Source of the DNA: a virus
Taxonomy: Duplodnaviria > Caudoviricetes
Length of the DNA: 64,000 nt
Strand: one strand, 5' to 3'
IMG/VR virus record: IMGVR_UViG_3300005582_000006
Location: 1-64,000 of that record
Shown one piece after another: positions 1-64,000 of this stretch. Both the position numbers and the translations under genes were made by a program. The notes below the pieces were generated by a model. That model had not been told where the DNA came from. It saw nothing but the letters and a program-made list of their open reading frames with translations, and searched no databases. The number at the start of each line of letters is the position of its first letter. Position 1 is the stretch's first letter.

Positions 1-435
1 CCAACACCAACGCCAACACCTACACCAACACCGACTCCAACACCAACGCCTACACCAACACCGACTCCAACACCAACGCCAACACCTACACCGACTCCAA
101 CACCAACGCCTACACCAACACCGACTCCAACACCAACGCCTACACCAACACCGACTCCAACACCGACTCCAACACCTACACCAACGCCAACACCTACACC
201 GACTCCAACACCAACGCCAACACCTACACCAACGCCAACACCTACACCAACGCCAACACCTACACCAACGCCAACACCAACGCCTACACCAACACCGACT
301 CCAACACCTACACCGACTCCAACACCAACGCCAACACCTACACCAACGCCAACACCTACACCGAATCCAACACCAACGCCTACACCTACACCGACTCCAA
401 CACCAACACCTACACCTACCCCAACGCCTACTCCA
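1..435 (+). repeat. Coding (Pro-Thr)n repeat, about 145 codons, synonymous codons shuffled
   Basis: CCN-ACN hexamers throughout. The 30-nt unit ccgactccaacaccaacgcctacaccaaca recurs at 31, 91 and 121. Confidence 0.95.
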
Positions 436-1140
436 GAAGAATATCTTGGTTATGAAATAGCTGTATTTACATCTAACTTAAATCCTAATCCATCAGAAGG
501 ATTTACTTTAGGGGTTAGTCTTTCTTTGGGAAAAAGATATGAAAATTGTCAAAACATATATGCACAATTAATAAATGGTGATGGAACAAATTATGGCGTT
601 TCACATTCAACAGGATTTGTAAATCTTACAAACGGAAATTATCTATTTACTGGAATAATACCAACATCATTTAGAGGGGCTATTAAGTTTTATTGTGGGT
701 CTGAACTTTTAGGTGCTACTGCAATTAATCCAGAAGAATATGAAAATGTAGATGTTAAAGTAAGTACAAGGTGTGCTACTTCTGGAGTAGGAGTTCCAGC
801 ATTAACAAATCCAATACCAATTAATCCAGAAGATCCTATAGAACTAAGACTTACAGATGACTATTTAACAGAAGAATCAAGATCCATAGACATAACTTCT
901 GTTAATTGGCCAGACCTAACTAATTCTACTACAGACTTTATGATTGATTCTAGACCAACATTCATTAAACGAGCACAGCTACTTAACGGAACATCTTTAA
1001 GAATTGAACTTAGCAATGAAGAATTAGCACAAATTGGGGCAGGAAGGTGGTCATATGAATTTAGATCTACCTTATCTAATACCCATATAATTACGCTGTC
1101 TGTTGGCAATATAGTTATAGTGCCACCATTTACCGATTAA
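1..1140 (+). CDS. 5'-truncated virion-associated protein with long Pro-Thr repeat and C-terminal globular domain
   Basis: Frame 1 is open from base 1 (cca aca cca acg...) through PTPT..., EEYLGYEIAVF and into the listed ORF at 526 (same frame), stopping at 1140. The TTG at 526 is therefore internal. Confidence 0.8.
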   Translation, partial: PTPTPTPTPTPTPTPTPTPTPTPTPTPTPTPTPTPTPTPTPTPTPTPTPTPTPTPTPTPTPTPTPTPTPTPTPTPTPTPTPTPTPTPTPTPTPTPTPTPTPTPTPTPTPTPTPTPTPTPTPNPTPTPTPTPTPTPTPTPTPTPTPEEYLGYEIAVFTSNLNPNPSEGFTLGVSLSLGKRYENCQNIYAQLINGDGTNYGVSHSTGFVNLTNGNYLFTGIIPTSFRGAIKFYCGSELLGATAINPEEYENVDVKVSTRCATSGVGVPALTNPIPINPEDPIELRLTDDYLTEESRSIDITSVNWPDLTNSTTDFMIDSRPTFIKRAQLLNGTSLRIELSNEELAQIGAGRWSYEFRSTLSNTHIITLSVGNIVIVPPFTD

Positions 1141-1144
1141 AATA

Positions 1145-1160
1145 TGGTGTATTATTAATT
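1145..1160 (+). promoter_or_regulatory. Putative late promoter, GGTGTATW motif
   Basis: TGGTGTATTATTAATT in an intergenic gap; the same core occurs in the gaps at 4036, 6182 and 34820. Confidence 0.55.
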
Positions 1161-1189
1161 GAAACAATACTCTAACCATAGAGGTTATT

Positions 1190-1720
1190 ATGTACTGGCA
1201 AGCAGAATTTATAACATTATTGAGAGTTTTACTAGACGATTTAGTTTCTCCACAACTCTATACAGACAAACGACTTACGCAAGTAATTGCTGTTGCTGCT
1301 CAACTAGTTACTTCAGAATTAAAATTTGCAAATAATTTTCAAGTCGATATTCAAGCACTCACAATTAATCCTAGTCCAGTAGATAGGGCGACTACTAGAG
1401 ATGACAACTTTATAAATTTAGTGACTATAAAATCAGCATGTTTAATAGAGCGTGGCGAGACAAGAAGGGCTGTTGGTCAAGGAATTGCTATTAGAGATGG
1501 TAGTTCTTCTATTGACTTGCGTGGAACTATGGATGGTAGAATGAAATTACTAGAAAAGGGTTGGTGTTCTGTTTACGAAGAAGTTAAACTAGAATATCAA
1601 ACGGCAAGAGTTGGATTAGTAGCTGGTGCTGCTATAATGAGTCCGTTTAGAATATTTGCTGGTTCTAGAGATCAAGTTTATTATACTAGCAATGAAGGCA
1701 GAACATTTTTCCCAAGATAA
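1190..1720 (+). CDS. Putative head-tail adaptor (neck) protein
   Basis: SD GAGG upstream. Helical N-terminus LRVLLDD...YTDKRL resembles connector proteins, and the gene lies upstream of the tail genes. Confidence 0.5.
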   Translation: MYWQAEFITLLRVLLDDLVSPQLYTDKRLTQVIAVAAQLVTSELKFANNFQVDIQALTINPSPVDRATTRDDNFINLVTIKSACLIERGETRRAVGQGIAIRDGSSSIDLRGTMDGRMKLLEKGWCSVYEEVKLEYQTARVGLVAGAAIMSPFRIFAGSRDQVYYTSNEGRTFFPR

Positions 1721-1731
1721 GGAGTAGGTAG

Positions 1732-2190
1732 ATGGCAACTCATCATATAATTAATAGCGGTGTGATTAAAATTGGATCTTCAACTATTCAACCAACTGAA
1801 GGGCATCCTTCTGGAGAAGTAACTACTTACAATAGGGTTGATGTTAGAACATTTTCTGATATTGAACCAGTAAATTTAAGTAGAAATTTTGGCTATTACA
1901 ATGTAGATACTAGCATGAGCGATAGTCTTGAAGATGGCTCTAGTGCTATTGCTGCAACAGGAATTAGCCAACAAGTTTTCCCTGCAAAATCAGGAAGAAA
2001 TTATTTTTACTTTAAAAACAATTCTACTGGAATTATGTACTTGAATTTTGGCGAAGATGCTGATACAACTACATCATATAATTTATCAGCAAATCAAGAA
2101 CTAGTATTTGAGAATGGGTTTGTTCCATTAGATGCGGTCAATGTTTATTCGGTTGAGCTATCTGGTTTGTTTGTTGCAAAACAGGCTTAA
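1732..2190 (+). CDS. Hypothetical virion protein (beta-rich C-terminal domain)
   Basis: SD AAGGAG; 152 aa; inside the structural operon. Confidence 0.6.
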   Translation: MATHHIINSGVIKIGSSTIQPTEGHPSGEVTTYNRVDVRTFSDIEPVNLSRNFGYYNVDTSMSDSLEDGSSAIAATGISQQVFPAKSGRNYFYFKNNSTGIMYLNFGEDADTTTSYNLSANQELVFENGFVPLDAVNVYSVELSGLFVAKQA

Positions 2191-2220
2191 TTTAAGTTTT
2201 AGGAAGCTAAAGGAGGATTT

Positions 2221-4020
2221 ATGTTATTAACCATTGGTATGGCTACATATGATGATTTTGATGGTGTTTATTTTACACTTCAAGCACTAAAAGCTTTTCA
2301 CAATCTAGAAGATGTAGAACTTTTAGTAATAGATACAAAGCCTAAATCTTGTGAAGACACTAAGTCAGCATGTGGAAGTGCTGGTGCTAAGTACATACAC
2401 GCTCCAGAAAAAACTGGAACATCTCAATCTAGAAATCATGTTTTTGAAATGGCAACTGGCAAATTTGTAATGTGTATTGATTGTCACATTATTTTTGCAA
2501 AAGACTCTATTGAGAAGCTTAAAGAATACTTAAAGAAAAACGAAAATACAAAAAATTTAATTCAAGGTCCACTTCTTTACGATGACCAAAAAAGCACATC
2601 TACGCATTTTGATCCAGGCTGGAGAGGTCATATGTATGGAACTTGGGGTAATGATCCTAGAATTATTTCAGAAGAAGAATTTGAAATTCCAATGCAAGGT
2701 CTAGGCGTTTTTTGCATGAGGAAAGATGCTTGGCCAGCATTCAATAAGAATTTTCGTGGATTCGGTGGTGAAGAAGGTTACATACAAGAAAAGGTTAGAC
2801 AGAATGGTGGAAAAACAGTTTGTCTTACATTTTTAAAATGGATACATAGATTTGGCAGACCAAAAGGTGTTCCATACCCACTATCTGTTGTAGATAGAAT
2901 TTTTAATTATATTATTGGTTGGACAGAAATTGGTTGGAATCATAGAGAAGTAATTAATTATTTTAGTGGCAAAGTAACGCAGGAAGAGCTATTTAAAGCC
3001 ATTAGTGATTCGTCTAAATTTATTGGTAATCCTGTTCCAATAAACTCTTCAGAAAAAAATGCAATTAAAGTTAAAGCTTATGTTATTGGAAGAGAAAGTG
3101 TAACTACTGAAGAATCATTCAAAAAGATTAAATGGACTAAAGAAAAAGAATATATGTTGGGTGCAAATTTAAAATCTGTACTAGAAAAATTTATTGCAGA
3201 AGGAAATGACTATGCTTTAATATGTAAGGGCAATTTAAGACTAGAAAAAAATATAAACATAATGATTGATTTTTGGCCACTAATTAAAACAGGTCAAGCA
3301 AAGATAACTATATTTGATCAGATAAATAAGTCATCTCTAAAGACAAAGCATTCTCAACTTTCTTATAAAATTGCAGACATTGACGAACTAGACGATGCAC
3401 CTTTATATTTTGTAAGTAAAGATTTTGCACAAAAAGTTCTAGATGATTACAAAGAAGGTGCAGAGTTCTCTTATATTTGTGAAAAAGAAAATATTATTCC
3501 TTTTCTTTACACATTTGAAGAAAACATTCTTAGACTTAGAATGCAATATGTTCCTCTACCTAATGTTGATGGTGGACTTTCAGTTGAAGCAGTAAGAGAA
3601 ATTGTTTGGGCAGCAAACAACTCGTATTGTTTAGATATAAGCTCAGAAGGTCTACAAACCACCCTTGCTCTTTGCCAAAGAGGGCTTGGGGTAGTTAGAG
3701 TAGATGAATATAAAAATCAATCTAAAGAACAATTACAAACGACTATAAAGAATTTTAGCTACGAAAACTTTATTCTTACAGACAAAACAGATGATTTTCA
3801 AGCACCAGAAGACAATCCTAGAACTCTATTAATCAACTACAAGGGGTTGTCTCAAGAACTTATTGATTTCTCATTAATAAAACAAGAAACATTCTTAAGG
3901 CCCAAAGATTGTTTGATTATAGTTAATGCAGATCAAGAAGTTGCAGATATTTATAAAAAATCTGAAAAACTTAGTGTAATTAATTCATCAGACGATTATT
4001 TAATTTTAAAGAAGCTTTAA
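2221..4020 (+). CDS. Glycosyltransferase family 2 (GT-A) with degenerate C-terminal domains
   Basis: LTIGMATYDD start, SRNHVF, CIDCH (DxD-like), and FRGFGGEEG typical of GT2/GT7-type C-terminal motifs; SD AAGGAGG. Confidence 0.8.
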   Translation: MLLTIGMATYDDFDGVYFTLQALKAFHNLEDVELLVIDTKPKSCEDTKSACGSAGAKYIHAPEKTGTSQSRNHVFEMATGKFVMCIDCHIIFAKDSIEKLKEYLKKNENTKNLIQGPLLYDDQKSTSTHFDPGWRGHMYGTWGNDPRIISEEEFEIPMQGLGVFCMRKDAWPAFNKNFRGFGGEEGYIQEKVRQNGGKTVCLTFLKWIHRFGRPKGVPYPLSVVDRIFNYIIGWTEIGWNHREVINYFSGKVTQEELFKAISDSSKFIGNPVPINSSEKNAIKVKAYVIGRESVTTEESFKKIKWTKEKEYMLGANLKSVLEKFIAEGNDYALICKGNLRLEKNINIMIDFWPLIKTGQAKITIFDQINKSSLKTKHSQLSYKIADIDELDDAPLYFVSKDFAQKVLDDYKEGAEFSYICEKENIIPFLYTFEENILRLRMQYVPLPNVDGGLSVEAVREIVWAANNSYCLDISSEGLQTTLALCQRGLGVVRVDEYKNQSKEQLQTTIKNFSYENFILTDKTDDFQAPEDNPRTLLINYKGLSQELIDFSLIKQETFLRPKDCLIIVNADQEVADIYKKSEKLSVINSSDDYLILKKL

Positions 4021-4035
4021 TTGTATAATTATCAG

Positions 4036-4051
4036 TGGTGTATTATACATT
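4036..4051 (+). promoter_or_regulatory. Putative late promoter directly abutting a start codon (possible leaderless mRNA)
   Basis: TGGTGTATTATACATT followed immediately by ATG 4052; no SD visible. Confidence 0.5.
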
Positions 4052-4573
4052 ATGGGCAAATTATTTACATTATCTGATGATGTCAAAAAAATAGCTCAAG
4101 ATGCTATAGATGACCTAATAGATCAATTGGGCAAGGATTGCCTATTGGTTTATCCCCCACTTCCAAATGCTTGTGTTAATTGTGTTATAGATCCGATTGG
4201 GAACAAGTCATCAAATCATTGGACTAGTGGTGGTCCTATGCCTTTTCCAAATGGCAGTATTTGCCCTTTGTGTGATGGTAGGGGATATCATTTCTCAGAG
4301 ACAACAACTCCGATAAAGCTTTTAATATCAAATAGCCCTTCTGATTGGTTTGTTAAAGTTCCAGCAAACATACAGCATCCAGCGGGAACAATTCAGACCA
4401 AGGGATATATAAAAGATTTAGCAAATGTTTTGCAGTCAAGAAAAATGATTATGCAAATAAGCTTAGAGCCAATGATTAGATATACATATGAACTTGCTGG
4501 CGAGCCTATTGATCAAGGAAACATAGTGCAAAACAGATATTGGGTTGCTATATGGAATAGAATAGGAGCTTAA
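4052..4573 (+). CDS. Putative head-closure/neck protein with Zn-binding CxxC pairs
   Basis: CVNC and CPLC motifs; position within the neck module. Confidence 0.5.
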   Translation: MGKLFTLSDDVKKIAQDAIDDLIDQLGKDCLLVYPPLPNACVNCVIDPIGNKSSNHWTSGGPMPFPNGSICPLCDGRGYHFSETTTPIKLLISNSPSDWFVKVPANIQHPAGTIQTKGYIKDLANVLQSRKMIMQISLEPMIRYTYELAGEPIDQGNIVQNRYWVAIWNRIGA

Positions 4574-4575
4574 AT

Positions 4576-5226
4576 ATGGCTTCTTTTAAATATAATGTTA
4601 ACCTTGACGAACAACAATTTGCATTAGCTGTAGTAAAAGAACTAAAAGCAACTCTTCGCAGAACAATAAATCAATTAATTGTACAAATAAGGCCAAGTGT
4701 TGTTGAATATATTGAAGATAAATTAAGAAAAGGTCCAAATGATACATATAATTCTTTAAGTATTGGAAAATTGAGAGATGATTTTGGTTTTAGACCAGGT
4801 GAAAATGTTGGAGAAAGAGTTGTTAAGGCAATATCGTCATCAATTCAAATAAATGCACTTGGACCAACTTCAGCAAGTTTGGGCGGTATTAGATTATCGT
4901 TATTTAAGGGTGGTGGCATAGAATCTTTATTAGATAAAGATTTTGGTGCTTATGACTCAAATGGCAATATTGTTGATTGGCTAAGATGGCTGTTAACTGC
5001 TGGTGATACTATAGTTATTGCTGATTATGAAGTAATATATAAAGATACGCCTCGTTCAAGAAGTCGCCACGCACTAATGATTTCTCCAAAAATGTCAAAA
5101 GGATTTAGGGTAGACCCAAATCATTCCGGAACAATAGATGATAACTGGATAACTAGAGCATTAGCTGCTACAGAAGCAGACATGCTCAAGAAGTTAAAAG
5201 AAGGCTTAGAGGGATTATTAAAATGA
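4576..5226 (+). CDS. Putative neck/tail-completion protein
   Basis: Position between the head-closure-like and terminator-like genes; the C-terminal DNWITRAL helix is reminiscent of HK97 gp10-like proteins. Confidence 0.45.
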   Translation: MASFKYNVNLDEQQFALAVVKELKATLRRTINQLIVQIRPSVVEYIEDKLRKGPNDTYNSLSIGKLRDDFGFRPGENVGERVVKAISSSIQINALGPTSASLGGIRLSLFKGGGIESLLDKDFGAYDSNGNIVDWLRWLLTAGDTIVIADYEVIYKDTPRSRSRHALMISPKMSKGFRVDPNHSGTIDDNWITRALAATEADMLKKLKEGLEGLLK

Positions 5227-6179
5227 GCATAAAATTTCATGGCGTAACAAATTATGGAGATTCCTTAACTTCAGACTTACTAGAAACATCTGTTCATATG
5301 TTCATGCAAAATGGATTTTTATGTGCTGGTGCTTTTACAAATATTTATGTTCCAACAGGAGTTTACCCCACAGGAGTTGGTTCACATTCTTTACCATCTT
5401 ATAAGATGAGACTTTCTAGAGATCCTAGATATGCAAATGGTTCTGTTTGGGAAGGTGCTAGATCAGATTGGGTGTGGGAGTCTGGAGTTGAATATACTCA
5501 TCAACCTATAAGTATTAGTGGTATATATGTAAACACATCTTTTATACCTAAAAATACATCTGGACCTTCTGGATATAAGATAAATTATCCCGAAGGTAAA
5601 ATTATTTTTAATTCCCCAATAGCTACAACTAGTACAGTTAAATGTGAACATTCTTATAGAAATGTAAGGATTGTATCTGCTGATATACCTTGGTTTCAAA
5701 CCATACAATATGACAGCTTTAGAGTTGATGATGTTCAATTTTCGTCTAAAGGGTCTGGTGCTTGGGATGTTCTTTCCCTAAATAGAATACAGCTTCCTGC
5801 TATAGTTTTAGAAACATTGCCATCTGTGAGCATGACACCTTATGAGCTAGGAGCTATTAATAGGGTTCATAAACAAGATATATTGATGCATGTTTTTGCA
5901 GAAACACCTTGGGATAGAAGGCAAGTTCATGATGTTATTATTAATCAATGGGAAAAAAGATTTTGGGGTATAGATAAGACAAAACTTTTAGCTGATCAAA
6001 AATACCCTCTTACATATGATGGGCAAATAGCTCCATCTGGATTAAATTATGGGGATATAACAACTGACTACCAATGGAAGCTGATATCTTTTGATAAAAT
6101 TAGATCTCAAGAGCAGTTTGCTGCTCCACCTATGTATAGATCTAGTATAAGAGTTACTTTCTCAATAGATTCTCTTTAA
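5223..6179 (+). CDS. Putative tail terminator/completion protein
   Basis: ATGA overlap with the upstream gene. QLPAIVLE...DILMHVFAE...R pattern of tail terminator folds; immediately precedes the major tail gene. Confidence 0.5.
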   Translation: MSIKFHGVTNYGDSLTSDLLETSVHMFMQNGFLCAGAFTNIYVPTGVYPTGVGSHSLPSYKMRLSRDPRYANGSVWEGARSDWVWESGVEYTHQPISISGIYVNTSFIPKNTSGPSGYKINYPEGKIIFNSPIATTSTVKCEHSYRNVRIVSADIPWFQTIQYDSFRVDDVQFSSKGSGAWDVLSLNRIQLPAIVLETLPSVSMTPYELGAINRVHKQDILMHVFAETPWDRRQVHDVIINQWEKRFWGIDKTKLLADQKYPLTYDGQIAPSGLNYGDITTDYQWKLISFDKIRSQEQFAAPPMYRSSIRVTFSIDSL

Positions 6180-6181
6180 AT

Positions 6182-6197
6182 TGGTGTATTAATTAAG
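6182..6197 (+). promoter_or_regulatory. Putative late promoter for the major tail protein
   Basis: TGGTGTATTAATTAAG in the intergenic gap. Confidence 0.55.
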
Positions 6198-6242
6198 TGA
6201 GGGTTGATTTTTGGACAGAATTTTATATGGGAGATTCATAAA

Positions 6243-7337
6243 ATGGCAAATCGAAGAATATTTTACGCTTGTCAAGCAGTAGGCATTGCAGCAGATGGCA
6301 CTACTTCTTATCAAGAAGTTCGTGGTCTTCAATCTGTTGGTATTAATACTACTTTTAATCTTCAACAAGTTTTTGAAATCGGTATGATTTCAATCTATGA
6401 AAACATCGAAGGTGTTGCAGATGTAGAAGTTACACTTGAAAAAGTACTTGATGGTTTTCCGTTGTTGTACCATCTCGGAACTCAAGGTGCTTCTAGTGCA
6501 ACTTTGGTTGGTCGATCTAACAGGAAAGCAATTCTTGCTCTTTCTATTACTGATGATACTCAAGAAGCTGCTTCTGGAGTTCCAAGTTCTACTTGTGTTG
6601 TTTCTGGATGCTTTGTAAGTCAAGTTTCTTACAAAATTGGCATTGATGGAAATGCTACTGAATCAGTAACTATGGTTGCAAACAATAAGGTTTGGAATAC
6701 TGGTTCTACTGGTAAGTGGACACCACTCTTTCGACCAGCAGACAATGCTGATCCTGCTTGGGATGCTGATCCATATGATGAAGCGACTAATTTTAGTGCT
6801 CAACGATCTGCCTCTGGTATTGCTCAAAGACAGCACCTTAATATGGACAAGTCTGTTTTCCCAACTCAGATTCCTGGTATTGATGCTTCTGGCAAGAATA
6901 CTATTAATAGTACCTTAAAATGCTTTAATACATCTTTCCAATCCGCTTCTGCTTCTGCGACTCTTGGTCGTGAACAGATTCTTGAATTGGGTCGAAAAGC
7001 ACCTTACTTCCGATATACCAAATTCCCAGTAGAAGTTAGTGCTGAATTTGAAGTATTGGCAAAAGGTGGCGATGATATTGAAGTAACCGAAAGTGGTTCT
7101 GCTTTCAATAGTTACAATGGTAACAACTTGAAAGATCAGACAATTAAGTTAGTTCTTACTGAAGGTACTGTTATTGATCTTGGTACAAAAAACAAGATGC
7201 AATCTTGTAATTACCAAGGTGGTGGTGTTGACGGCAACAATGCAACTGTCACCTACTCATTCAGAACCTTTAACGACTTTACTATTAAGCATCCAGTAGA
7301 TCCTACATCTGCTTTACGAAGCACTGCTGATCTATAA
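6243..7337 (+). CDS. Major tail (tube) protein
   Basis: Start re-called at ATG 6243 (SD GGAG). The GLQSVG...VFEIG and REQILELGRK halves resemble a duplicated tube fold. Biased codon usage, own promoter and terminator, upstream of chaperones and TMP. Confidence 0.7.
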   Translation: MANRRIFYACQAVGIAADGTTSYQEVRGLQSVGINTTFNLQQVFEIGMISIYENIEGVADVEVTLEKVLDGFPLLYHLGTQGASSATLVGRSNRKAILALSITDDTQEAASGVPSSTCVVSGCFVSQVSYKIGIDGNATESVTMVANNKVWNTGSTGKWTPLFRPADNADPAWDADPYDEATNFSAQRSASGIAQRQHLNMDKSVFPTQIPGIDASGKNTINSTLKCFNTSFQSASASATLGREQILELGRKAPYFRYTKFPVEVSAEFEVLAKGGDDIEVTESGSAFNSYNGNNLKDQTIKLVLTEGTVIDLGTKNKMQSCNYQGGGVDGNNATVTYSFRTFNDFTIKHPVDPTSALRSTADL

Positions 7338-7357
7338 TAGTTTGCAAACAAATATGT

Positions 7358-7390
7358 GGGCAGCAGGGAAACCTGTTGCCCCTTATTTTT
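7358..7390 (+). terminator. Rho-independent terminator
   Basis: Stem-loop GGGCAGCAGG-GAAA-CCTGTTGCCC followed by CTTATTTTT. Confidence 0.85.
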
Positions 7391-7401
7391 AGGAATATAG
7401 G

Positions 7402-8448
7402 ATGGATCAGTTTAAGAAGGAATTATATATTAGTAGAATTATTACTGGATTTTTTCGTTGTAAAATCAACGGAAAAGTCTATTTGCTTAAACAGCCAGAT
7501 CGCCACACTCGCCACATCGCTCAAGAAATATTCATAGAATCATTTGAAGAAGCAGAATTAGAAGGTCTGTACAATCAAGAAGAATTAGAATTCTTCATGT
7601 ATAGCAACAATGTATGGGATGATGAGAAAGAAAAACAAATCGTTCAAATGCCAAAAGACATTGAGGAATTAAAAGTAAGGCTATTTGAAGCCACATTTAA
7701 AACAGAAGAAAGAAAAACAATTAGGAAAATGCTTAAAATAGCAAAGGAAACATTTTCTAATCTATACAGAGAAAAAAGTGCATATAATCATTTATCTTGT
7801 GAAGGCATTGCCTCTATGGATAAGATGAGATACTTAGTTGGAAAAGGACTTTTATTTGAGGATGGAACTAGAGTTTGGGAAAATGATGACTTTTGGAAAC
7901 AAACTGAGCCACTTCTAGAAGATGCCACTTCAGCATTTATTGAAAATAAAATATCTGATTCTGAATTTAGAGAGATAGCAAGAACAGATCCTTGGCGATC
8001 TACATGGTCATGTAGAAAGTCTGAGAATAATTTATTTGGCGTTCCTGCTGTAGATTTAACAGAAGAACAAAAAAGCGTTATCATTTGGTCATCACTCTAT
8101 GATAATATATATGAGCATCCAGAATCTCCATCAGAAGAAGTTTTAGAAGATGATGATATGCTCGATGGATGGCTGATTTTGCAAAGAAGGAAAAGGGTTA
8201 AAAAAGGAATAGAAACAGGCGTAGATGGATTGCTGTCAAATGACAAAATAAGAAACAGTAAAGAAATATTTATAATTGCAGAAAACAAGGAAGATGCTAA
8301 GAAGATAGAATCTTTAAATGATATGAATGCAAGGATGATTAAGAAAGAAAGATCACAAGCTCTAAAAAAACATGGCACTCTTGCAGAAGAAAATATGCCC
8401 GACTCTATAAGGGATATTCAAATGCAAATGAATGCTGGAGGTAAGTAA
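7402..8448 (+). CDS. Putative tail assembly chaperone-like protein
   Basis: Acidic, helical 348-aa protein between the major tail gene and the TMP. Confidence 0.45.
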   Translation: MDQFKKELYISRIITGFFRCKINGKVYLLKQPDRHTRHIAQEIFIESFEEAELEGLYNQEELEFFMYSNNVWDDEKEKQIVQMPKDIEELKVRLFEATFKTEERKTIRKMLKIAKETFSNLYREKSAYNHLSCEGIASMDKMRYLVGKGLLFEDGTRVWENDDFWKQTEPLLEDATSAFIENKISDSEFREIARTDPWRSTWSCRKSENNLFGVPAVDLTEEQKSVIIWSSLYDNIYEHPESPSEEVLEDDDMLDGWLILQRRKRVKKGIETGVDGLLSNDKIRNSKEIFIIAENKEDAKKIESLNDMNARMIKKERSQALKKHGTLAEENMPDSIRDIQMQMNAGGK

Positions 8449-8449
8449 A

Positions 8450-8815
8450 ATGGACATATATTCACAAATGGAAGATGCTTCTAACTTTTCTAAAAAGGAT
8501 GAAGAAAGAAATAGAAAAAAGTACGAAACTGAATCAAAAACAAGATTGCAAAAAATTATAACTACTAAGCTAAGAACATCATTTATTGGTGCTCTTTCTT
8601 CTTTTGAACAAAACTTCGGAGAGATTTGGGGATATGGAATAAGTGAAGCTGATTTAACTGACAAACAAAGAAAGTGGAGGGAACTATGGGATCTGTGTAG
8701 AACAAATGTTTTGAATAATGGCAATCATCAAATTAGATCTTGCGAAAATGAGATAATGCAGTATATTGTTTATTGGAACAGACACCAGAATATTCTTAAG
8801 CAAAAGGAGGATTAG
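8450..8815 (+). CDS. Hypothetical protein
   Basis: Start re-called at ATG 8450 after SD GGAGGT. Confidence 0.65.
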   Translation: MDIYSQMEDASNFSKKDEERNRKKYETESKTRLQKIITTKLRTSFIGALSSFEQNFGEIWGYGISEADLTDKQRKWRELWDLCRTNVLNNGNHQIRSCENEIMQYIVYWNRHQNILKQKED

Positions 8816-8817
8816 TT

Positions 8818-9690
8818 ATGAGTGTCACAAATAAGAAACAGTTTAAGGTGACTTTGGATAGTAAAGAAGTCGAACTTTGTGTTGTTCGACCTAATGTTAA
8901 GCAAAGGCAAGAAGGGCAAAAGATTTACAATAAGGCATTTAGAGATGCCGTTGAATCTGGTGCAATTCTTCGTGGTAAAGTCAATAATGTTATGCGAGAG
9001 CAGAATCTTTGGGATGATAACAAAGAAGCTGAATATCGTAAATTATTGGAAAAAATTAATGGGGCAGAAAGGAAGATTAAGTCTGGCGGTATTAAACTCA
9101 ATCAGGCTAAGGACTTAGCTCTTGAAATGAGGAAAGATCGTGCGGAACTTAGAGCTTTAACCTCTGAGCGATCATCCCTAGATAATAATACTGCTGAAGG
9201 TCAAGCAGATAATGCCCAATTCAATTACTGGGTTAGTTCATGTACGGTGTATTCAGAGACAGGGAAAACATATTTTAGTAATTATGAAGATTACTTAAAT
9301 AGAGATGACGATCCAGCAACTGGACAGGCAGCAGGAAGCCTTGCTATGTTGCTTTATAATCTTGATCCAGATTATGAAAAGAAACTACCTGAGAACCAGT
9401 TTTTAGCTAAATACAACTTTGTGGATGAAGAGTTGCATTTAGTTGATAAGACAGGGCGAAGGGTTGATTCTGAGGGTAGGCTAGTCAATAAGGATGGTAG
9501 GTATATTAGTGAGGCTGGTGAACTCATTGATATTCATGGTAATCGAGTTAACGAGGAAGGAGATTATGTTGTTGAATTCTCTCCGTTCCTTGATGACGAA
9601 GGTAAGCCAATCGAAGAAAAGATTGAGACTGTCAAAACAACGGCAGCACCAGAAATTGTTGTTGAAGCAGCTAAAGTTCCTGCTGAATAA
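8818..9690 (+). CDS. Putative tail assembly chaperone
   Basis: SD AGGAGG; acidic, coiled-coil; directly upstream of the TMP. Confidence 0.5.
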   Translation: MSVTNKKQFKVTLDSKEVELCVVRPNVKQRQEGQKIYNKAFRDAVESGAILRGKVNNVMREQNLWDDNKEAEYRKLLEKINGAERKIKSGGIKLNQAKDLALEMRKDRAELRALTSERSSLDNNTAEGQADNAQFNYWVSSCTVYSETGKTYFSNYEDYLNRDDDPATGQAAGSLAMLLYNLDPDYEKKLPENQFLAKYNFVDEELHLVDKTGRRVDSEGRLVNKDGRYISEAGELIDIHGNRVNEEGDYVVEFSPFLDDEGKPIEEKIETVKTTAAPEIVVEAAKVPAE

Positions 9691-9722
9691 GTCAAGAACT
9701 AAACGGACAGTATCGCATAGAT

Positions 9723-9782
9723 GGGCAGGGTTTAATCGTAGAAGTAACTACGCTTATGCTCTGCCCTTTTTTATTGAGGTAT
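9723..9782 (+). terminator. Long imperfect hairpin plus U-tract (terminator/attenuator) upstream of the TMP
   Basis: GGGCAGGGT..CGTAG-AAGTAA-CTACG..GCTCTGCCC followed by TTTTTT. Confidence 0.65.
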
Positions 9783-9786
9783 AAAA

Positions 9787-12700
9787 ATGGCTTTTAATCT
9801 GACTGCCAATTTAAATGTTGCTGTAAATAGTGGTGCTTTAAAAGCAGCAGCCAATCAAATAAATAGCACATTAGGAAGTGTGAACAGTTTAAAAATAGGA
9901 ACAAATTCTGCAACATTTGCTTCTCTTACTCCATTAAAAACTCAGCTTTCTGAGGTTACTAATTCCATAGAAAATTTTGGTAGGCAAGCTGGCTTTGCTG
10001 CTAAAAGATTTGCTGCATTTGCTGTGACTGCTGGTTCAATTATTACTTTCACTAACAACATTAGAGAAGCACTTTCTGCTGCTGTAGATTTTGATAGAGA
10101 GATGATTAGGCTAAGACAAGTCTCTGGAGATACGGCACAAGATGTTGCTGCTGTAGGTGAACAAATAACAGGTTTGTCTAAGGGTTTGGGTGTTTCAAGT
10201 AAAGATTTAGTTGGTGTAGCAGTAGTTTTAAAACAAGCTAACTTAACTCTTTCCGAAACTAAAGATGCTCTAGAGGCAATGGCACAAGCTGCTTTAGCAC
10301 CAAACTTTGATAACCTCAAAGATACGACTGAAGGTGCTATTGCTATCATGAAGCAGTTTAAGGTCGAGGCAAAGGATCTTGGTTCAGCTTTAGGTTCTGT
10401 TAATGCTGTAGCTGGCGAGTTTGCTGTTGAAGCATCAGATATTATTGAGGCGATTAGAAAGACAGGGGGTGCTTTTAAAGCTGCTGGTGGTAATTTAAAT
10501 GAGCTTATAGCCTTATTTACATCAGTACGACAAACGACAAGAGAAAGTGCCGAAAGTATTGGTACTGGCTTAAGAACTATATTTACACGAATACAAAGAA
10601 ATGATACGGCTAATGCCTTAAAAGAAATTGGTATAAATCTTAGGTATACCGCAGATGAAGCTAAAGCTTTAGGAGATGTTGGTTTAGAACAGCAATTTGT
10701 TGGTCCATACGAAGCTATTAAAAGGTTGTCCTCTGGACTTTCTGAACTAAGGTCAACAGATCCCCGATTTAGTGCCATTGTTGAGCAATTAGGTGGTTAT
10801 AGGCAGATCAGTAAGGTTATCCCACTTATTCAAGAATTTGCTACTGCACAGAAGGCATTAGGGGTAGCTCAAGCTGGTAGTGTGTCTTTGGCTGTTAATG
10901 CTGGTCAAGCACAGGATGCTCTTGCTGTAAAACTACAGAAGTTGAAGGAAAGCTTTTTTGAGGTTGGTAGAAGTATTGTTAATAGCCCTGGCTTTAGAAG
11001 TTTGGCTGATACATTCATTGGTGCTGCCACTTCGGTCTTGTCATTAATCAATTCACTTAAAGGTTTACTCCCATTATTTACTGCTCTCGCTGCTGTAAAA
11101 ATTGGTCAAAGTATTGGTTCTTTTGCCACAGGTTTTGTAAAAGGTGCTGGTGCAGATAATTCTTCTGCAAGAACAAATAAAAAAGCAGATGGCGGTTTTC
11201 TTAGGATGAGAACAGGGGGCATAGTGCCAGGGAGTGGAACTGGGGATAAAGTGCCAGCTTTGCTTGAGCCAGGTGAGTTGGTTGTGCCAAGGAGTCAAGT
11301 AAGAAGAACTAAATACTATAAAGCTGGTCCTGTAAAATTAGAAAAAGTAGGAGGTAAAAAAGATACATCGTCAATAAATACTCTGATTAATAATGATCTA
11401 GACAAAATGTTAAATAAAGAAGACACAATTTATATGGAAGTTGTAGAAAAAAAACAAAAATTATTAAGCGATGAACATAAAAAAGATATTTATTCTTCAT
11501 ATCGTTTGGAAGATTCAGATGCTGAATTGTATTCTGATCCAAATTTTCGACCAATAATGTACGCTTCTGACAACACAAAACCAAAAACAGTAATATCAAC
11601 AGCAGAAGCATTAGAGAAATATAAAACACAAAATCCAAAATTTAAAGAATTATCGATAGATTACTTAAAAAATTTAAAGAGAAAGATTGCTCCAGCAGAA
11701 GCTGCATGGGGGAAAAAATTTGAAAATATTACTCTTGAAAAATACAGTAGTACTATTCAAGCAGCTACAAGACCGACAATAAATGGCAAAATGGTTGCCG
11801 AAAGCACTTATCCAGTAGACACTGAAACAATAAGTCCTAGAAAAAGGAAATATGGAGACATTAAATTTAAAACTAGCAAAGAAGAAAATAATCATTTGTT
11901 AAGTAAACAATTAAGAGCAAAATTGTATTATAAAAAACCTGAAAAATTAGGCTTTAGTAAAAAACTAGGAGATAATGTTGATTTAGGATTATTTGAATAC
12001 TATGGTTCATATGATACAAAACAAAAAGGCAAAACCATACTAGGAGCAAAAGGAGATTTTTTACAATCATTACAAGATTTGCACAATCAAACAAAACCAA
12101 AACTTGCTCTAGGTGGACCAATCCCTCGCCAAAGATTCATGAATGGCAATAGTGTAGGACCAAAACCATTTCCACCAAATTTTTCCCCCGAAGAAATTTT
12201 AAATTTGGTCAAGGGCGTTATTCATACAGATGAAGTGATAAAGGGTGCATTTAGAGTTGCTGCAAAAATAAATCATCCAGACAAGAATCCTACTGCTAAA
12301 CCTAATGGCAACATGGAAAGAGTAAATGCTGCTCTTAGGACTTTATTAGATAGAAACATTCTTATAAGAGCAAGGGCTGAAGCTGGTCCAAAGACCACAG
12401 ATAATACTAGACGAAATACCTCACCACCACCGCCACCAAAAAGAAATGCTCAATCAGAAGATCAAATTTTTAGGGCTGTTTTTGGCGATGCTCCAACTAA
12501 AGACGAAGCAAGAAGTCAATGGAAAGGCACAAATCCAGAGACATTTACCAAACCAAATAGATTTGATAGTTTTGAAGCAGTTAGAAATGCTAGTCAATTT
12601 AGAGAAAAAGAAGAAGCAGCTAAAACAATGAACGCTTCTTCTGCATATAGTGACAGGCTAAGAAAAGCAAAAAGAGGATATGCTAATGGTGGAGATGTAG

Positions 12701-15700
12701 TTAGACAGAAATTTGCTAGTGGTAAGTTTGTTGCTAAAGATACAAAAGGAAATATTGTTCGTGATAGTGTTGATGGTGCAGACGAAGTTGAAATGGCTGC
12801 AAAGATTAGGCAGATGGGATACTTTGTTATATCTCTTGAGCTTGTTGCTGCCAAAAAAGCCTCACAACAAAAACTACAAGAAAGACAAGACAGAAGAGAT
12901 CAAGCAAAAGAAAGAGCGAAAGAACTTAGAAGATATTGGAATATGAATGAGACAGACACAGGTGACATTAATACATCTAGACCTCCAAAAAGAGGTAACA
13001 GTCTTGCAATAGAAGAATCAGAAAGACGAGAAGAAAATGCTAAAGGAATTGTTTTGTCTGGACCAAGTGGTGCTATTGCTGGAGGTATTACTGGTGCTGT
13101 TAGTGGTGCTCTTCTTGGTAATATTCCGGGGGCATTTATTGGTGGCACTTTAGGATTTGGTGCTGGAGCAGTTGGCGGTATGATGTATGACAAATCAAGA
13201 AAATCAGAAGATGAAAAAAATAAAGGTTTGGCTAGATTTTCTTATCAAGACGAACAGGGCAAAAAAGGAATTATTCCTGCTAGAGATAAAGAAGAAGCAA
13301 TAAGAAGATTGTCTTTTGATCGTATTACACCAACAAATATGCGGAGAGTTGCACCAGAAAGATCTTGGGGTGAATATCTCGAACAAAAAAGAAATGATAT
13401 TTTTGGTATAAAAAAAGCATCAATAGAAGAGACAAATAGGGAATCTCGTAGCCGTGAAAGAAAATTTAGTAAAAGCATAGGCAAAGGAGATGCCCCACCA
13501 ATAATGGTAAGGAAACCATCTAAAAAGACCAAAGAATCTAAAAAATATAGTGAAGATATATACAAGCCACTTCCTGCATTAGCATTAGATCCAACTTTAG
13601 GAAAATCAGTAGCAATCACAAAAGAAATGATGGAAGAAAGAAAAAAGGCTAGGGGTTTTGCTTCTGGTGGATTAGTACCAGGAACTGGCAATTCTGACAC
13701 AGTTCCAATGGACTTAGACGAAGGTTCGTTTGTAATTAAAAAGTCTTCAGTTAATAGCATAGGCATTGATAATTTAGCTAATGCTCACAAATTTGCATCT
13801 GGTGGTAAAGTTCCTGCATTACTCACGCCAGGTGAATATGTATATAGCCCTAGCGAAGCAAAGAAAATTGGTGCTAATAAACTTCATCAAATGAATAGTT
13901 TTGCAAAATTTAAAAAAGGTGGTGAAGTTGGTAATAGTATAGTTAGTGATACATTTTTAAATAGCCCAAACAACTTAAAGAAAATACTTTTAACATTAGT
14001 TGATCAAATAATGGAGTCAGATCCAGAAATATCAAAAAAAGATGCAAAAGCAGAAGCCACAAGAATTGTAAGTGAAATAAAAGTTCAAAATCAAACATCA
14101 AATCAAGCAATTGGAAATGTTGCTAGAGCAGATCAAGATATATCGGCAGAAAAATCAAATATTGGTGTTTTTAATAAAGAACTAAAGGGTTTTGGTAAAA
14201 CACTATCTACTTTAGGTAAAGAAGCAACTAGTTTAGCGGAAGCACTTCAGAAGAATACAGATGCAGCAGATGCTTCATATACTGCTGAATTAGAATTAAG
14301 GGCAAAGGGTACAGCAATAGTAGCTGCTAGAGATGCAAAAGTAGCAGCAGGACAAGATTTAACTAAAGAAAATACAAGGGTTGGATCTGCACAAACAAAA
14401 GTAAATGAATTAAAAGATAAAAAGAAAGACATGGAAGAGGCTAGACAAGCAAAAATAGATGCAGCAGATCAAAGAATTGCAGCAGCAGAACAAGCAAAAA
14501 TCACAAAAGAAGCTCAACCAGTAGATTTAACTCAAGAAAATAAAAGAGTTGTTTCAGCAAAACAAAAAGTCGATGATTTAAAGCAAAAAAAGAAGGACAT
14601 GCAAGAAGCGAAGCAAGCAAAAATTGATGCAGCGAGTCAAAGACTTGCAGAAGCAGAAGAAGCAAAAAGATTAAAATCTCAACAGCCAGTAAACTTAAAA
14701 AGTGAAACTGCAAAAGTTGGAAATATTACCGGAAGAATTTCTGTTCTAGAAGCAAGAAAAAAATCTAAATTAGATGCTGGTGAATCAGTTAGAGTTGTGA
14801 ATGCACAAATAGCAGAAGCAAAAAGACAAAGAGATGTATTGACAAAACAGATGGCAGATAAAACTGCTGCTGGACCTAACACAAAAAAAGAACAAGAAGA
14901 AATTGATAAAGCAAAAGAGGAATTAGCAAAAGCTAGTAAGCCATTAAAAACAAAAAACATAGACACAAAAATAATGAGAGCAGAAGATGCTCTTACGCAA
15001 GCTACTACTGCAAGAGACAACAAAGTTCCTAACACAAAAAAAGAACAGGAAGAAATCGATAAGGCGAAAGCAGAAAAATTGGAAGCTGAAAAACCATTAA
15101 AATCAAAAGCAATAGATGCAAAAATAACAAAAGCTGAAAGTGCTTTGACTACAGCAACAAACGCAAGAGATACCAAGGCAAGAACGGCAGTAGACACATC
15201 AAAAGAAGATGCACAAATTTTAAAGTTAAATCAAGATTATCAAAAACTTCTTGATGATAGAAATACAAATGCTCAAAATAGAGTGGCAATAGAAAATAGC
15301 ATTACTGCTGTTGGAACTAAACAATTAAATGTTCAAAATGAAATTTTAAAGACAGAACAAAACATAAAAGATGCAGAATCAAACATACAAAAAGCCGAAA
15401 CAGCAAAAGCAGCAGCAAAAGCATCAGGGGAAAAGGCCACTAGATCATTTCAAGTAAATGCAAAGGGTGAGATTGTAAATGAAAAAGGAAGGCCAATTGG
15501 ACAAACAAAGCCAATAACTACACCTGATTCAATAAAGCAAATTTCAAAACAAAGAGAAAAAGAATACGCTAAACAAAATGATGGTAAAGCCCCTAGAAAA
15601 AGCGAAAGAGAAGATATAAGAAGTGGAATAGTTAATGAATATAGAGTAGCAACAGAAAAACAACTTAGAGCAAAAGCACAAAAAGAAGGAAAACCTGTTA

Positions 15701-18700
15701 GCGAATTGCAAATCCAGTCTATGACTGATCAATACACTAAGCAGTTTGCTCAAGGAAAAAGAGGGGCAGTTTTTAATAAACAAGGTGAAGTAACAGGAGA
15801 TAAGTCTTTAGGATCAAAATTAATTAAAGGTGGAGATTATAAAGAAAGTGGCGATTTAACATTCCAAGGTAAGGTAAAAGATTTTGGAAGTAGAGCACTT
15901 TTTGGTTCAAAACGGACTGATTTTGAAGCTGGTTCAGAAGGAGAGAGACAGTTTAAACAAGATAGAGCATCTGGTTACGCCAATAGAATAACAACTGCTG
16001 CTGTTGGTGGATCTTTACTTGCTTCTGGAATGAGAGCAGAAGCACCAGAAGTTTCTTCTCTTGCAAAAGCAAATGAACAAGGAGTAGTTGTTGAAGATAA
16101 AGCACAGCAAGAAGCTTATAGGTCCACACTTCAATTTGCTGGTGCTATTGAAAAAGCTGGAACATATGCTGCTACTACTGCTACCGCTTTTTCGGCACTT
16201 GGGCCAGTAGGTACTCTTGTAGGCGGTGCTTTAGGTGCATTTGTTGGATTAATAAAAGGTTATGCTGATGGCACTAAAGAAGCAGAGGCACAAATAAGAG
16301 AAGTAAAGTTAGGTGCTGCACTAACAGGATTGCAAGGAACATTTGATAAATTAAATACTGGTTTAAGAACTTTTGATGATACTATTGCCGAATCAATTGC
16401 AGCAAATCAAAAAATTATTACTGAAGCAAACGCTGGAAAAGCATTCGTTGAAGCTGGTGGAGAGAAAAGTGGTTTTGATAGATTAATATCTGGAATTACT
16501 GGTGGCGGTTTTGGTGGATTTGATGTTAAAAAATTCAACGAATTAAATTCAAAAAGTCAAAAAGAAGCTGGTGCTGCACAAATAGTTCCACTTACGAACA
16601 TTTTAAATAAACAAGCCGAACAACTTGGTTCTAGTGCAGTAAGACAGGCTGGTGGAAATGCTGGAACATTAGACTATAAAGATTTTGCAGCATCATTAGA
16701 TACCAAATTAACTAGTGGCGGTGGTGGATTTAATAATGCACAAATACAAAAAATTGCTAATGCAAGAAATGTAAGCTTTGATGATGTTAAAAAAGAAATT
16801 GTAAAAGTAATGAAAGATTCTTTTAAAGCTGCACAATTAGAAAAAACTCAAAAAGAAGCAGTAACTGTAAATCAAAGATCTATAAATTCTATGGCATTAT
16901 TATCAGAAGCAGTTGTTGCTGCTGCTAATTCGGTAGAAAGTTTCTCTAATAGGTTAAGCACAAATGAGTCATTTTTTAGTGGCGGTATTGGATCAACAAA
17001 AGTAACTGGAATTTCTAATCAGTTTGATCAAAAATCAACTCCAGACTTTAATTCTTTTAATTCTGCCGTTTCTAAACTTTCTGATTCACTTGGAACTTAT
17101 GGCAATGAATTTAAGACTCAAGGAAATGCGATTAATGCAGCTTCACAAGCATTGCCTTCATTACTTGCTGGTGCAATAGAAGATCCTGTTGGTGGTCAAG
17201 ATATAGCCGTACAAATAGCTGCTGGTTTAAGAGAAGCTTTAAGTGCTCAAGGTATTAGTGGGGCTGGAGCAGATAGAGTCGTAAGTTCTGTTGCTGGAAA
17301 TGTATCTGGACAAGAATACACAAAGCTACTTGCTGAAGCTGGTGGCGATGTATCTAAAGTTGCAGAAAAACTACTTGGCAATATAAAAGACCCATTTTTA
17401 AATGCAGCTAAAGATATAAGTCAAAGATTAGAAAATGCAAGTAATCAATACATTAGTGGTTTAGAAAATTTAGCTCAAAGACAAAAACAAATTGGCGAAT
17501 CGTTTAAAAACTTAGAAAGTGCAAAACTACAGAGAGATAAGTTTACAGCAGAGACTGTTGCTACAAATGCTGGTTTGCCATCACAAGCAGGGAATTTGAT
17601 TTCAGTAGATAGACAAATGCAAGGCTTTAGAACAAATCAAGAAAGACTTACTGGAACCAAAGGAGCAGAAGCACAGGACTCCAGAGTAATTGGAGATAAC
17701 TTAAAAAGAACGCAAGAAAGAATTAGGGAATTAGAACCCAAAGTACAGAATGCTTCTGGTGCAGAAGGTGGTGGGGCTGCATTTAGAGGTGCAGCATCTG
17801 AGTTAGTTAAATTAAAATCAGAAGCTTCAAATTTGCAAGAGTCATTAAAGAATTTGGCAGATCAATCAAACAATCTTGCTATTTTGGAAGGCAAACTTGG
17901 TCAAGTAAGACAAGAAAGAGATAATGAAACTCAAAGAGGAAAAGAGTTTTTAACGGCAGATCCAAAAGAAAGACAAAAAATATTAAGAGATAGAGTTCAA
18001 GGACAAGGACTACTTAAACAAGCACAAGCTCAAGGTGGAAATGTAAGTAATTTTAGTTCTGGACAAAACAAAGCACTTTTTGCATTCTTAGATAGTTTTG
18101 GTCCAGTTGGAAAAGATATTGCAGACAACATTGTGCGTAATACTACTGGTTTAGGGAAAAAGAAACCAGAAGAAGATATGTTAGTTGGAAAATTAGCCAA
18201 AGTATATGACGAGCAAGTAAAAGCAAATCAAGAGTTAATTGGTAATCAAAGAAGTTTACAGACTGATTATTTTTCTCAGTTGACAAAACAAAATACTACA
18301 TTTTATTCAAACCTAGATAAATTTATTGCTGGCATGGAAAAAAGTCAAGTTCAAGATGAAAAAAATAGAGAAGTTGCAAAGTCTGCAAAAATAAAAGATG
18401 TTCAAGAAAAAAGTGGTTTTCTTAGAGAAGCTGGAGTAACTGATGAAAATCTAAAAGATGTTAATGCAAATAAAGGAAAAATATCAGAAGTAATAAAAGC
18501 AAGAGAAGCAGCAAAAGAAGAGGAAAAAAGATCTGTAAATATTAATGAGTCAATGAGAGAAGGTGATTTCGCACAATCTCTAGGAAGATCATTCACTAAA
18601 GATGCAAGAGAAGCAGATGCAGCAAAAGAAATTGGATCAAAAGGAGAAACATTAAATGACATACTTTCAAAAATAGGATTGACAGGAAAACAAAGCTCTC

Positions 18701-21700
18701 TAGTTCGTGAGCAAGCAACAATTGCTGTAACTCAAAATAAAGATTTAAACATAGAAGAAGCAATAAAAATAGCTATAAGACAAGTATCGGGTCAAACAGT
18801 TAATGATGCAGAAAAAAGAGTGAGTACAGCAGAAAAAGGTGCTGGAGCACTTGGCGTTAATATTGCCAATAAAGCACAAGAACAAGGAATAAGTGCAGAA
18901 AAGTTTGAATCTAGTCTTGCAGCAGTTACCGAATTAAATCAAGGTATTGGGGTAAAACTTACAACGGCAGCAAGTACTGCTACAGCAAATATTGATAGAT
19001 TATCTGCATCCATTAATAGTTTAGGGGCACAACAACAAGGTATTGCTCCAGTTAATGTAAATGCTAATCCTGCACAAGCAATTGGATTTGCAGTTGGTGG
19101 TCCAGCATTTTCCCCAAGAGGAACTGATACTGTTCCAGCAATGTTGACACCAGGAGAATTTGTAGTAAATAGAAGTGCAACACAACGAAATCTCCCACTG
19201 CTTCAATCTATAAATAGTGGAAAAACATCGTATTTAGCAGATGGTGGAGAGGTATTGGGAAAAAGAATAAAAGCATCAGAAGATGTAATGAAAATATGGG
19301 ATACCCCAGGATTAAAACAAGAAGAAAAAATAGCTTCAATTAGAAACATCATAAGCAATAAATATAATTCTCTTAAAGAGTCTTCTTTAACTAATGTTCC
19401 TAATGGAATAGAAGGCGAATCAAGAAAGTCTGCTGCTTCTGCAATATTGCAAGAGGTTATTTCATCTTTATCAATAGGTCAAATTCCAAAAAATGAAAGT
19501 GCTAAAAGGGTAATCGATAGCAATGGTGGAATTGAATCACTTCAAGATTTTGGAAATATTTTTGGTGATTTTAAAAGAAAAGGAGATACAGAAAATTCAC
19601 TAGGTTATAGAACAAAAGAAATAAATGATAATTATGAAAAAATTAAAAAAGAAATGTTAGATGAAAAGTTATTAGATCCAACAGAATCATATGAAAACTT
19701 TAAAAAAGATAATAAATATAATTATGAGTTATTATATAGCAAATATGATCCTGCAAACATAAGGACTGCCCTTAATAGTGTGATGATAGAAGCTGGTAGA
19801 GATGCAACAGTAAAAGAAAAAGTTGTTGCTGGATTACTTGGTGCTGGTTCTGCAATTATTGCTGCTCCTATCGCTATTGGTGGCGTAGCTCTTTCTGGTG
19901 CTGGAGCTTTAGGAGCGAGTATTAGTGGGGCTTCTGTTACTGCTGCTGGAGCTACAACTTATGGACTTGGAAAACTTATAATGTCAGAGTCCGCAGAAGA
20001 AAAAAAGAGAATGGATTTATTTAAATTGGATGCAGCAATAGCAGATCCAATAAACCAAGATAATACACATGGGTATTCTGCTGCTGTTTCAACAGGAGCA
20101 AATATTAAAAAGTTTGCAGATTTAGAAACATTGAATTCAAAAAAAGAATTTGCAGAAGGAATGAAAAGGATAAAAGAAGACTTTAATCATGTTTACAAAT
20201 ATGGAGTTTCTGGAAATGTTAAAACGCCAGGCTGGTGGGGAAAAACAAATGAAGAAAAAATGAATACTGATTTATTAAAAGAAACATGGTATTACAAAGG
20301 AACTAATGGTGGTGCTATAGATGTAGCAAAAGATGGCTATACATGGCCAGGTATTCAAAATTATAGTGGTGAAAAGGTTAATACTTTTATTCAGCCCCTT
20401 ATTGATAAGGCAAATGCTCCAGATCCATCAAACGCACAAAAAATAAAAAATTACTTAAAAAGAAAAAATATATCTGATAAAACATATTTAATTCCAGATG
20501 ATTTAAATGATTTAAATCAATTTATTGTAAATCCAGAATATTTAAAAAGTTTAAATGCTGCTGGCACTAAAGATATAGATGCTAATATAGATGCTAAAAT
20601 ACCACAATATATTGCAACAATAGCAAATTTAAAAGCACAAAAGAAAGACATTGTTTCAGAAAAGAAACAAGAAAATATAGTTGCCAACATTGCAAACGAA
20701 GAAGGCACAACGCCCATAGATACGCAGATAAGAATGGCAGAGAATGAGGTTCTTGCAGCAAGAGGGAATAAAGAATTAGAATCTAAGAAAAAAGCAGAAT
20801 TAGAAATATTAAAACTAAGAAGAACAAGCTATAACCAAACTGGATTAACATCTAATGAAAAGTTAAGAAATGCTTATGGTCAAAATAGACCAGAAATAGA
20901 TAAGAGCTATGTTGAATCTAAAGCTTATCTTACTCAAATAAAAGAAGGAACTGGAGAGAAGTTTGTCGCTACAGATATGGGCAAAGAAGACGAGCTTTTC
21001 TTAAAGAGACAGGGCGATGCAGGAAGATTAGCACAAATAGGTTTAAGAAGAGAAGTGCAAGCTAGTGCTATACTTGGCAAAATGGTAAAGCTAAAAGGTA
21101 TTTTTGCTAAAAATCAAGGCGAAGAATTAAACAAAAAAGAATTTGCTGAAATTGGTAAAGATCCAAATCAATTAATACCTTTAGGCTTAAAAGAATACAA
21201 TAATTTATACAGTGGACAAAAAGGAAGTTTAGCAAAAGAAGACTTTGATAATCCTAAACTTATACTTCCATTCCAAAAAGAAATTGTTGGATCTTTCTTT
21301 AAACAACAAGCAAGCACAAGATCTTTAGCAATAAGTGGTAAGGGTCTTCTTGACTTTATTGATCAATATTCAAACATAAAAGACACTAAGGGTTTTGTTG
21401 AAGCAAAGGTAAAACAAGCTGGACCAGATGCTATACCTTTAGTTGTAAGGGCGATAGAAGAAGGAAAAATAAATGCGTTGAGCGTTCTTAATGCAGCAGC
21501 AGCAAATGTTGGTGGTATAAGCAGAAAGAGCTTAGAAGGTGCTATTGGAAGAAATAAAGACTTTAATCTATTAGATAAGCTCTCCGAAAAACAAGAAGGA
21601 AAAGCACAAAAAATTGTTAAACCATTCTCTGGAATTGATTTTATAGAAGGTGAAGATGGTGCTTATGCAACTATAAAGGCAGTAAGTGGAAAAGGTCAAG

Positions 21701-24700
21701 TTTCGATGTCTGCCAATAATACCGCATTAAGAATAGCTGCTCCTTACTTGCCAAAATCAATTTATAAACAAGATATTCTTGCTGGAGAAGCATATAACAA
21801 TGATGGATTAAAAAAATTGGCTGGTGATAGACCAACATTGGGAAGTCCTAATAGCTCTTTCACATTTCCAGCAGATGGGCCAAGTCTTTTTACTACAGAA
21901 GATTTTTTAAATGCTGTAAGTAATTCACAGGGGTACGCAACTATTTCATCAAAAGCAGTAGTTGTAGAAGAAGATGTTGAAGGTAAGAAACAAAGAAAGA
22001 TTGATTATAAAAGAAATTTAGATGTTGCAAATATTGAAAATTCTAAAACTAGAGAGGCGATGAAAAATCGTTTAAAGCGTATAAATGACATAGAGGGAAT
22101 TAATAAACCGAATCAACCAGAAGAAAATAAAAATGTAGTTAAAGGAGAACCCAATGAATTTCAAGCTGCAATTATAAAAGAAAAAAATGAACAGAGTGCT
22201 CTTGCAGCTAGACTACCTAGAGCAACCAAAGAGCAACAATTATTTGAAGGCCAATACGGAGAACTAAGTGTTGAAAGTCGATTAAATAGGGGTGAAATAA
22301 CTAGAGAAGAAGCAGCAGCACAAATAGAACGACAAAGACAAGCTAGAAAAATGTCATCTGGTGGAATAGTAAACTATCTTTCATCTGGTGGTGTTCCTAG
22401 TCATAGTCCTAATCCTGATCCTTCGTTCTTTAAGCCTAAAGGTACAGATACAGTACCAGCTATGCTTACGCCAGGTGAGTTTGTAATAAATGCCTCTGCT
22501 ACTGCTAAACATGGCGATTTATTAAGTGCTATAAATAGTGGTAAAGATGTTGGATATTCTGCTACTGGTGGAATAATTTATTTAGAAGATGGTGGAGAAG
22601 CAAGAAAAAAAGCATTTTATGAAAAAATGAATAAGCGAAAAAATGACGAAGAAAAATTAAGATATTTAGTTGATGATAAAGATAAAGATAAAAATACCTA
22701 CATGCAAGACAGAAAAGATGATTTAGAATCTACTGCTAATAGGGCAACTCAAACTTTTTCTCGTAGGCAGAACCAATTTATACAAGATGAAGACAAGAGC
22801 AATAATGCTGGAACAGAAATGGTTTTTAATGCTATGGGGATGACTGGACTTGCAAAAGCAGGAATATCTGCAATTTCAAAATTTGCAATGAGTCCATCAC
22901 TTAACGCTGCTGGTCAGGGAGCAAAAAATATTGGGAAAAACTATTTTAAATACGAAGCACAAAATCAAGTGCAAAACACAGGTATAGATATTTTTAAGTC
23001 AAATGCGGAAAAATTACTTAGATATGCAAGCGGTGGATTAGTAAGTTATTTATATGATGGTGGATACTTAAAAAGAAGAGCAAACTTAGCTTCTTATAGT
23101 GGCAGTGAAAATGAATATGTTACAGATCAAGAAGAAGTTGGTAAACAAAATACGGCAAATATAACCAATAGAATAGCAGCAAAGAATCAAGCTGAAAACA
23201 ATGCATTTCAAATGTTTTCTAACATTAGATTTAATGACGGAACTGGTAGTCTTTTTGACAATACACAATCTGGATTTTCTACTGGATCTGGTGGTGTTTC
23301 TGCTCAACAAGCACTATCTTTTCAAGATCCAACTAAGCCTGGTGGAGAAGGCATAACATCAGCAGCAATGGGTATGATTGGAGATGTTCAATCCAGAATG
23401 AAGGGTAATAAAAATCCATATGGAAATATTTCTGTTACTGGTGCAGAATTAAACGAATTAAAATCTGCAAAAGCAAATGAACCAGAAATACAGAAGAGGT
23501 ATGATGAATATAAAAAGTTTATAGAAGAACAAAAAAAACAACAAGAAGAAGAATCTGGTAGTACATATGCAAGTTTGGGGGGATTGATTTATGCTCAAGG
23601 TGGACTTTATCTTCCTCGTAATAATTATAGACCATATGTTTCAATTCCAGATAGCAGTTACACAGGTAGCGGAGGTTACTTTGGTGATAATGAATCTATT
23701 AATAATGGTGGGGGTTATTTTGGTGAAAGTGGAGATAAAATAGAAAGACAACAAAAACTTTACGAAATTCAAAAGAAAAAACAAAAAAGTCCTCGTTACC
23801 TACAAGCAGAACAATATCAACAACAACAATTTCAACTTAGAAATCAAGCATATCAATCACAACAACGAAAATCGCAAAATCCTAAACGACAACAACAGCC
23901 AGAACAATGGCAAATAAATTGGCAACAACAGCAACAAGCAAGTGGATATAAAAATCCATATGCAGCATTGCAATCAAAACCAATGTTTCCAGAACAGAGA
24001 CAACAACAATCAGAAAATTTTCAAAATCAAAGGGCATATCAAGCAAAGCAAGAAATGTATGGCGGTCCTAGTGCCCAACCAGTATTTCAAGCAAGTAACT
24101 ATGCAGGAAGTTTCTTTAATCAAGTTCCACAGCAACAACAAGTAGCACAAGACCCAAAACGAAAACAATTAAGTTTGTTTAGAATGAATCTAGGGTCATA
24201 TAGTTCTGGTGGTAATGTAGATACTATTCCAGCTATGTTAACTCCTGGTGAGTTTGTAGTAAATAAACAAGCATCATCTAAAAATTATTCTTTATTACAT
24301 GCAATCAATAGTGGCAAAGAAGTTGCTAGATTTAAAGATGGTGGTAGCGTTGGAAATATTCGTGGAAGAAAAGTAGACCCAATAGAATCTGGAATAAGTC
24401 TATTAGCTGGTAAGCTATCTGGAGTTGGAAATAAATTTATTGAGAGTGGAGATTCATTCAAGACTGGAGCAAATGCTAATAGGGAAGGATCACAAAACAT
24501 ATTGGCTTCTTCATCAAAGTTTAATTCTGGAGTTGGAAGTTTTGCTGATTCTGCTACTAAAATATCAAAAAGAAAGGGCTATAATTCTGGTGGTCTGGTA
24601 AACTATTTTGCAGATGGTGGATTCACACCAAGAGGCACAGACACTGTTCCCGCTATGCTGACACCAGGAGAGTTTGTGGTAAATAGACAATCAACATCTA

Positions 24701-25119
24701 AAAATTTAAATTTATTAAAAAATATAAATGGAAATGCTAGTTATATGTCTAATGGTGGAGTTATGTATGCTAGAAGGGGTGCTTTTGTTGGAAATTCATC
24801 GCAAGACTCATCTCCAGCAATAGATATGACTTCAGTTACAGAATTAGCTAATGCAATAAGTACATTAGGAACTACATTTCTCAAACCTTTTGGTGAACAA
24901 GTAGATGCATTTAAAAATTATGCTGAAGCTTTACAAACACAAATCAATAAAATACCAACAGTAGTAAGAATAGAAGTCATGGGTAGTTTAAATGCTGCTT
25001 TAAATATTGACTTTAATCCAGATGGCGTATATACAGCGGTAACACAAGCAACGCAAGAATTACAAGGGTTTATAATTGCAGAAATAAATAAACAACTTGG
25101 AAATGATATGAGAGCATAA
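9787..25119 (+). CDS. Giant tail tape measure protein (5110 aa) with embedded cargo domains
   Basis: The N-terminal ~460 aa match the TP901-family TMP core (AVDFDREM, NAVAGEFAVEASDI, ESAESIGTGLRTIFTRI). Long Ala/Lys/Gln coiled coils; canonical position after the tube and chaperone genes. Confidence 0.9.
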   Translation: MAFNLTANLNVAVNSGALKAAANQINSTLGSVNSLKIGTNSATFASLTPLKTQLSEVTNSIENFGRQAGFAAKRFAAFAVTAGSIITFTNNIREALSAAVDFDREMIRLRQVSGDTAQDVAAVGEQITGLSKGLGVSSKDLVGVAVVLKQANLTLSETKDALEAMAQAALAPNFDNLKDTTEGAIAIMKQFKVEAKDLGSALGSVNAVAGEFAVEASDIIEAIRKTGGAFKAAGGNLNELIALFTSVRQTTRESAESIGTGLRTIFTRIQRNDTANALKEIGINLRYTADEAKALGDVGLEQQFVGPYEAIKRLSSGLSELRSTDPRFSAIVEQLGGYRQISKVIPLIQEFATAQKALGVAQAGSVSLAVNAGQAQDALAVKLQKLKESFFEVGRSIVNSPGFRSLADTFIGAATSVLSLINSLKGLLPLFTALAAVKIGQSIGSFATGFVKGAGADNSSARTNKKADGGFLRMRTGGIVPGSGTGDKVPALLEPGELVVPRSQVRRTKYYKAGPVKLEKVGGKKDTSSINTLINNDLDKMLNKEDTIYMEVVEKKQKLLSDEHKKDIYSSYRLEDSDAELYSDPNFRPIMYASDNTKPKTVISTAEALEKYKTQNPKFKELSIDYLKNLKRKIAPAEAAWGKKFENITLEKYSSTIQAATRPTINGKMVAESTYPVDTETISPRKRKYGDIKFKTSKEENNHLLSKQLRAKLYYKKPEKLGFSKKLGDNVDLGLFEYYGSYDTKQKGKTILGAKGDFLQSLQDLHNQTKPKLALGGPIPRQRFMNGNSVGPKPFPPNFSPEEILNLVKGVIHTDEVIKGAFRVAAKINHPDKNPTAKPNGNMERVNAALRTLLDRNILIRARAEAGPKTTDNTRRNTSPPPPPKRNAQSEDQIFRAVFGDAPTKDEARSQWKGTNPETFTKPNRFDSFEAVRNASQFREKEEAAKTMNASSAYSDRLRKAKRGYANGGDVVRQKFASGKFVAKDTKGNIVRDSVDGADEVEMAAKIRQMGYFVISLELVAAKKASQQKLQERQDRRDQAKERAKELRRYWNMNETDTGDINTSRPPKRGNSLAIEESERREENAKGIVLSGPSGAIAGGITGAVSGALLGNIPGAFIGGTLGFGAGAVGGMMYDKSRKSEDEKNKGLARFSYQDEQGKKGIIPARDKEEAIRRLSFDRITPTNMRRVAPERSWGEYLEQKRNDIFGIKKASIEETNRESRSRERKFSKSIGKGDAPPIMVRKPSKKTKESKKYSEDIYKPLPALALDPTLGKSVAITKEMMEERKKARGFASGGLVPGTGNSDTVPMDLDEGSFVIKKSSVNSIGIDNLANAHKFASGGKVPALLTPGEYVYSPSEAKKIGANKLHQMNSFAKFKKGGEVGNSIVSDTFLNSPNNLKKILLTLVDQIMESDPEISKKDAKAEATRIVSEIKVQNQTSNQAIGNVARADQDISAEKSNIGVFNKELKGFGKTLSTLGKEATSLAEALQKNTDAADASYTAELELRAKGTAIVAARDAKVAAGQDLTKENTRVGSAQTKVNELKDKKKDMEEARQAKIDAADQRIAAAEQAKITKEAQPVDLTQENKRVVSAKQKVDDLKQKKKDMQEAKQAKIDAASQRLAEAEEAKRLKSQQPVNLKSETAKVGNITGRISVLEARKKSKLDAGESVRVVNAQIAEAKRQRDVLTKQMADKTAAGPNTKKEQEEIDKAKEELAKASKPLKTKNIDTKIMRAEDALTQATTARDNKVPNTKKEQEEIDKAKAEKLEAEKPLKSKAIDAKITKAESALTTATNARDTKARTAVDTSKEDAQILKLNQDYQKLLDDRNTNAQNRVAIENSITAVGTKQLNVQNEILKTEQNIKDAESNIQKAETAKAAAKASGEKATRSFQVNAKGEIVNEKGRPIGQTKPITTPDSIKQISKQREKEYAKQNDGKAPRKSEREDIRSGIVNEYRVATEKQLRAKAQKEGKPVSELQIQSMTDQYTKQFAQGKRGAVFNKQGEVTGDKSLGSKLIKGGDYKESGDLTFQGKVKDFGSRALFGSKRTDFEAGSEGERQFKQDRASGYANRITTAAVGGSLLASGMRAEAPEVSSLAKANEQGVVVEDKAQQEAYRSTLQFAGAIEKAGTYAATTATAFSALGPVGTLVGGALGAFVGLIKGYADGTKEAEAQIREVKLGAALTGLQGTFDKLNTGLRTFDDTIAESIAANQKIITEANAGKAFVEAGGEKSGFDRLISGITGGGFGGFDVKKFNELNSKSQKEAGAAQIVPLTNILNKQAEQLGSSAVRQAGGNAGTLDYKDFAASLDTKLTSGGGGFNNAQIQKIANARNVSFDDVKKEIVKVMKDSFKAAQLEKTQKEAVTVNQRSINSMALLSEAVVAAANSVESFSNRLSTNESFFSGGIGSTKVTGISNQFDQKSTPDFNSFNSAVSKLSDSLGTYGNEFKTQGNAINAASQALPSLLAGAIEDPVGGQDIAVQIAAGLREALSAQGISGAGADRVVSSVAGNVSGQEYTKLLAEAGGDVSKVAEKLLGNIKDPFLNAAKDISQRLENASNQYISGLENLAQRQKQIGESFKNLESAKLQRDKFTAETVATNAGLPSQAGNLISVDRQMQGFRTNQERLTGTKGAEAQDSRVIGDNLKRTQERIRELEPKVQNASGAEGGGAAFRGAASELVKLKSEASNLQESLKNLADQSNNLAILEGKLGQVRQERDNETQRGKEFLTADPKERQKILRDRVQGQGLLKQAQAQGGNVSNFSSGQNKALFAFLDSFGPVGKDIADNIVRNTTGLGKKKPEEDMLVGKLAKVYDEQVKANQELIGNQRSLQTDYFSQLTKQNTTFYSNLDKFIAGMEKSQVQDEKNREVAKSAKIKDVQEKSGFLREAGVTDENLKDVNANKGKISEVIKAREAAKEEEKRSVNINESMREGDFAQSLGRSFTKDAREADAAKEIGSKGETLNDILSKIGLTGKQSSLVREQATIAVTQNKDLNIEEAIKIAIRQVSGQTVNDAEKRVSTAEKGAGALGVNIANKAQEQGISAEKFESSLAAVTELNQGIGVKLTTAASTATANIDRLSASINSLGAQQQGIAPVNVNANPAQAIGFAVGGPAFSPRGTDTVPAMLTPGEFVVNRSATQRNLPLLQSINSGKTSYLADGGEVLGKRIKASEDVMKIWDTPGLKQEEKIASIRNIISNKYNSLKESSLTNVPNGIEGESRKSAASAILQEVISSLSIGQIPKNESAKRVIDSNGGIESLQDFGNIFGDFKRKGDTENSLGYRTKEINDNYEKIKKEMLDEKLLDPTESYENFKKDNKYNYELLYSKYDPANIRTALNSVMIEAGRDATVKEKVVAGLLGAGSAIIAAPIAIGGVALSGAGALGASISGASVTAAGATTYGLGKLIMSESAEEKKRMDLFKLDAAIADPINQDNTHGYSAAVSTGANIKKFADLETLNSKKEFAEGMKRIKEDFNHVYKYGVSGNVKTPGWWGKTNEEKMNTDLLKETWYYKGTNGGAIDVAKDGYTWPGIQNYSGEKVNTFIQPLIDKANAPDPSNAQKIKNYLKRKNISDKTYLIPDDLNDLNQFIVNPEYLKSLNAAGTKDIDANIDAKIPQYIATIANLKAQKKDIVSEKKQENIVANIANEEGTTPIDTQIRMAENEVLAARGNKELESKKKAELEILKLRRTSYNQTGLTSNEKLRNAYGQNRPEIDKSYVESKAYLTQIKEGTGEKFVATDMGKEDELFLKRQGDAGRLAQIGLRREVQASAILGKMVKLKGIFAKNQGEELNKKEFAEIGKDPNQLIPLGLKEYNNLYSGQKGSLAKEDFDNPKLILPFQKEIVGSFFKQQASTRSLAISGKGLLDFIDQYSNIKDTKGFVEAKVKQAGPDAIPLVVRAIEEGKINALSVLNAAAANVGGISRKSLEGAIGRNKDFNLLDKLSEKQEGKAQKIVKPFSGIDFIEGEDGAYATIKAVSGKGQVSMSANNTALRIAAPYLPKSIYKQDILAGEAYNNDGLKKLAGDRPTLGSPNSSFTFPADGPSLFTTEDFLNAVSNSQGYATISSKAVVVEEDVEGKKQRKIDYKRNLDVANIENSKTREAMKNRLKRINDIEGINKPNQPEENKNVVKGEPNEFQAAIIKEKNEQSALAARLPRATKEQQLFEGQYGELSVESRLNRGEITREEAAAQIERQRQARKMSSGGIVNYLSSGGVPSHSPNPDPSFFKPKGTDTVPAMLTPGEFVINASATAKHGDLLSAINSGKDVGYSATGGIIYLEDGGEARKKAFYEKMNKRKNDEEKLRYLVDDKDKDKNTYMQDRKDDLESTANRATQTFSRRQNQFIQDEDKSNNAGTEMVFNAMGMTGLAKAGISAISKFAMSPSLNAAGQGAKNIGKNYFKYEAQNQVQNTGIDIFKSNAEKLLRYASGGLVSYLYDGGYLKRRANLASYSGSENEYVTDQEEVGKQNTANITNRIAAKNQAENNAFQMFSNIRFNDGTGSLFDNTQSGFSTGSGGVSAQQALSFQDPTKPGGEGITSAAMGMIGDVQSRMKGNKNPYGNISVTGAELNELKSAKANEPEIQKRYDEYKKFIEEQKKQQEEESGSTYASLGGLIYAQGGLYLPRNNYRPYVSIPDSSYTGSGGYFGDNESINNGGGYFGESGDKIERQQKLYEIQKKKQKSPRYLQAEQYQQQQFQLRNQAYQSQQRKSQNPKRQQQPEQWQINWQQQQQASGYKNPYAALQSKPMFPEQRQQQSENFQNQRAYQAKQEMYGGPSAQPVFQASNYAGSFFNQVPQQQQVAQDPKRKQLSLFRMNLGSYSSGGNVDTIPAMLTPGEFVVNKQASSKNYSLLHAINSGKEVARFKDGGSVGNIRGRKVDPIESGISLLAGKLSGVGNKFIESGDSFKTGANANREGSQNILASSSKFNSGVGSFADSATKISKRKGYNSGGLVNYFADGGFTPRGTDTVPAMLTPGEFVVNRQSTSKNLNLLKNINGNASYMSNGGVMYARRGAFVGNSSQDSSPAIDMTSVTELANAISTLGTTFLKPFGEQVDAFKNYAEALQTQINKIPTVVRIEVMGSLNAALNIDFNPDGVYTAVTQATQELQGFIIAEINKQLGNDMRA
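14356..15170 (+). repeat. Tandem coding duplications in the TMP coiled coil (168-nt and 153-nt periods)
   Basis: DLTKENTRV, DLTQENKRV and NLKSETAKV start at 14356, 14524 and 14692; PNTKKEQEEIDKAK starts at 14875 and 15028. Confidence 0.8.
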
Positions 25120-25131
25120 CAAGGTAAAATT

Positions 25132-26187
25132 ATGGCAAATTATATTGTATCTGGTGCTGGCAGTGGAGGGAACTTTAATGGCACATTTGTGTTTGCCAGC
25201 GGTTCTTTATATGAAAACAGCGTAGATTCAAATTATGTGCTGGTTTATGACTCAGGATTATCTCAGTGGACTATTCGTCATTTTTCAAGCGTTTATTACT
25301 ATAATACTGCAAGTGCAGGAAGTCCACCGCTAACAGGATGGCTAACATCATTAGGTTCAGCACCAGCACCAACAATAGCAATTGTTCCACCGCCAAAACT
25401 ATTTGGCATAAGAAATTTATTTTTAAAATCTGCTTTTGAAAACACTGTTTCTTTATATATAAAGTCTTCTGTATTTGATGCCAATATATTGCCATTACAT
25501 TTAAAGGTAAATACTCAAGAGCAAACAGACTTATATTTAAAAGCTTCTCCACAAAGTTCAATTAATTTATTCATAAAATATTGGTATGAACATCAAGACA
25601 ACCAAGAACTTTACTTAAAAGCATTTTTAGAAGCATCAACTAATTTATTTATAAAAAACATAAATTTATATACTGAATTAAATAATTCTATTGATTTGAA
25701 TATTCGATCATCAACAATAGATCAAAAAGCAGACAGCGTAGAATTTTATATAAAAGCACTTTTTAAAAATAGCCTAGAATTATTTTTGATGGTAAATGAT
25801 AGAGCATCAACAACAAACTTTATTCATGTATATATATCTGGACAAGTAATAAATTTAGCTTATTTTGAAAGTTTAAACCTTTATTTGAGCAATGACTACA
25901 CATTTATTAATAACTCGTTAAATATTACTATAATTGGTCTTGGAACTACATTTAATGGAATACCAAGCAATTCATCTATGAACATGTTTATACAAAGAGA
26001 TGTTGAAGCAACTTGGAATTCTGTACCATTAATAGCTTATGGTGCTTCTCCTGCAATAACTAGCAGTATTGACTTTAATATATATCCAAGTGACATTTAT
26101 TTTTATTCAGTTAGGTTAATAATTCCAAAAGTAAATCAACCATTCAATGAAAATATGCAATTATACACTCATGGTTTTGAGGATTAA
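25132..26187 (+). CDS. Tail-associated protein with about 18 short L-(Y/F)-(I/L)-K-type repeats
   Basis: Repeats NLFLKS, SLYIKS, DLYLKA, NLFIKY, ELYLKA, EFYIKA and others; follows the TMP. Confidence 0.6.
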   Translation: MANYIVSGAGSGGNFNGTFVFASGSLYENSVDSNYVLVYDSGLSQWTIRHFSSVYYYNTASAGSPPLTGWLTSLGSAPAPTIAIVPPPKLFGIRNLFLKSAFENTVSLYIKSSVFDANILPLHLKVNTQEQTDLYLKASPQSSINLFIKYWYEHQDNQELYLKAFLEASTNLFIKNINLYTELNNSIDLNIRSSTIDQKADSVEFYIKALFKNSLELFLMVNDRASTTNFIHVYISGQVINLAYFESLNLYLSNDYTFINNSLNITIIGLGTTFNGIPSNSSMNMFIQRDVEATWNSVPLIAYGASPAITSSIDFNIYPSDIYFYSVRLIIPKVNQPFNENMQLYTHGFED

Positions 26188-26189
26188 AC

Positions 26190-27545
26190 ATGGCTGGAAC
26201 ATTATCAGATCCAATTCAAACATTTTCATTGCAAGAAAGTGTGCAGTTTTACGATAATGGAAAAGCAAAAACATATCTTTTCAATATATCTGTATCTGCA
26301 AAATTTGTTCCAAATCAATCTTTATCTATAAATGCAAAGCATTCTGCTATTATTGCAAGACAGGCAGCTATAATAACACAAATCAATGCATTTAAAGGTC
26401 AAACATATTTTGAAGTTCAATCAAGAGATGGTAATACTCCACCAATCAAGTTTATACCTAGAATTAAAAGTCTAAATTTTAAAGAAGATTTGTGGGTTGA
26501 TTTTTGTGATTATACAATTGAAATGGAAGCAGATTCTGTAACTATTGGATCGATAACAGTACCAGACAAAATTAATTCTTCAGAAATAGATGAGTCATGG
26601 TCAGTTGATTATAACGATGAGGATTTGAGATTTACAAAAGTAAATCATAAAATTTCTTGTAAGTCTAAAGATGTTGATGGAAAAAATGGTTGGGAAACAT
26701 CAAAAACAGAAGTTTTAAAAAAAATAAACGATCTTATTCCAACAGACATAAAAGACGAAGCTGGAAATACTTATTTAAAAGCTTCACCTTCAAATAAATT
26801 AATTAATTATAGTGTAAATGTACTTGGCGGTGAATTTTCTGCCGAAATAAATTTAACTTATCATAACAATCTATTAAAGAATTCAATTCTTCCTCAATTA
26901 CCACAAGCACATCATGAACAAACAGTTACAGACAAACAATCCAATGAAACATTAAGAGATACGCTTTCTATAGAAGGAACTATAACTGGCCTATCTTCAT
27001 CTTCTACATCAACTCCAAGCAATAGATATACAGAAGCATTGGCATTATGGACAACGGTAAGGACTGCTTTAAACCTTAAATATCTTACATTAACAATAAC
27101 TTCATTTTCAGAAACACATGATAAAGTAAAAGGAATAATTAATTATAGTTATGAAATTGAAAATATAAAAAGACCAACAACAACTGGCATAAAAAACGAA
27201 ACAATAACTGTAAGTTATTTTGGGCCTTTAGCTGATCCTCTTAATACTTATGTTATACACAATACTATCTATGGAGATAAGGGGCCAGTTTTTCAAAACA
27301 TTAACATGAATAAAGCAAAAACAATGTCTATTACAATAGAAAGAGTTGGAACAGAAACAAAACCAGATACATTGCAATATCAACCAACAGGAAGTATGAT
27401 TGAATCTGATACTATTAATTTTACTGCACAAAATAAAAAAATATCAAGAACTACAGTATTTATATGGGCAGATGGATCAACGCCAGTTTTGCCAACCATT
27501 ACTAATTTTGATTTGATAAACACAGAAATACCTAGACCATATTAG
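26190..27545 (+). CDS. Putative tail-tip (distal tail-like) protein, paralog 1
   Basis: Beta-rich and Thr/Ser-rich; post-TMP position; shares motifs with 27555-28814. Confidence 0.55.
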   Translation: MAGTLSDPIQTFSLQESVQFYDNGKAKTYLFNISVSAKFVPNQSLSINAKHSAIIARQAAIITQINAFKGQTYFEVQSRDGNTPPIKFIPRIKSLNFKEDLWVDFCDYTIEMEADSVTIGSITVPDKINSSEIDESWSVDYNDEDLRFTKVNHKISCKSKDVDGKNGWETSKTEVLKKINDLIPTDIKDEAGNTYLKASPSNKLINYSVNVLGGEFSAEINLTYHNNLLKNSILPQLPQAHHEQTVTDKQSNETLRDTLSIEGTITGLSSSSTSTPSNRYTEALALWTTVRTALNLKYLTLTITSFSETHDKVKGIINYSYEIENIKRPTTTGIKNETITVSYFGPLADPLNTYVIHNTIYGDKGPVFQNINMNKAKTMSITIERVGTETKPDTLQYQPTGSMIESDTINFTAQNKKISRTTVFIWADGSTPVLPTITNFDLINTEIPRPY

Positions 27546-27554
27546 GAATAATTT

Positions 27555-28814
27555 ATGTCTATTACATTAAATGGAACTGCAATAAGACCAATACCATTGA
27601 TAAGTATTAGTCAACAATCAGAATTTAGGGATAGCGGTAAATTAAAAACGACCACAATAACAGTAGATTTAAAAGGAAAAATTTTAGCTGTTGATCCAAT
27701 AGCGGGTGAGTCAGAACCAACTGGAACTGCTGAACAAATAGATAAAGCTAAATTAGGTTTAATTATAAAGAAAATGGAAACCTTAGAAGGTTTAGTAATC
27801 CACAAGATAGATGATATTAATATAAGCACATCAATAGGTGGTCCAAATTTATCTGGAAAATTTAAATTAAAATCTAAAAGCTTCCAGCTTGAACAATCAA
27901 GTTTAATATGTGATTACACAATATCTTTAGAACAAATAGTATTGGACAATGAAGATCCAGATGAAACTTGGTCATTAGATCCAGCAGATGAATATGGGAG
28001 ATTTGTAAAGATAAATAGGTCTAGAAGCATACAAGTAAAAAGCACTGAAATTCCAGCTAAAGATTATGAACTGGCAATGGAGAAAGTAGTTCTAACCACA
28101 TCTATAGCTGATTCTGATGCTTCTACATACTTAACTTTGCCAACAGAAGATTCTTATAATAAAACAACTAGTTATTCAGTTAACACATATAAGAATACTG
28201 TTGATTGCAATGAGTCTTGGATATTATCAAAAGACCCATTTGTAATCGAAGAAACATATACGGAAAAAGAAAGTTTTGATTCTGTATACAAATCCGCAAG
28301 CTTGCAAGGAACTATAACTGGATATGAAGGAAATGGGAAAACAAAGTATGATAATGCATCAGACAAATTAAAGGCAGTTAAAGAAGCAAGCCCTTGGGAA
28401 ATAGGCAAATCATACACTATTGGAACAATAACTGGTAAAGTAAGATCTGTTTCTGAAGGAACTAATAAAATATCTGGAACAATAAATTATTCTGTAGAAA
28501 TTTCTGAGGGTATAGAAGAAACTACTGAAAGATTTAAGTCTGTAAGTTGGACAGATACGCCACCTACAGATGTAATTGTTGTAATACCAGCAGTTGGTAA
28601 AGAATCAGGTCCAATTATACAAAAACTTCCAGCCAAAAAAAATGGTGTTAAAACAGTCAATATTGAAGTATTATATAATGATGGATCTAAAGGTCCACCA
28701 GATGTTTCTTCTTATGCACCAACAGCCACTGAAATATTTGTAGAAAAAGACGATATGACATTTGATTATAGAACTAAAAAAGTTACAAGATCAGTAGTTT
28801 GGAATTATAATTAG
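27555..28814 (+). CDS. Putative tail-tip (distal tail-like) protein, paralog 2
   Basis: DETWSLD versus DESWSVD, and SLQGTITG versus SIEGTITG, shared with the preceding gene. Confidence 0.55.
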   Translation: MSITLNGTAIRPIPLISISQQSEFRDSGKLKTTTITVDLKGKILAVDPIAGESEPTGTAEQIDKAKLGLIIKKMETLEGLVIHKIDDINISTSIGGPNLSGKFKLKSKSFQLEQSSLICDYTISLEQIVLDNEDPDETWSLDPADEYGRFVKINRSRSIQVKSTEIPAKDYELAMEKVVLTTSIADSDASTYLTLPTEDSYNKTTSYSVNTYKNTVDCNESWILSKDPFVIEETYTEKESFDSVYKSASLQGTITGYEGNGKTKYDNASDKLKAVKEASPWEIGKSYTIGTITGKVRSVSEGTNKISGTINYSVEISEGIEETTERFKSVSWTDTPPTDVIVVIPAVGKESGPIIQKLPAKKNGVKTVNIEVLYNDGSKGPPDVSSYAPTATEIFVEKDDMTFDYRTKKVTRSVVWNYN

Positions 28815-28822
28815 GTGAAAAA

Positions 28823-31800
28823 ATGAGCTTTGAAAGATTAAAATTTTTAGATTTAACAATAGTAGATTTTAATTCATCTATTGGATGGAATGACACAGAA
28901 TCATCTGTAAACATAAAACTTGCTCCAGAAGATGGAGAAAGCATAGCACCGTATGAGTTAGGAAAAAATTATGAGTTTTCTTTAACTGAAGATTCTGTTT
29001 TTAAATTTAATGGTTTTCTAGATAGAGTTATTGAAAAACATGATACTGGTGGAACTTTTTATGAAGTTAAATTAAATGATGGAAAAGAATTAATCAAAAA
29101 TGTTGAAGTTATAACTAGTAGCTTGTATGGAACTAGCGATACAAAAGAAGACTCTCCAATAATAAATATGTTTAATGTTTTTAGGTGGTGGGAGAGTAAG
29201 GGATTTGGCAAAAGTCAAGCTAATGAAGGGGGGATGCCATACTCAAAACTTGAAGAAGGAATAAATGAACTTTCTAAAAAATATGGAATTATATCTGCTG
29301 GAGTACCATATTCAATAAAGTTAAATTTTGCAACCAGCGTACCAAAATTTTATAGAATAGAAGGTCCGTATATAAACTTAATGGATTTAATATCTAAAAT
29401 TTGTGATGATTTAGGTTTATTGTTTAAGATTACTCTAACAGGCACAGAATTTACAGTTCAAACAACAAGTTTAGGCGTAGATCCAGCCAATCAAAAAGTT
29501 CAAAATGTTATAAAAGATTTAGCAAAAGACAGGAATGTTATTTCTTGGGATGCTGGAATTGAATCTTCCAATAATATTGAATCAAATTTTATGCTTTGGG
29601 GTGGATTAAAAGAGCACAGCATAGTTTTTAACAACGATGTAGATTTAACTCAAATGAATGTTATTGTTGGAACACCAGTAAATTACCCCCAATATTTTTA
29701 TAGTAATGCTGTTGGTCCAAATTCAAGAATAAAGCAATTTTGGGGATATGATATTAATGGAACAGCATACTGGTCATCTGCTCAATACGATGTTGTAAAG
29801 TGTGCATGTCCATATTATAACTATAGATTTAATAGTTTAAGACCATCCGTAGCGAGTCATTCTACTGTAAAGGCAAACGCTTGGGGCATACCTTTAGTTG
29901 GAATGGAATCAATATTTCCGGGTGCTACATATTATGAAATGACAATGGATGAGTTGTTGTTGATAACTGGTGGAAATCAAGACAATTGGTCGTTGTATTT
30001 AGAAATATGGGATGATGCATTTAATAATGATAATATATATACGAGGGTTTTTCTTAGAGCACCGAGAAGAAATATCTCTATGGTTGCTAATTTTATGGCT
30101 GGTGGTGGATCTACAGAATTTACACTAAACAGAGAGTTTTCAGAAAAAGATAACGATATAGGAGTTATTCGTGGGGCACAACTTTTTACTTATTTAAAAT
30201 CAGTAATAGATTCATATTACGGCAAACAATTTTTAGTAGAAGTTAATTATAAGGGCGACCTTAATTATAATACTGTTGATGTTGGACAAAATAAACCAAA
30301 ATCTAAAAGCGATGGTCTTGTAATAAAACAAGTATTGGAAAATTATACAAGTTCAGATAATTTAGATTTAAACATTACACAAAATCAACCTAAAAAAATA
30401 TACAATATTTTACCAACTGATTCTGGATGGATAGATCCAGCAATTCTTGAAGCAAAGACAAATCCCTCTTTGCCTAGAGAAATGTTAAATGCTATGGCAT
30501 TAAATCAAGATGGGAAAATGCAAAATTGGTTGGTTTTTAATTTGCCAAATTCATGGGCAACTCAATTTACATATGATAGTAGTTCTTCAGACACAATTTC
30601 TTATTCAGATAGTGGATCTCAATATTTATGGGTTAAAGCTTCAGTAAACGAACAATATATAACTATTCCAGTAGCAACAACTGGAATAATAAAAACAACA
30701 ATACATTCTGAAGTAGTTGGTTTAGGAACTGTTGGAACATGGGTAAGCAATCAATATATTGGTGTAGACAAAAAAGACTCAGAACATGTATTAGTTTCAA
30801 TAGGCCAATCTGTTGCTGCGTTTAATCAATTAATACACAATCAATTTGGTGTTGATGCACTCATAACATGTTACTTTGGATTGCAATATAGAAATCAAGT
30901 CCTTGGTCAATCTGAAAATTTTAAAACAGGACTTCCTGCACTATACCCATTTCAAGCAATAATTAATTTTAAATCAACAAGAAATGATTTTTATGGTCCT
31001 TGGTATTTTGGAAATACTAATGGTGGAAAAACAAAAATAGAACAAAACAATGATTTAGTTCCTTGGCAGTTTAACGCTTCTGGAACATTAGAGGAAGCTG
31101 CTAAAAATAGATTAAAAGATATAAATCCAGTTCCTTATTTTGAAACTGGATCTTTAAATAAAATTGGTTTACCAGAACATAATCTTGGTGATGAAATAGT
31201 AAAAAATGGTCCAATAGTAACATCAATAAATGCATCATACGGACCATCTGGTGTAACCACACAATATTCATTCAGAACATTTACTCCAAAATTTGGAATG
31301 GCATCAAGATATAACACAGAAAGACTTAAAAAATCTGCTATAAAAGCATATTCTGACAGAAAAAATATATTGTTTGTTTACATGGAATCAATTAAAAAAT
31401 CTCAATCTTTACAGAGATCTTTTGCTGGAGCAAAAATACAAAACTTTATACTAAATTATCTTGGAAGAAGATACGATAGAAATACTCCACATCAAAATTT
31501 AATCATGGCACAAACAATTGATATTATGGCAGACAAGGGTGAAACAATAAGAAGAAAAACTATTGGTGGATCTCATAGTAATATAGAAAGTGGCGGGGCT
31601 ATTGCAATTCAGTCTGGATTATATAATAAAGGTGCTGTTTCTTATGATGGTTTATTTTCACCCTTTAATAATTTTGGCAGTAGATCTCAGTTAAATACAA
31701 ATACATCAATTCCATTCAGTGCTTTTATAAATGCTCCAGAAGGTCTTCCAACAGCATACACATATAATCCGTACAGATATACAGATCCAATAGATGATGA

Positions 31801-32911
31801 TTTAAAATTTCCTGCGGGTAGACCTCCAGCAATACATAGTTTTCAAGGCGATGGTGGCGATGTTTATGATAATTATCATGCTGCCGATATGCTTGAATCA
31901 GCAGGGAATGTGCTTAATGGAAACAAACAAGCATTATATGCATATTCAAGATTTGGACCAAAAAATGTAATTAAATGCCAACCAGTAGGTCTTCGTGGAC
32001 CAATTATGGTTGTTGGATATGGCAATTCATATATGGATTTTGATTTATTAACTGATAGTAATGGAAATTTAATAACAACAAAAAATAGATACAATGAAAA
32101 TGTTTATGTTCCAATACCAAATGTAGTGCCAAGTAAAATTGCTTATGCAACAGGAGAAGGTTTGGCTGGCCCAGTCGATTTAATGTGGGATAAATATAGA
32201 GGTGTTTGGACTTCTCATGATATAGTAACTGGTTTTGCTGCATCAAACATGCGACCATTTGATGATGGTTACATATATATAAACATGTCTGGAGTTAAAA
32301 CAAATAGAACATTATTTATTAAAAACTTTTCAACAAAAAAGATATATGCTGGTCAATCTGTAGTGGCTTGTTATTCAGTTAATGATGCAAGATGGATAGT
32401 TAGAGGGGAACAAATAAAAATAAAATTTGATGGTCAAGCATCAGATTGCCCTTCTCCAAATACTCCAACACAACAATATTCTGATTTTATAGTACCACTT
32501 ATGCAAGATGAGTGTGAACCAACAGAAGGAATGTTTTATGTTAACACAAATGGGGCTACTGGTACATATGCAGGACTTTCATTTAGAAATGGTTTACTTA
32601 AAGGAGCAAGTCCAACACCACCATCACCACCATCACCGCCATGCACAGAATCCGTAGAAGTTGTTTCTGGTGTAACTTGTGGTTCAGATGGATCTATAAC
32701 TGTTAGTAAAACCACTATTAGTTTGCCATGTGGTAGTACAACAGCAACAACAACAACACCAAGTCCTTACTACTTAAATGAAATTTCTGATCCAATAGCT
32801 TTTACTAAATGCTATGGATGTAGTCAAACTATGGGTCGTGTTTATTCAACCCATGTTAACCAAGCGAATTGTCTTTTTGCATTATCACTTATTCAAAACC
32901 CTAACTGTTAA
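28823..32911 (+). CDS. Putative baseplate hub/central tail-tip protein with Cys/Pro/Thr-rich C-terminus
   Basis: 1362 aa; hub-like N-terminus (FNGFLDRV...YEVKLND); position in the tail-tip module. Confidence 0.55.
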   Translation: MSFERLKFLDLTIVDFNSSIGWNDTESSVNIKLAPEDGESIAPYELGKNYEFSLTEDSVFKFNGFLDRVIEKHDTGGTFYEVKLNDGKELIKNVEVITSSLYGTSDTKEDSPIINMFNVFRWWESKGFGKSQANEGGMPYSKLEEGINELSKKYGIISAGVPYSIKLNFATSVPKFYRIEGPYINLMDLISKICDDLGLLFKITLTGTEFTVQTTSLGVDPANQKVQNVIKDLAKDRNVISWDAGIESSNNIESNFMLWGGLKEHSIVFNNDVDLTQMNVIVGTPVNYPQYFYSNAVGPNSRIKQFWGYDINGTAYWSSAQYDVVKCACPYYNYRFNSLRPSVASHSTVKANAWGIPLVGMESIFPGATYYEMTMDELLLITGGNQDNWSLYLEIWDDAFNNDNIYTRVFLRAPRRNISMVANFMAGGGSTEFTLNREFSEKDNDIGVIRGAQLFTYLKSVIDSYYGKQFLVEVNYKGDLNYNTVDVGQNKPKSKSDGLVIKQVLENYTSSDNLDLNITQNQPKKIYNILPTDSGWIDPAILEAKTNPSLPREMLNAMALNQDGKMQNWLVFNLPNSWATQFTYDSSSSDTISYSDSGSQYLWVKASVNEQYITIPVATTGIIKTTIHSEVVGLGTVGTWVSNQYIGVDKKDSEHVLVSIGQSVAAFNQLIHNQFGVDALITCYFGLQYRNQVLGQSENFKTGLPALYPFQAIINFKSTRNDFYGPWYFGNTNGGKTKIEQNNDLVPWQFNASGTLEEAAKNRLKDINPVPYFETGSLNKIGLPEHNLGDEIVKNGPIVTSINASYGPSGVTTQYSFRTFTPKFGMASRYNTERLKKSAIKAYSDRKNILFVYMESIKKSQSLQRSFAGAKIQNFILNYLGRRYDRNTPHQNLIMAQTIDIMADKGETIRRKTIGGSHSNIESGGAIAIQSGLYNKGAVSYDGLFSPFNNFGSRSQLNTNTSIPFSAFINAPEGLPTAYTYNPYRYTDPIDDDLKFPAGRPPAIHSFQGDGGDVYDNYHAADMLESAGNVLNGNKQALYAYSRFGPKNVIKCQPVGLRGPIMVVGYGNSYMDFDLLTDSNGNLITTKNRYNENVYVPIPNVVPSKIAYATGEGLAGPVDLMWDKYRGVWTSHDIVTGFAASNMRPFDDGYIYINMSGVKTNRTLFIKNFSTKKIYAGQSVVACYSVNDARWIVRGEQIKIKFDGQASDCPSPNTPTQQYSDFIVPLMQDECEPTEGMFYVNTNGATGTYAGLSFRNGLLKGASPTPPSPPSPPCTESVEVVSGVTCGSDGSITVSKTTISLPCGSTTATTTTPSPYYLNEISDPIAFTKCYGCSQTMGRVYSTHVNQANCLFALSLIQNPNC

Positions 32912-32931
32912 TGATTATTTTAGGATAAAAA

Positions 32932-34812
32932 ATGGATAGTAAAAAAGAAGTTTATTTTGATTCAAATGTTATTAATCCATACACATTTCATACTCCATGC
33001 ACAACATCATATAGTCCTAGTATTGGAAATATTTTTGGTTGTTGTTCTAATAATTTTACTTTAAATGGTCGATTATATGAGTTTGAAAGTTGCAATATTG
33101 GAAATCAAAACAGCACATACATAACAGCACCAGATTGTATTGATGATCTAGTTCAAGATAATTGTGGGGGCACTATTTTTGATGGTTGTTTTTCTATGAG
33201 GGGCATTGGCCCATTTTGTAATACTGGAGAGATAGTATATGGCACAGATTGTTGTAGATTAGTTAACGGAACAACTACAACTGCAAGTCCAACAACTACA
33301 ACTGCAAGTCCAACAACTACAACTGGAAGCCCGACAACTACAACTGGAACCCCATGTGATTGCTGTAGTGACTACTGTTATTTAATTAAATATTGTGGAA
33401 CGCCAACAAGTACGACCACTAGTGGTTGCTGCAATCAATATGTTTGTTCTGGTGGCATTAGAATGTTTTTATCTCAGAGTAGTAGCAACGATAGTATTAT
33501 TTGTGTACAACCTCAGATACAAATGGGATGCATTTCTGATTGTGGCCACACAAATGTAAGTGGCATAACAGATCCAGCTTATGTTGCTATTATTCTTGCT
33601 ATGTGTGAAGGAGCAATAATCTATGAGTATCAAGATGCTCCATGCTTAACATCTCCAAGTCCTACGCCCACTCCTAGCTCTACCACCACATGTCCAGAAT
33701 GCTATAAGTGCAGTAAAAATGCTGCACAGGGAGAAGAAATAGTAGAGACATTTAGGGGTATAGGTCCATGTGAATCATGTTCTGGTGTTTTAGAATCTTA
33801 TAATGAAAATTGTTCAACTACAACTTCTACGAGTACCAGTACATCGACATCGACATCTACAAGTATGCCACCAAGTTGTCCTCCTGGATATGTATCTTGT
33901 GGACAAGCTGGAGGTCTTTTTAGAGTAAGTTCAGACTGTGAATGGTCATTCGTTAACAGTGATGGTTGTCCAACAGATTGCACAGCATTTTTAGGTATCC
34001 CCGAACAAGTTGATGACTGTGAAGGTTTTCCACCAGGAACAGATAGAGCAGGAATATGCTGCCAAGCTATTACACCTACAACTACTACTTCTTGTCCATG
34101 TCATTTAGGTCTACCTAGAGCAGCAAATAATCTAGTATGCAGAGATGGAATACTACAATATCTTAGTTACGCTTGTTCTTATCCTTGTGTACCATCACCT
34201 AGAGATGGCTGGTCTGGTCCTGGCGGTGCATGTACAGACCCATTATATACTGAATTTACAGTTCATGATTGTAATTGTCCACCTACGAGTACCACTACAT
34301 CGACTTCGACATCTACCTCTACGAGTACCAGTACATCAACAAGCACTTCGACTTCGACAAGTACCTCTACTTCTACTAGTATGTCGCCAAGTTGTCCTTC
34401 GGGATATGTGTCTTGCGGACAAGCTGGAGGTCTTTTTAGAGTAAGTTCAGACTGTGAATGGTCGCTTATTAACAGCGATGGCTGTTTAGAAGGTTGTACA
34501 GCATTTTTAGGTATTCCCGAACAAATAGATGACTGTGTGTATGGAACAGAGAGAGCAGGAATATGCTGTCAAATTGGTACATCGACCTCTACCTCTACGA
34601 GTACATCAGAAACCCCAACCAGCACAACCCCAAATTGTTCGTCACAAGAATGCGGTTACTACAAAGATGTTTATAGTGTTGGTGCTCAAGGCGAGATTGT
34701 TTATAAATATTTACAAGATTTATTCTGTAATTCGACTTCATGTATTTGTCCAGATGCACCAGATAATCCTGGCGAATCTGCACCTATTCACATAACATTT
34801 ACTTGTGTATAA
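32932..34812 (+). CDS. Cys-rich modular protein with Thr/Ser linkers (putative fibre/adhesin)
   Basis: 59 Cys in 626 aa by manual count, arranged in modules separated by TTTTASP and (TS)n tracts. Confidence 0.75.
   Translation: MDSKKEVYFDSNVINPYTFHTPCTTSYSPSIGNIFGCCSNNFTLNGRLYEFESCNIGNQNSTYITAPDCIDDLVQDNCGGTIFDGCFSMRGIGPFCNTGEIVYGTDCCRLVNGTTTTASPTTTTASPTTTTGSPTTTTGTPCDCCSDYCYLIKYCGTPTSTTTSGCCNQYVCSGGIRMFLSQSSSNDSIICVQPQIQMGCISDCGHTNVSGITDPAYVAIILAMCEGAIIYEYQDAPCLTSPSPTPTPSSTTTCPECYKCSKNAAQGEEIVETFRGIGPCESCSGVLESYNENCSTTTSTSTSTSTSTSTSMPPSCPPGYVSCGQAGGLFRVSSDCEWSFVNSDGCPTDCTAFLGIPEQVDDCEGFPPGTDRAGICCQAITPTTTTSCPCHLGLPRAANNLVCRDGILQYLSYACSYPCVPSPRDGWSGPGGACTDPLYTEFTVHDCNCPPTSTTTSTSTSTSTSTSTSTSTSTSTSTSTSTSMSPSCPSGYVSCGQAGGLFRVSSDCEWSLINSDGCLEGCTAFLGIPEQIDDCVYGTERAGICCQIGTSTSTSTSTSETPTSTTPNCSSQECGYYKDVYSVGAQGEIVYKYLQDLFCNSTSCICPDAPDNPGESAPIHITFTCV
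33271..33354 (+). repeat. 21-nt tandem coding repeat (TTTT[A/G][S/T]P x4)
   Basis: acaactacaactgcaagtcca and variants. Confidence 0.85.
33862..34572 (+). repeat. Internal ~200-nt direct repeat (33862-34065 and 34378-34572) encoding a duplicated 8-Cys module
   Basis: GYVSCGQAGGLFRVSSDCEWS...CTAFLGIPEQ...RAGICCQ occurs twice. Confidence 0.9.
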
Positions 34813-34819
34813 TGTTTAG

Positions 34820-34835
34820 CGGTGTATATAACTAT
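34820..34835 (+). promoter_or_regulatory. Putative late promoter
   Basis: CGGTGTATATAACTAT in the intergenic gap before SD AGGAG; TTGTGTATAAT also lies at 34803. Confidence 0.5.
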
Positions 34836-34852
34836 ATATTAGGAGAAAAATC

Positions 34853-35467
34853 ATGGCTATATTTGCTTTTTATTCAGCAGGAAACGACATAGGTTCAAGT
34901 GGCGTGGGCTTTTTTGGAAGCTCTGGATTTGGTTCTTCCGTTTCCGTAGGAAACTATCAAGATTCTAGCTATATAACTAACAGTAATGGCACAATTGCTG
35001 GTGCTGCAATAAACAACATTAAATATTCTCATCCAAATTCTGGAATAGTTAATAGTATTGGATCTCCAAGCGGTCTAAATCTTCGAGCAATAACCAATGC
35101 TCAAGCTAGTTTAAATGTGCGTTTTACCCATACTAGCCCAGTGTCTACACAAAATGTAAAACTAAGAATCTATGATAGATCAAACATTAATAATGCAGCT
35201 AGTGGTGTTACTACTAAAGTTGCAGAAATTATTCATCCTAGCTTAACTAATGTTTTAGATGGTTCTGGATCTGCTTCTTGGCAAACGCCAGCAGGATCTG
35301 GAACAATTGTATCATTAGCTAATTCGCCTGGAATATCAGGCTTAAGTCCAAGCGGAAGCGGAACAGTAGCAGATAGGCATGATTGGTTTCTTGCTTTATC
35401 TGCATCTCCAGACTCAATTGGTTCAAAGACCCAATATGCTATGTGGGTCGAACTTGAATATCTCTAA
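34853..35467 (+). CDS. Gly/Ser-rich virion structural protein
   Basis: SD AGGAG; beta-rich; last gene of the + block. Confidence 0.65.
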   Translation: MAIFAFYSAGNDIGSSGVGFFGSSGFGSSVSVGNYQDSSYITNSNGTIAGAAINNIKYSHPNSGIVNSIGSPSGLNLRAITNAQASLNVRFTHTSPVSTQNVKLRIYDRSNINNAASGVTTKVAEIIHPSLTNVLDGSGSASWQTPAGSGTIVSLANSPGISGLSPSGSGTVADRHDWFLALSASPDSIGSKTQYAMWVELEYL

Positions 35468-35597
35468 GCTTAAGTTCTTCTTTAATTAATTTAGAAATCT
35501 CCTTTGACCATTCGGTATCATATCCGTCTAGCCAAAGGAGTTCTTTTTTAAGCTCTTCAGTTTTTAAAGAACTAACATCAATACCAACATCACTCAT
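35439..35597 (-). CDS. Small hypothetical protein (52 aa, MSDVGIDV...)
   Basis: ATG at 35597 overlaps the end of the upstream gene; the longer 35771 start lies inside another CDS. Confidence 0.45.
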   Translation of the reverse strand: MSDVGIDVSSLKTEELKKELLWLDGYDTEWSKEISKLIKEELKLRDIQVRPT

Positions 35598-35958
35598 CTT
35601 TGTTTTCGCCTCGATATTTGCTCCAACCATTATGTGGACCATAAGAACCAGCTTCACGATCAGGCTTGCCATTAGCATCAAGCTTGCGTACTGGGAAAAT
35701 CCCACCGCCATCTTGTCGCTGCCCATAAGACAACCTTGCCCTACATTTTGAGTTAGTGCAACCCATTTCAAAATATTCGTAGACTTTCTTGTTCTTTTCT
35801 ACGGATCGTGTTTTTGGCATAATTGCGGTATTGCCACACAATCCACACTTTTCTTCATTAAAGATTTCGGAGATGCCTCCTACTTCTCTAAACACATCTT
35901 TAACAGAGTCACAATCAATTTCAATTGTGCAGAACTTTGTTGGGATAATAGCTTTCAT
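35590..35958 (-). CDS. Zn-binding hypothetical protein
   Basis: CGLC and CTNSKC motifs; SD GGAGG. Confidence 0.7.
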   Translation of the reverse strand: MKAIIPTKFCTIEIDCDSVKDVFREVGGISEIFNEEKCGLCGNTAIMPKTRSVEKNKKVYEYFEMGCTNSKCRARLSYGQRQDGGGIFPVRKLDANGKPDREAGSYGPHNGWSKYRGENKDE

Positions 35959-35960
35959 AA

Positions 35961-36626
35961 TTACTTCCTCCAGTTAGAGTTATAGCCCTTGAACTTAACA
36001 TTAATAGACGCTTGATTTCTTTGCATTTCAGACAAATGTGATATTACAGCAACTGCTGACTTGTATGGAATTTCTTCAAGCTTTCCATTAAAGTTAAAAT
36101 CCTTTGCTGCACCCAAATAAGCTGCTACATTGATATCATTTCTTTGGCAGAGAGTTTCTATGAAATTCATCTGCGTAGGAGTTATCTTACCATTAACCCC
36201 AGTTTCTTCAAGAGGAACTAGCCCCGCTTCTTCAGCAGCGATTACTTTGCGTAATTTGAGCAGTTTCCTTAATGCTCGACCTTCAGCCCTAGTTTCAGCT
36301 ATTGCAGAAGAATATACGGCAAATCGGTGGTCACAATTGCCAGGATAGCAATCAGCTACACTTTGTTGCGATACCACCTCTTCTCCAATACGAACTGTAA
36401 CTTCATATTCAACAACACATCTATTGTCATTCTGAGGCGTTGGTGATTGTACAACTTTGGCATTTCCATCAATAATTGGCCCAAGAAGTAGTTCGGTAAC
36501 TCTCCTTAAACCATCTACTGTTGGATTTCCATCAGCTAGTTCATCTGGACCAAAATGAGATAGGACATACTCATTCCAATCTCTACTAGTCCTAAGAGGA
36601 ATTTCATTCTCTTCTTCATCTAACAT
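35961..36626 (-). CDS. Rad52/Sak-like single-strand annealing protein
   Basis: Beta-beta-beta-alpha pattern VVEYEVTV...SVADC...AIAETRAEGRALRKLL. Confidence 0.6.
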   Translation of the reverse strand: MLDEEENEIPLRTSRDWNEYVLSHFGPDELADGNPTVDGLRRVTELLLGPIIDGNAKVVQSPTPQNDNRCVVEYEVTVRIGEEVVSQQSVADCYPGNCDHRFAVYSSAIAETRAEGRALRKLLKLRKVIAAEEAGLVPLEETGVNGKITPTQMNFIETLCQRNDINVAAYLGAAKDFNFNGKLEEIPYKSAVAVISHLSEMQRNQASINVKFKGYNSNWRK

Positions 36627-36629
36627 TAA

Positions 36630-37394
36630 TTACTCCAGTTCAAAAAAACATTCCTTCGTACCATTCTTAACTAAGTCTATTGTATGCAAAAGTTTTTTCA
36701 AGATCGTTCTCATATAAAATCCAGAACTATTTCCATCTATGTTTTTTACACGAATCATTTTCATTCCAGCATTTATTATAAATCCAGTTTTTTTATTATC
36801 ACTAGCCACTTGTTTTTTATGTATATCCTCACCCCAAATAGACCTAAAATGACTTGGTCCATCTATTTCTATTGCCAAATTAAGATCAGAAATAAATATA
36901 TCTATATGTTGTTTTCTGTCAATAGCCCAAAACTCTTTATGAAAGTCTGCTTTAAAACCTTCTTTTTTCAGTCCAGTAATCAAGAACTTTTCTAGTTTAG
37001 ATCCATATACTGCTGCTGCCCTAACTGATATTGCTGCTGCCTTTTGCATTTCTTCTACTTTTTGCACAGACTTAGCTTCCCACTGCTGTCTAGACATTTC
37101 AGCCCTTCTCTTCTTTTCATCCTCACCCATTTCTTGCCATACATTAGCAATAGAGTCACTTATCTTATTCTTTGTAGCTTCTGATGTTTTCTTGCCTTTT
37201 GTGGGGTGTTTACACCTACCAGTTTCTATAGCTTTTTCTTGTGCTTGAGATTTATCCCTGAGTGGTATGCCAAATTCTACTAAAGCCCTTCTAACCTTAT
37301 TAGGATATGTACCAAATTCTTCTGCTATTTGATATGTAGATTTAACTTGTTGTACATAATGCTCAATTAAGTATTCATGCGTTAACTGGTTCAT
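36630..37394 (-). CDS. Putative free-standing homing endonuclease (HTH + NUMOD3-like + Vsr/DUF559-like nuclease)
   Basis: STYQIAEEFG (HTH); KGKKTSEATKNKIS (NUMOD3-like); IDIFISDLNLAIEIDGPSH. Confidence 0.65.
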   Translation of the reverse strand: MNQLTHEYLIEHYVQQVKSTYQIAEEFGTYPNKVRRALVEFGIPLRDKSQAQEKAIETGRCKHPTKGKKTSEATKNKISDSIANVWQEMGEDEKKRRAEMSRQQWEAKSVQKVEEMQKAAAISVRAAAVYGSKLEKFLITGLKKEGFKADFHKEFWAIDRKQHIDIFISDLNLAIEIDGPSHFRSIWGEDIHKKQVASDNKKTGFIINAGMKMIRVKNIDGNSSGFYMRTILKKLLHTIDLVKNGTKECFFELE

Positions 37395-37848
37395 TCTTAT
37401 CGCTCCTAAATATTTCGCTTAATTTAAAGTCTTCAACCACTAAACATTTTTTATTCCACGCCTGTTCAATAGCTAATGCATGTCTATCGCTTCTAGCAAC
37501 TAATTTAATTTTACTATTACTATATATTTGCTGAATGTCTTCATAATCAAAAGATTGCAATCTCATCCACTCTAAATCCCAAACATAAAAATAAAAACTT
37601 TTTACAGATGGGTTTTTTAAGATAAGCTTGCATGAGTCTATATCTGTAGCAACAATGTTCTTACCTTTATAATTCCAAAAATCATACATCATAAAAATAG
37701 AAAATCCATTGTTTGCATTAATAGTGTAGTCATTTTGAGAAAATACAACTAAATCATTATCGTGTGACTGTTTAGTCAAAAGATATGAAAGCTGACTAAA
37801 CCTTATTTTATTTACAACAATTGCTATTTCCACTGAATAGTTCCTCAT
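37375..37848 (-). CDS. Hypothetical protein, possible glycosyltransferase N-terminal fragment
   Basis: IVATD...YFYVWDLEW...LVARS resembles GT-B (WsaF-like) N-lobes; lies within the glyco cluster. Confidence 0.45.
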   Translation of the reverse strand: MRNYSVEIAIVVNKIRFSQLSYLLTKQSHDNDLVVFSQNDYTINANNGFSIFMMYDFWNYKGKNIVATDIDSCKLILKNPSVKSFYFYVWDLEWMRLQSFDYEDIQQIYSNSKIKLVARSDRHALAIEQAWNKKCLVVEDFKLSEIFRSDKNEPVNA

Positions 37849-38554
37849 GAATTATGCCAGTTAAATCTAAACTACTATTTATTTGAACATGGTCTTTCAT
37901 TATTGACTTTATTGAATCTTGATTTTCTGGTTTTACAAATAGCAACATTAAAGAACCATCCATTTTGCCACCTATTGCACCATTTAACCTACAGTCAGAA
38001 TAAAGTTTTTCTATGTATGCATTTTTAGATGCTGGATCAACATCTCTTTTTATTTTCCAGTAAGCGTTTATTAATTGGCCTAAAAATATCCAGTTTTTTT
38101 CTTGGTATGCATCATAAAAATCAGCAACCATCTTTTCAAGATTGTCCATTTTATGAAATGATTTTGCTATAGACTTATCGTATTCAAAAAAATCTTTGTT
38201 TATTTCGTAAAGCATAATGTGATCAAAAAATTCTTTTTCATAATTAAGCTTTATTGAAAACCAAAGATGATCTGAAATTGTTAAATAGTTCAACCCACCA
38301 AATACAGCAGATTGAATTTTAGCAAAGTCATCATTGGGGTAAAGATCTTTTATAATTATGTTTTTTTCAAAATGATTATTCATGTATATATAATTTAATA
38401 CTTTTAATGTTGAATCACATAGAGCTTGTGTTTCAATTATTGTACTAAAATTAATAGATGTCCAAAAATTACATGATGCAAAACTAATTACTTTATTAGT
38501 ATGATCACCAATTATAGTTATTGGTTTTGGGATTCTAAATGCTAGCATAACCAC
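37808..38554 (-). CDS. Degenerate GHMP-family sugar kinase (HddA-like)
   Basis: C-terminal LGQLINAYWKIKR...IEKLYSDCRLNGAIGGKM matches the GHMP C-domain; the Gly-rich motifs are eroded. Confidence 0.55.
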   Translation of the reverse strand: MVMLAFRIPKPITIIGDHTNKVISFASCNFWTSINFSTIIETQALCDSTLKVLNYIYMNNHFEKNIIIKDLYPNDDFAKIQSAVFGGLNYLTISDHLWFSIKLNYEKEFFDHIMLYEINKDFFEYDKSIAKSFHKMDNLEKMVADFYDAYQEKNWIFLGQLINAYWKIKRDVDPASKNAYIEKLYSDCRLNGAIGGKMDGSLMLLFVKPENQDSIKSIMKDHVQINSSLDLTGIIHEELFSGNSNCCK

Positions 38555-39246
38555 TCCATAATATCGCTTTGATCTATTGTAGATTGATTAAACTCGACAT
38601 CTATTTGTGGGCATGAATCATTTGTTTCTAAAAAGAAACAATTCAAATTTAAAAATTTAACTTCTTTGTTGTCTTCAGTATCATAAAACGACTTAACTGT
38701 ATAGTCAGCTATTTTGGCTGGATATTCAAAGTTATATATTGGAAATTTAAAACACTCTTTCATTAAAAAATTTGAAAGATTAGAAGATGCATCCGTAAGT
38801 CCAACTTGAACATATGGTGGCATTGAATAGCAATTCATTGTATTTACAAAGTCATCGTTTATTTGATCTGCAAATTCCTTAAAACAGTTATTCCCATAAA
38901 TAATCTGAGGGCTTACAACCACCTTTCTTTTTGTGCAAAATTTATCGCAAACTTTATGGGCTAGACTTTTTGATTCTTGATATGTTTTTAAATTATATGT
39001 TTCCATCAAATGTTCTGGTTTTGTTTTAATAACAGTCCAAGAACACCTTGCTGCGTAAGTTTTTAAAACATCAATTATACCATTAGATGTTTCGTTATCT
39101 TCTATAGCTATAATTACTTTTAAAGTAGAGTTAGTGAAGTCTCTAGTTATCCACCACAAACACTTTCTGAGATGATCTGAAGATTTGACAAAACCTAAAT
39201 TTACACTCAATATTTCTCTAGAATTTTCTTTAGTTCCAATAGACAT
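38542..39246 (-). CDS. Hypothetical protein, degenerate GT-A-like
   Basis: HLRKCLWWI...KVIIAIED resembles a GT2 N-terminus; no intact DxD. Confidence 0.4.
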   Translation of the reverse strand: MSIGTKENSREILSVNLGFVKSSDHLRKCLWWITRDFTNSTLKVIIAIEDNETSNGIIDVLKTYAARCSWTVIKTKPEHLMETYNLKTYQESKSLAHKVCDKFCTKRKVVVSPQIIYGNNCFKEFADQINDDFVNTMNCYSMPPYVQVGLTDASSNLSNFLMKECFKFPIYNFEYPAKIADYTVKSFYDTEDNKEVKFLNLNCFFLETNDSCPQIDVEFNQSTIDQSDIMEWLC

Positions 39247-40073
39247 TTATCTGACTCCTGTTCCATACCCAATAGATTAAAAAGTTTTGCTACTCTATTA
39301 TGTGATGTATGATTATTCCTTACATCTTTATTTATTCTTTCTACTTCGTCATTTAAAGAATCTGGATTTTGAAGCAAGTCTATAATAGCTTTAAAAAACG
39401 ATTCTTCATCTTCATAATTAAAATTATCTGCACTTATCAAATCTTTCGTCTTAGCCGATCTATACAGTATACATGGTTTTCCAGATGCGAACACCTTTAA
39501 AGGCCAAATTTCACCAGAAAATAAATCAGAAGAAACAGACAAAGAGCAAGACATTATAATATCTTTAACCAGATTTTCCTTTGCTCTTCCTAAATATTGT
39601 CTATATGGCCACTTCTTATCTCCCCACACCTTAACAATAAAACCATTTTCAGATAAAGTGTTTAAAATAACATTGTCATTATCATCTATGTATTCACCAA
39701 CATAATTAATGTCAGAAATTAAGTTTGGCTTTAATTTTCCTTTGAGCAAAGGATAGATATCTATAGATGGATCAAAATTATTAAAACAATAAACATTATC
39801 ATGAAAGTTTTTGTTTTCTAAAAAAGAAGAGTTTTTATAAAAAATAACAACTTTGCATTTTGGATAAAGATTTATTGCTTTTTTTGTAGCTCTATCAAAC
39901 GCTGATTCACATGTAATAAATAGATCTGGTTTTTTTTCATAAAACGCATCTAGAATTGATTTTTCTTTTTGTTTAAAAAATAGAAATTCATGTCCACAAG
40001 ATATAAATGCTTTGCCCCAACCTGAGAATTCTTCTATGTTTAATTGTTCTCCATGAACACAAAGAATATTCAT
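39207..40073 (-). CDS. CgeB-like glycosyltransferase (GT-B)
   Basis: DINYVG, VKVWG..WP, VFASG..., VRNNHTSHNRVAKL pattern. Confidence 0.65.
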   Translation of the reverse strand: MNILCVHGEQLNIEEFSGWGKAFISCGHEFLFFKQKEKSILDAFYEKKPDLFITCESAFDRATKKAINLYPKCKVVIFYKNSSFLENKNFHDNVYCFNNFDPSIDIYPLLKGKLKPNLISDINYVGEYIDDNDNVILNTLSENGFIVKVWGDKKWPYRQYLGRAKENLVKDIIMSCSLSVSSDLFSGEIWPLKVFASGKPCILYRSAKTKDLISADNFNYEDEESFFKAIIDLLQNPDSLNDEVERINKDVRNNHTSHNRVAKLFNLLGMEQESDKCLLELKKILEKY

Positions 40074-40074
40074 C

Positions 40075-40761
40075 TTAGCCTCTTTTCACTAGTTTCTTTG
40101 CTCTATCTATATCTTTGGAAGTATCTATCTCAACCATTTTCCAGTTGTTGTTCCTATGAGCTTTAAATATACCAGACTGATCTATTATTTCATTAAAAAT
40201 TTCAAAGCAAAATTTCTTATGTGATCTTTCATTGTTTGTTATTTTTTTATAGAGAAGCAATTCATTTCCAGTGAGCATAGCTATATGCCCCCACTTTGGA
40301 CTTACGCCATAGGAAAAATGAACCACATTGTTATCAACTACATTAACTCCAACTTCCATAGATCTTTGATTTTTTTCATTATCTATAGCAACCCAAGAAT
40401 TATTTTTTGGAGTTTCCTTAAATATTTCATCTGTAAAAACAAGATCGCCATAAATTATTAAAAGTTTTGAGTAGTTATTTCTACTTAAAGCTAAATTAAC
40501 AGACATTGATGTATTCGTAGATTCATAGCTTTTGTTTTCTATATATGAAATTAAAGATGGTATTTTTTCTAATACTTTATCTTTTTGAAATCCTACTATT
40601 ACAGTTATTTCATACTTTGGAAAACATGATTGAATTATGCTTATTTGTCTACCTATAACTGTTTGATCTGACGATATGCCAATAGCCGATTTAGGACCAT
40701 ATGCCTTCATTCTTTTGCCAAGGCCAGCAGCTAATATAACAACGCCAAGTTTATGAGCCAT
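40075..40761 (-). CDS. Nucleotidyltransferase (NTP_transferase, LicC/GlmU-like)
   Basis: VILAAGLGKRM...PK, VIVGF, IYGDLVF and EIDT..D motifs. Confidence 0.85.
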   Translation of the reverse strand: MAHKLGVVILAAGLGKRMKAYGPKSAIGISSDQTVIGRQISIIQSCFPKYEITVIVGFQKDKVLEKIPSLISYIENKSYESTNTSMSVNLALSRNNYSKLLIIYGDLVFTDEIFKETPKNNSWVAIDNEKNQRSMEVGVNVVDNNVVHFSYGVSPKWGHIAMLTGNELLLYKKITNNERSHKKFCFEIFNEIIDQSGIFKAHRNNNWKMVEIDTSKDIDRAKKLVKRG

Positions 40762-41524
40762 TACTTATTTTGTCTCTTATTCTTGCCCAATTTTTAGTCC
40801 ATATATTTTTATCTACTGTGTTAGAAGAATTATATTTTCCTGTTCTCATGATTACATACTTTTCTGGTATGTGATAACAAACAAATTTTTTAGATATTCT
40901 TATCCACCAATCGTAATCTTCTGCTACACGCATTTCTTCGTCAAAAAGACCAGATTCTTCAATTGCATATTTGGCAACTAAACTATGTGGTGGAATTATA
41001 CACTCTGACAACAATCTTTCTGAGCAGAATGGTTCTTTATATTGTTGATGAACTCTATTCTTATCTACATATAAATTTTCATAGTCACAATATACAACGC
41101 CAACATAGCCTTGATGTTCAATCATCTTCTTAACTGTTTTCTTTATTTTTCCAGAAATGTGCATATCATCTGAATCAATAAATGAAAAAAAGTCTGTTTC
41201 ATCAAAACAAGACTTTATTCCAATGTTTCTAGCTGCTGATGGGCCTCTAGATGTATTTGCAGCAATTAATTTTATTTGAAAATTGTAATTTTTATATGTT
41301 CCAATTATTCCATCAATTCCATTTTCTGAAAATGGTTTTGGATTAGTTATTAAATTATATACATTTTGTGCTGAACTATCTGTAGATCCATCATCAATAA
41401 CAACAATGCTTTTACTATCATACGGATCATTAGCAACACTGTCTAAACAGCTTTCTATCCAATGACCATAATTGTAATTTGGTACAACTACAGTTACTCT
41501 TGGCTGTTTACTATGCATGGACAT
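40751..41524 (-). CDS. Glycosyltransferase family 2
   Basis: VVVPNYNYG, VIDDGSTD, GPSAARN, FIDSDD and AEDYDWW motifs. Confidence 0.92.
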   Translation of the reverse strand: MSMHSKQPRVTVVVPNYNYGHWIESCLDSVANDPYDSKSIVVIDDGSTDSSAQNVYNLITNPKPFSENGIDGIIGTYKNYNFQIKLIAANTSRGPSAARNIGIKSCFDETDFFSFIDSDDMHISGKIKKTVKKMIEHQGYVGVVYCDYENLYVDKNRVHQQYKEPFCSERLLSECIIPPHSLVAKYAIEESGLFDEEMRVAEDYDWWIRISKKFVCYHIPEKYVIMRTGKYNSSNTVDKNIWTKNWARIRDKISNGS

Positions 41525-42342
41525 ATGTCTTCACACTTTTTAATCATGGAAGTAAGGTTCTGTGTTGTTGCCACATACTTTATTTTTTCAATAATACTAT
41601 TTGCTGGTTTTTCAGAATTGTCATCAACAACTGCTTGTTCATTTCCACGCAATGCGTTAAATATAAATGATTGAAAAGTAAGCCCATTATTTTCAGAATC
41701 AATCGGTTCTAACAACAAAAATCTTTGCATGTTATCATTTAGGGCAATGTCAATTTGCTCTACAAATTTATTTGGCACAATAAAATCGGAGGTAAAAACA
41801 GACATGTATATGCAATTTGTTTTTTGCATTGCTACATTCATAGAAACATCTCCGACATATTCACCATCAACTATATGTCTAATAGACCATTTAAATGTTA
41901 CTTTTTTATCATTAAGAAGTTTCATTATTTTTGATGGTTGAACTTCTGGATTAGCACAGAAAATTACTTCGCTAAATTGTTTAGTCTGATTGCAAATACT
42001 ATCTATAATTCTAATTAAATTGCCTTGATCTTCTTTTATCATAACTAAACAGCCAACTCTAACTGAAGATCTTTCTCTAGCACTTTCCTTTGCTTCTTCA
42101 AATGTTTTTCCTTCTAAAAAAGATGCTGGTCTATATGTCATGCAAGCATGATTATTGATTACAAAAAATTCCTTTTCATCATCGAATGATTCGTCTACTG
42201 CAACGCCATTCTCTTTAAGCTTTTTTATTTTATCAAAAGAACAATCTGTTTGAGTTTTATCAGAATAAATAGCAAATATACAGTCTTTACATGATGTATG
42301 AACAGTTCCTAGCATTATTTTCTCCTTGATTCTATATAGCAA
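41494..42342 (-). CDS. Hypothetical protein (N-terminal Cys motif, degenerate GT-A-like C-terminus)
   Basis: CKDC...C...C at the N-terminus; IDSICNQT..FSEVI. Real start is probably the second Met (MLGTVH). Confidence 0.55.
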   Translation of the reverse strand: MLYRIKEKIMLGTVHTSCKDCIFAIYSDKTQTDCSFDKIKKLKENGVAVDESFDDEKEFFVINNHACMTYRPASFLEGKTFEEAKESARERSSVRVGCLVMIKEDQGNLIRIIDSICNQTKQFSEVIFCANPEVQPSKIMKLLNDKKVTFKWSIRHIVDGEYVGDVSMNVAMQKTNCIYMSVFTSDFIVPNKFVEQIDIALNDNMQRFLLLEPIDSENNGLTFQSFIFNALRGNEQAVVDDNSEKPANSIIEKIKYVATTQNLTSMIKKCEDICPCIVNSQE

Positions 42343-42794
42343 TAAAACGAGTCAAGTTTGACATTCTCTATTATCATATCATTTTCTACAAGTATATTTT
42401 TTATAAAAGGTATTGTAATACCAGATTTTTTAAAGTTCCAACTTTCTTCTTGACCACCATAAATATATTGCGATATATCTTCTTCCTTAATGCTTCCAAT
42501 TGTTGTCAATCTACATAATTCAATAATATCTTCAAAAAATAAAAATAGTTTTCCTTCATGCTTTAATTTTTTGCACCAATGTTTAATAGTGTCTTTTATT
42601 TCTAAATGACTTATAAAATTTAAAACTCTTTTGCAGGAAATAGCATCTAATTCACCATCATCTGCAATTTTACTTAAATCTTGATAATGACAATATAAAA
42701 TACTATCAGACGATGTTGGAAATGGGCTTATATATGTAAACTCACTGTCCTCAACATCTTCTTTAAAGAATGGTATTCCTATATTTATTTTCAT
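42315..42794 (-). CDS. Class I SAM-dependent methyltransferase-like protein
   Basis: MKINIG, DAISCKRVLNFI and WCKKLKHEGKL resemble Methyltransf_11 motifs. Confidence 0.6.
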   Translation of the reverse strand: MKINIGIPFFKEDVEDSEFTYISPFPTSSDSILYCHYQDLSKIADDGELDAISCKRVLNFISHLEIKDTIKHWCKKLKHEGKLFLFFEDIIELCRLTTIGSIKEEDISQYIYGGQEESWNFKKSGITIPFIKNILVENDMIIENVKLDSFYCYIESRRK

Positions 42795-43786
42795 AGTTCC
42801 CACCAGTTTTTGGTTACTGCCTTCTGTAAAACTTCATTCCATCTATTTGTAAAAGATTCTAGAGAAAAATTTTGAAGTATTGTTTTTCTTGCTTCTTCAC
42901 CCATTTTTCTGCACAAAGAAGGATCTTCCAAACAATTATTTAAGAATAATTTAAGTTCGTTTTCATCGTTTGAAATAAATCCATTTACTCCATTTTTAAT
43001 TATTTCTGGACACATTCCATTTGCGGTAGTAATAACACAACAACCACATGCCATAGCCTCTATTAAAGTAGTTGGCAATGGACTAAATATTGATGTATTC
43101 AAAAATATACTAGATCTATTATAACTATTAACTAAATCATCAACATCTTTAGCTGGTTCAGAAAGTTCTGGATTGCTGCCGATTACAACTACTGGCATAT
43201 CTTTTGTTATGTTTTGCCATAATGTAAATCCACATTCATAATCTCTATTTTTCCAATCATTAACAACACTTAGAATGTTGTTTTCTCTTTTTATTTTCTT
43301 ATTGTTAAAAACCTTAGTGTCAACCCCATGATTAATAACTTCATGATCCTTATTGAAATCCCAAGATTTTACAGAATATTCAGAAATAAATATGTTTGTA
43401 TTACCAAATTTTTTCTTCAATGCAGTTCTTGTTTCTGTCATGCATACATGTTCTAGACATATTAATGGTATGTGTAAATGTTTAGATATAGTCAAAGCTA
43501 TATCAAATTGCATAAATTTTTCATGGCTTAGAATGGCATCAAAAACAAGATAATTTGGAATATCGGATATTTTTTTTATATTATTTAATAACTTATGGTT
43601 TTTTGGTACTTCTGCATATTGAGAATTCCAAGCTTTAATTTTTGGATTGTTTATAACCCAAAAATCAGCATTGATATCAGCCATATTAGACTGATATCTT
43701 TCATGCGTTGAAAATGTAAGTATCTTAAGTCTATCTCCACTTTTTCTAGTGGATGACCTTACTATATTACTTAATGCGGGATGCAT
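42791..43786 (-). CDS. Glycosyltransferase family 4
   Basis: INHGVD, FLNTS, PTTLIEAMACG and IKNGVNGF motifs. Confidence 0.9.
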   Translation of the reverse strand: MHPALSNIVRSSTRKSGDRLKILTFSTHERYQSNMADINADFWVINNPKIKAWNSQYAEVPKNHKLLNNIKKISDIPNYLVFDAILSHEKFMQFDIALTISKHLHIPLICLEHVCMTETRTALKKKFGNTNIFISEYSVKSWDFNKDHEVINHGVDTKVFNNKKIKRENNILSVVNDWKNRDYECGFTLWQNITKDMPVVVIGSNPELSEPAKDVDDLVNSYNRSSIFLNTSIFSPLPTTLIEAMACGCCVITTANGMCPEIIKNGVNGFISNDENELKLFLNNCLEDPSLCRKMGEEARKTILQNFSLESFTNRWNEVLQKAVTKNWWEL

Positions 43787-44521
43787 CTATTCCCCTAACT
43801 GCTCAACGATATATTTAATAAGCCCATGCCTTTGTATATCATCGCCAGTAAGGAACACTTTAGCAATATCTTTATGATTAAGTTTTTCTAAAATCCACCC
43901 CATAGTGTTTCCTTCGTAATGAGGCAAGTCTGTTTGTGTATGATCACCACAAACGATAACTTTTGCATTTTGACCAAATCTAGTTAAAAACATTTTTAAT
44001 TGCCTTCTTGTGGCATTTTGTGCTTCATCTAAAATAATCATAGAATCATGAAATGTTCTGCCTCTCATTAATTCAAGAGGGCATATTTCTAATATCTGAT
44101 CATTTCTAATTGCCTTCATTTTTGTTTTTGTGACAAAATTACCAATTGCTTCAAGCATGGCAACCATAAAAGGCTCAGTCTTTTCCTTAAGATCGCCTGG
44201 AAAAGCACCAATCTTTTGTCCACATTCAATTAATGGTCTAGCTATAATAATTTTTTCTATTTTTTTTTGCATCAATAATCCAGCAGCAACACCACAAGCT
44301 ATAAATGTTTTCCCTGCACCAGCAGGACCAGAACATATTGTAAGCGTGTGTTTTTCAATTGCTTCTATATAGATATCTTGATTTTTTGTTTTACCTTTTA
44401 TTTGATTCGTCTTTTCTTCTTCAACTGATTTATCCCTTTCTTCCTTCCAAGAAACCTCTGTAGGTTCTTCTTTATAGTTTGCAATGTCTACCCAAGTTTG
44501 TTTTTTCTTTTTTGGAGGCAT
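43787..44521 (-). CDS. phoH: PhoH family ATPase
   Basis: GPAGAGKT, RGRTF, ILDEAQN, LTRFG and GDHTQTDL motifs. Confidence 0.95.
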   Translation of the reverse strand: MPPKKKKQTWVDIANYKEEPTEVSWKEERDKSVEEEKTNQIKGKTKNQDIYIEAIEKHTLTICSGPAGAGKTFIACGVAAGLLMQKKIEKIIIARPLIECGQKIGAFPGDLKEKTEPFMVAMLEAIGNFVTKTKMKAIRNDQILEICPLELMRGRTFHDSMIILDEAQNATRRQLKMFLTRFGQNAKVIVCGDHTQTDLPHYEGNTMGWILEKLNHKDIAKVFLTGDDIQRHGLIKYIVEQLGE

Positions 44522-45611
44522 GTTTAATCACCTTTAAAAATTTTAAACCCACTTTTTCGTGGGAGAATTCGTAGGCACGATCTAAAGCAAAAGTAGCCTT
44601 AGACTTTCTAATGTCCTCCATCGAATAACAATCTCTCATCTTCCTTCTTAGGTCATGAATATCAATTGACCACCAATATTCAGATCCATCGTAAATGCCA
44701 TTAACAATCCTCTCTTGACCAAAAATAAATTCCTTATGGCAATCAACCAACCAACCAACATTGTCATTCAAATAGTCTTTGTAGCCAGAGCAATTAGTTA
44801 CAATAGGTGTCTTTCCAAAACCCATTGCATCGAATGCTGGTATGCTCCAAGCTTCACCATAAGATGCTTGCACAAAAGCATCACATGAATTGTGTAGTTT
44901 GTATATTGCGTTATTTGACAGTCTTTCTTTTATGCAAAATACTCTAGGGGGTCTTCTTACATTAAGTCCAGATGAAATAGAATTACAATATTTAGCAAAA
45001 TCTTCTTTGTCCTCATGATTTGTTTTTACTATTAAGCAAACATTTTCATCTCTTGAAAACTCTAAAAAATAAGCTTTTAATAATGCTGATAAGTTTTTCC
45101 TTCTTTTTTGTTCTCCGATAGTATAAAAAATAAAATCATTTTTAAATGTATTATCTTCAACTTGTTTTAGCTTTTCAAATTTTTCAGTATAAATAGAAAA
45201 ATCTCTAGCATGAGGAACAACATATATCGGAACTTTTACACCACTATCTCTGCACGATTCAATCATTTGATTATTTATGACAATACAACAATCCATGTTG
45301 TTTAAATGATTTTGCCATCCAGCCATTCTAAATGAAGATGTTTCATGAGCAAAAAGTGATATGTTTAAATCAAAACTTGAATCATATTGAACATGCGTTG
45401 GAAGAGTATGTTGAATAACAACATTGCAATTATCTGCTGATCTTTTTTCTAACTCTTCGACTCTTTTATGTGGAGTGTGATTTAAATCATTAAACTTTAG
45501 TGGCCTACAAACAACATTTACGCCAACTGAATCTAAAGATAATATATAATCTTCAGCAGCTTGACCATATCCAGTTCCATCTCTGTAATTTCCTATGTAA
45601 AGAACTTTCAT
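44472..45611 (-). CDS. Glycosyltransferase family 4
   Basis: GTGYGQAA, RRKNL and SYGEAWSIPAFDAMGFG motifs. Confidence 0.88.
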   Translation of the reverse strand: MKVLYIGNYRDGTGYGQAAEDYILSLDSVGVNVVCRPLKFNDLNHTPHKRVEELEKRSADNCNVVIQHTLPTHVQYDSSFDLNISLFAHETSSFRMAGWQNHLNNMDCCIVINNQMIESCRDSGVKVPIYVVPHARDFSIYTEKFEKLKQVEDNTFKNDFIFYTIGEQKRRKNLSALLKAYFLEFSRDENVCLIVKTNHEDKEDFAKYCNSISSGLNVRRPPRVFCIKERLSNNAIYKLHNSCDAFVQASYGEAWSIPAFDAMGFGKTPIVTNCSGYKDYLNDNVGWLVDCHKEFIFGQERIVNGIYDGSEYWWSIDIHDLRRKMRDCYSMEDIRKSKATFALDRAYEFSHEKVGLKFLKVIKHASKKEKTNLGRHCKL

Positions 45612-45612
45612 T

Positions 45613-47112
45613 TTAGTTCCTTATAGATTCATAGTGATTGTATTTAGATATTATTTTTTCTACTTCTTTATATATATCTTCTTTAGAAGACATATTGTAA
45701 TTTATTTTTTTCAATAACCTTGAAAACAAAAGAGAAAAATCATCATTAAAACACTTCAATAATTCTTTTAAAAATTCTACATTGTTATCAAAAGATATTT
45801 CTGAAGGTATGCTCATGTACTTTTTTGGTTCATTCCATGTATTAGAGCTTGGTATAGATAAAAAGTGATTTTTTAACTTTTCTGAAACAGCATCATAACT
45901 ATACTTTTCTTTTGCCAAATTTAATGTTTTATTAGACTTAAACTTTCTTACTGACTCTGGCTGTTTAAAATATTTAATACAAATATCTACAAAATTTTGA
46001 TTGTCTGGAAGTGCAAATTTTCTATGTGTTTCAACTTCATAATGCATTCTTTGTACTTTTATTGGAAAACCATCTAGTTTTCTAACTATATCGTACATAG
46101 CACTATAGTCTGTGGCACAAATAGGAACCCCACAAGAAGCTGCTTCTACTAATGGCATCCCAAATCCTTCTGCACAAGAGTATTGAACATATAGATCCAT
46201 TAGATTATACACCATTGCCATAGAGTCTCTTTTTGCACCAGAACTTGTGTTTGGAAACAAAGAAGATATTTTTTTACAATAATTGCATTCTATAATTGCA
46301 CCATTAAAATTTGATATAGATATGTTAAAACAACCTCTACAACTGTAGGTAAAAAACAGTTTTTTTGATATTTTTGGTCTTTCAGCTATTAACTTTGGTA
46401 TATCCCAACCAACATCTGGATAAGTAGTGTGCATATATAGAATTAATTTTGAAGATATTTCTTTTGGTGCTTGATCCAACAGCATTTCAAATGCATCAAA
46501 AAGATCTGGAATCAACTTTCTTTTTTGATTTCTCATGACAGAACCTATTATTAAGCAATCTGGATCTAAACCATGAGACTTTTTAAATTCTTTTTTGTCT
46601 TTAATCATGGTAAATACTTCATCTGCTGCTGGAGAAGCAGAAGAGATTAAATTTAGATTTGGATAATTTTCCTTAAGTATGTCTAAAGCCCAATCTGAAT
46701 ATGTAAATATAGAGTTCGCTTTAGTTAAAGTGTATATCCACTCTGGATCTAATGGAATAGAATCAATGGTTGGCATATAAGCCCAATGGAAATGTCTCTT
46801 GTAGGGTGAATCGCCAATAAAGTCATCAACCCAAGGATCTCTAAAAGACCACACTACATCTGGTTTGAATTCTAAAAGAACATCTTCAAAAATTGAAGAA
46901 CCAAATCTTCCATTGTTTTTATTTTCATCTGGATAGTATATTTTCCAAGGTGGTTTTGAAACTGATGAATGATCTTTGCCAAAGCATCCTATTTCTGCCA
47001 ATTCAAATTCTCCTGTTTGATAAAGCCTGTTCATAATCTGACAACCATAGTTGGCATATCCAGAGTTTATAAAAGTTGCTTCACCGCACAGGAGTATTCG
47101 TTTTTTTGACAT
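45613..47112 (-). CDS. Glycosyltransferase family 4 with inserted Zn ribbon
   Basis: SGYA, RNQKRK and EGFGMPLVEAASCG motifs; CRGC...CNYC insert. Confidence 0.88.
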   Translation of the reverse strand: MSKKRILLCGEATFINSGYANYGCQIMNRLYQTGEFELAEIGCFGKDHSSVSKPPWKIYYPDENKNNGRFGSSIFEDVLLEFKPDVVWSFRDPWVDDFIGDSPYKRHFHWAYMPTIDSIPLDPEWIYTLTKANSIFTYSDWALDILKENYPNLNLISSASPAADEVFTMIKDKKEFKKSHGLDPDCLIIGSVMRNQKRKLIPDLFDAFEMLLDQAPKEISSKLILYMHTTYPDVGWDIPKLIAERPKISKKLFFTYSCRGCFNISISNFNGAIIECNYCKKISSLFPNTSSGAKRDSMAMVYNLMDLYVQYSCAEGFGMPLVEAASCGVPICATDYSAMYDIVRKLDGFPIKVQRMHYEVETHRKFALPDNQNFVDICIKYFKQPESVRKFKSNKTLNLAKEKYSYDAVSEKLKNHFLSIPSSNTWNEPKKYMSIPSEISFDNNVEFLKELLKCFNDDFSLLFSRLLKKINYNMSSKEDIYKEVEKIISKYNHYESIRN

Positions 47113-47120
47113 TTTAATTC

Positions 47121-47507
47121 CTATAGTATTTGATTGCCAAAATCTTCTTCTTCTGCAAATACTTCTGAATGTTGTTCTTCTTCATCGTTTGCTTTCTGAT
47201 CTACATACCAAAATTTTTGGACTATAAATTTAATTTTATGTCTGTTTTTACCATTTTCTTTATCTACCCAACTTTCTGTTTTAGCAGAAGTATGCACTAA
47301 AATTCTAGAACCTTTTTTAAAATACTTCCCAATCAAATCAGCAGTTTTTTCCCAAGCAACACAATCAATAAAAGTCATTTCTGGTTTTTCTTGATTCTTA
47401 GATGGATTTCTAACCGAAATACAAAAGTTAACAACGGATTTACCATTGTTTAATTTTATAAGTTCTGGTTCTCTAGTCAGCTTACCAAGAAAGGAACAAA
47501 TATTCAT
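47121..47507 (-). CDS. ssb: Single-stranded DNA-binding protein
   Basis: GKLTREPEL, FIDCVAWEKTA, KKGSRI; acidic tail. Confidence 0.93.
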   Translation of the reverse strand: MNICSFLGKLTREPELIKLNNGKSVVNFCISVRNPSKNQEKPEMTFIDCVAWEKTADLIGKYFKKGSRILVHTSAKTESWVDKENGKNRHKIKFIVQKFWYVDQKANDEEEQHSEVFAEEEDFGNQIL

Positions 47508-47515
47508 TCTATCTC

Positions 47516-49141
47516 CTAAATTTGAACAACAGTTTTAACTAAAAGAGAGTCACTTTTTTTGTCTCGTTCACCTTGAATCAAGACTGTATTACCCTCTTTT
47601 AACAAAGAAGCAAAATCTTTGTACGAGTTTGGAAAACAAATGACATCATCTATTTTTCCAGTAGCATCAGATATTGATAAAAATGCCATTCTAGATCCTG
47701 GTGTTTTTCCAGCCTTTGTAAGCACTTCTTTAGACCTTCTTACTTCAACACCAAAGACCATATAGCCATTCTTTCCATCTAAGTATTCTTTGCATGTAGT
47801 GTTAGAACTACTTGTATCGCAAGAGTCTGTAGCATTATATGTTAAAGAAATTCCCAAAGAATCCTTTTCAATCCAACACACCCAACTTGGAATATCTATC
47901 AAAGGAGAAGGGGGATTTTTAATCATAGAGGCTATACTTTTTAAAACCTCAACTCTTTTGACTGAGGAACAACAACCGCCTTCTTTTTTTGTCTTTGCTG
48001 AGTTTAAAATCATATCTGGTATATTGGTGATTTCAACATTAGCTTTTATCCATTCCTTTTCTTTGTCTGTTAATTCAGACCAAGCATTAAATTCAGCAAG
48101 CAGAACCTTTCTTTTGCTGCCAAATTTTCTTAGGGCGTTAACAGCAATTAGTTTTTCAATACTTGATTTTGGCATTTCATCAGAACATTTAACCACAAAT
48201 TCTTCCCAAGAATCTATACTTTTGCCGTAATTATTTATGGCTAATTTAATTTTTTCAAATTGTGATTGTCCAATTCCTTTTACATCAGTAATACCAAACC
48301 AAATTGATATTCCATCAGTATAAAAATTACTGTTTAACATCATTAAATCTGGAGATTGAACAGTTATATTAAATTTTTTTGCATCTTCAATTAAGTCAGA
48401 TATTTCAAGCTGACTATCTGCTTTGTCTTTTGCAAAATAAAGCCAGCTAGTAAAGAATTGAACTGGAAAATGGCTCTTTAAATATGCCGTATCATATCCA
48501 ATTAGACCATAACAACAACTGTGACTGCGATTAAACGAGTATTTTTGACTCTGTTCAATCCATCCAAATATTTCTTCAGCTTGATCTTCTGAGACTACTT
48601 CTATCTTTTTAGCACCCTCAATAAACATCGTCTTACATTTTGCCATTTCGCTAGATGATTTCTTTCCCATTGCCTTACGAAGCATGTCTGCTTCTTGCAA
48701 AGTAAATCCAGCGATAACTCTAGAAAGTTCCATTGCCTGTTCTTGAAAAACAAGTGATCCATAAGTTGATTTGAGTGCTTCATCAACAATAGGATGATAG
48801 GATGAAACCTGTTCTTCTCCATTTACAATACGGCAATAATGTGCAGTCATACTAACGCCCTTATCATCCACAGAACGCAAAGCTCCTGGCCTAATAAGAG
48901 CACCTAAAGCAGTTAAATGATCAACAGTTTTTGGCCTTAGTTTCTTAGACCATTGTTTTCCAAGATCTGATTCTAACTGAAAAATTCCTTTTGTATCGCC
49001 CCTAGAGAATATATCCCAAGCAATATCGCAAGAAGGAAGATTGGTTGGATCTACTTCCATTAGAGGCAAAGAATCTTTGGTTAAAGGATCTCCAATTATT
49101 GGAAAACTACAACCACATGAAAATTTGTATGTTTTTGTCAT
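47516..49141 (-). CDS. dnaE: DNA polymerase III alpha, C-terminal half (fingers, HhH, OB)
   Basis: TKGIFQLES, ALIRPG, LVFQEQ, ADMLRKAMGKK, YSFNRSH, VKGIG and MAFLSISD motifs. Confidence 0.92.
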   Translation of the reverse strand: MTKTYKFSCGCSFPIIGDPLTKDSLPLMEVDPTNLPSCDIAWDIFSRGDTKGIFQLESDLGKQWSKKLRPKTVDHLTALGALIRPGALRSVDDKGVSMTAHYCRIVNGEEQVSSYHPIVDEALKSTYGSLVFQEQAMELSRVIAGFTLQEADMLRKAMGKKSSSEMAKCKTMFIEGAKKIEVVSEDQAEEIFGWIEQSQKYSFNRSHSCCYGLIGYDTAYLKSHFPVQFFTSWLYFAKDKADSQLEISDLIEDAKKFNITVQSPDLMMLNSNFYTDGISIWFGITDVKGIGQSQFEKIKLAINNYGKSIDSWEEFVVKCSDEMPKSSIEKLIAVNALRKFGSKRKVLLAEFNAWSELTDKEKEWIKANVEITNIPDMILNSAKTKKEGGCCSSVKRVEVLKSIASMIKNPPSPLIDIPSWVCWIEKDSLGISLTYNATDSCDTSSSNTTCKEYLDGKNGYMVFGVEVRRSKEVLTKAGKTPGSRMAFLSISDATGKIDDVICFPNSYKDFASLLKEGNTVLIQGERDKKSDSLLVKTVVQI

Positions 49142-49145
49142 ATTA

Positions 49146-49784
49146 TTATTTCTTAAATGAGTCTTTAAATTTAACTTTTGGGTATATTGATCTATGCAAT
49201 TTTAAGAAGTATGTGATCAAGTCTGCTGTTTGCTCAACATCAACTAGTGCATCATGAGCATTAGCCTTTGACATTCCAAAATGATCTCTAATAGTATCCA
49301 TTTTCATATTAGGCATATCATCTGAATTTTCAAACCAAAGCAACATCATTTCATCTAGATCAAACATGCTTCTTTTATTAAAGAAAGATTGCGTGGCATT
49401 TGGCTGAACATATCCTAATTCAACACAAACCCTTTGAAAAATTGGCATATCAAAAAATCTAATGTTTTTTCCTGCTGGAACAGGGGCTAATATATTGCTT
49501 TTGCCAACTGCAAAAGTAGATATAAAATCAATAAATCTACTCCAAACAACATCAAGATTAGGTGCAAGCTGAAGCTCTTCTCTTGTCTTTTTGTTTACTG
49601 CTAGTGCTGCTTCTTGTAAATTTCCAAAGTCTCTAGGCTTTACAAGACTGTTAAAAACTGCACCTTCTATTGGTTGAAGAGTTTTTCTATTTATTGCCTT
49701 TGCAGCAATTTGAATAACTTCACAAGTATTTGTATCTAAAGATCCTGTTTCAAAATCAAAAACAATAATCGTATTACTCTTCAT
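49146..49784 (-). CDS. DEDDh 3'-5' exonuclease (DnaQ/epsilon-like)
   Basis: FDFETG, NIRFFD and AHDALVDV motifs. Confidence 0.9.
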   Translation of the reverse strand: MKSNTIIVFDFETGSLDTNTCEVIQIAAKAINRKTLQPIEGAVFNSLVKPRDFGNLQEAALAVNKKTREELQLAPNLDVVWSRFIDFISTFAVGKSNILAPVPAGKNIRFFDMPIFQRVCVELGYVQPNATQSFFNKRSMFDLDEMMLLWFENSDDMPNMKMDTIRDHFGMSKANAHDALVDVEQTADLITYFLKLHRSIYPKVKFKDSFKK

Positions 49785-50055
49785 CGTCTTCTTCTCCTTT
49801 AATAGTTAGTTCTATTGATCCATCATCATTTTGCTGTATTTTAAGTTCGACTTCCGCATCTTCTGCTGAATCTAAAAAATCCTTATCTATAAGTAACATA
49901 CCTCCATTTTGAATTGTTATTGCCTTTAATAGTTTATTAGCCTGTTTAACAAGATCTTTCTTTAACGAAGAGCAATCAGACAAGGCATCTAGCAACGCTG
50001 TTTGCTGCACTACCAGTTTGCTTATTATAGATATTTCAAGAGAATTATCATTCAT
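49774..50055 (-). CDS. Hypothetical protein
   Basis: 93 aa, overlapping both neighbours as in an operon. Confidence 0.6.
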   Translation of the reverse strand: MNDNSLEISIISKLVVQQTALLDALSDCSSLKKDLVKQANKLLKAITIQNGGMLLIDKDFLDSAEDAEVELKIQQNDDGSIELTIKGEEDDEE

Positions 50056-51970
50056 TTGCTTTCCCCTTTAAAATATTTATACAACCCATTATTTTGTCTA
50101 AAACTGCAACTCCAAGTATATCAAACTTAACCATTCCGATTGATTCTAAGTCTGACATTTCCATGCCAGCTATCATTTGTTTTGTCTTTTTGTCAAATGT
50201 CATTGGACAAACTTCTGATAATGGAATGTTGCTAATAACTATACCAGCAGCATGTTTACCCTGACTTCTTTTTGTTCCTTCTAATCTGATTGCTTGTGCA
50301 AATTCCTTCGCTAATCTTCCAGAGTAAGTACCATCCTTTTCAATCTTACAATACTCAGATAATCTATCAGGAATATTCTCTAACGCCCACCTTATTATTG
50401 AAGAATCTCCATCTTCATCTTTCATGTCTTGTAACTGTTCAGATATCTCTGATTCGTCTGGAATGTACTTTGTTACATTGTTGCTTTCTTCAAAGGAAAA
50501 CCCATGAACCCTAAGAACATCTTTTAATGATCCACGCCCCTGCATACGACTAAATGTTATCATTTGACAAACATTGCTGCTACCATACTTTTGCTTTATA
50601 TATTCTATTACCTTATCACGCTTTGTAATTGGAAAGTCACAGTCAATATCTGGTAAACTTATACGACCAGCAGAGTTTCTTCCTGCATTATAAAATCTTT
50701 CAAATATAAGAGAATGTTTGATAGGGTCTACTTCTGTTATACCCAAGAGGTAAGATATCATGCAACCAGCACCAGAACCTCTACCTCTACCCATAATCCA
50801 ACCCTTAGACTTTGCCCAATTGCAATAGTCTTGCACAATTAAAAAATATCCAGCCAAACCAGAAGTATCTATAACTTCAAGTTCGTGTTTTATTCTCTCT
50901 GTATATACCTTATATTCATCTGTTTTTGGCTTTATCGCAGAGAAACGCCTATTCCATCCATCTCTGCATAACTTCCTCAAATAAAGGATCTGAGAAAGCC
51001 CATCTGGACAAGCAAAGTTTGGTATGGATGGTTGGTTTATAAGCGAATAGTTTTCACATAAACTGTCAATTAAGCAACAATTGTCTATTTCATCTTGTTC
51101 ATGAAAGCTAGATATTTCTTCAATTGTTGGAAGATAGTATTTGTTTGACTTAAAAAATACAGAAAGACCAAATTCTTCGTTATTTTCTAATTTGCTATTT
51201 ACATTCTTTAGAGTTGTTTCCATTGAAGAACATAGTAAAACCCTTTGGTCAGGAGCATCTTCTGGCATAACATAATGAACATCTGGAGTTGCTATTTTTT
51301 TAATGCCAGTTTTTGCACAAAGTTCTCTCAGGCATTCAGCAATAACCTTTGATGCAACTAAGTTAGAGCTATCAAACAATTGTATTTCTACAAAAAAATT
51401 ATCTGCCCCAAATATATCAATGTATTTTGCACAAATATTTTCAGCTTCATCTAGCCAGTTGGGTTTAAGCATTTCCTTTATTTCATCATAATCAGTTCTT
51501 TTGTAAGCCTCTTTATAATCTGCAAATAAAGAATTAGCCAAATCTGTTCCTGGATGACCAGAAAATGCAATTAAATCGCTGCACAGTCCTTTAAAGTCAT
51601 TTAAGTTTAATCTTGGTTTGTAATAAAAATAATCTAACGAGTTGGCTAAAGAAGATAAATTAATTAAGTTTTTCCAGCCATTTAAATTTTTAGCAATGAC
51701 ACACAGGTGAGTTAAGCTTGAGTTTTCTTTATTGTGTTCTGTTGCTGAATTTGTACAAATATAAAACTCACAACCAATAATTGGTTTTATACCTTGTGAA
51801 ATACAAGCTTTAGAAAAAGAAATAGCACCAGATATAGTTCCATGATCAGTTATAGCACATGAAGTATATCCAAGTTCTTTGCATCTTTTTGCTAAAAGAT
51901 CTGGCTTACTTAATCCATCTAATAGGCTATAATGGGTATGACAATGCAATGGTATCCAATTCATATTCAA
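50048..51970 (-). CDS. dnaE: DNA polymerase III alpha, N-terminal half (PHP + palm/thumb)
   Basis: HCHTHYSLLDG, TDHG, GRGSGAG, FERF, PDIDCD, HAAGIVI and KFDILG motifs. Confidence 0.94.
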   Translation of the reverse strand: MNMNWIPLHCHTHYSLLDGLSKPDLLAKRCKELGYTSCAITDHGTISGAISFSKACISQGIKPIIGCEFYICTNSATEHNKENSSLTHLCVIAKNLNGWKNLINLSSLANSLDYFYYKPRLNLNDFKGLCSDLIAFSGHPGTDLANSLFADYKEAYKRTDYDEIKEMLKPNWLDEAENICAKYIDIFGADNFFVEIQLFDSSNLVASKVIAECLRELCAKTGIKKIATPDVHYVMPEDAPDQRVLLCSSMETTLKNVNSKLENNEEFGLSVFFKSNKYYLPTIEEISSFHEQDEIDNCCLIDSLCENYSLINQPSIPNFACPDGLSQILYLRKLCRDGWNRRFSAIKPKTDEYKVYTERIKHELEVIDTSGLAGYFLIVQDYCNWAKSKGWIMGRGRGSGAGCMISYLLGITEVDPIKHSLIFERFYNAGRNSAGRISLPDIDCDFPITKRDKVIEYIKQKYGSSNVCQMITFSRMQGRGSLKDVLRVHGFSFEESNNVTKYIPDESEISEQLQDMKDEDGDSSIIRWALENIPDRLSEYCKIEKDGTYSGRLAKEFAQAIRLEGTKRSQGKHAAGIVISNIPLSEVCPMTFDKKTKQMIAGMEMSDLESIGMVKFDILGVAVLDKIMGCINILKGKANE

Positions 51971-51992
51971 TCCTTAAATTTTTTTCAGTTAA

Positions 51993-52757
51993 TTAATTTC
52001 TTAAGTAGTTCCTAATTACATGTACTGACCAATCTTCCCAGTTTATGTCTGATATTACTGTTGTTTTTGTATGTTTAAATTCACCATTTGCAAGAGCTTT
52101 ATCTATTGGCTTAAGAAAAGTTCCATCTTTTAAATGCACATGAAAAACAACGCCAAAATGAACGGCATTTACTGTAGATGAATCATCATTTATAACGCCA
52201 ACCAATCTTACAGAATGAGGGTCTGAAAATTGAACTTCTTCTTCTATCTCTCTTTTGCAAGCATTTCCTATTGTTTCAATGTCATTTCCATCACAAGGAT
52301 TAACATGACCACCAACACCAACAGACCATAGATCATGAAGTCTATTTTCAGATCCGTGTTTTGATCTTTGATAAATAAACAATTGATCATTCTTTGTAAA
52401 AATACAATAAGGGATTACTTGTTTGTAATTCAAGTCATTTTCTGCAATATCTCTGTCTATATAAAATAAATTTTGTGGAACAAGAATTTTGTTTTTAATG
52501 CTAGAAGATTTTTCTCCAGTTAACATTCCTTGAAACGATAAGTCTTCAGTTAATAGTTCTTTTTTAAAGACTAAAACTTTCTCGCCATTGTACTTTGAAA
52601 TATACTCTGGTTCTTTTGAAACAATTAGTTTTACTTCTTCATCATAATTTGGATAGTCTTGATCTGTAGGAGATTCTTCTGGACTAAATGTTGTAGAAGT
52701 TGATGTTTGCATTGATTTTTCAAAAATAGTTTCTATCCACTTTTTACTTTTTGACAT
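51993..52757 (-). CDS. NUDIX-family phosphoesterase
   Basis: YKQVIPY, ENRLH, GVGGHVN, REIEEE and VHFG motifs; start re-called after SD GGGAG. Confidence 0.8.
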   Translation of the reverse strand: MSKSKKWIETIFEKSMQTSTSTTFSPEESPTDQDYPNYDEEVKLIVSKEPEYISKYNGEKVLVFKKELLTEDLSFQGMLTGEKSSSIKNKILVPQNLFYIDRDIAENDLNYKQVIPYCIFTKNDQLFIYQRSKHGSENRLHDLWSVGVGGHVNPCDGNDIETIGNACKREIEEEVQFSDPHSVRLVGVINDDSSTVNAVHFGVVFHVHLKDGTFLKPIDKALANGEFKHTKTTVISDINWEDWSVHVIRNYLRN

Positions 52758-53775
52758 CATTATTCTCCCTATTAGATTGACCACCACCATCGCCATACGA
52801 AACGACTGTTTTTTTATTGGCATATTTAGTATACGCAACATTCATGCCCAATTGTATAAGTTCTTTGTTCATAAAGTCACATATTGATTTTTCTGTGTCT
52901 TCATATTTTTCTTTATGAAACTTACAAAGCTTCTCACATTTCCATCTATCTTTACCATAATCTATAATTCTTGAAGGAAAATGACAAGACTTTATTTTTT
53001 CATATTCATATCTAATCATTTCAATTGTTGTTTTTATATCTTCTTTATGAAAACATAATGTAAAAGGACCACCAGCTTTATTAAAAAAAATAGTAATAAT
53101 TATATTTTCTTCATCTGGATAAAGTTTGTTTAATGCATAATGATAAAGTCTTAATTGAAAGTCTTTATAAAAATCATCGTAGTTTTTTTCCTTTCCAGTT
53201 GCCCAGTTTTTTCTTTCTCCTGTTTTCCAATCTATGTACTCTATTGTTTTTTTGTCTACTCTAGTTATTAAGTCCATTGTTCCTTTAATTCTAAGATTTC
53301 CAGACATAACAGTACCATCATCTAAATAGTATTCGTATTTAGCCCAAGGTTCTTCAATCTCTATATCAAAATACTGCTCTGGTTGCTCAATCTTTCTAGA
53401 TAAAGGTGAAAACATACCATTGTTAAACAATAAGGTATCCCAAGTCCACTTAGAACATTCTTTTAAATCCTTGTCATCCCATTCATGAATGCTTTTATTT
53501 TTGTAATGATTAAAGGCAGACAGTATGGCACTTTCTGGAGAAATATCTATTGTGGAAAAAGTCTCTTTTAATTCACTATCTGTAAATGTAGATGTTTCAT
53601 TTTGTAGGCAAAGCTTTTTATTTGCCAACAATTCTAATGCTTTATGAACAACATTGCCTTTTTCCGCTTTTTTATTGGAATCATCTTGAAAGCCTAAGTT
53701 GTAAGTTAGCCAGTACTTATGTTGACACCATGCGTAAGAACTTACAGAACTAGACCTTAGATAAGTTATGATCAT
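52744..53775 (-). CDS. Cas4/RecB-like PD-(D/E)xK exonuclease
   Basis: N-terminal Cys, G..VH, GTMD, IDWKTG, QLRLY and a C-terminal Cys cluster. Confidence 0.85.
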   Translation of the reverse strand: MIITYLRSSSVSSYAWCQHKYWLTYNLGFQDDSNKKAEKGNVVHKALELLANKKLCLQNETSTFTDSELKETFSTIDISPESAILSAFNHYKNKSIHEWDDKDLKECSKWTWDTLLFNNGMFSPLSRKIEQPEQYFDIEIEEPWAKYEYYLDDGTVMSGNLRIKGTMDLITRVDKKTIEYIDWKTGERKNWATGKEKNYDDFYKDFQLRLYHYALNKLYPDEENIIITIFFNKAGGPFTLCFHKEDIKTTIEMIRYEYEKIKSCHFPSRIIDYGKDRWKCEKLCKFHKEKYEDTEKSICDFMNKELIQLGMNVAYTKYANKKTVVSYGDGGGQSNRENNDVKK

Positions 53776-54403
53776 TTTTAATCCAATTTATTTGTTTTAG
53801 TTTTCTAATCAATTCAAATTGTTGTTGTTCTTTAGACATATTTTCGTTGTTTAAAATAATGTCAAATTTACTTGTACATTTATCTATTTCATTTTCACTT
53901 ATATGGCTATCATTATCTGTGCTTCTTGTTAACCTAATAACTATTCCACCAGCATCTTTAATGCTATCAATTTCATTTTCAAATCTTGCATCAGTAATAA
54001 AATTTAATGGACAATTTTGTTTGCTTATTGCATTAAAACAAGCGTTGATGTGTATTGATTTATTCATTTTTCTGGCTATTCCAGTTCCAAATTCTTGTAA
54101 GAATTCTCTAGCTGTCATTTGTCCTATAGGTGGATTTAAATGATTATATTTTATTTCACTATAATGAGGTAAGTCTTCCCATAAATAACTTGTAAGTGAG
54201 TTTTTATCTTCTAAAGATCCAAAAACCTGTTTGTGTTTTAATCCAAAAAAGTTAATTGCTACTGACTTCATTGTTTGAGCAAAAGAAAACATGCATGAAT
54301 CACAACCAAAAAGTCTTAAAGAATTAAGAGAAAGAAATCCAGCTAAAGTATCTTTGCCAGAACCTTTTCTTCCAGAAAAACCTATCAATCTTTGAATTGT
54401 CAT
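53750..54403 (-). CDS. Deoxynucleoside monophosphate kinase (T4 gp1-like)
   Basis: GFSGRKGSGKDT, REFLQEFGT and ITDARFENE motifs. Confidence 0.88.
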   Translation of the reverse strand: MTIQRLIGFSGRKGSGKDTLAGFLSLNSLRLFGCDSCMFSFAQTMKSVAINFFGLKHKQVFGSLEDKNSLTSYLWEDLPHYSEIKYNHLNPPIGQMTAREFLQEFGTGIARKMNKSIHINACFNAISKQNCPLNFITDARFENEIDSIKDAGGIVIRLTRSTDNDSHISENEIDKCTSKFDIILNNENMSKEQQQFELIRKLKQINWIKNDHNLSKV

Positions 54404-55530
54404 TAATACGAGTTCCTTTCAATCAAAGGCTTAATCATGCTGTTTATCTGCTCATTGCTAAGATCACCTGGATCTTTAATGCCATCTGGCAGAGATGGAC
54501 ATACTATTTTAAACATTCTAGAAAGAGATGAATTTAATTTATTTGAAGCATTATTACCAGCTTTATCTGAGTCAAAAAGCAATATTAATGTAGTAGCACC
54601 AGAAGATTCAAGCAAAACCTGTTGTGTGTCTGTAAGAGAAGAGCCAAAAACAGCAACAACATTATGTATTCCATTCTCAACAAATTTCCATACATCTGCT
54701 GGACCTTCAACTAATATAACTATTCCAGTTTTTTTAATTTCATCTTTAGCATTGCCAAAATTATAAAGATAGTTCTTTTTTGAAAATCCTTTATTGTGAA
54801 TCCATTTGCTAATAATATTTTGCGGGTCACAGCTTTCATTTTCATGATAATTACTGCATTTATTGCATTTATCAAGTATTGTTCTTCCAGTAAAACCTAC
54901 AATTGTTTTATTGTCTGAATCGTATACTGGAACTACTGCTCTTTTCCTAAAGAACCTATTGTCTGATTTTGATTCCCCAATGTCATACATATCTAATATA
55001 TGTGCAGAATAGCCTCTAGATACAAAATATTTTGATGGTATATCAAGTCTTTCTCTTACAACTTTTTTAGTGTATAAGAATTCTTTTCCTTTTTTAGAAG
55101 GAGTAAATAAATGTGCGTGTTTATCAAAAGCATGAGAACTAACAGTATCTTTTATGTCAGAAAGATCTAATTTTAATAATCCGCAAAGAGAAGCAACTGT
55201 ATCTGAAAAACTAACTGTTTTATCTCCAATTTTTGACCAACCATATTTTTTATTACTCATTACTCCACGAAAAAATCCTATAGATGTATTTATAAATGTG
55301 TTTTCGCAATGATGTGTATAACAAACCCAATTACCAACTCTTGTATGTCCAGACATAAAAAGATTTACTGCTGTTCTATTATCTCCACCATGAACTGGAC
55401 AAGCACAAATTATTGAATCGGAAACTGTTTTATATTGAATATTAAAATAATCCATAAGGAATTCTATTTTTTCGCATATTACAGCATTTAAATATTCATT
55501 CTTAGTTATTTCAGTTGACTTCGATTTCAT
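54403..55530 (-). CDS. dnaG: DNA primase (DnaG-like)
   Basis: CPVH...C..HC Zn finger; GFTGR; TOPRIM motifs VEGPAD and FDSDKAG; KDPGD. Confidence 0.9.
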   Translation of the reverse strand: MKSKSTEITKNEYLNAVICEKIEFLMDYFNIQYKTVSDSIICACPVHGGDNRTAVNLFMSGHTRVGNWVCYTHHCENTFINTSIGFFRGVMSNKKYGWSKIGDKTVSFSDTVASLCGLLKLDLSDIKDTVSSHAFDKHAHLFTPSKKGKEFLYTKKVVRERLDIPSKYFVSRGYSAHILDMYDIGESKSDNRFFRKRAVVPVYDSDNKTIVGFTGRTILDKCNKCSNYHENESCDPQNIISKWIHNKGFSKKNYLYNFGNAKDEIKKTGIVILVEGPADVWKFVENGIHNVVAVFGSSLTDTQQVLLESSGATTLILLFDSDKAGNNASNKLNSSLSRMFKIVCPSLPDGIKDPGDLSNEQINSMIKPLIERNSY

Positions 55531-56971
55531 CTGGTAATCCTTCCACTACAAAACCATTGTTCTGTCTTGTAGACTGAGATTTAAAAATTTGACTTCTAGT
55601 TGGACCTTCTTCTATTTTTCCAAATTCATAATTGGCAAATATATTTATATAATCGCCTTGGTCCATGCCTTTGCCGTGTCTTGCAACAACAGGAACTAAT
55701 TTCAAATTGTATCTAATCTTATCCTGAGAGAATCCTTCATCTGCCATTTCCTCTTCACTTTTCCTTTTATAGATTGAAAAGTTGGAACATAGCCAAAGTA
55801 TTCTGTCAGAACCAGATGCTACATCAGTATCTTCACGATTAATACCATCTCTGTTTAACTGAGTAAACGCTAAACATGAAGCATTATATTGAACCATAAA
55901 GTTATGCAGATTTGTCATTAAAAAGCCAAGAGCTTGATATTCTGCCATATTTTTACCAATGCCAGAATCATCCATTAGCTTTATATAGTCATATATGATT
56001 AAACATGGGTTTGCTTTTCCAGAATCATCAAGACCAACATCTTTAATTACCCATCTTCTAGCCATACTTATAACTTCATCAAAGCTTTTTCCTGCAATAG
56101 ACTTGTATTGAAATGGCATTTCTTTAATTTTTTCAATAGCCTTTTTAATACTATTTCTTTTTGAAACATCTTTTGAAAACAAACCACTTTCAATTTCTTC
56201 TATTTTAACTCCAGACATACAAGCTAATATTCTATGCCAATGATCTTTCTCTGTCATTTCTGTATCAAGCATTAAGACTGGAATCTTGTTTGATGATACG
56301 CTGATGCCAACATTGTCAGCAAAAAAGCTTTTACCAGTTTTCATTCTAGCACCGATAAGATTCACAGTTCCTGGCCTAAAACCACCGCCAATAGCCATAT
56401 CATATGCTTTGAATCCAGAGGAAATGCCCAACTGTGAAATTGGATTTGACTCTAAATACTCAACATATTCTTCTATGCCATCGCTCATTAGTTTTGGATT
56501 AGGGTCTTCAGAATTTGAAATCTTAAATGTTGCATCTAAAACGCATGATTCTGCAATAGAAATGATGTGGCTTATAGGCTCATCGCCAGTCACATTTTCA
56601 AGTGTGTTTGCACCATTGATTAGATTTAAAGACAGGTTTTTGGCAATGCTCAACTTTTTAAGCTTTGCTGCACTTTTTCTAGCATTAACTAATTCAACTG
56701 GAAAACTGGTTAGTGATCTTAAATACTTTGCCTGTTCTGATGTCTTAAAAAACTGTGATAAGTTTAAAGATTCAGCAGTAGAAATAACTGTTGGTATATC
56801 TACCCTTGAACTCTTATCAGTAATTATTTTTGAAAAACATTTGAATATAGCAGCATTGTCATCGCTAGAAAAACAGTTTTCATCAATGATATCTGCAACT
56901 TCAATAAAACAATCGTAGCCTTTCTGAAAAAGTCCAGCTAAGACCACTCTTTCTGCACCTACATCTATCAT
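55511..56971 (-). CDS. dnaB: Replicative DnaB-like helicase
   Basis: AERVVLAG, GARMKTGKS, LDTEM, IYDYIKL and TQLNR motifs; start re-called at ATG 56971 (ATGA overlap). Confidence 0.92.
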   Translation of the reverse strand: MIDVGAERVVLAGLFQKGYDCFIEVADIIDENCFSSDDNAAIFKCFSKIITDKSSRVDIPTVISTAESLNLSQFFKTSEQAKYLRSLTSFPVELVNARKSAAKLKKLSIAKNLSLNLINGANTLENVTGDEPISHIISIAESCVLDATFKISNSEDPNPKLMSDGIEEYVEYLESNPISQLGISSGFKAYDMAIGGGFRPGTVNLIGARMKTGKSFFADNVGISVSSNKIPVLMLDTEMTEKDHWHRILACMSGVKIEEIESGLFSKDVSKRNSIKKAIEKIKEMPFQYKSIAGKSFDEVISMARRWVIKDVGLDDSGKANPCLIIYDYIKLMDDSGIGKNMAEYQALGFLMTNLHNFMVQYNASCLAFTQLNRDGINREDTDVASGSDRILWLCSNFSIYKRKSEEEMADEGFSQDKIRYNLKLVPVVARHGKGMDQGDYINIFANYEFGKIEEGPTRSQIFKSQSTRQNNGFVVEGLPDEIEVN

Positions 56972-57432
56972 CTTCTCACCGCTTTTTTCATGCAAGGAAC
57001 GCATATAAATCCAGAAGATTCATTATCTCTAGACTTAAACGCAAATTCCTCTGAGGTTATTTCCATAGTGTTGGAACATTTTGTACATTTAACGCTTTGA
57101 AATCCAGAAGATTCATCTACTGGCCTTCTGTATTTTTTAGGTTGTAGGTCTTTAGGTTGCTCTTCAATAAAAGAACATTCTAAAGTTTGATCGTCTACAA
57201 ATTTATTTTGAAATACTGGCCTAGCAACTGATTCTTTTGCCTTAACTGCACTATTATTCGTATTTATCATGAATTTATTCAATTGAATTTCTTCATTCTT
57301 AATTGTTTCAACAACAACTTCTTCTTTTCTATTGTTAAGCACTACAACGCCAGCCAAATCTTGCAATACTTCATCTACTAATACCCAATCACTTTTTTGT
57401 ATTGCTTCTTTTAATTTAGATATTACGCTCAT
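56968..57432 (-). CDS. Hypothetical protein with C-terminal Zn ribbon
   Basis: CTKC...CVPC. Confidence 0.65.
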   Translation of the reverse strand: MSVISKLKEAIQKSDWVLVDEVLQDLAGVVVLNNRKEEVVVETIKNEEIQLNKFMINTNNSAVKAKESVARPVFQNKFVDDQTLECSFIEEQPKDLQPKKYRRPVDESSGFQSVKCTKCSNTMEITSEEFAFKSRDNESSGFICVPCMKKAVRR

Positions 57433-57928
57433 TATTTTTCCTTTTGTTGTAAGAAAGATTAGAAAATGTATCAGAAACCTTTTCTACTCTTATAGGCAAA
57501 TATTCTGTCCTGTCTATTCTTGCTTGTATCTTTACTGCAAGCATTTTTACTTTTTGTGCATAATCATCATCTTTAACTGATAATGCCATTCTTTCATCTG
57601 GAGAGAAATATCTATAATCTGTAAGTTTAGACGAAATAGCTTTTAGTATCTTTTCATTGCACCATCTTAATTTTGCTTTTTCTCTATTGAGCATTCTAGA
57701 TAAGTGAAAAGAGAAACTATTTAATAGAACACAAGCTTCTGCACAATCTTCAGAAGACATTTTTTTTAACTCTTCTTGCGAAAGATATAGGTACTTCATA
57801 CAGGTAAATTCTAAATCTTTAGGGATTGAGGATAAACCTATTGAGTTTTCATAGCTATCTAAAAGAGAATCAAATTTTTCTTCTTCACTAACCTTCAATT
57901 CTTTTTCGCCATTGTTGTTCTGATTCAT
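57416..57928 (-). CDS. Hypothetical helical protein (possibly UvsY-like mediator)
   Basis: Coiled-coil character; lies between RecA and DnaB. Function inferred from context only. Confidence 0.5.
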   Translation of the reverse strand: MNQNNNGEKELKVSEEEKFDSLLDSYENSIGLSSIPKDLEFTCMKYLYLSQEELKKMSSEDCAEACVLLNSFSFHLSRMLNREKAKLRWCNEKILKAISSKLTDYRYFSPDERMALSVKDDDYAQKVKMLAVKIQARIDRTEYLPIRVEKVSDTFSNLSYNKRKNNERNI

Positions 57929-58286
57929 TGAATGGTAACTCTATAAGGTAAATGTTATTTTTTTCACACCACTCTATTTTATTCTTATCATTTTTTTTAG
58001 AATGATAAAAGTTTAACATCGTATTATGAAAAAAAGGTATGAATTTGTAGTGTTGTTCTCCATGAACTTCAACTATTGTTTTTCTCAATGGCAACCAAAA
58101 ATCTGCTGCTAAACCTCCAGAACCAGGCAAAGTTGCTTCTTCTAAGATTCTGTCCATTGGATACATTGCTTTAAGTATAGATCTAGCCAACAAATGCAAT
58201 GAAGATCTAGGTTTAGAATCATCATGATCTGGAACATTACCAGAAGTCCAAGAGTAAGTTTTACCATCAAGACCTATTACTTTCAC
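57888..58286 (-). CDS. Vsr/DUF559-like endonuclease
   Basis: ADFWLP...VEVHGEQH...DKNKIEWC pattern. Confidence 0.75.
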   Translation of the reverse strand: MKVIGLDGKTYSWTSGNVPDHDDSKPRSSLHLLARSILKAMYPMDRILEEATLPGSGGLAADFWLPLRKTIVEVHGEQHYKFIPFFHNTMLNFYHSKKNDKNKIEWCEKNNIYLIELPFNESEQQWRKRIEG

Positions 58287-60304
58287 GATATAATAGCCTT
58301 AATTTCTTTTTCTAAAGCAGCAATCCACTTAGGATTTTCTAATAATAATTTATACATTTTTTCTGCACCTTGAGTTTTAACCATTTTTATAGTAGCATCA
58401 TCCCAAGCTTCAGACTTTAATAGCTTTAAATGTCTTTCCATAAAATCTAATGTCATCCAAGCTCCAGCTTTATTTATAAGACCAAGCTGACAACCTAGGT
58501 TGATTGCCTCGTATGTATTATCTATTCCAATACCATATCTTATATAGCTATCTACTTCCATTCCTGGCGATCCCAAAGAACAAGATTCAATTAGCCAATG
58601 TACTTGCTGGCCAATCTGCTTGTCTTTTCCTTCCCCGCCAACAGTCCAAGGTTTATCAGACTTTACTCTCATTTGAACATCTGCTTGATATTGCAATGTT
58701 CTAGAACCTTTTTCTGTATAACCACCATACATACCTTGAGATTGAGTTAAGTGCATAATCGCCCACACCATACAGTTTTGAACAGGTACTATATTTGCTG
58801 CTTGCCTACAAAATCCAGCAAAAAGCTTATTGCCAGCCCCTCTATTCTCATAGCCAATACCTTGATCCATTTCCTTCTCATCACATAGAGCAGAAACGCT
58901 ATCTATGATGATTAAACTGCCTGGATGAGTATTGATGGCTTTAAAAGCTAAATTTAGATAGTCTTTTGCGGTAAGAATCTTTTCTTGAGTAGATCTATAG
59001 ATTGTCATCTTATTCAAATCTAAGCCAGCTATGCCCCTTAGATTCATAGGCTTTAATCGGCCCTCAATGTTTAGATAATACACATGTCTAGAACCATTCT
59101 CTGGTTTTTGACATTGAGCAGCAAAAGATAGTGAGGTAAGCGTGTTATGAGTTACAACAAAATTGTCTGTTAAATACAAACCGCTTTTATCTCTAACTGA
59201 GATACAAACACTTTGTTCTCTTCTTGTTTTCACTACAGATATTATTTTTCTGGATAAATTATTTTTTACATCTTTCTTTTTAAACTTTTCTTTTTTAAAT
59301 TCAAACAACTTCTTTTTATTTTTAATGATAATAGAACAATAATAAATAAAGTTGTCTTCATTGTTTTGATGTCTAGATATTAAACATATTCCACCTAGAG
59401 ACTGAACTAATAGTCTAAAGTCTTCAGCGAATCGCTTTGATGAAACTGTAATAATTGGAGTTTCCGTTTTTGTTATATGTGCAAAGCTGAGTATTCCTTG
59501 CAGTAGAGACATTCTATTTTCTACTGAATTATACAAATAATTTGGTGGTATAAATTTTTGAGATGTTTTTTTACCAAGAAGACCTAGCTCTCTTAACTCA
59601 TCATGTATGTTTATTGTTAATTGATTTTCTTGTTTTGTGTAAGGTGTCTTGGCTTCATTCATTAAATCGCAAATGCGATCACGAAGCTTTTCATCTTCAA
59701 TCAATGCAGTAATTTTTTTATTAAAAAATCCAACAGTAAGCAAAGCACCAAATACAAATGGGTTTATTGGAATCTTAATCGGATTAAATTTTGCTGGTGC
59801 TGTTATTGGTATTGAATACTTAGCTTTAGTGCTTTTACCTATATATATTTTGTTCATAAAATCTTTTAACATTACAGTTTTATAAGATTTTTGTTCTCTA
59901 GTTTTTATATTCCATAGATGATTTTCGCCACACTCTGCTGTTGAACCATCTGAAAATGTTACTGTATAAACATCTTTTACCCCTTGTGGATAAATACCAC
60001 AAACCATAGATGTTGTTCCATTTGGGCAACAAACCATTTCTCCATATGTAATATCGCCAATTCTTTTTGGACCATTAGCTGTATAAACTATGGCAGAGAC
60101 AGGTTGTTCTTTCCCACTTTTTGGGTGTCCAGAGCATGTGATCCAAGAACCTTCTGGTATTCCACCATGCAAACCCAAGTTTAGTGCTGGAGATAAAGGT
60201 ATTACATGTTTTTCTTCATCTAATAAGTCATTAGCATTTATAGCAATTCCTTTGCCATATTGTTTATCTACTTCTTTTAGAATTTTTTCAAGATTGTCAC
60301 TCAT
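58283..60304 (-). CDS. recA: RecA/UvsX-like recombinase containing an intein
   Basis: LGLHGGIPEG; Walker A GHPKSGK|T split by an insertion; YLNIEGRL; Walker B IIIDSVSAL. Confidence 0.9.
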   Translation of the reverse strand: MSDNLEKILKEVDKQYGKGIAINANDLLDEEKHVIPLSPALNLGLHGGIPEGSWITCSGHPKSGKEQPVSAIVYTANGPKRIGDITYGEMVCCPNGTTSMVCGIYPQGVKDVYTVTFSDGSTAECGENHLWNIKTREQKSYKTVMLKDFMNKIYIGKSTKAKYSIPITAPAKFNPIKIPINPFVFGALLTVGFFNKKITALIEDEKLRDRICDLMNEAKTPYTKQENQLTINIHDELRELGLLGKKTSQKFIPPNYLYNSVENRMSLLQGILSFAHITKTETPIITVSSKRFAEDFRLLVQSLGGICLISRHQNNEDNFIYYCSIIIKNKKKLFEFKKEKFKKKDVKNNLSRKIISVVKTRREQSVCISVRDKSGLYLTDNFVVTHNTLTSLSFAAQCQKPENGSRHVYYLNIEGRLKPMNLRGIAGLDLNKMTIYRSTQEKILTAKDYLNLAFKAINTHPGSLIIIDSVSALCDEKEMDQGIGYENRGAGNKLFAGFCRQAANIVPVQNCMVWAIMHLTQSQGMYGGYTEKGSRTLQYQADVQMRVKSDKPWTVGGEGKDKQIGQQVHWLIESCSLGSPGMEVDSYIRYGIGIDNTYEAINLGCQLGLINKAGAWMTLDFMERHLKLLKSEAWDDATIKMVKTQGAEKMYKLLLENPKWIAALEKEIKAIIS
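59144..60109 (-). mobile_element. Class 3-type intein (322 aa) with degenerate LAGLIDADG domain
   Basis: Begins EQPVSAIVYTANG; block B CGENHLW; block F SVCISV; ends FVVTHN before a +1 Thr. Confidence 0.88.
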
Positions 60305-60728
60305 TGTCTAGTTCCTTTATTCTTTTAATTAAAGATTTAGATTGTTGAAAGGTTTTTCTAATTGGAAGTTCTACAGCTTCTTTTGATTCAGTCAAGCTTG
60401 AAATTTCTTTAAAGCTTTTTTCTTCCAAAATAATTAACTTCTTAAGCCAAGGAGCACCTAATGAAAATATCTTTTTGCCTTCTTTAGATCTAAGTGCTTT
60501 AGATACAACTGCTGCATCATGATCTTTTAAGATTATATTAGCCAAATTCAATTGTTTAAAAAATTCCTTTTTCCATCTTGGTTTGTTCCAAAATTTAATA
60601 GGTAATTCTTCTAAATTTTCTTTGGCTGTTCTTTCACACATAACTTCAGCTAAGAATTGTGCTGGAGTAATCCAACCACCACCATGTCTGGATTCGTATT
60701 TGCTATCATCACTTCGTTGTTTTGCCAT
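60297..60728 (-). CDS. Hypothetical protein
   Basis: 143 aa; coupled to recA. Confidence 0.7.
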   Translation of the reverse strand: MAKQRSDDSKYESRHGGGWITPAQFLAEVMCERTAKENLEELPIKFWNKPRWKKEFFKQLNLANIILKDHDAAVVSKALRSKEGKKIFSLGAPWLKKLIILEEKSFKEISSLTESKEAVELPIRKTFQQSKSLIKRIKELDNE

Positions 60729-60730
60729 AA

Positions 60731-61147
60731 TTAATCATTCATTATTACTGGATCTATAGAAAGATTTTCTAAGATCCTATCTTCTTCATTTATTACAATT
60801 AACTCAGGAACTTTTATACTCTTTATTCGTGCAACATTGCCAATTATTTCGCCAGAAACAAAAAGATTTATGGAATAATCAGATGATAACTGTCCAATTA
60901 CCCCATTTGAAAAATAATAACCTTGTGCGTTCTCTGGAAAAGGTTCAAAAAAATTAGACCTAAACTGAAAGTAAAGCTTTGTAATCTTTAATCCAGTAGT
61001 AGTTATGTGTTTTTTTAATCTAATCCAAGCAGAGTTTATTTCTAAATTTGGCCTATCATCATCTTGATAAACTTTTGTACCATCAGATAGTACAGCTATC
61101 CATCTAGGCTTTTCAAAAATAAAATCGTCTTCTTTAGTGCAAATCAT
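60731..61147 (-). CDS. Hypothetical protein
   Basis: 138 aa; operon-style spacing. Confidence 0.65.
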   Translation of the reverse strand: MICTKEDDFIFEKPRWIAVLSDGTKVYQDDDRPNLEINSAWIRLKKHITTTGLKITKLYFQFRSNFFEPFPENAQGYYFSNGVIGQLSSDYSINLFVSGEIIGNVARIKSIKVPELIVINEEDRILENLSIDPVIMND

Positions 61148-61431
61148 ATTTTATGCCTTGTATTCTTATACCTATCTAAGAATTCATGGTTAATATTATC
61201 TTTTTTAGAATTATTGTCATCTGCAACGCCTTGTTTTTCAGTCATAGAAACTGTTCCGCTATAGATTTGAAACGCATTAGATGCTTTAGTTTTTGAAGCA
61301 TTATATAGTTCTTGAATGTCTTCAATCTTAGCACCAACTTTTTCTGCTATAGATTCAATTGTTTGTAAGTGTGAGTTTGACTTTATATAAAACTCTTTAA
61401 CTTCGTCAATAACAAACTTTTTATTTTTCAT
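61144..61431 (-). CDS. Hypothetical protein (possible HTH)
   Basis: TIESIAEKVGAKIEDI; ATGA overlaps with neighbours. Confidence 0.6.
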   Translation of the reverse strand: MKNKKFVIDEVKEFYIKSNSHLQTIESIAEKVGAKIEDIQELYNASKTKASNAFQIYSGTVSMTEKQGVADDNNSKKDNINHEFLDRYKNTRHKI

Positions 61432-61772
61432 GCTATAGCACTCCTATCTGCGTTTCTAATAAAAGATGTTTTTTTTGTGGTAAGATATGAGATATAATGA
61501 TTAAAACATTCTTCACTAACTTTTCTATAGTGGTATTTGTTTTTGCCAGTATAATTATCAAACCTTCTTAGTTCTTCAACAAGATCTGTTTCTGGATCAA
61601 ATAACTTGCTTGAACTAAAAGATGAAAGACACATTTTAACCCAATAAGAATAGGTGTTATTAGTTATATATAATGATTTTTTAGCCAAACAAAAAGGCTC
61701 ATTTGGATCTATATCATTTGCATCTTTGTCATATCCGTATGACTTTATTTCTGGATCGTCATAAATTTCCAT
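61428..61772 (-). CDS. Hypothetical protein
   Basis: 114 aa; coupled stop/start. Confidence 0.65.
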   Translation of the reverse strand: MEIYDDPEIKSYGYDKDANDIDPNEPFCLAKKSLYITNNTYSYWVKMCLSSFSSSKLFDPETDLVEELRRFDNYTGKNKYHYRKVSEECFNHYISYLTTKKTSFIRNADRSAIA

Positions 61773-62122
61773 TATTTTCTCCTAGATGTTTTAAATAAAA
61801 TATTATCTTCATCAATTACAATATCATCTAAATTTGTAATTTCAGTATAATGTTCTGAATTTTCTTTATCTTCAACAATGAATCCAGCAGCACGAAATAT
61901 TCCTTTTATTTCTGTAATAAAACTTTTATCGCTACAGTAACAACATTCTGCTACACACTTCCAAATAAATGGCGTTCCATCACTTTTCTTTTCGTTTGGT
62001 TTTACAATCAGAACATCTACTAATGGCTTATTGCAATTGCTGCACTTTATAATTACATGCCCACCATCTACCAAACCTTCTTTTGGTTTTTCTTTTTCAT
62101 CTTCTTGTTTTAACTTGCTCAT
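61772..62122 (-). CDS. Zn-ribbon hypothetical protein
   Basis: CSNC...CCYC. Confidence 0.65.
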   Translation of the reverse strand: MSKLKQEDEKEKPKEGLVDGGHVIIKCSNCNKPLVDVLIVKPNEKKSDGTPFIWKCVAECCYCSDKSFITEIKGIFRAAGFIVEDKENSEHYTEITNLDDIVIDEDNILFKTSRRK

Positions 62123-62484
62123 TTTTTTTCTCCTTTGTCTATATATTTCCTAATGTTCTTAATCTTATCAACATTTAATATTTTGTCTTGTTTTTCAAGA
62201 CCTTTTACTTTTCCAGACCTCCACCAAGGAAGCTTATTATCTGCTTCTTCTTTTTCTTTTGCAATCTTTTCTTTTATTTTTCCACCTTCTCTTTTAAAAT
62301 TTTGTTCGCTTATCTGGCCTAGTGTTTCTCCACCCTTAACATAACTAATTATGCCACCAGAAAACACTTGAACCAATTTATTTTTTTTACAACTAGGACA
62401 TTTTTCCAAATGACCTTCTGCAAAGGTACGAAATTGTTCTGTTGAAGCGTTGCAATTTTCACATGTGTATTCATAGGTTGGCAT
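62119..62484 (-). CDS. FmdB-family Zn-ribbon protein
   Basis: MPTYEYTCENC...CPSC; start re-called at 62484. Confidence 0.85.
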   Translation of the reverse strand: MPTYEYTCENCNASTEQFRTFAEGHLEKCPSCKKNKLVQVFSGGIISYVKGGETLGQISEQNFKREGGKIKEKIAKEKEEADNKLPWWRSGKVKGLEKQDKILNVDKIKNIRKYIDKGEKK

Positions 62485-62485
62485 A

Positions 62486-62728
62486 TTAAAATCCATTCTC
62501 TTCTTCTTCATCTTCGTCATCATGTAAATCAACACAATATTTCATTTTCCAAGAATCATGAGTAAACTCAAGTGCTTCTGGTGGAAAGCCATCACGCATA
62601 ACATTGGCATCTAAATCAAAATAAGCAACTAAAATTTCATTAGTCTCTTTATTTGTGTTAACAACAGTCATTGGCATACTTCCAGATTTTAAACAAACAA
62701 CATCACCATTTTGAAATGACTCATTCAT
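62486..62728 (-). CDS. YodC/DUF2158-family small protein
   Basis: FQNGDVVCLKSGSMPMTV...FPPEAL; start re-called at 62728 after SD GAGG. Confidence 0.8.
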   Translation of the reverse strand: MNESFQNGDVVCLKSGSMPMTVVNTNKETNEILVAYFDLDANVMRDGFPPEALEFTHDSWKMKYCVDLHDDEDEEEENGF

Positions 62729-62780
62729 AATTACCTCTATATATATTAGTGGATTGTTAATATAGGTAGTCATAAAACAT

Positions 62781-62831
62781 ATTATACAATTCTTCGTTTA
62801 AAGTACCAATATTAAACCCGCATACTTTAAA
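62781..62831 (-). promoter_or_regulatory. Sigma70-like promoter overlapped by a 9-bp inverted repeat
   Basis: On the - strand: TTGGTA (62809-62804), 17-nt spacer, TATAAT (62786-62781). Inverted repeat TTTAAAGTA (62797-62805) / TACTTTAAA (62823-62831). Confidence 0.6.
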
Positions 62832-62921
62832 GGTTTCTCTTTTTAGCACTTTTTATTTTTTTCTTTTTAAGTTTTTTAATCCTACAAGAACATCTTTTTG
62901 ATCTTTTCAAGCTGGTTCTTA

Positions 62922-64000
62922 TCATATTAAACACGCACCGCCAGCACAAGCTAGTTCGCCTTGTATATTTATTGTAGACTTTTCTTCTAATACATTTAAA
63001 TAGTTTACTTCTGAATAACTATCTATTAGCTTATTCCATAAGTCTAAATTGTACGCATCCTTAAGTGCATAAGTGGCATACTTTATATTGGAACTAAAAC
63101 ACTGATCAGAGTATGTTTTGATTAATTTTTTCCACTCTTCTTGTTTTTCATCTTTTGGTTCAAAATAACCAAGAACACAAGAACACGCATCCCACAAAGA
63201 TTTAAAGTTATACTCAGAAAATTTTGGATAAATTTCATAAGCACTAGATGTGGCTTCAAAACCCCAATTTTTTATTTGTTCTTCAATTGAATAAACTGCT
63301 GTAAATGGAGCTTGATTGTAATCTTTATCCCCAGTAGCAGCTATAAGCGATATTCCAGCAAGATCTGCACGATGATCATAGATGTAGTCTTTTACCTTAT
63401 CCCACTCATCATCTTGAACATGTATTGTATTAGATACATTATGATTTAATTCTTTTCTAATGCAAAGCTCTGGATTTTTACCAGACACTACCCAATTCTT
63501 ATAGGTTGACACAACATTGTCTAGCATAGATATGGCATCTATTTCTTCCTTAAGTACTGTTCCCTCTTGGGTTTGCACACAAAACCTTATACAATCATCT
63601 GTCTTGTTAGATGACCATACAGACTCTTCGCAAGCTTGAGGGTTAATGGTTTTAAAATATTGATAAGGAGATTCAAGCTGATTAGCTTGGACAATACGGA
63701 AATACCTCTTGCTATGATCTGGATGAATGCCTGATGTTGAACCTAATAGTGCAGCAGAATTACCTTCTGGTTTGACACAAGTCGTTCTAGCAGCAGGGTT
63801 TATGTTTAAAATAGATGCGTACTTTTTATTTATGTTTTTTACTATTTCAGCACCTTTCTGCTGAATTTCTGGATTTAGTAATATTTTTGGATGATGCTGC
63901 ATACCATTAATTGAAACGCCCAATAATGCCTCTTTACGAGCGATAAGTTCTGTAACATGACCCAAGTATGGAAAATTGGTAAAAGATGCTTGTAATGTAC
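62922..64000 (-). CDS. nrdJ: Class II (adenosylcobalamin-dependent) ribonucleotide reductase, C-terminal part (5'-truncated by the window)
   Basis: Frame is open to the window edge (TLQASFTNFPYL); TTCVKPEG, HNVSNT and a C-terminal ACAGGAC redox pair. Confidence 0.85.
   Translation of the reverse strand, partial: TLQASFTNFPYLGHVTELIARKEALLGVSINGMQHHPKILLNPEIQQKGAEIVKNINKKYASILNINPAARTTCVKPEGNSAALLGSTSGIHPDHSKRYFRIVQANQLESPYQYFKTINPQACEESVWSSNKTDDCIRFCVQTQEGTVLKEEIDAISMLDNVVSTYKNWVVSGKNPELCIRKELNHNVSNTIHVQDDEWDKVKDYIYDHRADLAGISLIAATGDKDYNQAPFTAVYSIEEQIKNWGFEATSSAYEIYPKFSEYNFKSLWDACSCVLGYFEPKDEKQEEWKKLIKTYSDQCFSSNIKYATYALKDAYNLDLWNKLIDSYSEVNYLNVLEEKSTINIQGELACAGGACLI

Follow-up and report, generated by a model that had tools for sequence, protein, structure and literature searches.

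Homologues of the PilC/GspF N-domain in an exchangeable cassette of a giant phage tape measure protein

Why would the tape measure protein (TMP) of a tailed phage contain part of a bacterial type IV pilus machine? The question is raised by a 64,000-nucleotide stretch of an IMG/VR virus record, referred to in the following as the window, in which a first-pass annotation had picked out a peptide resembling the N-termini of PilC/GspF platform proteins, together with a weaker second copy. The ORF that encodes both (9787–25119, plus strand; 5110 aa) sits within a same-strand block of large ORFs on the window's ORF list. It was identified as a TMP by its very great length, its place in the tail gene block and its N-terminal domain, which matches PF10145 at aa 125–337 (E 2.3e-23) as well as 10 PHROG tape-measure families (best phrog_28, E 5e-26). 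None of 10 structural-region proteins matched a PHROG family, and nothing encoded by the tail genes could be recognized as a receptor or pilus-binding protein. No tRNA genes were found in the window, and cultured phages gave no megablast match to positions 9787–14000.

Two N-domain homologues in the tape measure protein

PilC/GspF platform proteins open with T2SSF_N, a β-β-α-β domain of ~45 aa that corresponds to residues 2–54 of PulF (PMC10790770). Translation of window positions 12724–12840 gave exactly KFVAKDTKGNIVRDSVDGADEVEMAAKIRQMGYFVISLE, with QKFASG immediately before it, so that the coordinates and the position after a FASG linker reported by the first-pass annotation hold. The homologous region, referred to as segment 1, runs from 12724 to 12864 on the plus strand (aa 980–1026). 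A phmmer search with a 56-aa piece against 1.84 billion representatives returned 27 matches at E ≤ 1e-3: three giant TMPs of the kind that measure 4822–4941 aa and, among the others examined, T2SSF N-termini or fragments thereof. A peptide of the segment 1 family led in turn to 1338 longer proteins at E ≤ 1e-3, and all 120 of those listed carried PF00482 (T2SSF) together with PF28597 (T2SSF_N), many under the name PilC. By BLASTP, 22 of 41 residues were identical to residues 5–45 of a 413-aa T2SSF protein (E 5e-11).

An HMM built from 29 PilC/GspF N-termini (one row spurious), with Gemmatales PilC-relative loci excluded, matched TMP aa 981–1026 with an i-E of 3.1e-13, the top match among 120 window ORFs. 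Comparison of segment 1 with the N-domain profile by hhalign gave a probability of 98.9%, and all 30 ESM Atlas feature matches carried PF28597 (top score 0.96). The alignment to PilC residues ~1–50 is ungapped. AlphaFold2 (AF2) predicted strands at aa 977–984, 990–997 and 1013–1019 and a helix at aa 1000–1009, with block-mean pLDDT of 94–97; the predicted fold starts three residues upstream of aa 980. The net charge of segment 1 is −1, compared to −3 in the Gemmataceae PilC N-domain, and a helix alanine that is at least 90% conserved in PilC is methionine in all four TMP copies of the domain.

Could the resemblance be due to chance, or to a generic β-α-β pattern without homology? Searches with 60- to 84-aa pieces came back empty from Pfam, NCBIfam and, by phmmer, PDB sequences, as did a word-indexed search of a 60-aa piece against longer proteins. 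The Pfam miss is explained by the absence of PF28597 from the set scanned, and membership in the family was accordingly judged by proxy, from our own HMM, hhalign, ESM Atlas and the annotation of homologues. The word-indexed and PDB misses reflect searches that depend on shared words or solved structures. Against these stand phmmer, the HMM, hhalign with its shuffle controls (below), BLASTP, ESM Atlas and AF2, all of which agree on homology. This concordance refutes a chance resemblance of segment 1, and we regard the chance explanation as a whole as negligible. The earlier reading of segment 1 as a PilC/GspF-like N-terminus thus describes true homology. Among INPHARED cultured phages, segment 1 had no tblastn match at E ≤ 0.1.

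The second copy, segment 2, lies at 13231–13350 on the plus strand (aa 1149–1188); the peptide originally quoted for it occupies 13234–13341. As a single sequence it matched the N-domain HMM weakly, with an i-E of 0.15, although this was the second-best match in the window. Positions 7–41 of TIGR02120 matched it at E 0.34, and no other part of that model was touched. Profile–profile comparison was clearer: a profile of the four TMP copies aligned in register with the N-domain profile at an hhalign probability of 91% and a score of 30.4, which none of 300 column-shuffled controls reached (mean 8.9, maximum 16.8). AF2 predicted a β-β-α-β fold with block-mean pLDDT of 90–94, so that both segments have the ~45-residue fold of the family in predictions spanning 90–97. 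The weaker copy proposed at this position is real: the profile comparison, the shuffle controls and the predicted fold together identify segment 2 as a genuine, diverged T2SSF_N.

The resemblance to platform proteins ends there. PF00482 had no match in the TMP or in the 76-kb virus record, and the TMP has neither the pair of cytoplasmic T2SSF domains nor the three transmembrane segments that characterize GspF and PilC. Nor are the copies, which begin at aa 980 and 1149, placed as in T2SSF proteins, where the domain comes first and a flexible linker ties it to Cyto1. As judged from its sequence, the TMP is not a platform protein and carries only a platform protein's N-domain.

Architecture and exchange of the cassette

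Both segments belong to an insert with sharp edges. BLASTP alignment to the TMP of a related virus, L301, is interrupted at aa ~965 and picks up again at window aa 1286, equivalent to L301 aa 2169. Collinearity stops at a YANGG motif (aa 965–969; 12679–12693, plus strand), and similarity restarts at a FASGG motif (aa 1291–1295; 13657–13671, plus strand). By this alignment, the intervening ~325 aa (aa 966–1290; 12682–13656, plus strand) are an exchangeable cassette bracketed by xAxGG junction motifs, made up of an N-domain, a helix, a Gly-zipper hairpin, the second N-domain and a basic tail. Searched as a whole against proteins of 178–569 aa, the cassette gave no match at E ≤ 1e-3 in a word-limited search whose E-value scales with query length.

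Segment 1 is followed by a basic helix (aa 1021–1055; 12847–12951, plus strand; net charge +5), predicted by AF2 at model residues 52–86 with block-mean pLDDT of 78–96. Its first residues, VAAKK, also start the PilC linker in the closest Gemmataceae, and the basic linker that follows the N-domain is thus kept in the TMP. Next comes a hydrophobic hairpin of two uncharged stretches, aa 1087–1111 and 1113–1134 (13045–13188, plus strand), which matches the Gly-zipper family PF13488 (Gly-zipper_Omp) at E 3e-4. In this region AF2 reached only pLDDT < 50, so that the hairpin topology is inferred. The flanks of the hairpin carry net charges of +4 and +15. According to the positive-inside rule, basic flanks face the cytoplasm, which would place both flanks of the hairpin on that side. 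The basic tail (aa 1189–1290; 13351–13656, plus strand) has a net charge of +10. Further uncharged, membrane-like stretches occur in the TMP at aa 2124–2156 and 3346–3395.

Just upstream of the cassette is a segment that resembles a J-domain and contains an HPD motif (aa 804–856; 12196–12354, plus strand). It matched PF00226 (DnaJ) at E 6.4e-4 with a score of 20.2 bits, under the 27.8-bit cut-off. Of its 16 PDB matches at E ≤ 1, 13 were J-domains (best 0.011) and three, including the top two, were designed repeat proteins; the segment is seen again, weakly, in L301 and another relative, L306. J-domains act on cytoplasmic Hsp70, so this neighbour would fit a cassette that works on the cytoplasmic side.

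Among 13 related IMG/VR TMPs, defined by at least 1700 aa covered, one has the cassette and 12 do not; different cassettes fill the same slot in relatives. The four TMP copies of the N-domain form one clade (SH-aLRT 99), and the sequences indicate that TMPs captured the domain in a single event and have retained it since. Segment 1 copies are only ~70% identical to each other among TMPs, and 54–69% identical to PilC N-domains, including the surface stretches KDSVD and KIRQMGYFV. Between the window and its relative L001, the ratio of nonsynonymous to synonymous changes was 28.5:12.5 in the cassette versus 38.7:70.3 in the TMP backbone (Fisher p ~4e-4), and 9.5:1.5 in segment 1 alone; the 102 codons of the basic tail had no amino-acid difference. 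The junction motifs, the absence from 12 of 13 relatives and the raised ratio suggest that the cassette behaves as an accessory, effector-like module, although the raised ratio could equally reflect relaxed constraint. In these giant TMPs, cassettes can be exchanged between conserved xAxGG junctions, and such an architecture may house other host-directed modules.

A second, unrelated viral record, G463, has the same domain within a 2939-aa ORF. Viral copy counts in IMG/VR are lower bounds, since the scan with the N-domain alignment used one peptide pattern that copies like those in P0004 and P0005 would escape; P0004 itself, used as an IMG/VR query, found no relative. In L308, L314 and L315 the N-domain HMM gave weak matches restricted to a beta-hairpin-like motif, and these were left out of the copy count. 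A resemblance to staphylococcal nuclease in the L001 TMP was likewise dropped; Pfam found no family in L300 aa 470–1470.

Source lineage and candidate host

The first-pass annotation had recognized a planctomycete flavour in segment 1, and a taxonomic survey of PilC/GspF N-termini placed Gemmataceae (Planctomycetota) nearest, with 54–62% identity. The closest sequences come from the lowest-GC Gemmataceae genomes, and of 442 relatives of the closest PilC in genome contigs, the best 80 are mostly titled Gemmataceae, Gemmatales or Planctomycetota. Segment 1 matched 122 of 151 genomes in the family of the low-GC Gemmataceae genome G457 (top identity 54–60%), 54 of 301 Planctomycetota genomes (at most 43%) and 8 of 301 Bacteroidota genomes (at most 38%). 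G457 encodes PilB, PilT, PilB and PilC together with three prepilin-like genes, and its PilC has this N-domain. From these data it is almost certain that the domain, of which the cassette holds one well-conserved and one diverged copy, derives from the start of a pilC gene of Gemmataceae type and was captured once, by an ancestor of a group of giant TMPs.

The source of the domain also suggests a host. The GC content of the phage is 30–38%, compared to 43–48% at the closest Gemmataceae loci. When window positions 5001–64000 were compared with five low-GC Gemmataceae genomes by DNA, spacer and prophage searches, none of the five matched at E ≤ 1e-3 in two of the three, and the remaining search found only short matches at chance level (best E 0.007). 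A low-GC Gemmataceae host is a lead suggested by the N-domain alone, and a testable one for a group of uncultured phages whose TMPs measure ~4800–5100 aa and whose structural genes fall outside the PHROG families.

A lead to Flavobacteriales was set aside as evidence on the host. A 9.4-kb contig binned with a Flavobacteriales MAG, G001, carries a distantly related version of the phage's replication module: six ORFs are syntenic with the module in the window at 31–51% identity, which marks the contig as a phage fragment. G001 has no T2SSF match; within its order such a match occurs in just 18 of 151 genomes, and none of 17 platform ORFs of that order has the N-domain (best E 0.59).

Possible roles and comparison with known systems

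According to the first-pass annotation, the peptide corresponds to the region of the platform protein that faces the assembly ATPase, and would act as an injected decoy that jams or engages the pilus motor. This is not borne out by what is reported on the native domain. The AF2 model of PulF, from which the N-domain was omitted, has Cyto1 and Cyto2 in contact with the ATPase; the N-domain itself is described as peripheral, flexibly tethered and without co-evolution with the rest of PulF (PMC10790770). It is dispensable, although required for full activity, and is also non-essential in Pseudomonas aeruginosa PilC and Neisseria meningitidis PilG; its interaction partners were, in that study, still to be identified (PMC10790770). 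A PilB decoy is therefore unsupported in that form. Complex prediction of segment 1 with one ATPase, the 751-aa PilB-like protein encoded next to pilC in G457, scored 0.00 and counts as "no answer".

We propose instead, tentatively and with somewhat less than even confidence, that the cassette acts as a "headless PilC", delivered with the virion and anchored in the membrane, that engages the natural partner of the N-domain in the host type IV pilus machine. When the TMP is ejected, the hairpin would insert into the cytoplasmic membrane, bringing both basic flanks, and hence both N-domains, to the cytoplasmic face. The result would be a pair of tethered N-domains without the ATPase-coupling Cyto1/Cyto2/TM core, occupying the putative docking site of the host PilC N-domain and disturbing pilus dynamics from the first moment of infection, with no gene expression needed. 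The likely outcome would be less extension or a shift toward retraction, so that competing pilus-dependent phages are excluded. Since the N-domain is dispensable, simple competition for its partner is expected to weaken pilus assembly rather than abolish it. The retention of the domain in an injected protein suggests a partner worth hitting, for which the phage version could serve as bait. Weighing against this proposal are the lack of the cassette in most close TMP relatives, the replaced helix alanine, the GC gap between phage and Gemmataceae, the missing host DNA match and the contig binned with Flavobacteriales.

The same homology and topology could serve entry rather than interference, an alternative that the first-pass annotation had also named. 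The N-domains might be an address tag that docks the TMP at the cytoplasmic base of the pilus, in or beside the place of PilC, with the machine as anchor or route for DNA delivery. The domain is built into the very virion protein that must cross the envelope and not into a separately expressed early gene, the hairpin between the two N-domains resembles a membrane-anchored platform stub, and the two additional membrane-like stretches of the TMP would suit such a role. But the 12 relatives without the cassette must deliver their DNA as well, so the cassette is not essential for entry, and the tail genes offered no candidate for binding receptor or pilus; we consider this explanation improbable. 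Equally doubtful is a broader version in which the cassette plugs the ejected TMP into the pilus base, either freezing it at once to exclude other phages or opening a trans-envelope entry port. If it were true, the phage would already have hit upon the partner that has long been sought for the N-domain of GspF/PilC, and the raised replacement rate of segment 1 would mark an arms-race interface.

The cassette may also have no pilus-specific role, its PilC origin being of historical interest only. In that case it might be a soluble, membrane-proximal module that helps to insert or seat the hairpin, or a packing element or spacer in the tail lumen. Molecular dynamics simulations in which the PulF N-domain remains on anionic-lipid membranes (PMC10790770) would agree with this, as would the relatives that do without the cassette or fill its slot with others, relaxed constraint as the source of the raised ratio, and the loss of the conserved alanine from every TMP copy. 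Yet the identity to PilC, surface stretches included, exceeds what the fold needs, an unrelated virus captured the same domain, and segment 1 is not basic, so that lipid binding would rest on the linker. We regard this explanation as rather unlikely, but still to be taken seriously. Far less probable is that the domain is aimed at another cytoplasmic machine, either RNA polymerase, as T7 Gp2 and YkzG are, or uracil-DNA glycosylase, as phage p56 is. These three proteins were among the Foldseek neighbours of the predicted fold (p56 at rank 1, YkzG at rank 6 and Gp2 at rank 24), and YkzG and Gp2, both RNA-polymerase binders, are also named as structural homologues of the PulF N-domain (PMC10790770). 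However, no Foldseek match reached E ≤ 1e-3 (best E 0.15, sequence identity 8–19%), the arginine used by the two RNA-polymerase binders is missing from the PulF N-domain (PMC10790770), and the sequence is specifically PilC-like.

Compared to native T2SSF_N, the TMP copies belong to the same sequence family and share its β-β-α-β fold and basic VAAKK linker. They differ in their setting: the native domain begins a membrane protein of ~410 aa, whereas here the domain is embedded, from aa 980, in a virion protein of 5110 aa. They differ further in being duplicated around a Gly-zipper hairpin, in having no PF00482 domain after them, and in the change from Ala to Met in the helix. Phage-encoded homologues of pilus parts are known from P-FimU and P-PilA, which are proposed or have been shown to protect against competing phages that depend on pili (PMC12952977). 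In both these and the present case, a phage product is homologous to a part of the host type IV pilus machine, here at the level of a domain. P-FimU and P-PilA, however, are whole or truncated pilins that are encoded by separate genes and enter the fibre (PMC12952977), whereas the TMP carries a cytoplasmic platform domain delivered with the virion. Other phages disarm type IV pili through Aqs1 and Tip, which bind PilB, and PfsE, which binds PilC; Aqs1 contacts a hydrophobic patch on the N2 domain of PilB (PMC13436744; PMC8764522). Under the "headless PilC" proposal, the cassette would act on the same machine as these inhibitors and to the same end, pilus shut-down and superinfection exclusion. 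The inhibitors are small and separately expressed, and the accounts cited describe them with no mention of homology to a pilus part, whereas the present candidate is a host-derived domain, pre-made within a 5110-aa virion protein and with a predicted membrane anchor.

If the proposal is true, pilus manipulation by phages would extend from expressed inhibitors and pilin copies to a virion-borne part of the cytoplasmic machine, and from proteobacterial hosts to planctomycetes. TMPs with embedded accessory domains include those of mycobacteriophages and Pb2 of phage T5, which have muralytic or Rpf-like motifs, and to our knowledge the inserts described so far in TMPs are cell-wall-active enzymes or motifs. 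A search of the full-text literature returned no account of a tape measure that contains a domain from a platform protein. The cassette would likewise be a TMP-inserted module for the host envelope at ejection, but one that copies a cytoplasmic domain of a pilus or secretion motor platform, and a host platform-protein domain within a TMP is a novel variation on phage mimicry of pilus components.

A platform-protein domain in the tape measure protein

Segments 1 and 2, two pieces resembling the N-terminal domain (N-domain) of PilC/GspF platform proteins, both lie within a single ORF at 9787–25119 (+), which translates to 5110 aa. The ORF is assigned as the tail tape measure protein (TMP) because it matched PF10145 over aa 125–337 (E = 2.3e-23) and ten PHROG tape-measure families (best E = 5e-26). 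Translation of 12724–12840, in segment 1, exactly reproduced the peptide that the first-pass annotation had quoted and likened to PilC/GspF N-termini.

First scans with short pieces (Pfam without PF28597, NCBIfam, PDB sequences and a word-indexed search) gave zero matches. An exhaustive phmmer search of 1.84 billion representatives with a 56-aa piece returned 27 matches at E ≤ 1e-3. Three were giant TMPs of 4822–4941 aa, 69–89% identical within the piece; one (P0006, 911 aa) was a bacterial protein in which two tandem peptide copies occur together with a Ser/Thr kinase domain, a zinc ribbon and T2SSF domains; P0007 (1137 aa) was highly repetitive, without a PilC-like N-terminus; and one was P0010 (1954 aa). 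The remaining 21 of the 27 had the peptide at the N-terminus or close to it, opening MPTFKFEAMDTTGGEVKDS..EEEAQQKIRQMGYFVTK, and several continued into the beginning of a T2SSF domain. When the peptide from one match was used as query, 1338 longer proteins were found at E ≤ 1e-3; all of the best 120 contained both PF00482 (T2SSF) and PF28597 (T2SSF_N), the full-length ones being ≈413 aa and many titled "type IV pilus assembly protein PilC".

BLAST of the 40-aa segments had been proposed as a check, and BLASTP aligned the window piece to residues 5–45 of one ≈413-aa T2SSF protein with 22/41 identities (E = 5e-11). All 30 ESM Atlas feature matches fell in PF28597, labeled T2SSF_N, "Type II secretion system protein F, N-terminal domain" (top score 0.96). 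A custom HMM of 29 platform-protein N-termini, drawn from a Planctomycetota-wide sample and a few other phyla, with none taken from the loci collected as relatives of Gemmatales PilC (one row was later found to be spurious), matched TMP aa 981–1026 with i-E 3.1e-13, the best of 120 window ORFs. The alignment to PilC N-termini was gapless over ≈50 residues, from the first residues of PilC into its linker, and the TMP and the closest PilCs share the linker start VAAKK. Segment 1 is thus almost certainly a real PilC/GspF N-domain, and the likeness seen in the first pass reflects homology by phmmer, BLASTP, the custom HMM and ESM Atlas alike.

In all four TMP copies a Met occupies a helix position where ≥90% of the PilC N-domains in the alignment have Ala (EEEA to E.EM). 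In cells as well, the N-domain behaves as a module that moves and duplicates, because P0006 and a further protein, P0011, hold two T2SSF_N copies in tandem.

The second copy and the surrounding cassette

A weaker second copy had been claimed at 13231–13350, and the quoted peptide was located inside that range, at 13234–13341. By itself this segment was marginal: its custom HMM match (i-E 0.15) was the second best in the window, and it matched positions 7–41 of TIGR02120 (GspF) with E = 0.34. The four TMP copies combined in a profile, however, aligned in register with the N-domain profile (probability 91%, score 30.4), compared with 11.3 for a reversed alignment; none of 300 column shuffles reached 30.4 (mean 8.9, SD 1.9, maximum 16.8). 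The profile comparison thus bears out the claim and identifies segment 2 as a diverged second N-domain copy.

An AlphaFold2 (AF2) model of TMP aa 970–1200, built with a 65-row alignment, gave segment 1 strands at model residues 8–15 and 21–28, a helix at 31–40 and a strand at 44–50 (block-mean pLDDT 94–97), followed by a long helix at 52–86. The same strand-strand-helix-strand order was predicted for segment 2 (block-mean pLDDT 90–94), while the glycine-rich stretch had pLDDT < 50. Overall mean pLDDT was 71.8 and pTM 0.33, so the model is not informative on how its parts are arranged relative to each other. Foldseek against the PDB gave no matches at E ≤ 1e-3; the top small-domain neighbors, none significant, were phage p56, YkzG and T7 Gp2, of which YkzG and Gp2 are the two structural homologs named for the N-domain of the GspF-type platform protein PulF in the available part of PMC10790770.

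The two segments belong to a cassette at TMP aa 966–1290. Segment 1, to aa 1020, has a net charge of −1 and is followed by a basic helix (aa 1021–1055, +5), a loop (aa 1056–1086, −1), two uncharged glycine-zipper stretches (aa 1087–1111 and 1113–1134, 0), a short spacer (aa 1135–1148, +1), segment 2 (aa 1149–1188, +4) and a basic tail (aa 1189–1290, +10). Just upstream, at 12196–12354 (TMP aa 804–856), a J-domain-like segment retains the HPD motif. It matched PF00226 with E = 6.4e-4, under the Pfam cut-off, and 13 of its 16 PDB matches at E ≤ 1, all weak, were J-domains. If real, it suggests that the ejected protein recruits host Hsp70. The segment recurs weakly in the related TMP loci L301 and L306; in L001, an 89%-identical relative carrying the cassette, HSD replaces HPD.

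The L301 TMP is 90% identical to that of the window across aa 1–470, and collinearity extends through the J-like segment to a YA(N/D)GG motif at aa ≈965. Similarity restarts at KKARGFASGGLVPGTGNSDTVPMDL (window aa 1286, L301 aa 2169), leaving a window insert of ≈325 aa between the breakpoints. An IMG/VR survey found 18 related TMP loci with 40–96% identity over aa 1–470, at least 1700 aa being covered in 13. Both segments were present in one of these 13, on the same contig as L001, and absent from the other 12. Further carriers (P0004, P0005) came from the segment 1 search, a route biased toward carriers. In three more distant TMPs (L308, L314 and L315, aa ≈557–578), a short motif, YIFSAKDKNGKPIKQEVEIQD, matches the N-domain profile at its first two strands and nowhere else (E = 5e-4 to 2e-3 in a set of 18 sequences); it may be vestigial or fortuitous.

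Eight xAxGG motifs in the TMP coincide with module boundaries and, together with six motifs of the type D.VPAMLTPGEFV (aa 487, 1304, 3114, 4221, 4812 and 4952), look like junctions joining exchangeable modules. More uncharged, membrane-like stretches lie at aa 2124–2156 and 3346–3395. The TMP has 5110 aa compared with 4822–4941 aa in relatives. Tape measures correspond to ≈0.15 nm of tail per residue; if the whole TMP measures length, the tail would be extraordinarily long.

Origin of the domain and the host question

The closest full-length PilC (P0124) had 442 confirmed relatives in the genome collection. Titles of the best 80 of the 442 loci were mostly Gemmataceae, Gemmatales, Planctomycetota, Planctomycetia or Planctomycetaceae; the others were "uncultured Alcaligenaceae" (four), Singulisphaera (two), and "Candidatus Kuenenia", "Bacteroidales" and "Bacterium HR36" (one each). 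Segment 1 shared 26–28 of 45 residues with the lowest-GC loci (43–48% GC), 13–27 with other Gemmatales loci (GC ≥ 50%) and 8–18 with the Planctomycetota-wide and other-phylum sample; the L001 copy shared 29–31 of 45 with the low-GC group. With the 56-aa piece as query (E ≤ 0.01), matches occurred in 122 of 151 genomes of the family of G457, a low-GC Gemmataceae genome (top identity 54–60%), in 54 of 301 sampled Planctomycetota genomes (28–43%) and in 8 of 301 sampled Bacteroidota genomes (33–38%). The planctomycete hint in the first-pass annotation was therefore correct for segment 1, its closest N-termini being in low-GC Gemmataceae.

A quick maximum-likelihood tree covered 102 N-domains over 45 columns, with most of its forks unresolved. 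It grouped the four TMP copies in one clade (SH-aLRT 99) with low-GC Gemmataceae as the nearest rows, which fits one capture followed by retention in TMPs. Segment 1 DNA has a phage-like GC content of 36.6%, compared with 47.4% in the first 135 bases of G457 pilC, so the capture was not recent.

Domain similarity is the only positive host evidence. The GC gap of about 11–13 points between the phage (30–38%) and the closest Gemmataceae loci counts against a firm assignment, as does the lack of any significant DNA match between window 5001–64000 and five low-GC Gemmataceae genomes. The phage DnaE matched L002 (NZWA01000066.1), a 9.4-kb, 32% GC contig of a Flavobacteriales MAG with six ORFs syntenic to the window replication module (31–51% identity). 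Most likely this contig is a piece of a related phage that was binned with the MAG. Its label should therefore not be taken to indicate a host, and the Flavobacteriales lead was rejected as host evidence. Only 18 of 151 genomes of that order had a T2SSF protein, and none of 17 platform ORFs carried the N-domain.

The virus record is 76 kb (IMG/VR; CheckV completeness 51%), and contigs with related TMP loci reach 221 kb. None of ten structural-region proteins (window 1–9690 and 25132–34812, among them the 1362- and 626-aa ORFs that lie downstream of the TMP) had a PHROG match at E ≤ 1e-3, and their Pfam matches were one GT2 domain and weak chance-level ones. The lineage is very distant from those described. 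An opposite-strand block encodes a split DnaE, DnaB, primase, a RecA-like protein, a PD-(D/E)XK nuclease and several glycosyltransferases. DNA polymerase III alpha occupies two ORFs at 47516–51970 (−), one with PHP and an NTPase domain (640 aa), the other finger-HhH-OB (541 aa), separated by a 212-aa ORF of unknown function, as in L002. Four or more glycosyltransferase genes, of families GT2 and GT1, lie at 2221–4020 (+) and 42791–47112 (−), one inside the structural block.

Possible action on the pilus machine

According to the available part of PMC10790770, the PulF N-domain sits on a flexible loop from the core, is peripheral in every model, shows no co-evolution with the remainder of PulF and is unnecessary for stability or oligomerisation. 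Upon its deletion, secretion and pilus assembly persist at significantly lower efficiency; its role is likewise non-essential in P. aeruginosa PilC and N. meningitidis PilG, and the piliation defect of a pilG N-domain mutant is suppressed by loss of the retraction ATPase PilT. The simulated domain remains on anionic membranes, and the authors state that its partners need identifying. The first-pass interpretation, an injected decoy that jams or engages the pilus motor, is partly supported, in its PilC/GspF homology and planctomycete hint. Its premise that the peptide faces the ATPase finds no support in this material: in that study's AF2 model, from which the N-domain was left out, the ATPase N2 domains touch Cyto1 and Cyto2.

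We propose that the glycine-zipper pair may form a membrane hairpin. Basic flanks face the cytoplasm under the positive-inside rule, and because both flanks are basic, the two N-domains would be cytoplasmic; the J-like segment with its HPD points weakly to action in the same compartment. The cassette would then be a membrane-anchored PilC stub, displaying tethered N-domains without a working core and competing for their natural partner. A candidate target is found in G457, which encodes PilB-like (567 aa), PilT-like, PilB-like (751 aa) and PilC (411 aa, carrying this N-domain) proteins, after which come three proteins bearing prepilin N-methylation motifs.

Substitutions between the window and L001 bear on these readings, with small Nei–Gojobori counts from this single pair. 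The dN/dS was 0.12 for backbone aa 1–470 and 0.23 for aa 1291–2100 (nonsynonymous to synonymous, summed, 38.7:70.3), 0.62 for the cassette (28.5:12.5) and about 1.8 for segment 1 (9.5:1.5). Fisher tests against the backbone gave p ≈ 4e-4 for the cassette and 5e-4 to 7e-3, varying with rounding, for segment 1, where six amino-acid changes gather at the helix start with almost no synonymous change; at these replacements the L001 version is nearer to PilC. An arms-race interface and relaxed constraint would each account for this pattern. A cassette without any pilus-specific role strikes us as rather unlikely, and action on the pilus machine, by shut-off or in entry, as somewhat probable. Within this, shut-off, by which disturbed pilus dynamics might give exclusion from the first moment of infection, is the preferred but tentative reading; that the N-domains instead dock the tape measure at the pilus machine for entry seems improbable. 

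Capture of the domain may recur, because a copy is also found in an unrelated viral record, IMGVR_UViG_3300032138_000020 (G463; 47 kb, CheckV 100%, 50% GC in the 8-kb locus). It lies at aa ≈1335–1375 of a 1726-aa piece (P0150) within a 2939-aa ORF (L299:7650–16469, −), which has no Pfam or PHROG family except a weak Rho_N match. The copy scores 75.9 bits by profile and is 50% identical to segment 1; it looks as if another phage acquired this host domain independently. Among cultured phages (INPHARED), segment 1 had no match, and no full-text report of a platform-protein domain in a tape measure was found, Table S3 of PMC12952977 being outside the coverage.

Several phage proteins that act on type IV pili are described in the available parts of the literature. 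Aqs1 (PMC13436744) and Tip (PMC8764522) bind PilB and PfsE binds PilC (PMC8764522), all three being small proteins that disable the pili, and P-FimU and P-PilA are phage-encoded pilin copies (PMC12952977). None of these accounts describes a copied platform-protein domain, or a component of this kind built into a virion protein. Mimicry or targeting of the pilus machine by phages is already known, as are accessory inserts in TMPs, and the cassette is a variant: unlike these small binders and pilin copies, it places a platform-protein domain in a virion protein.
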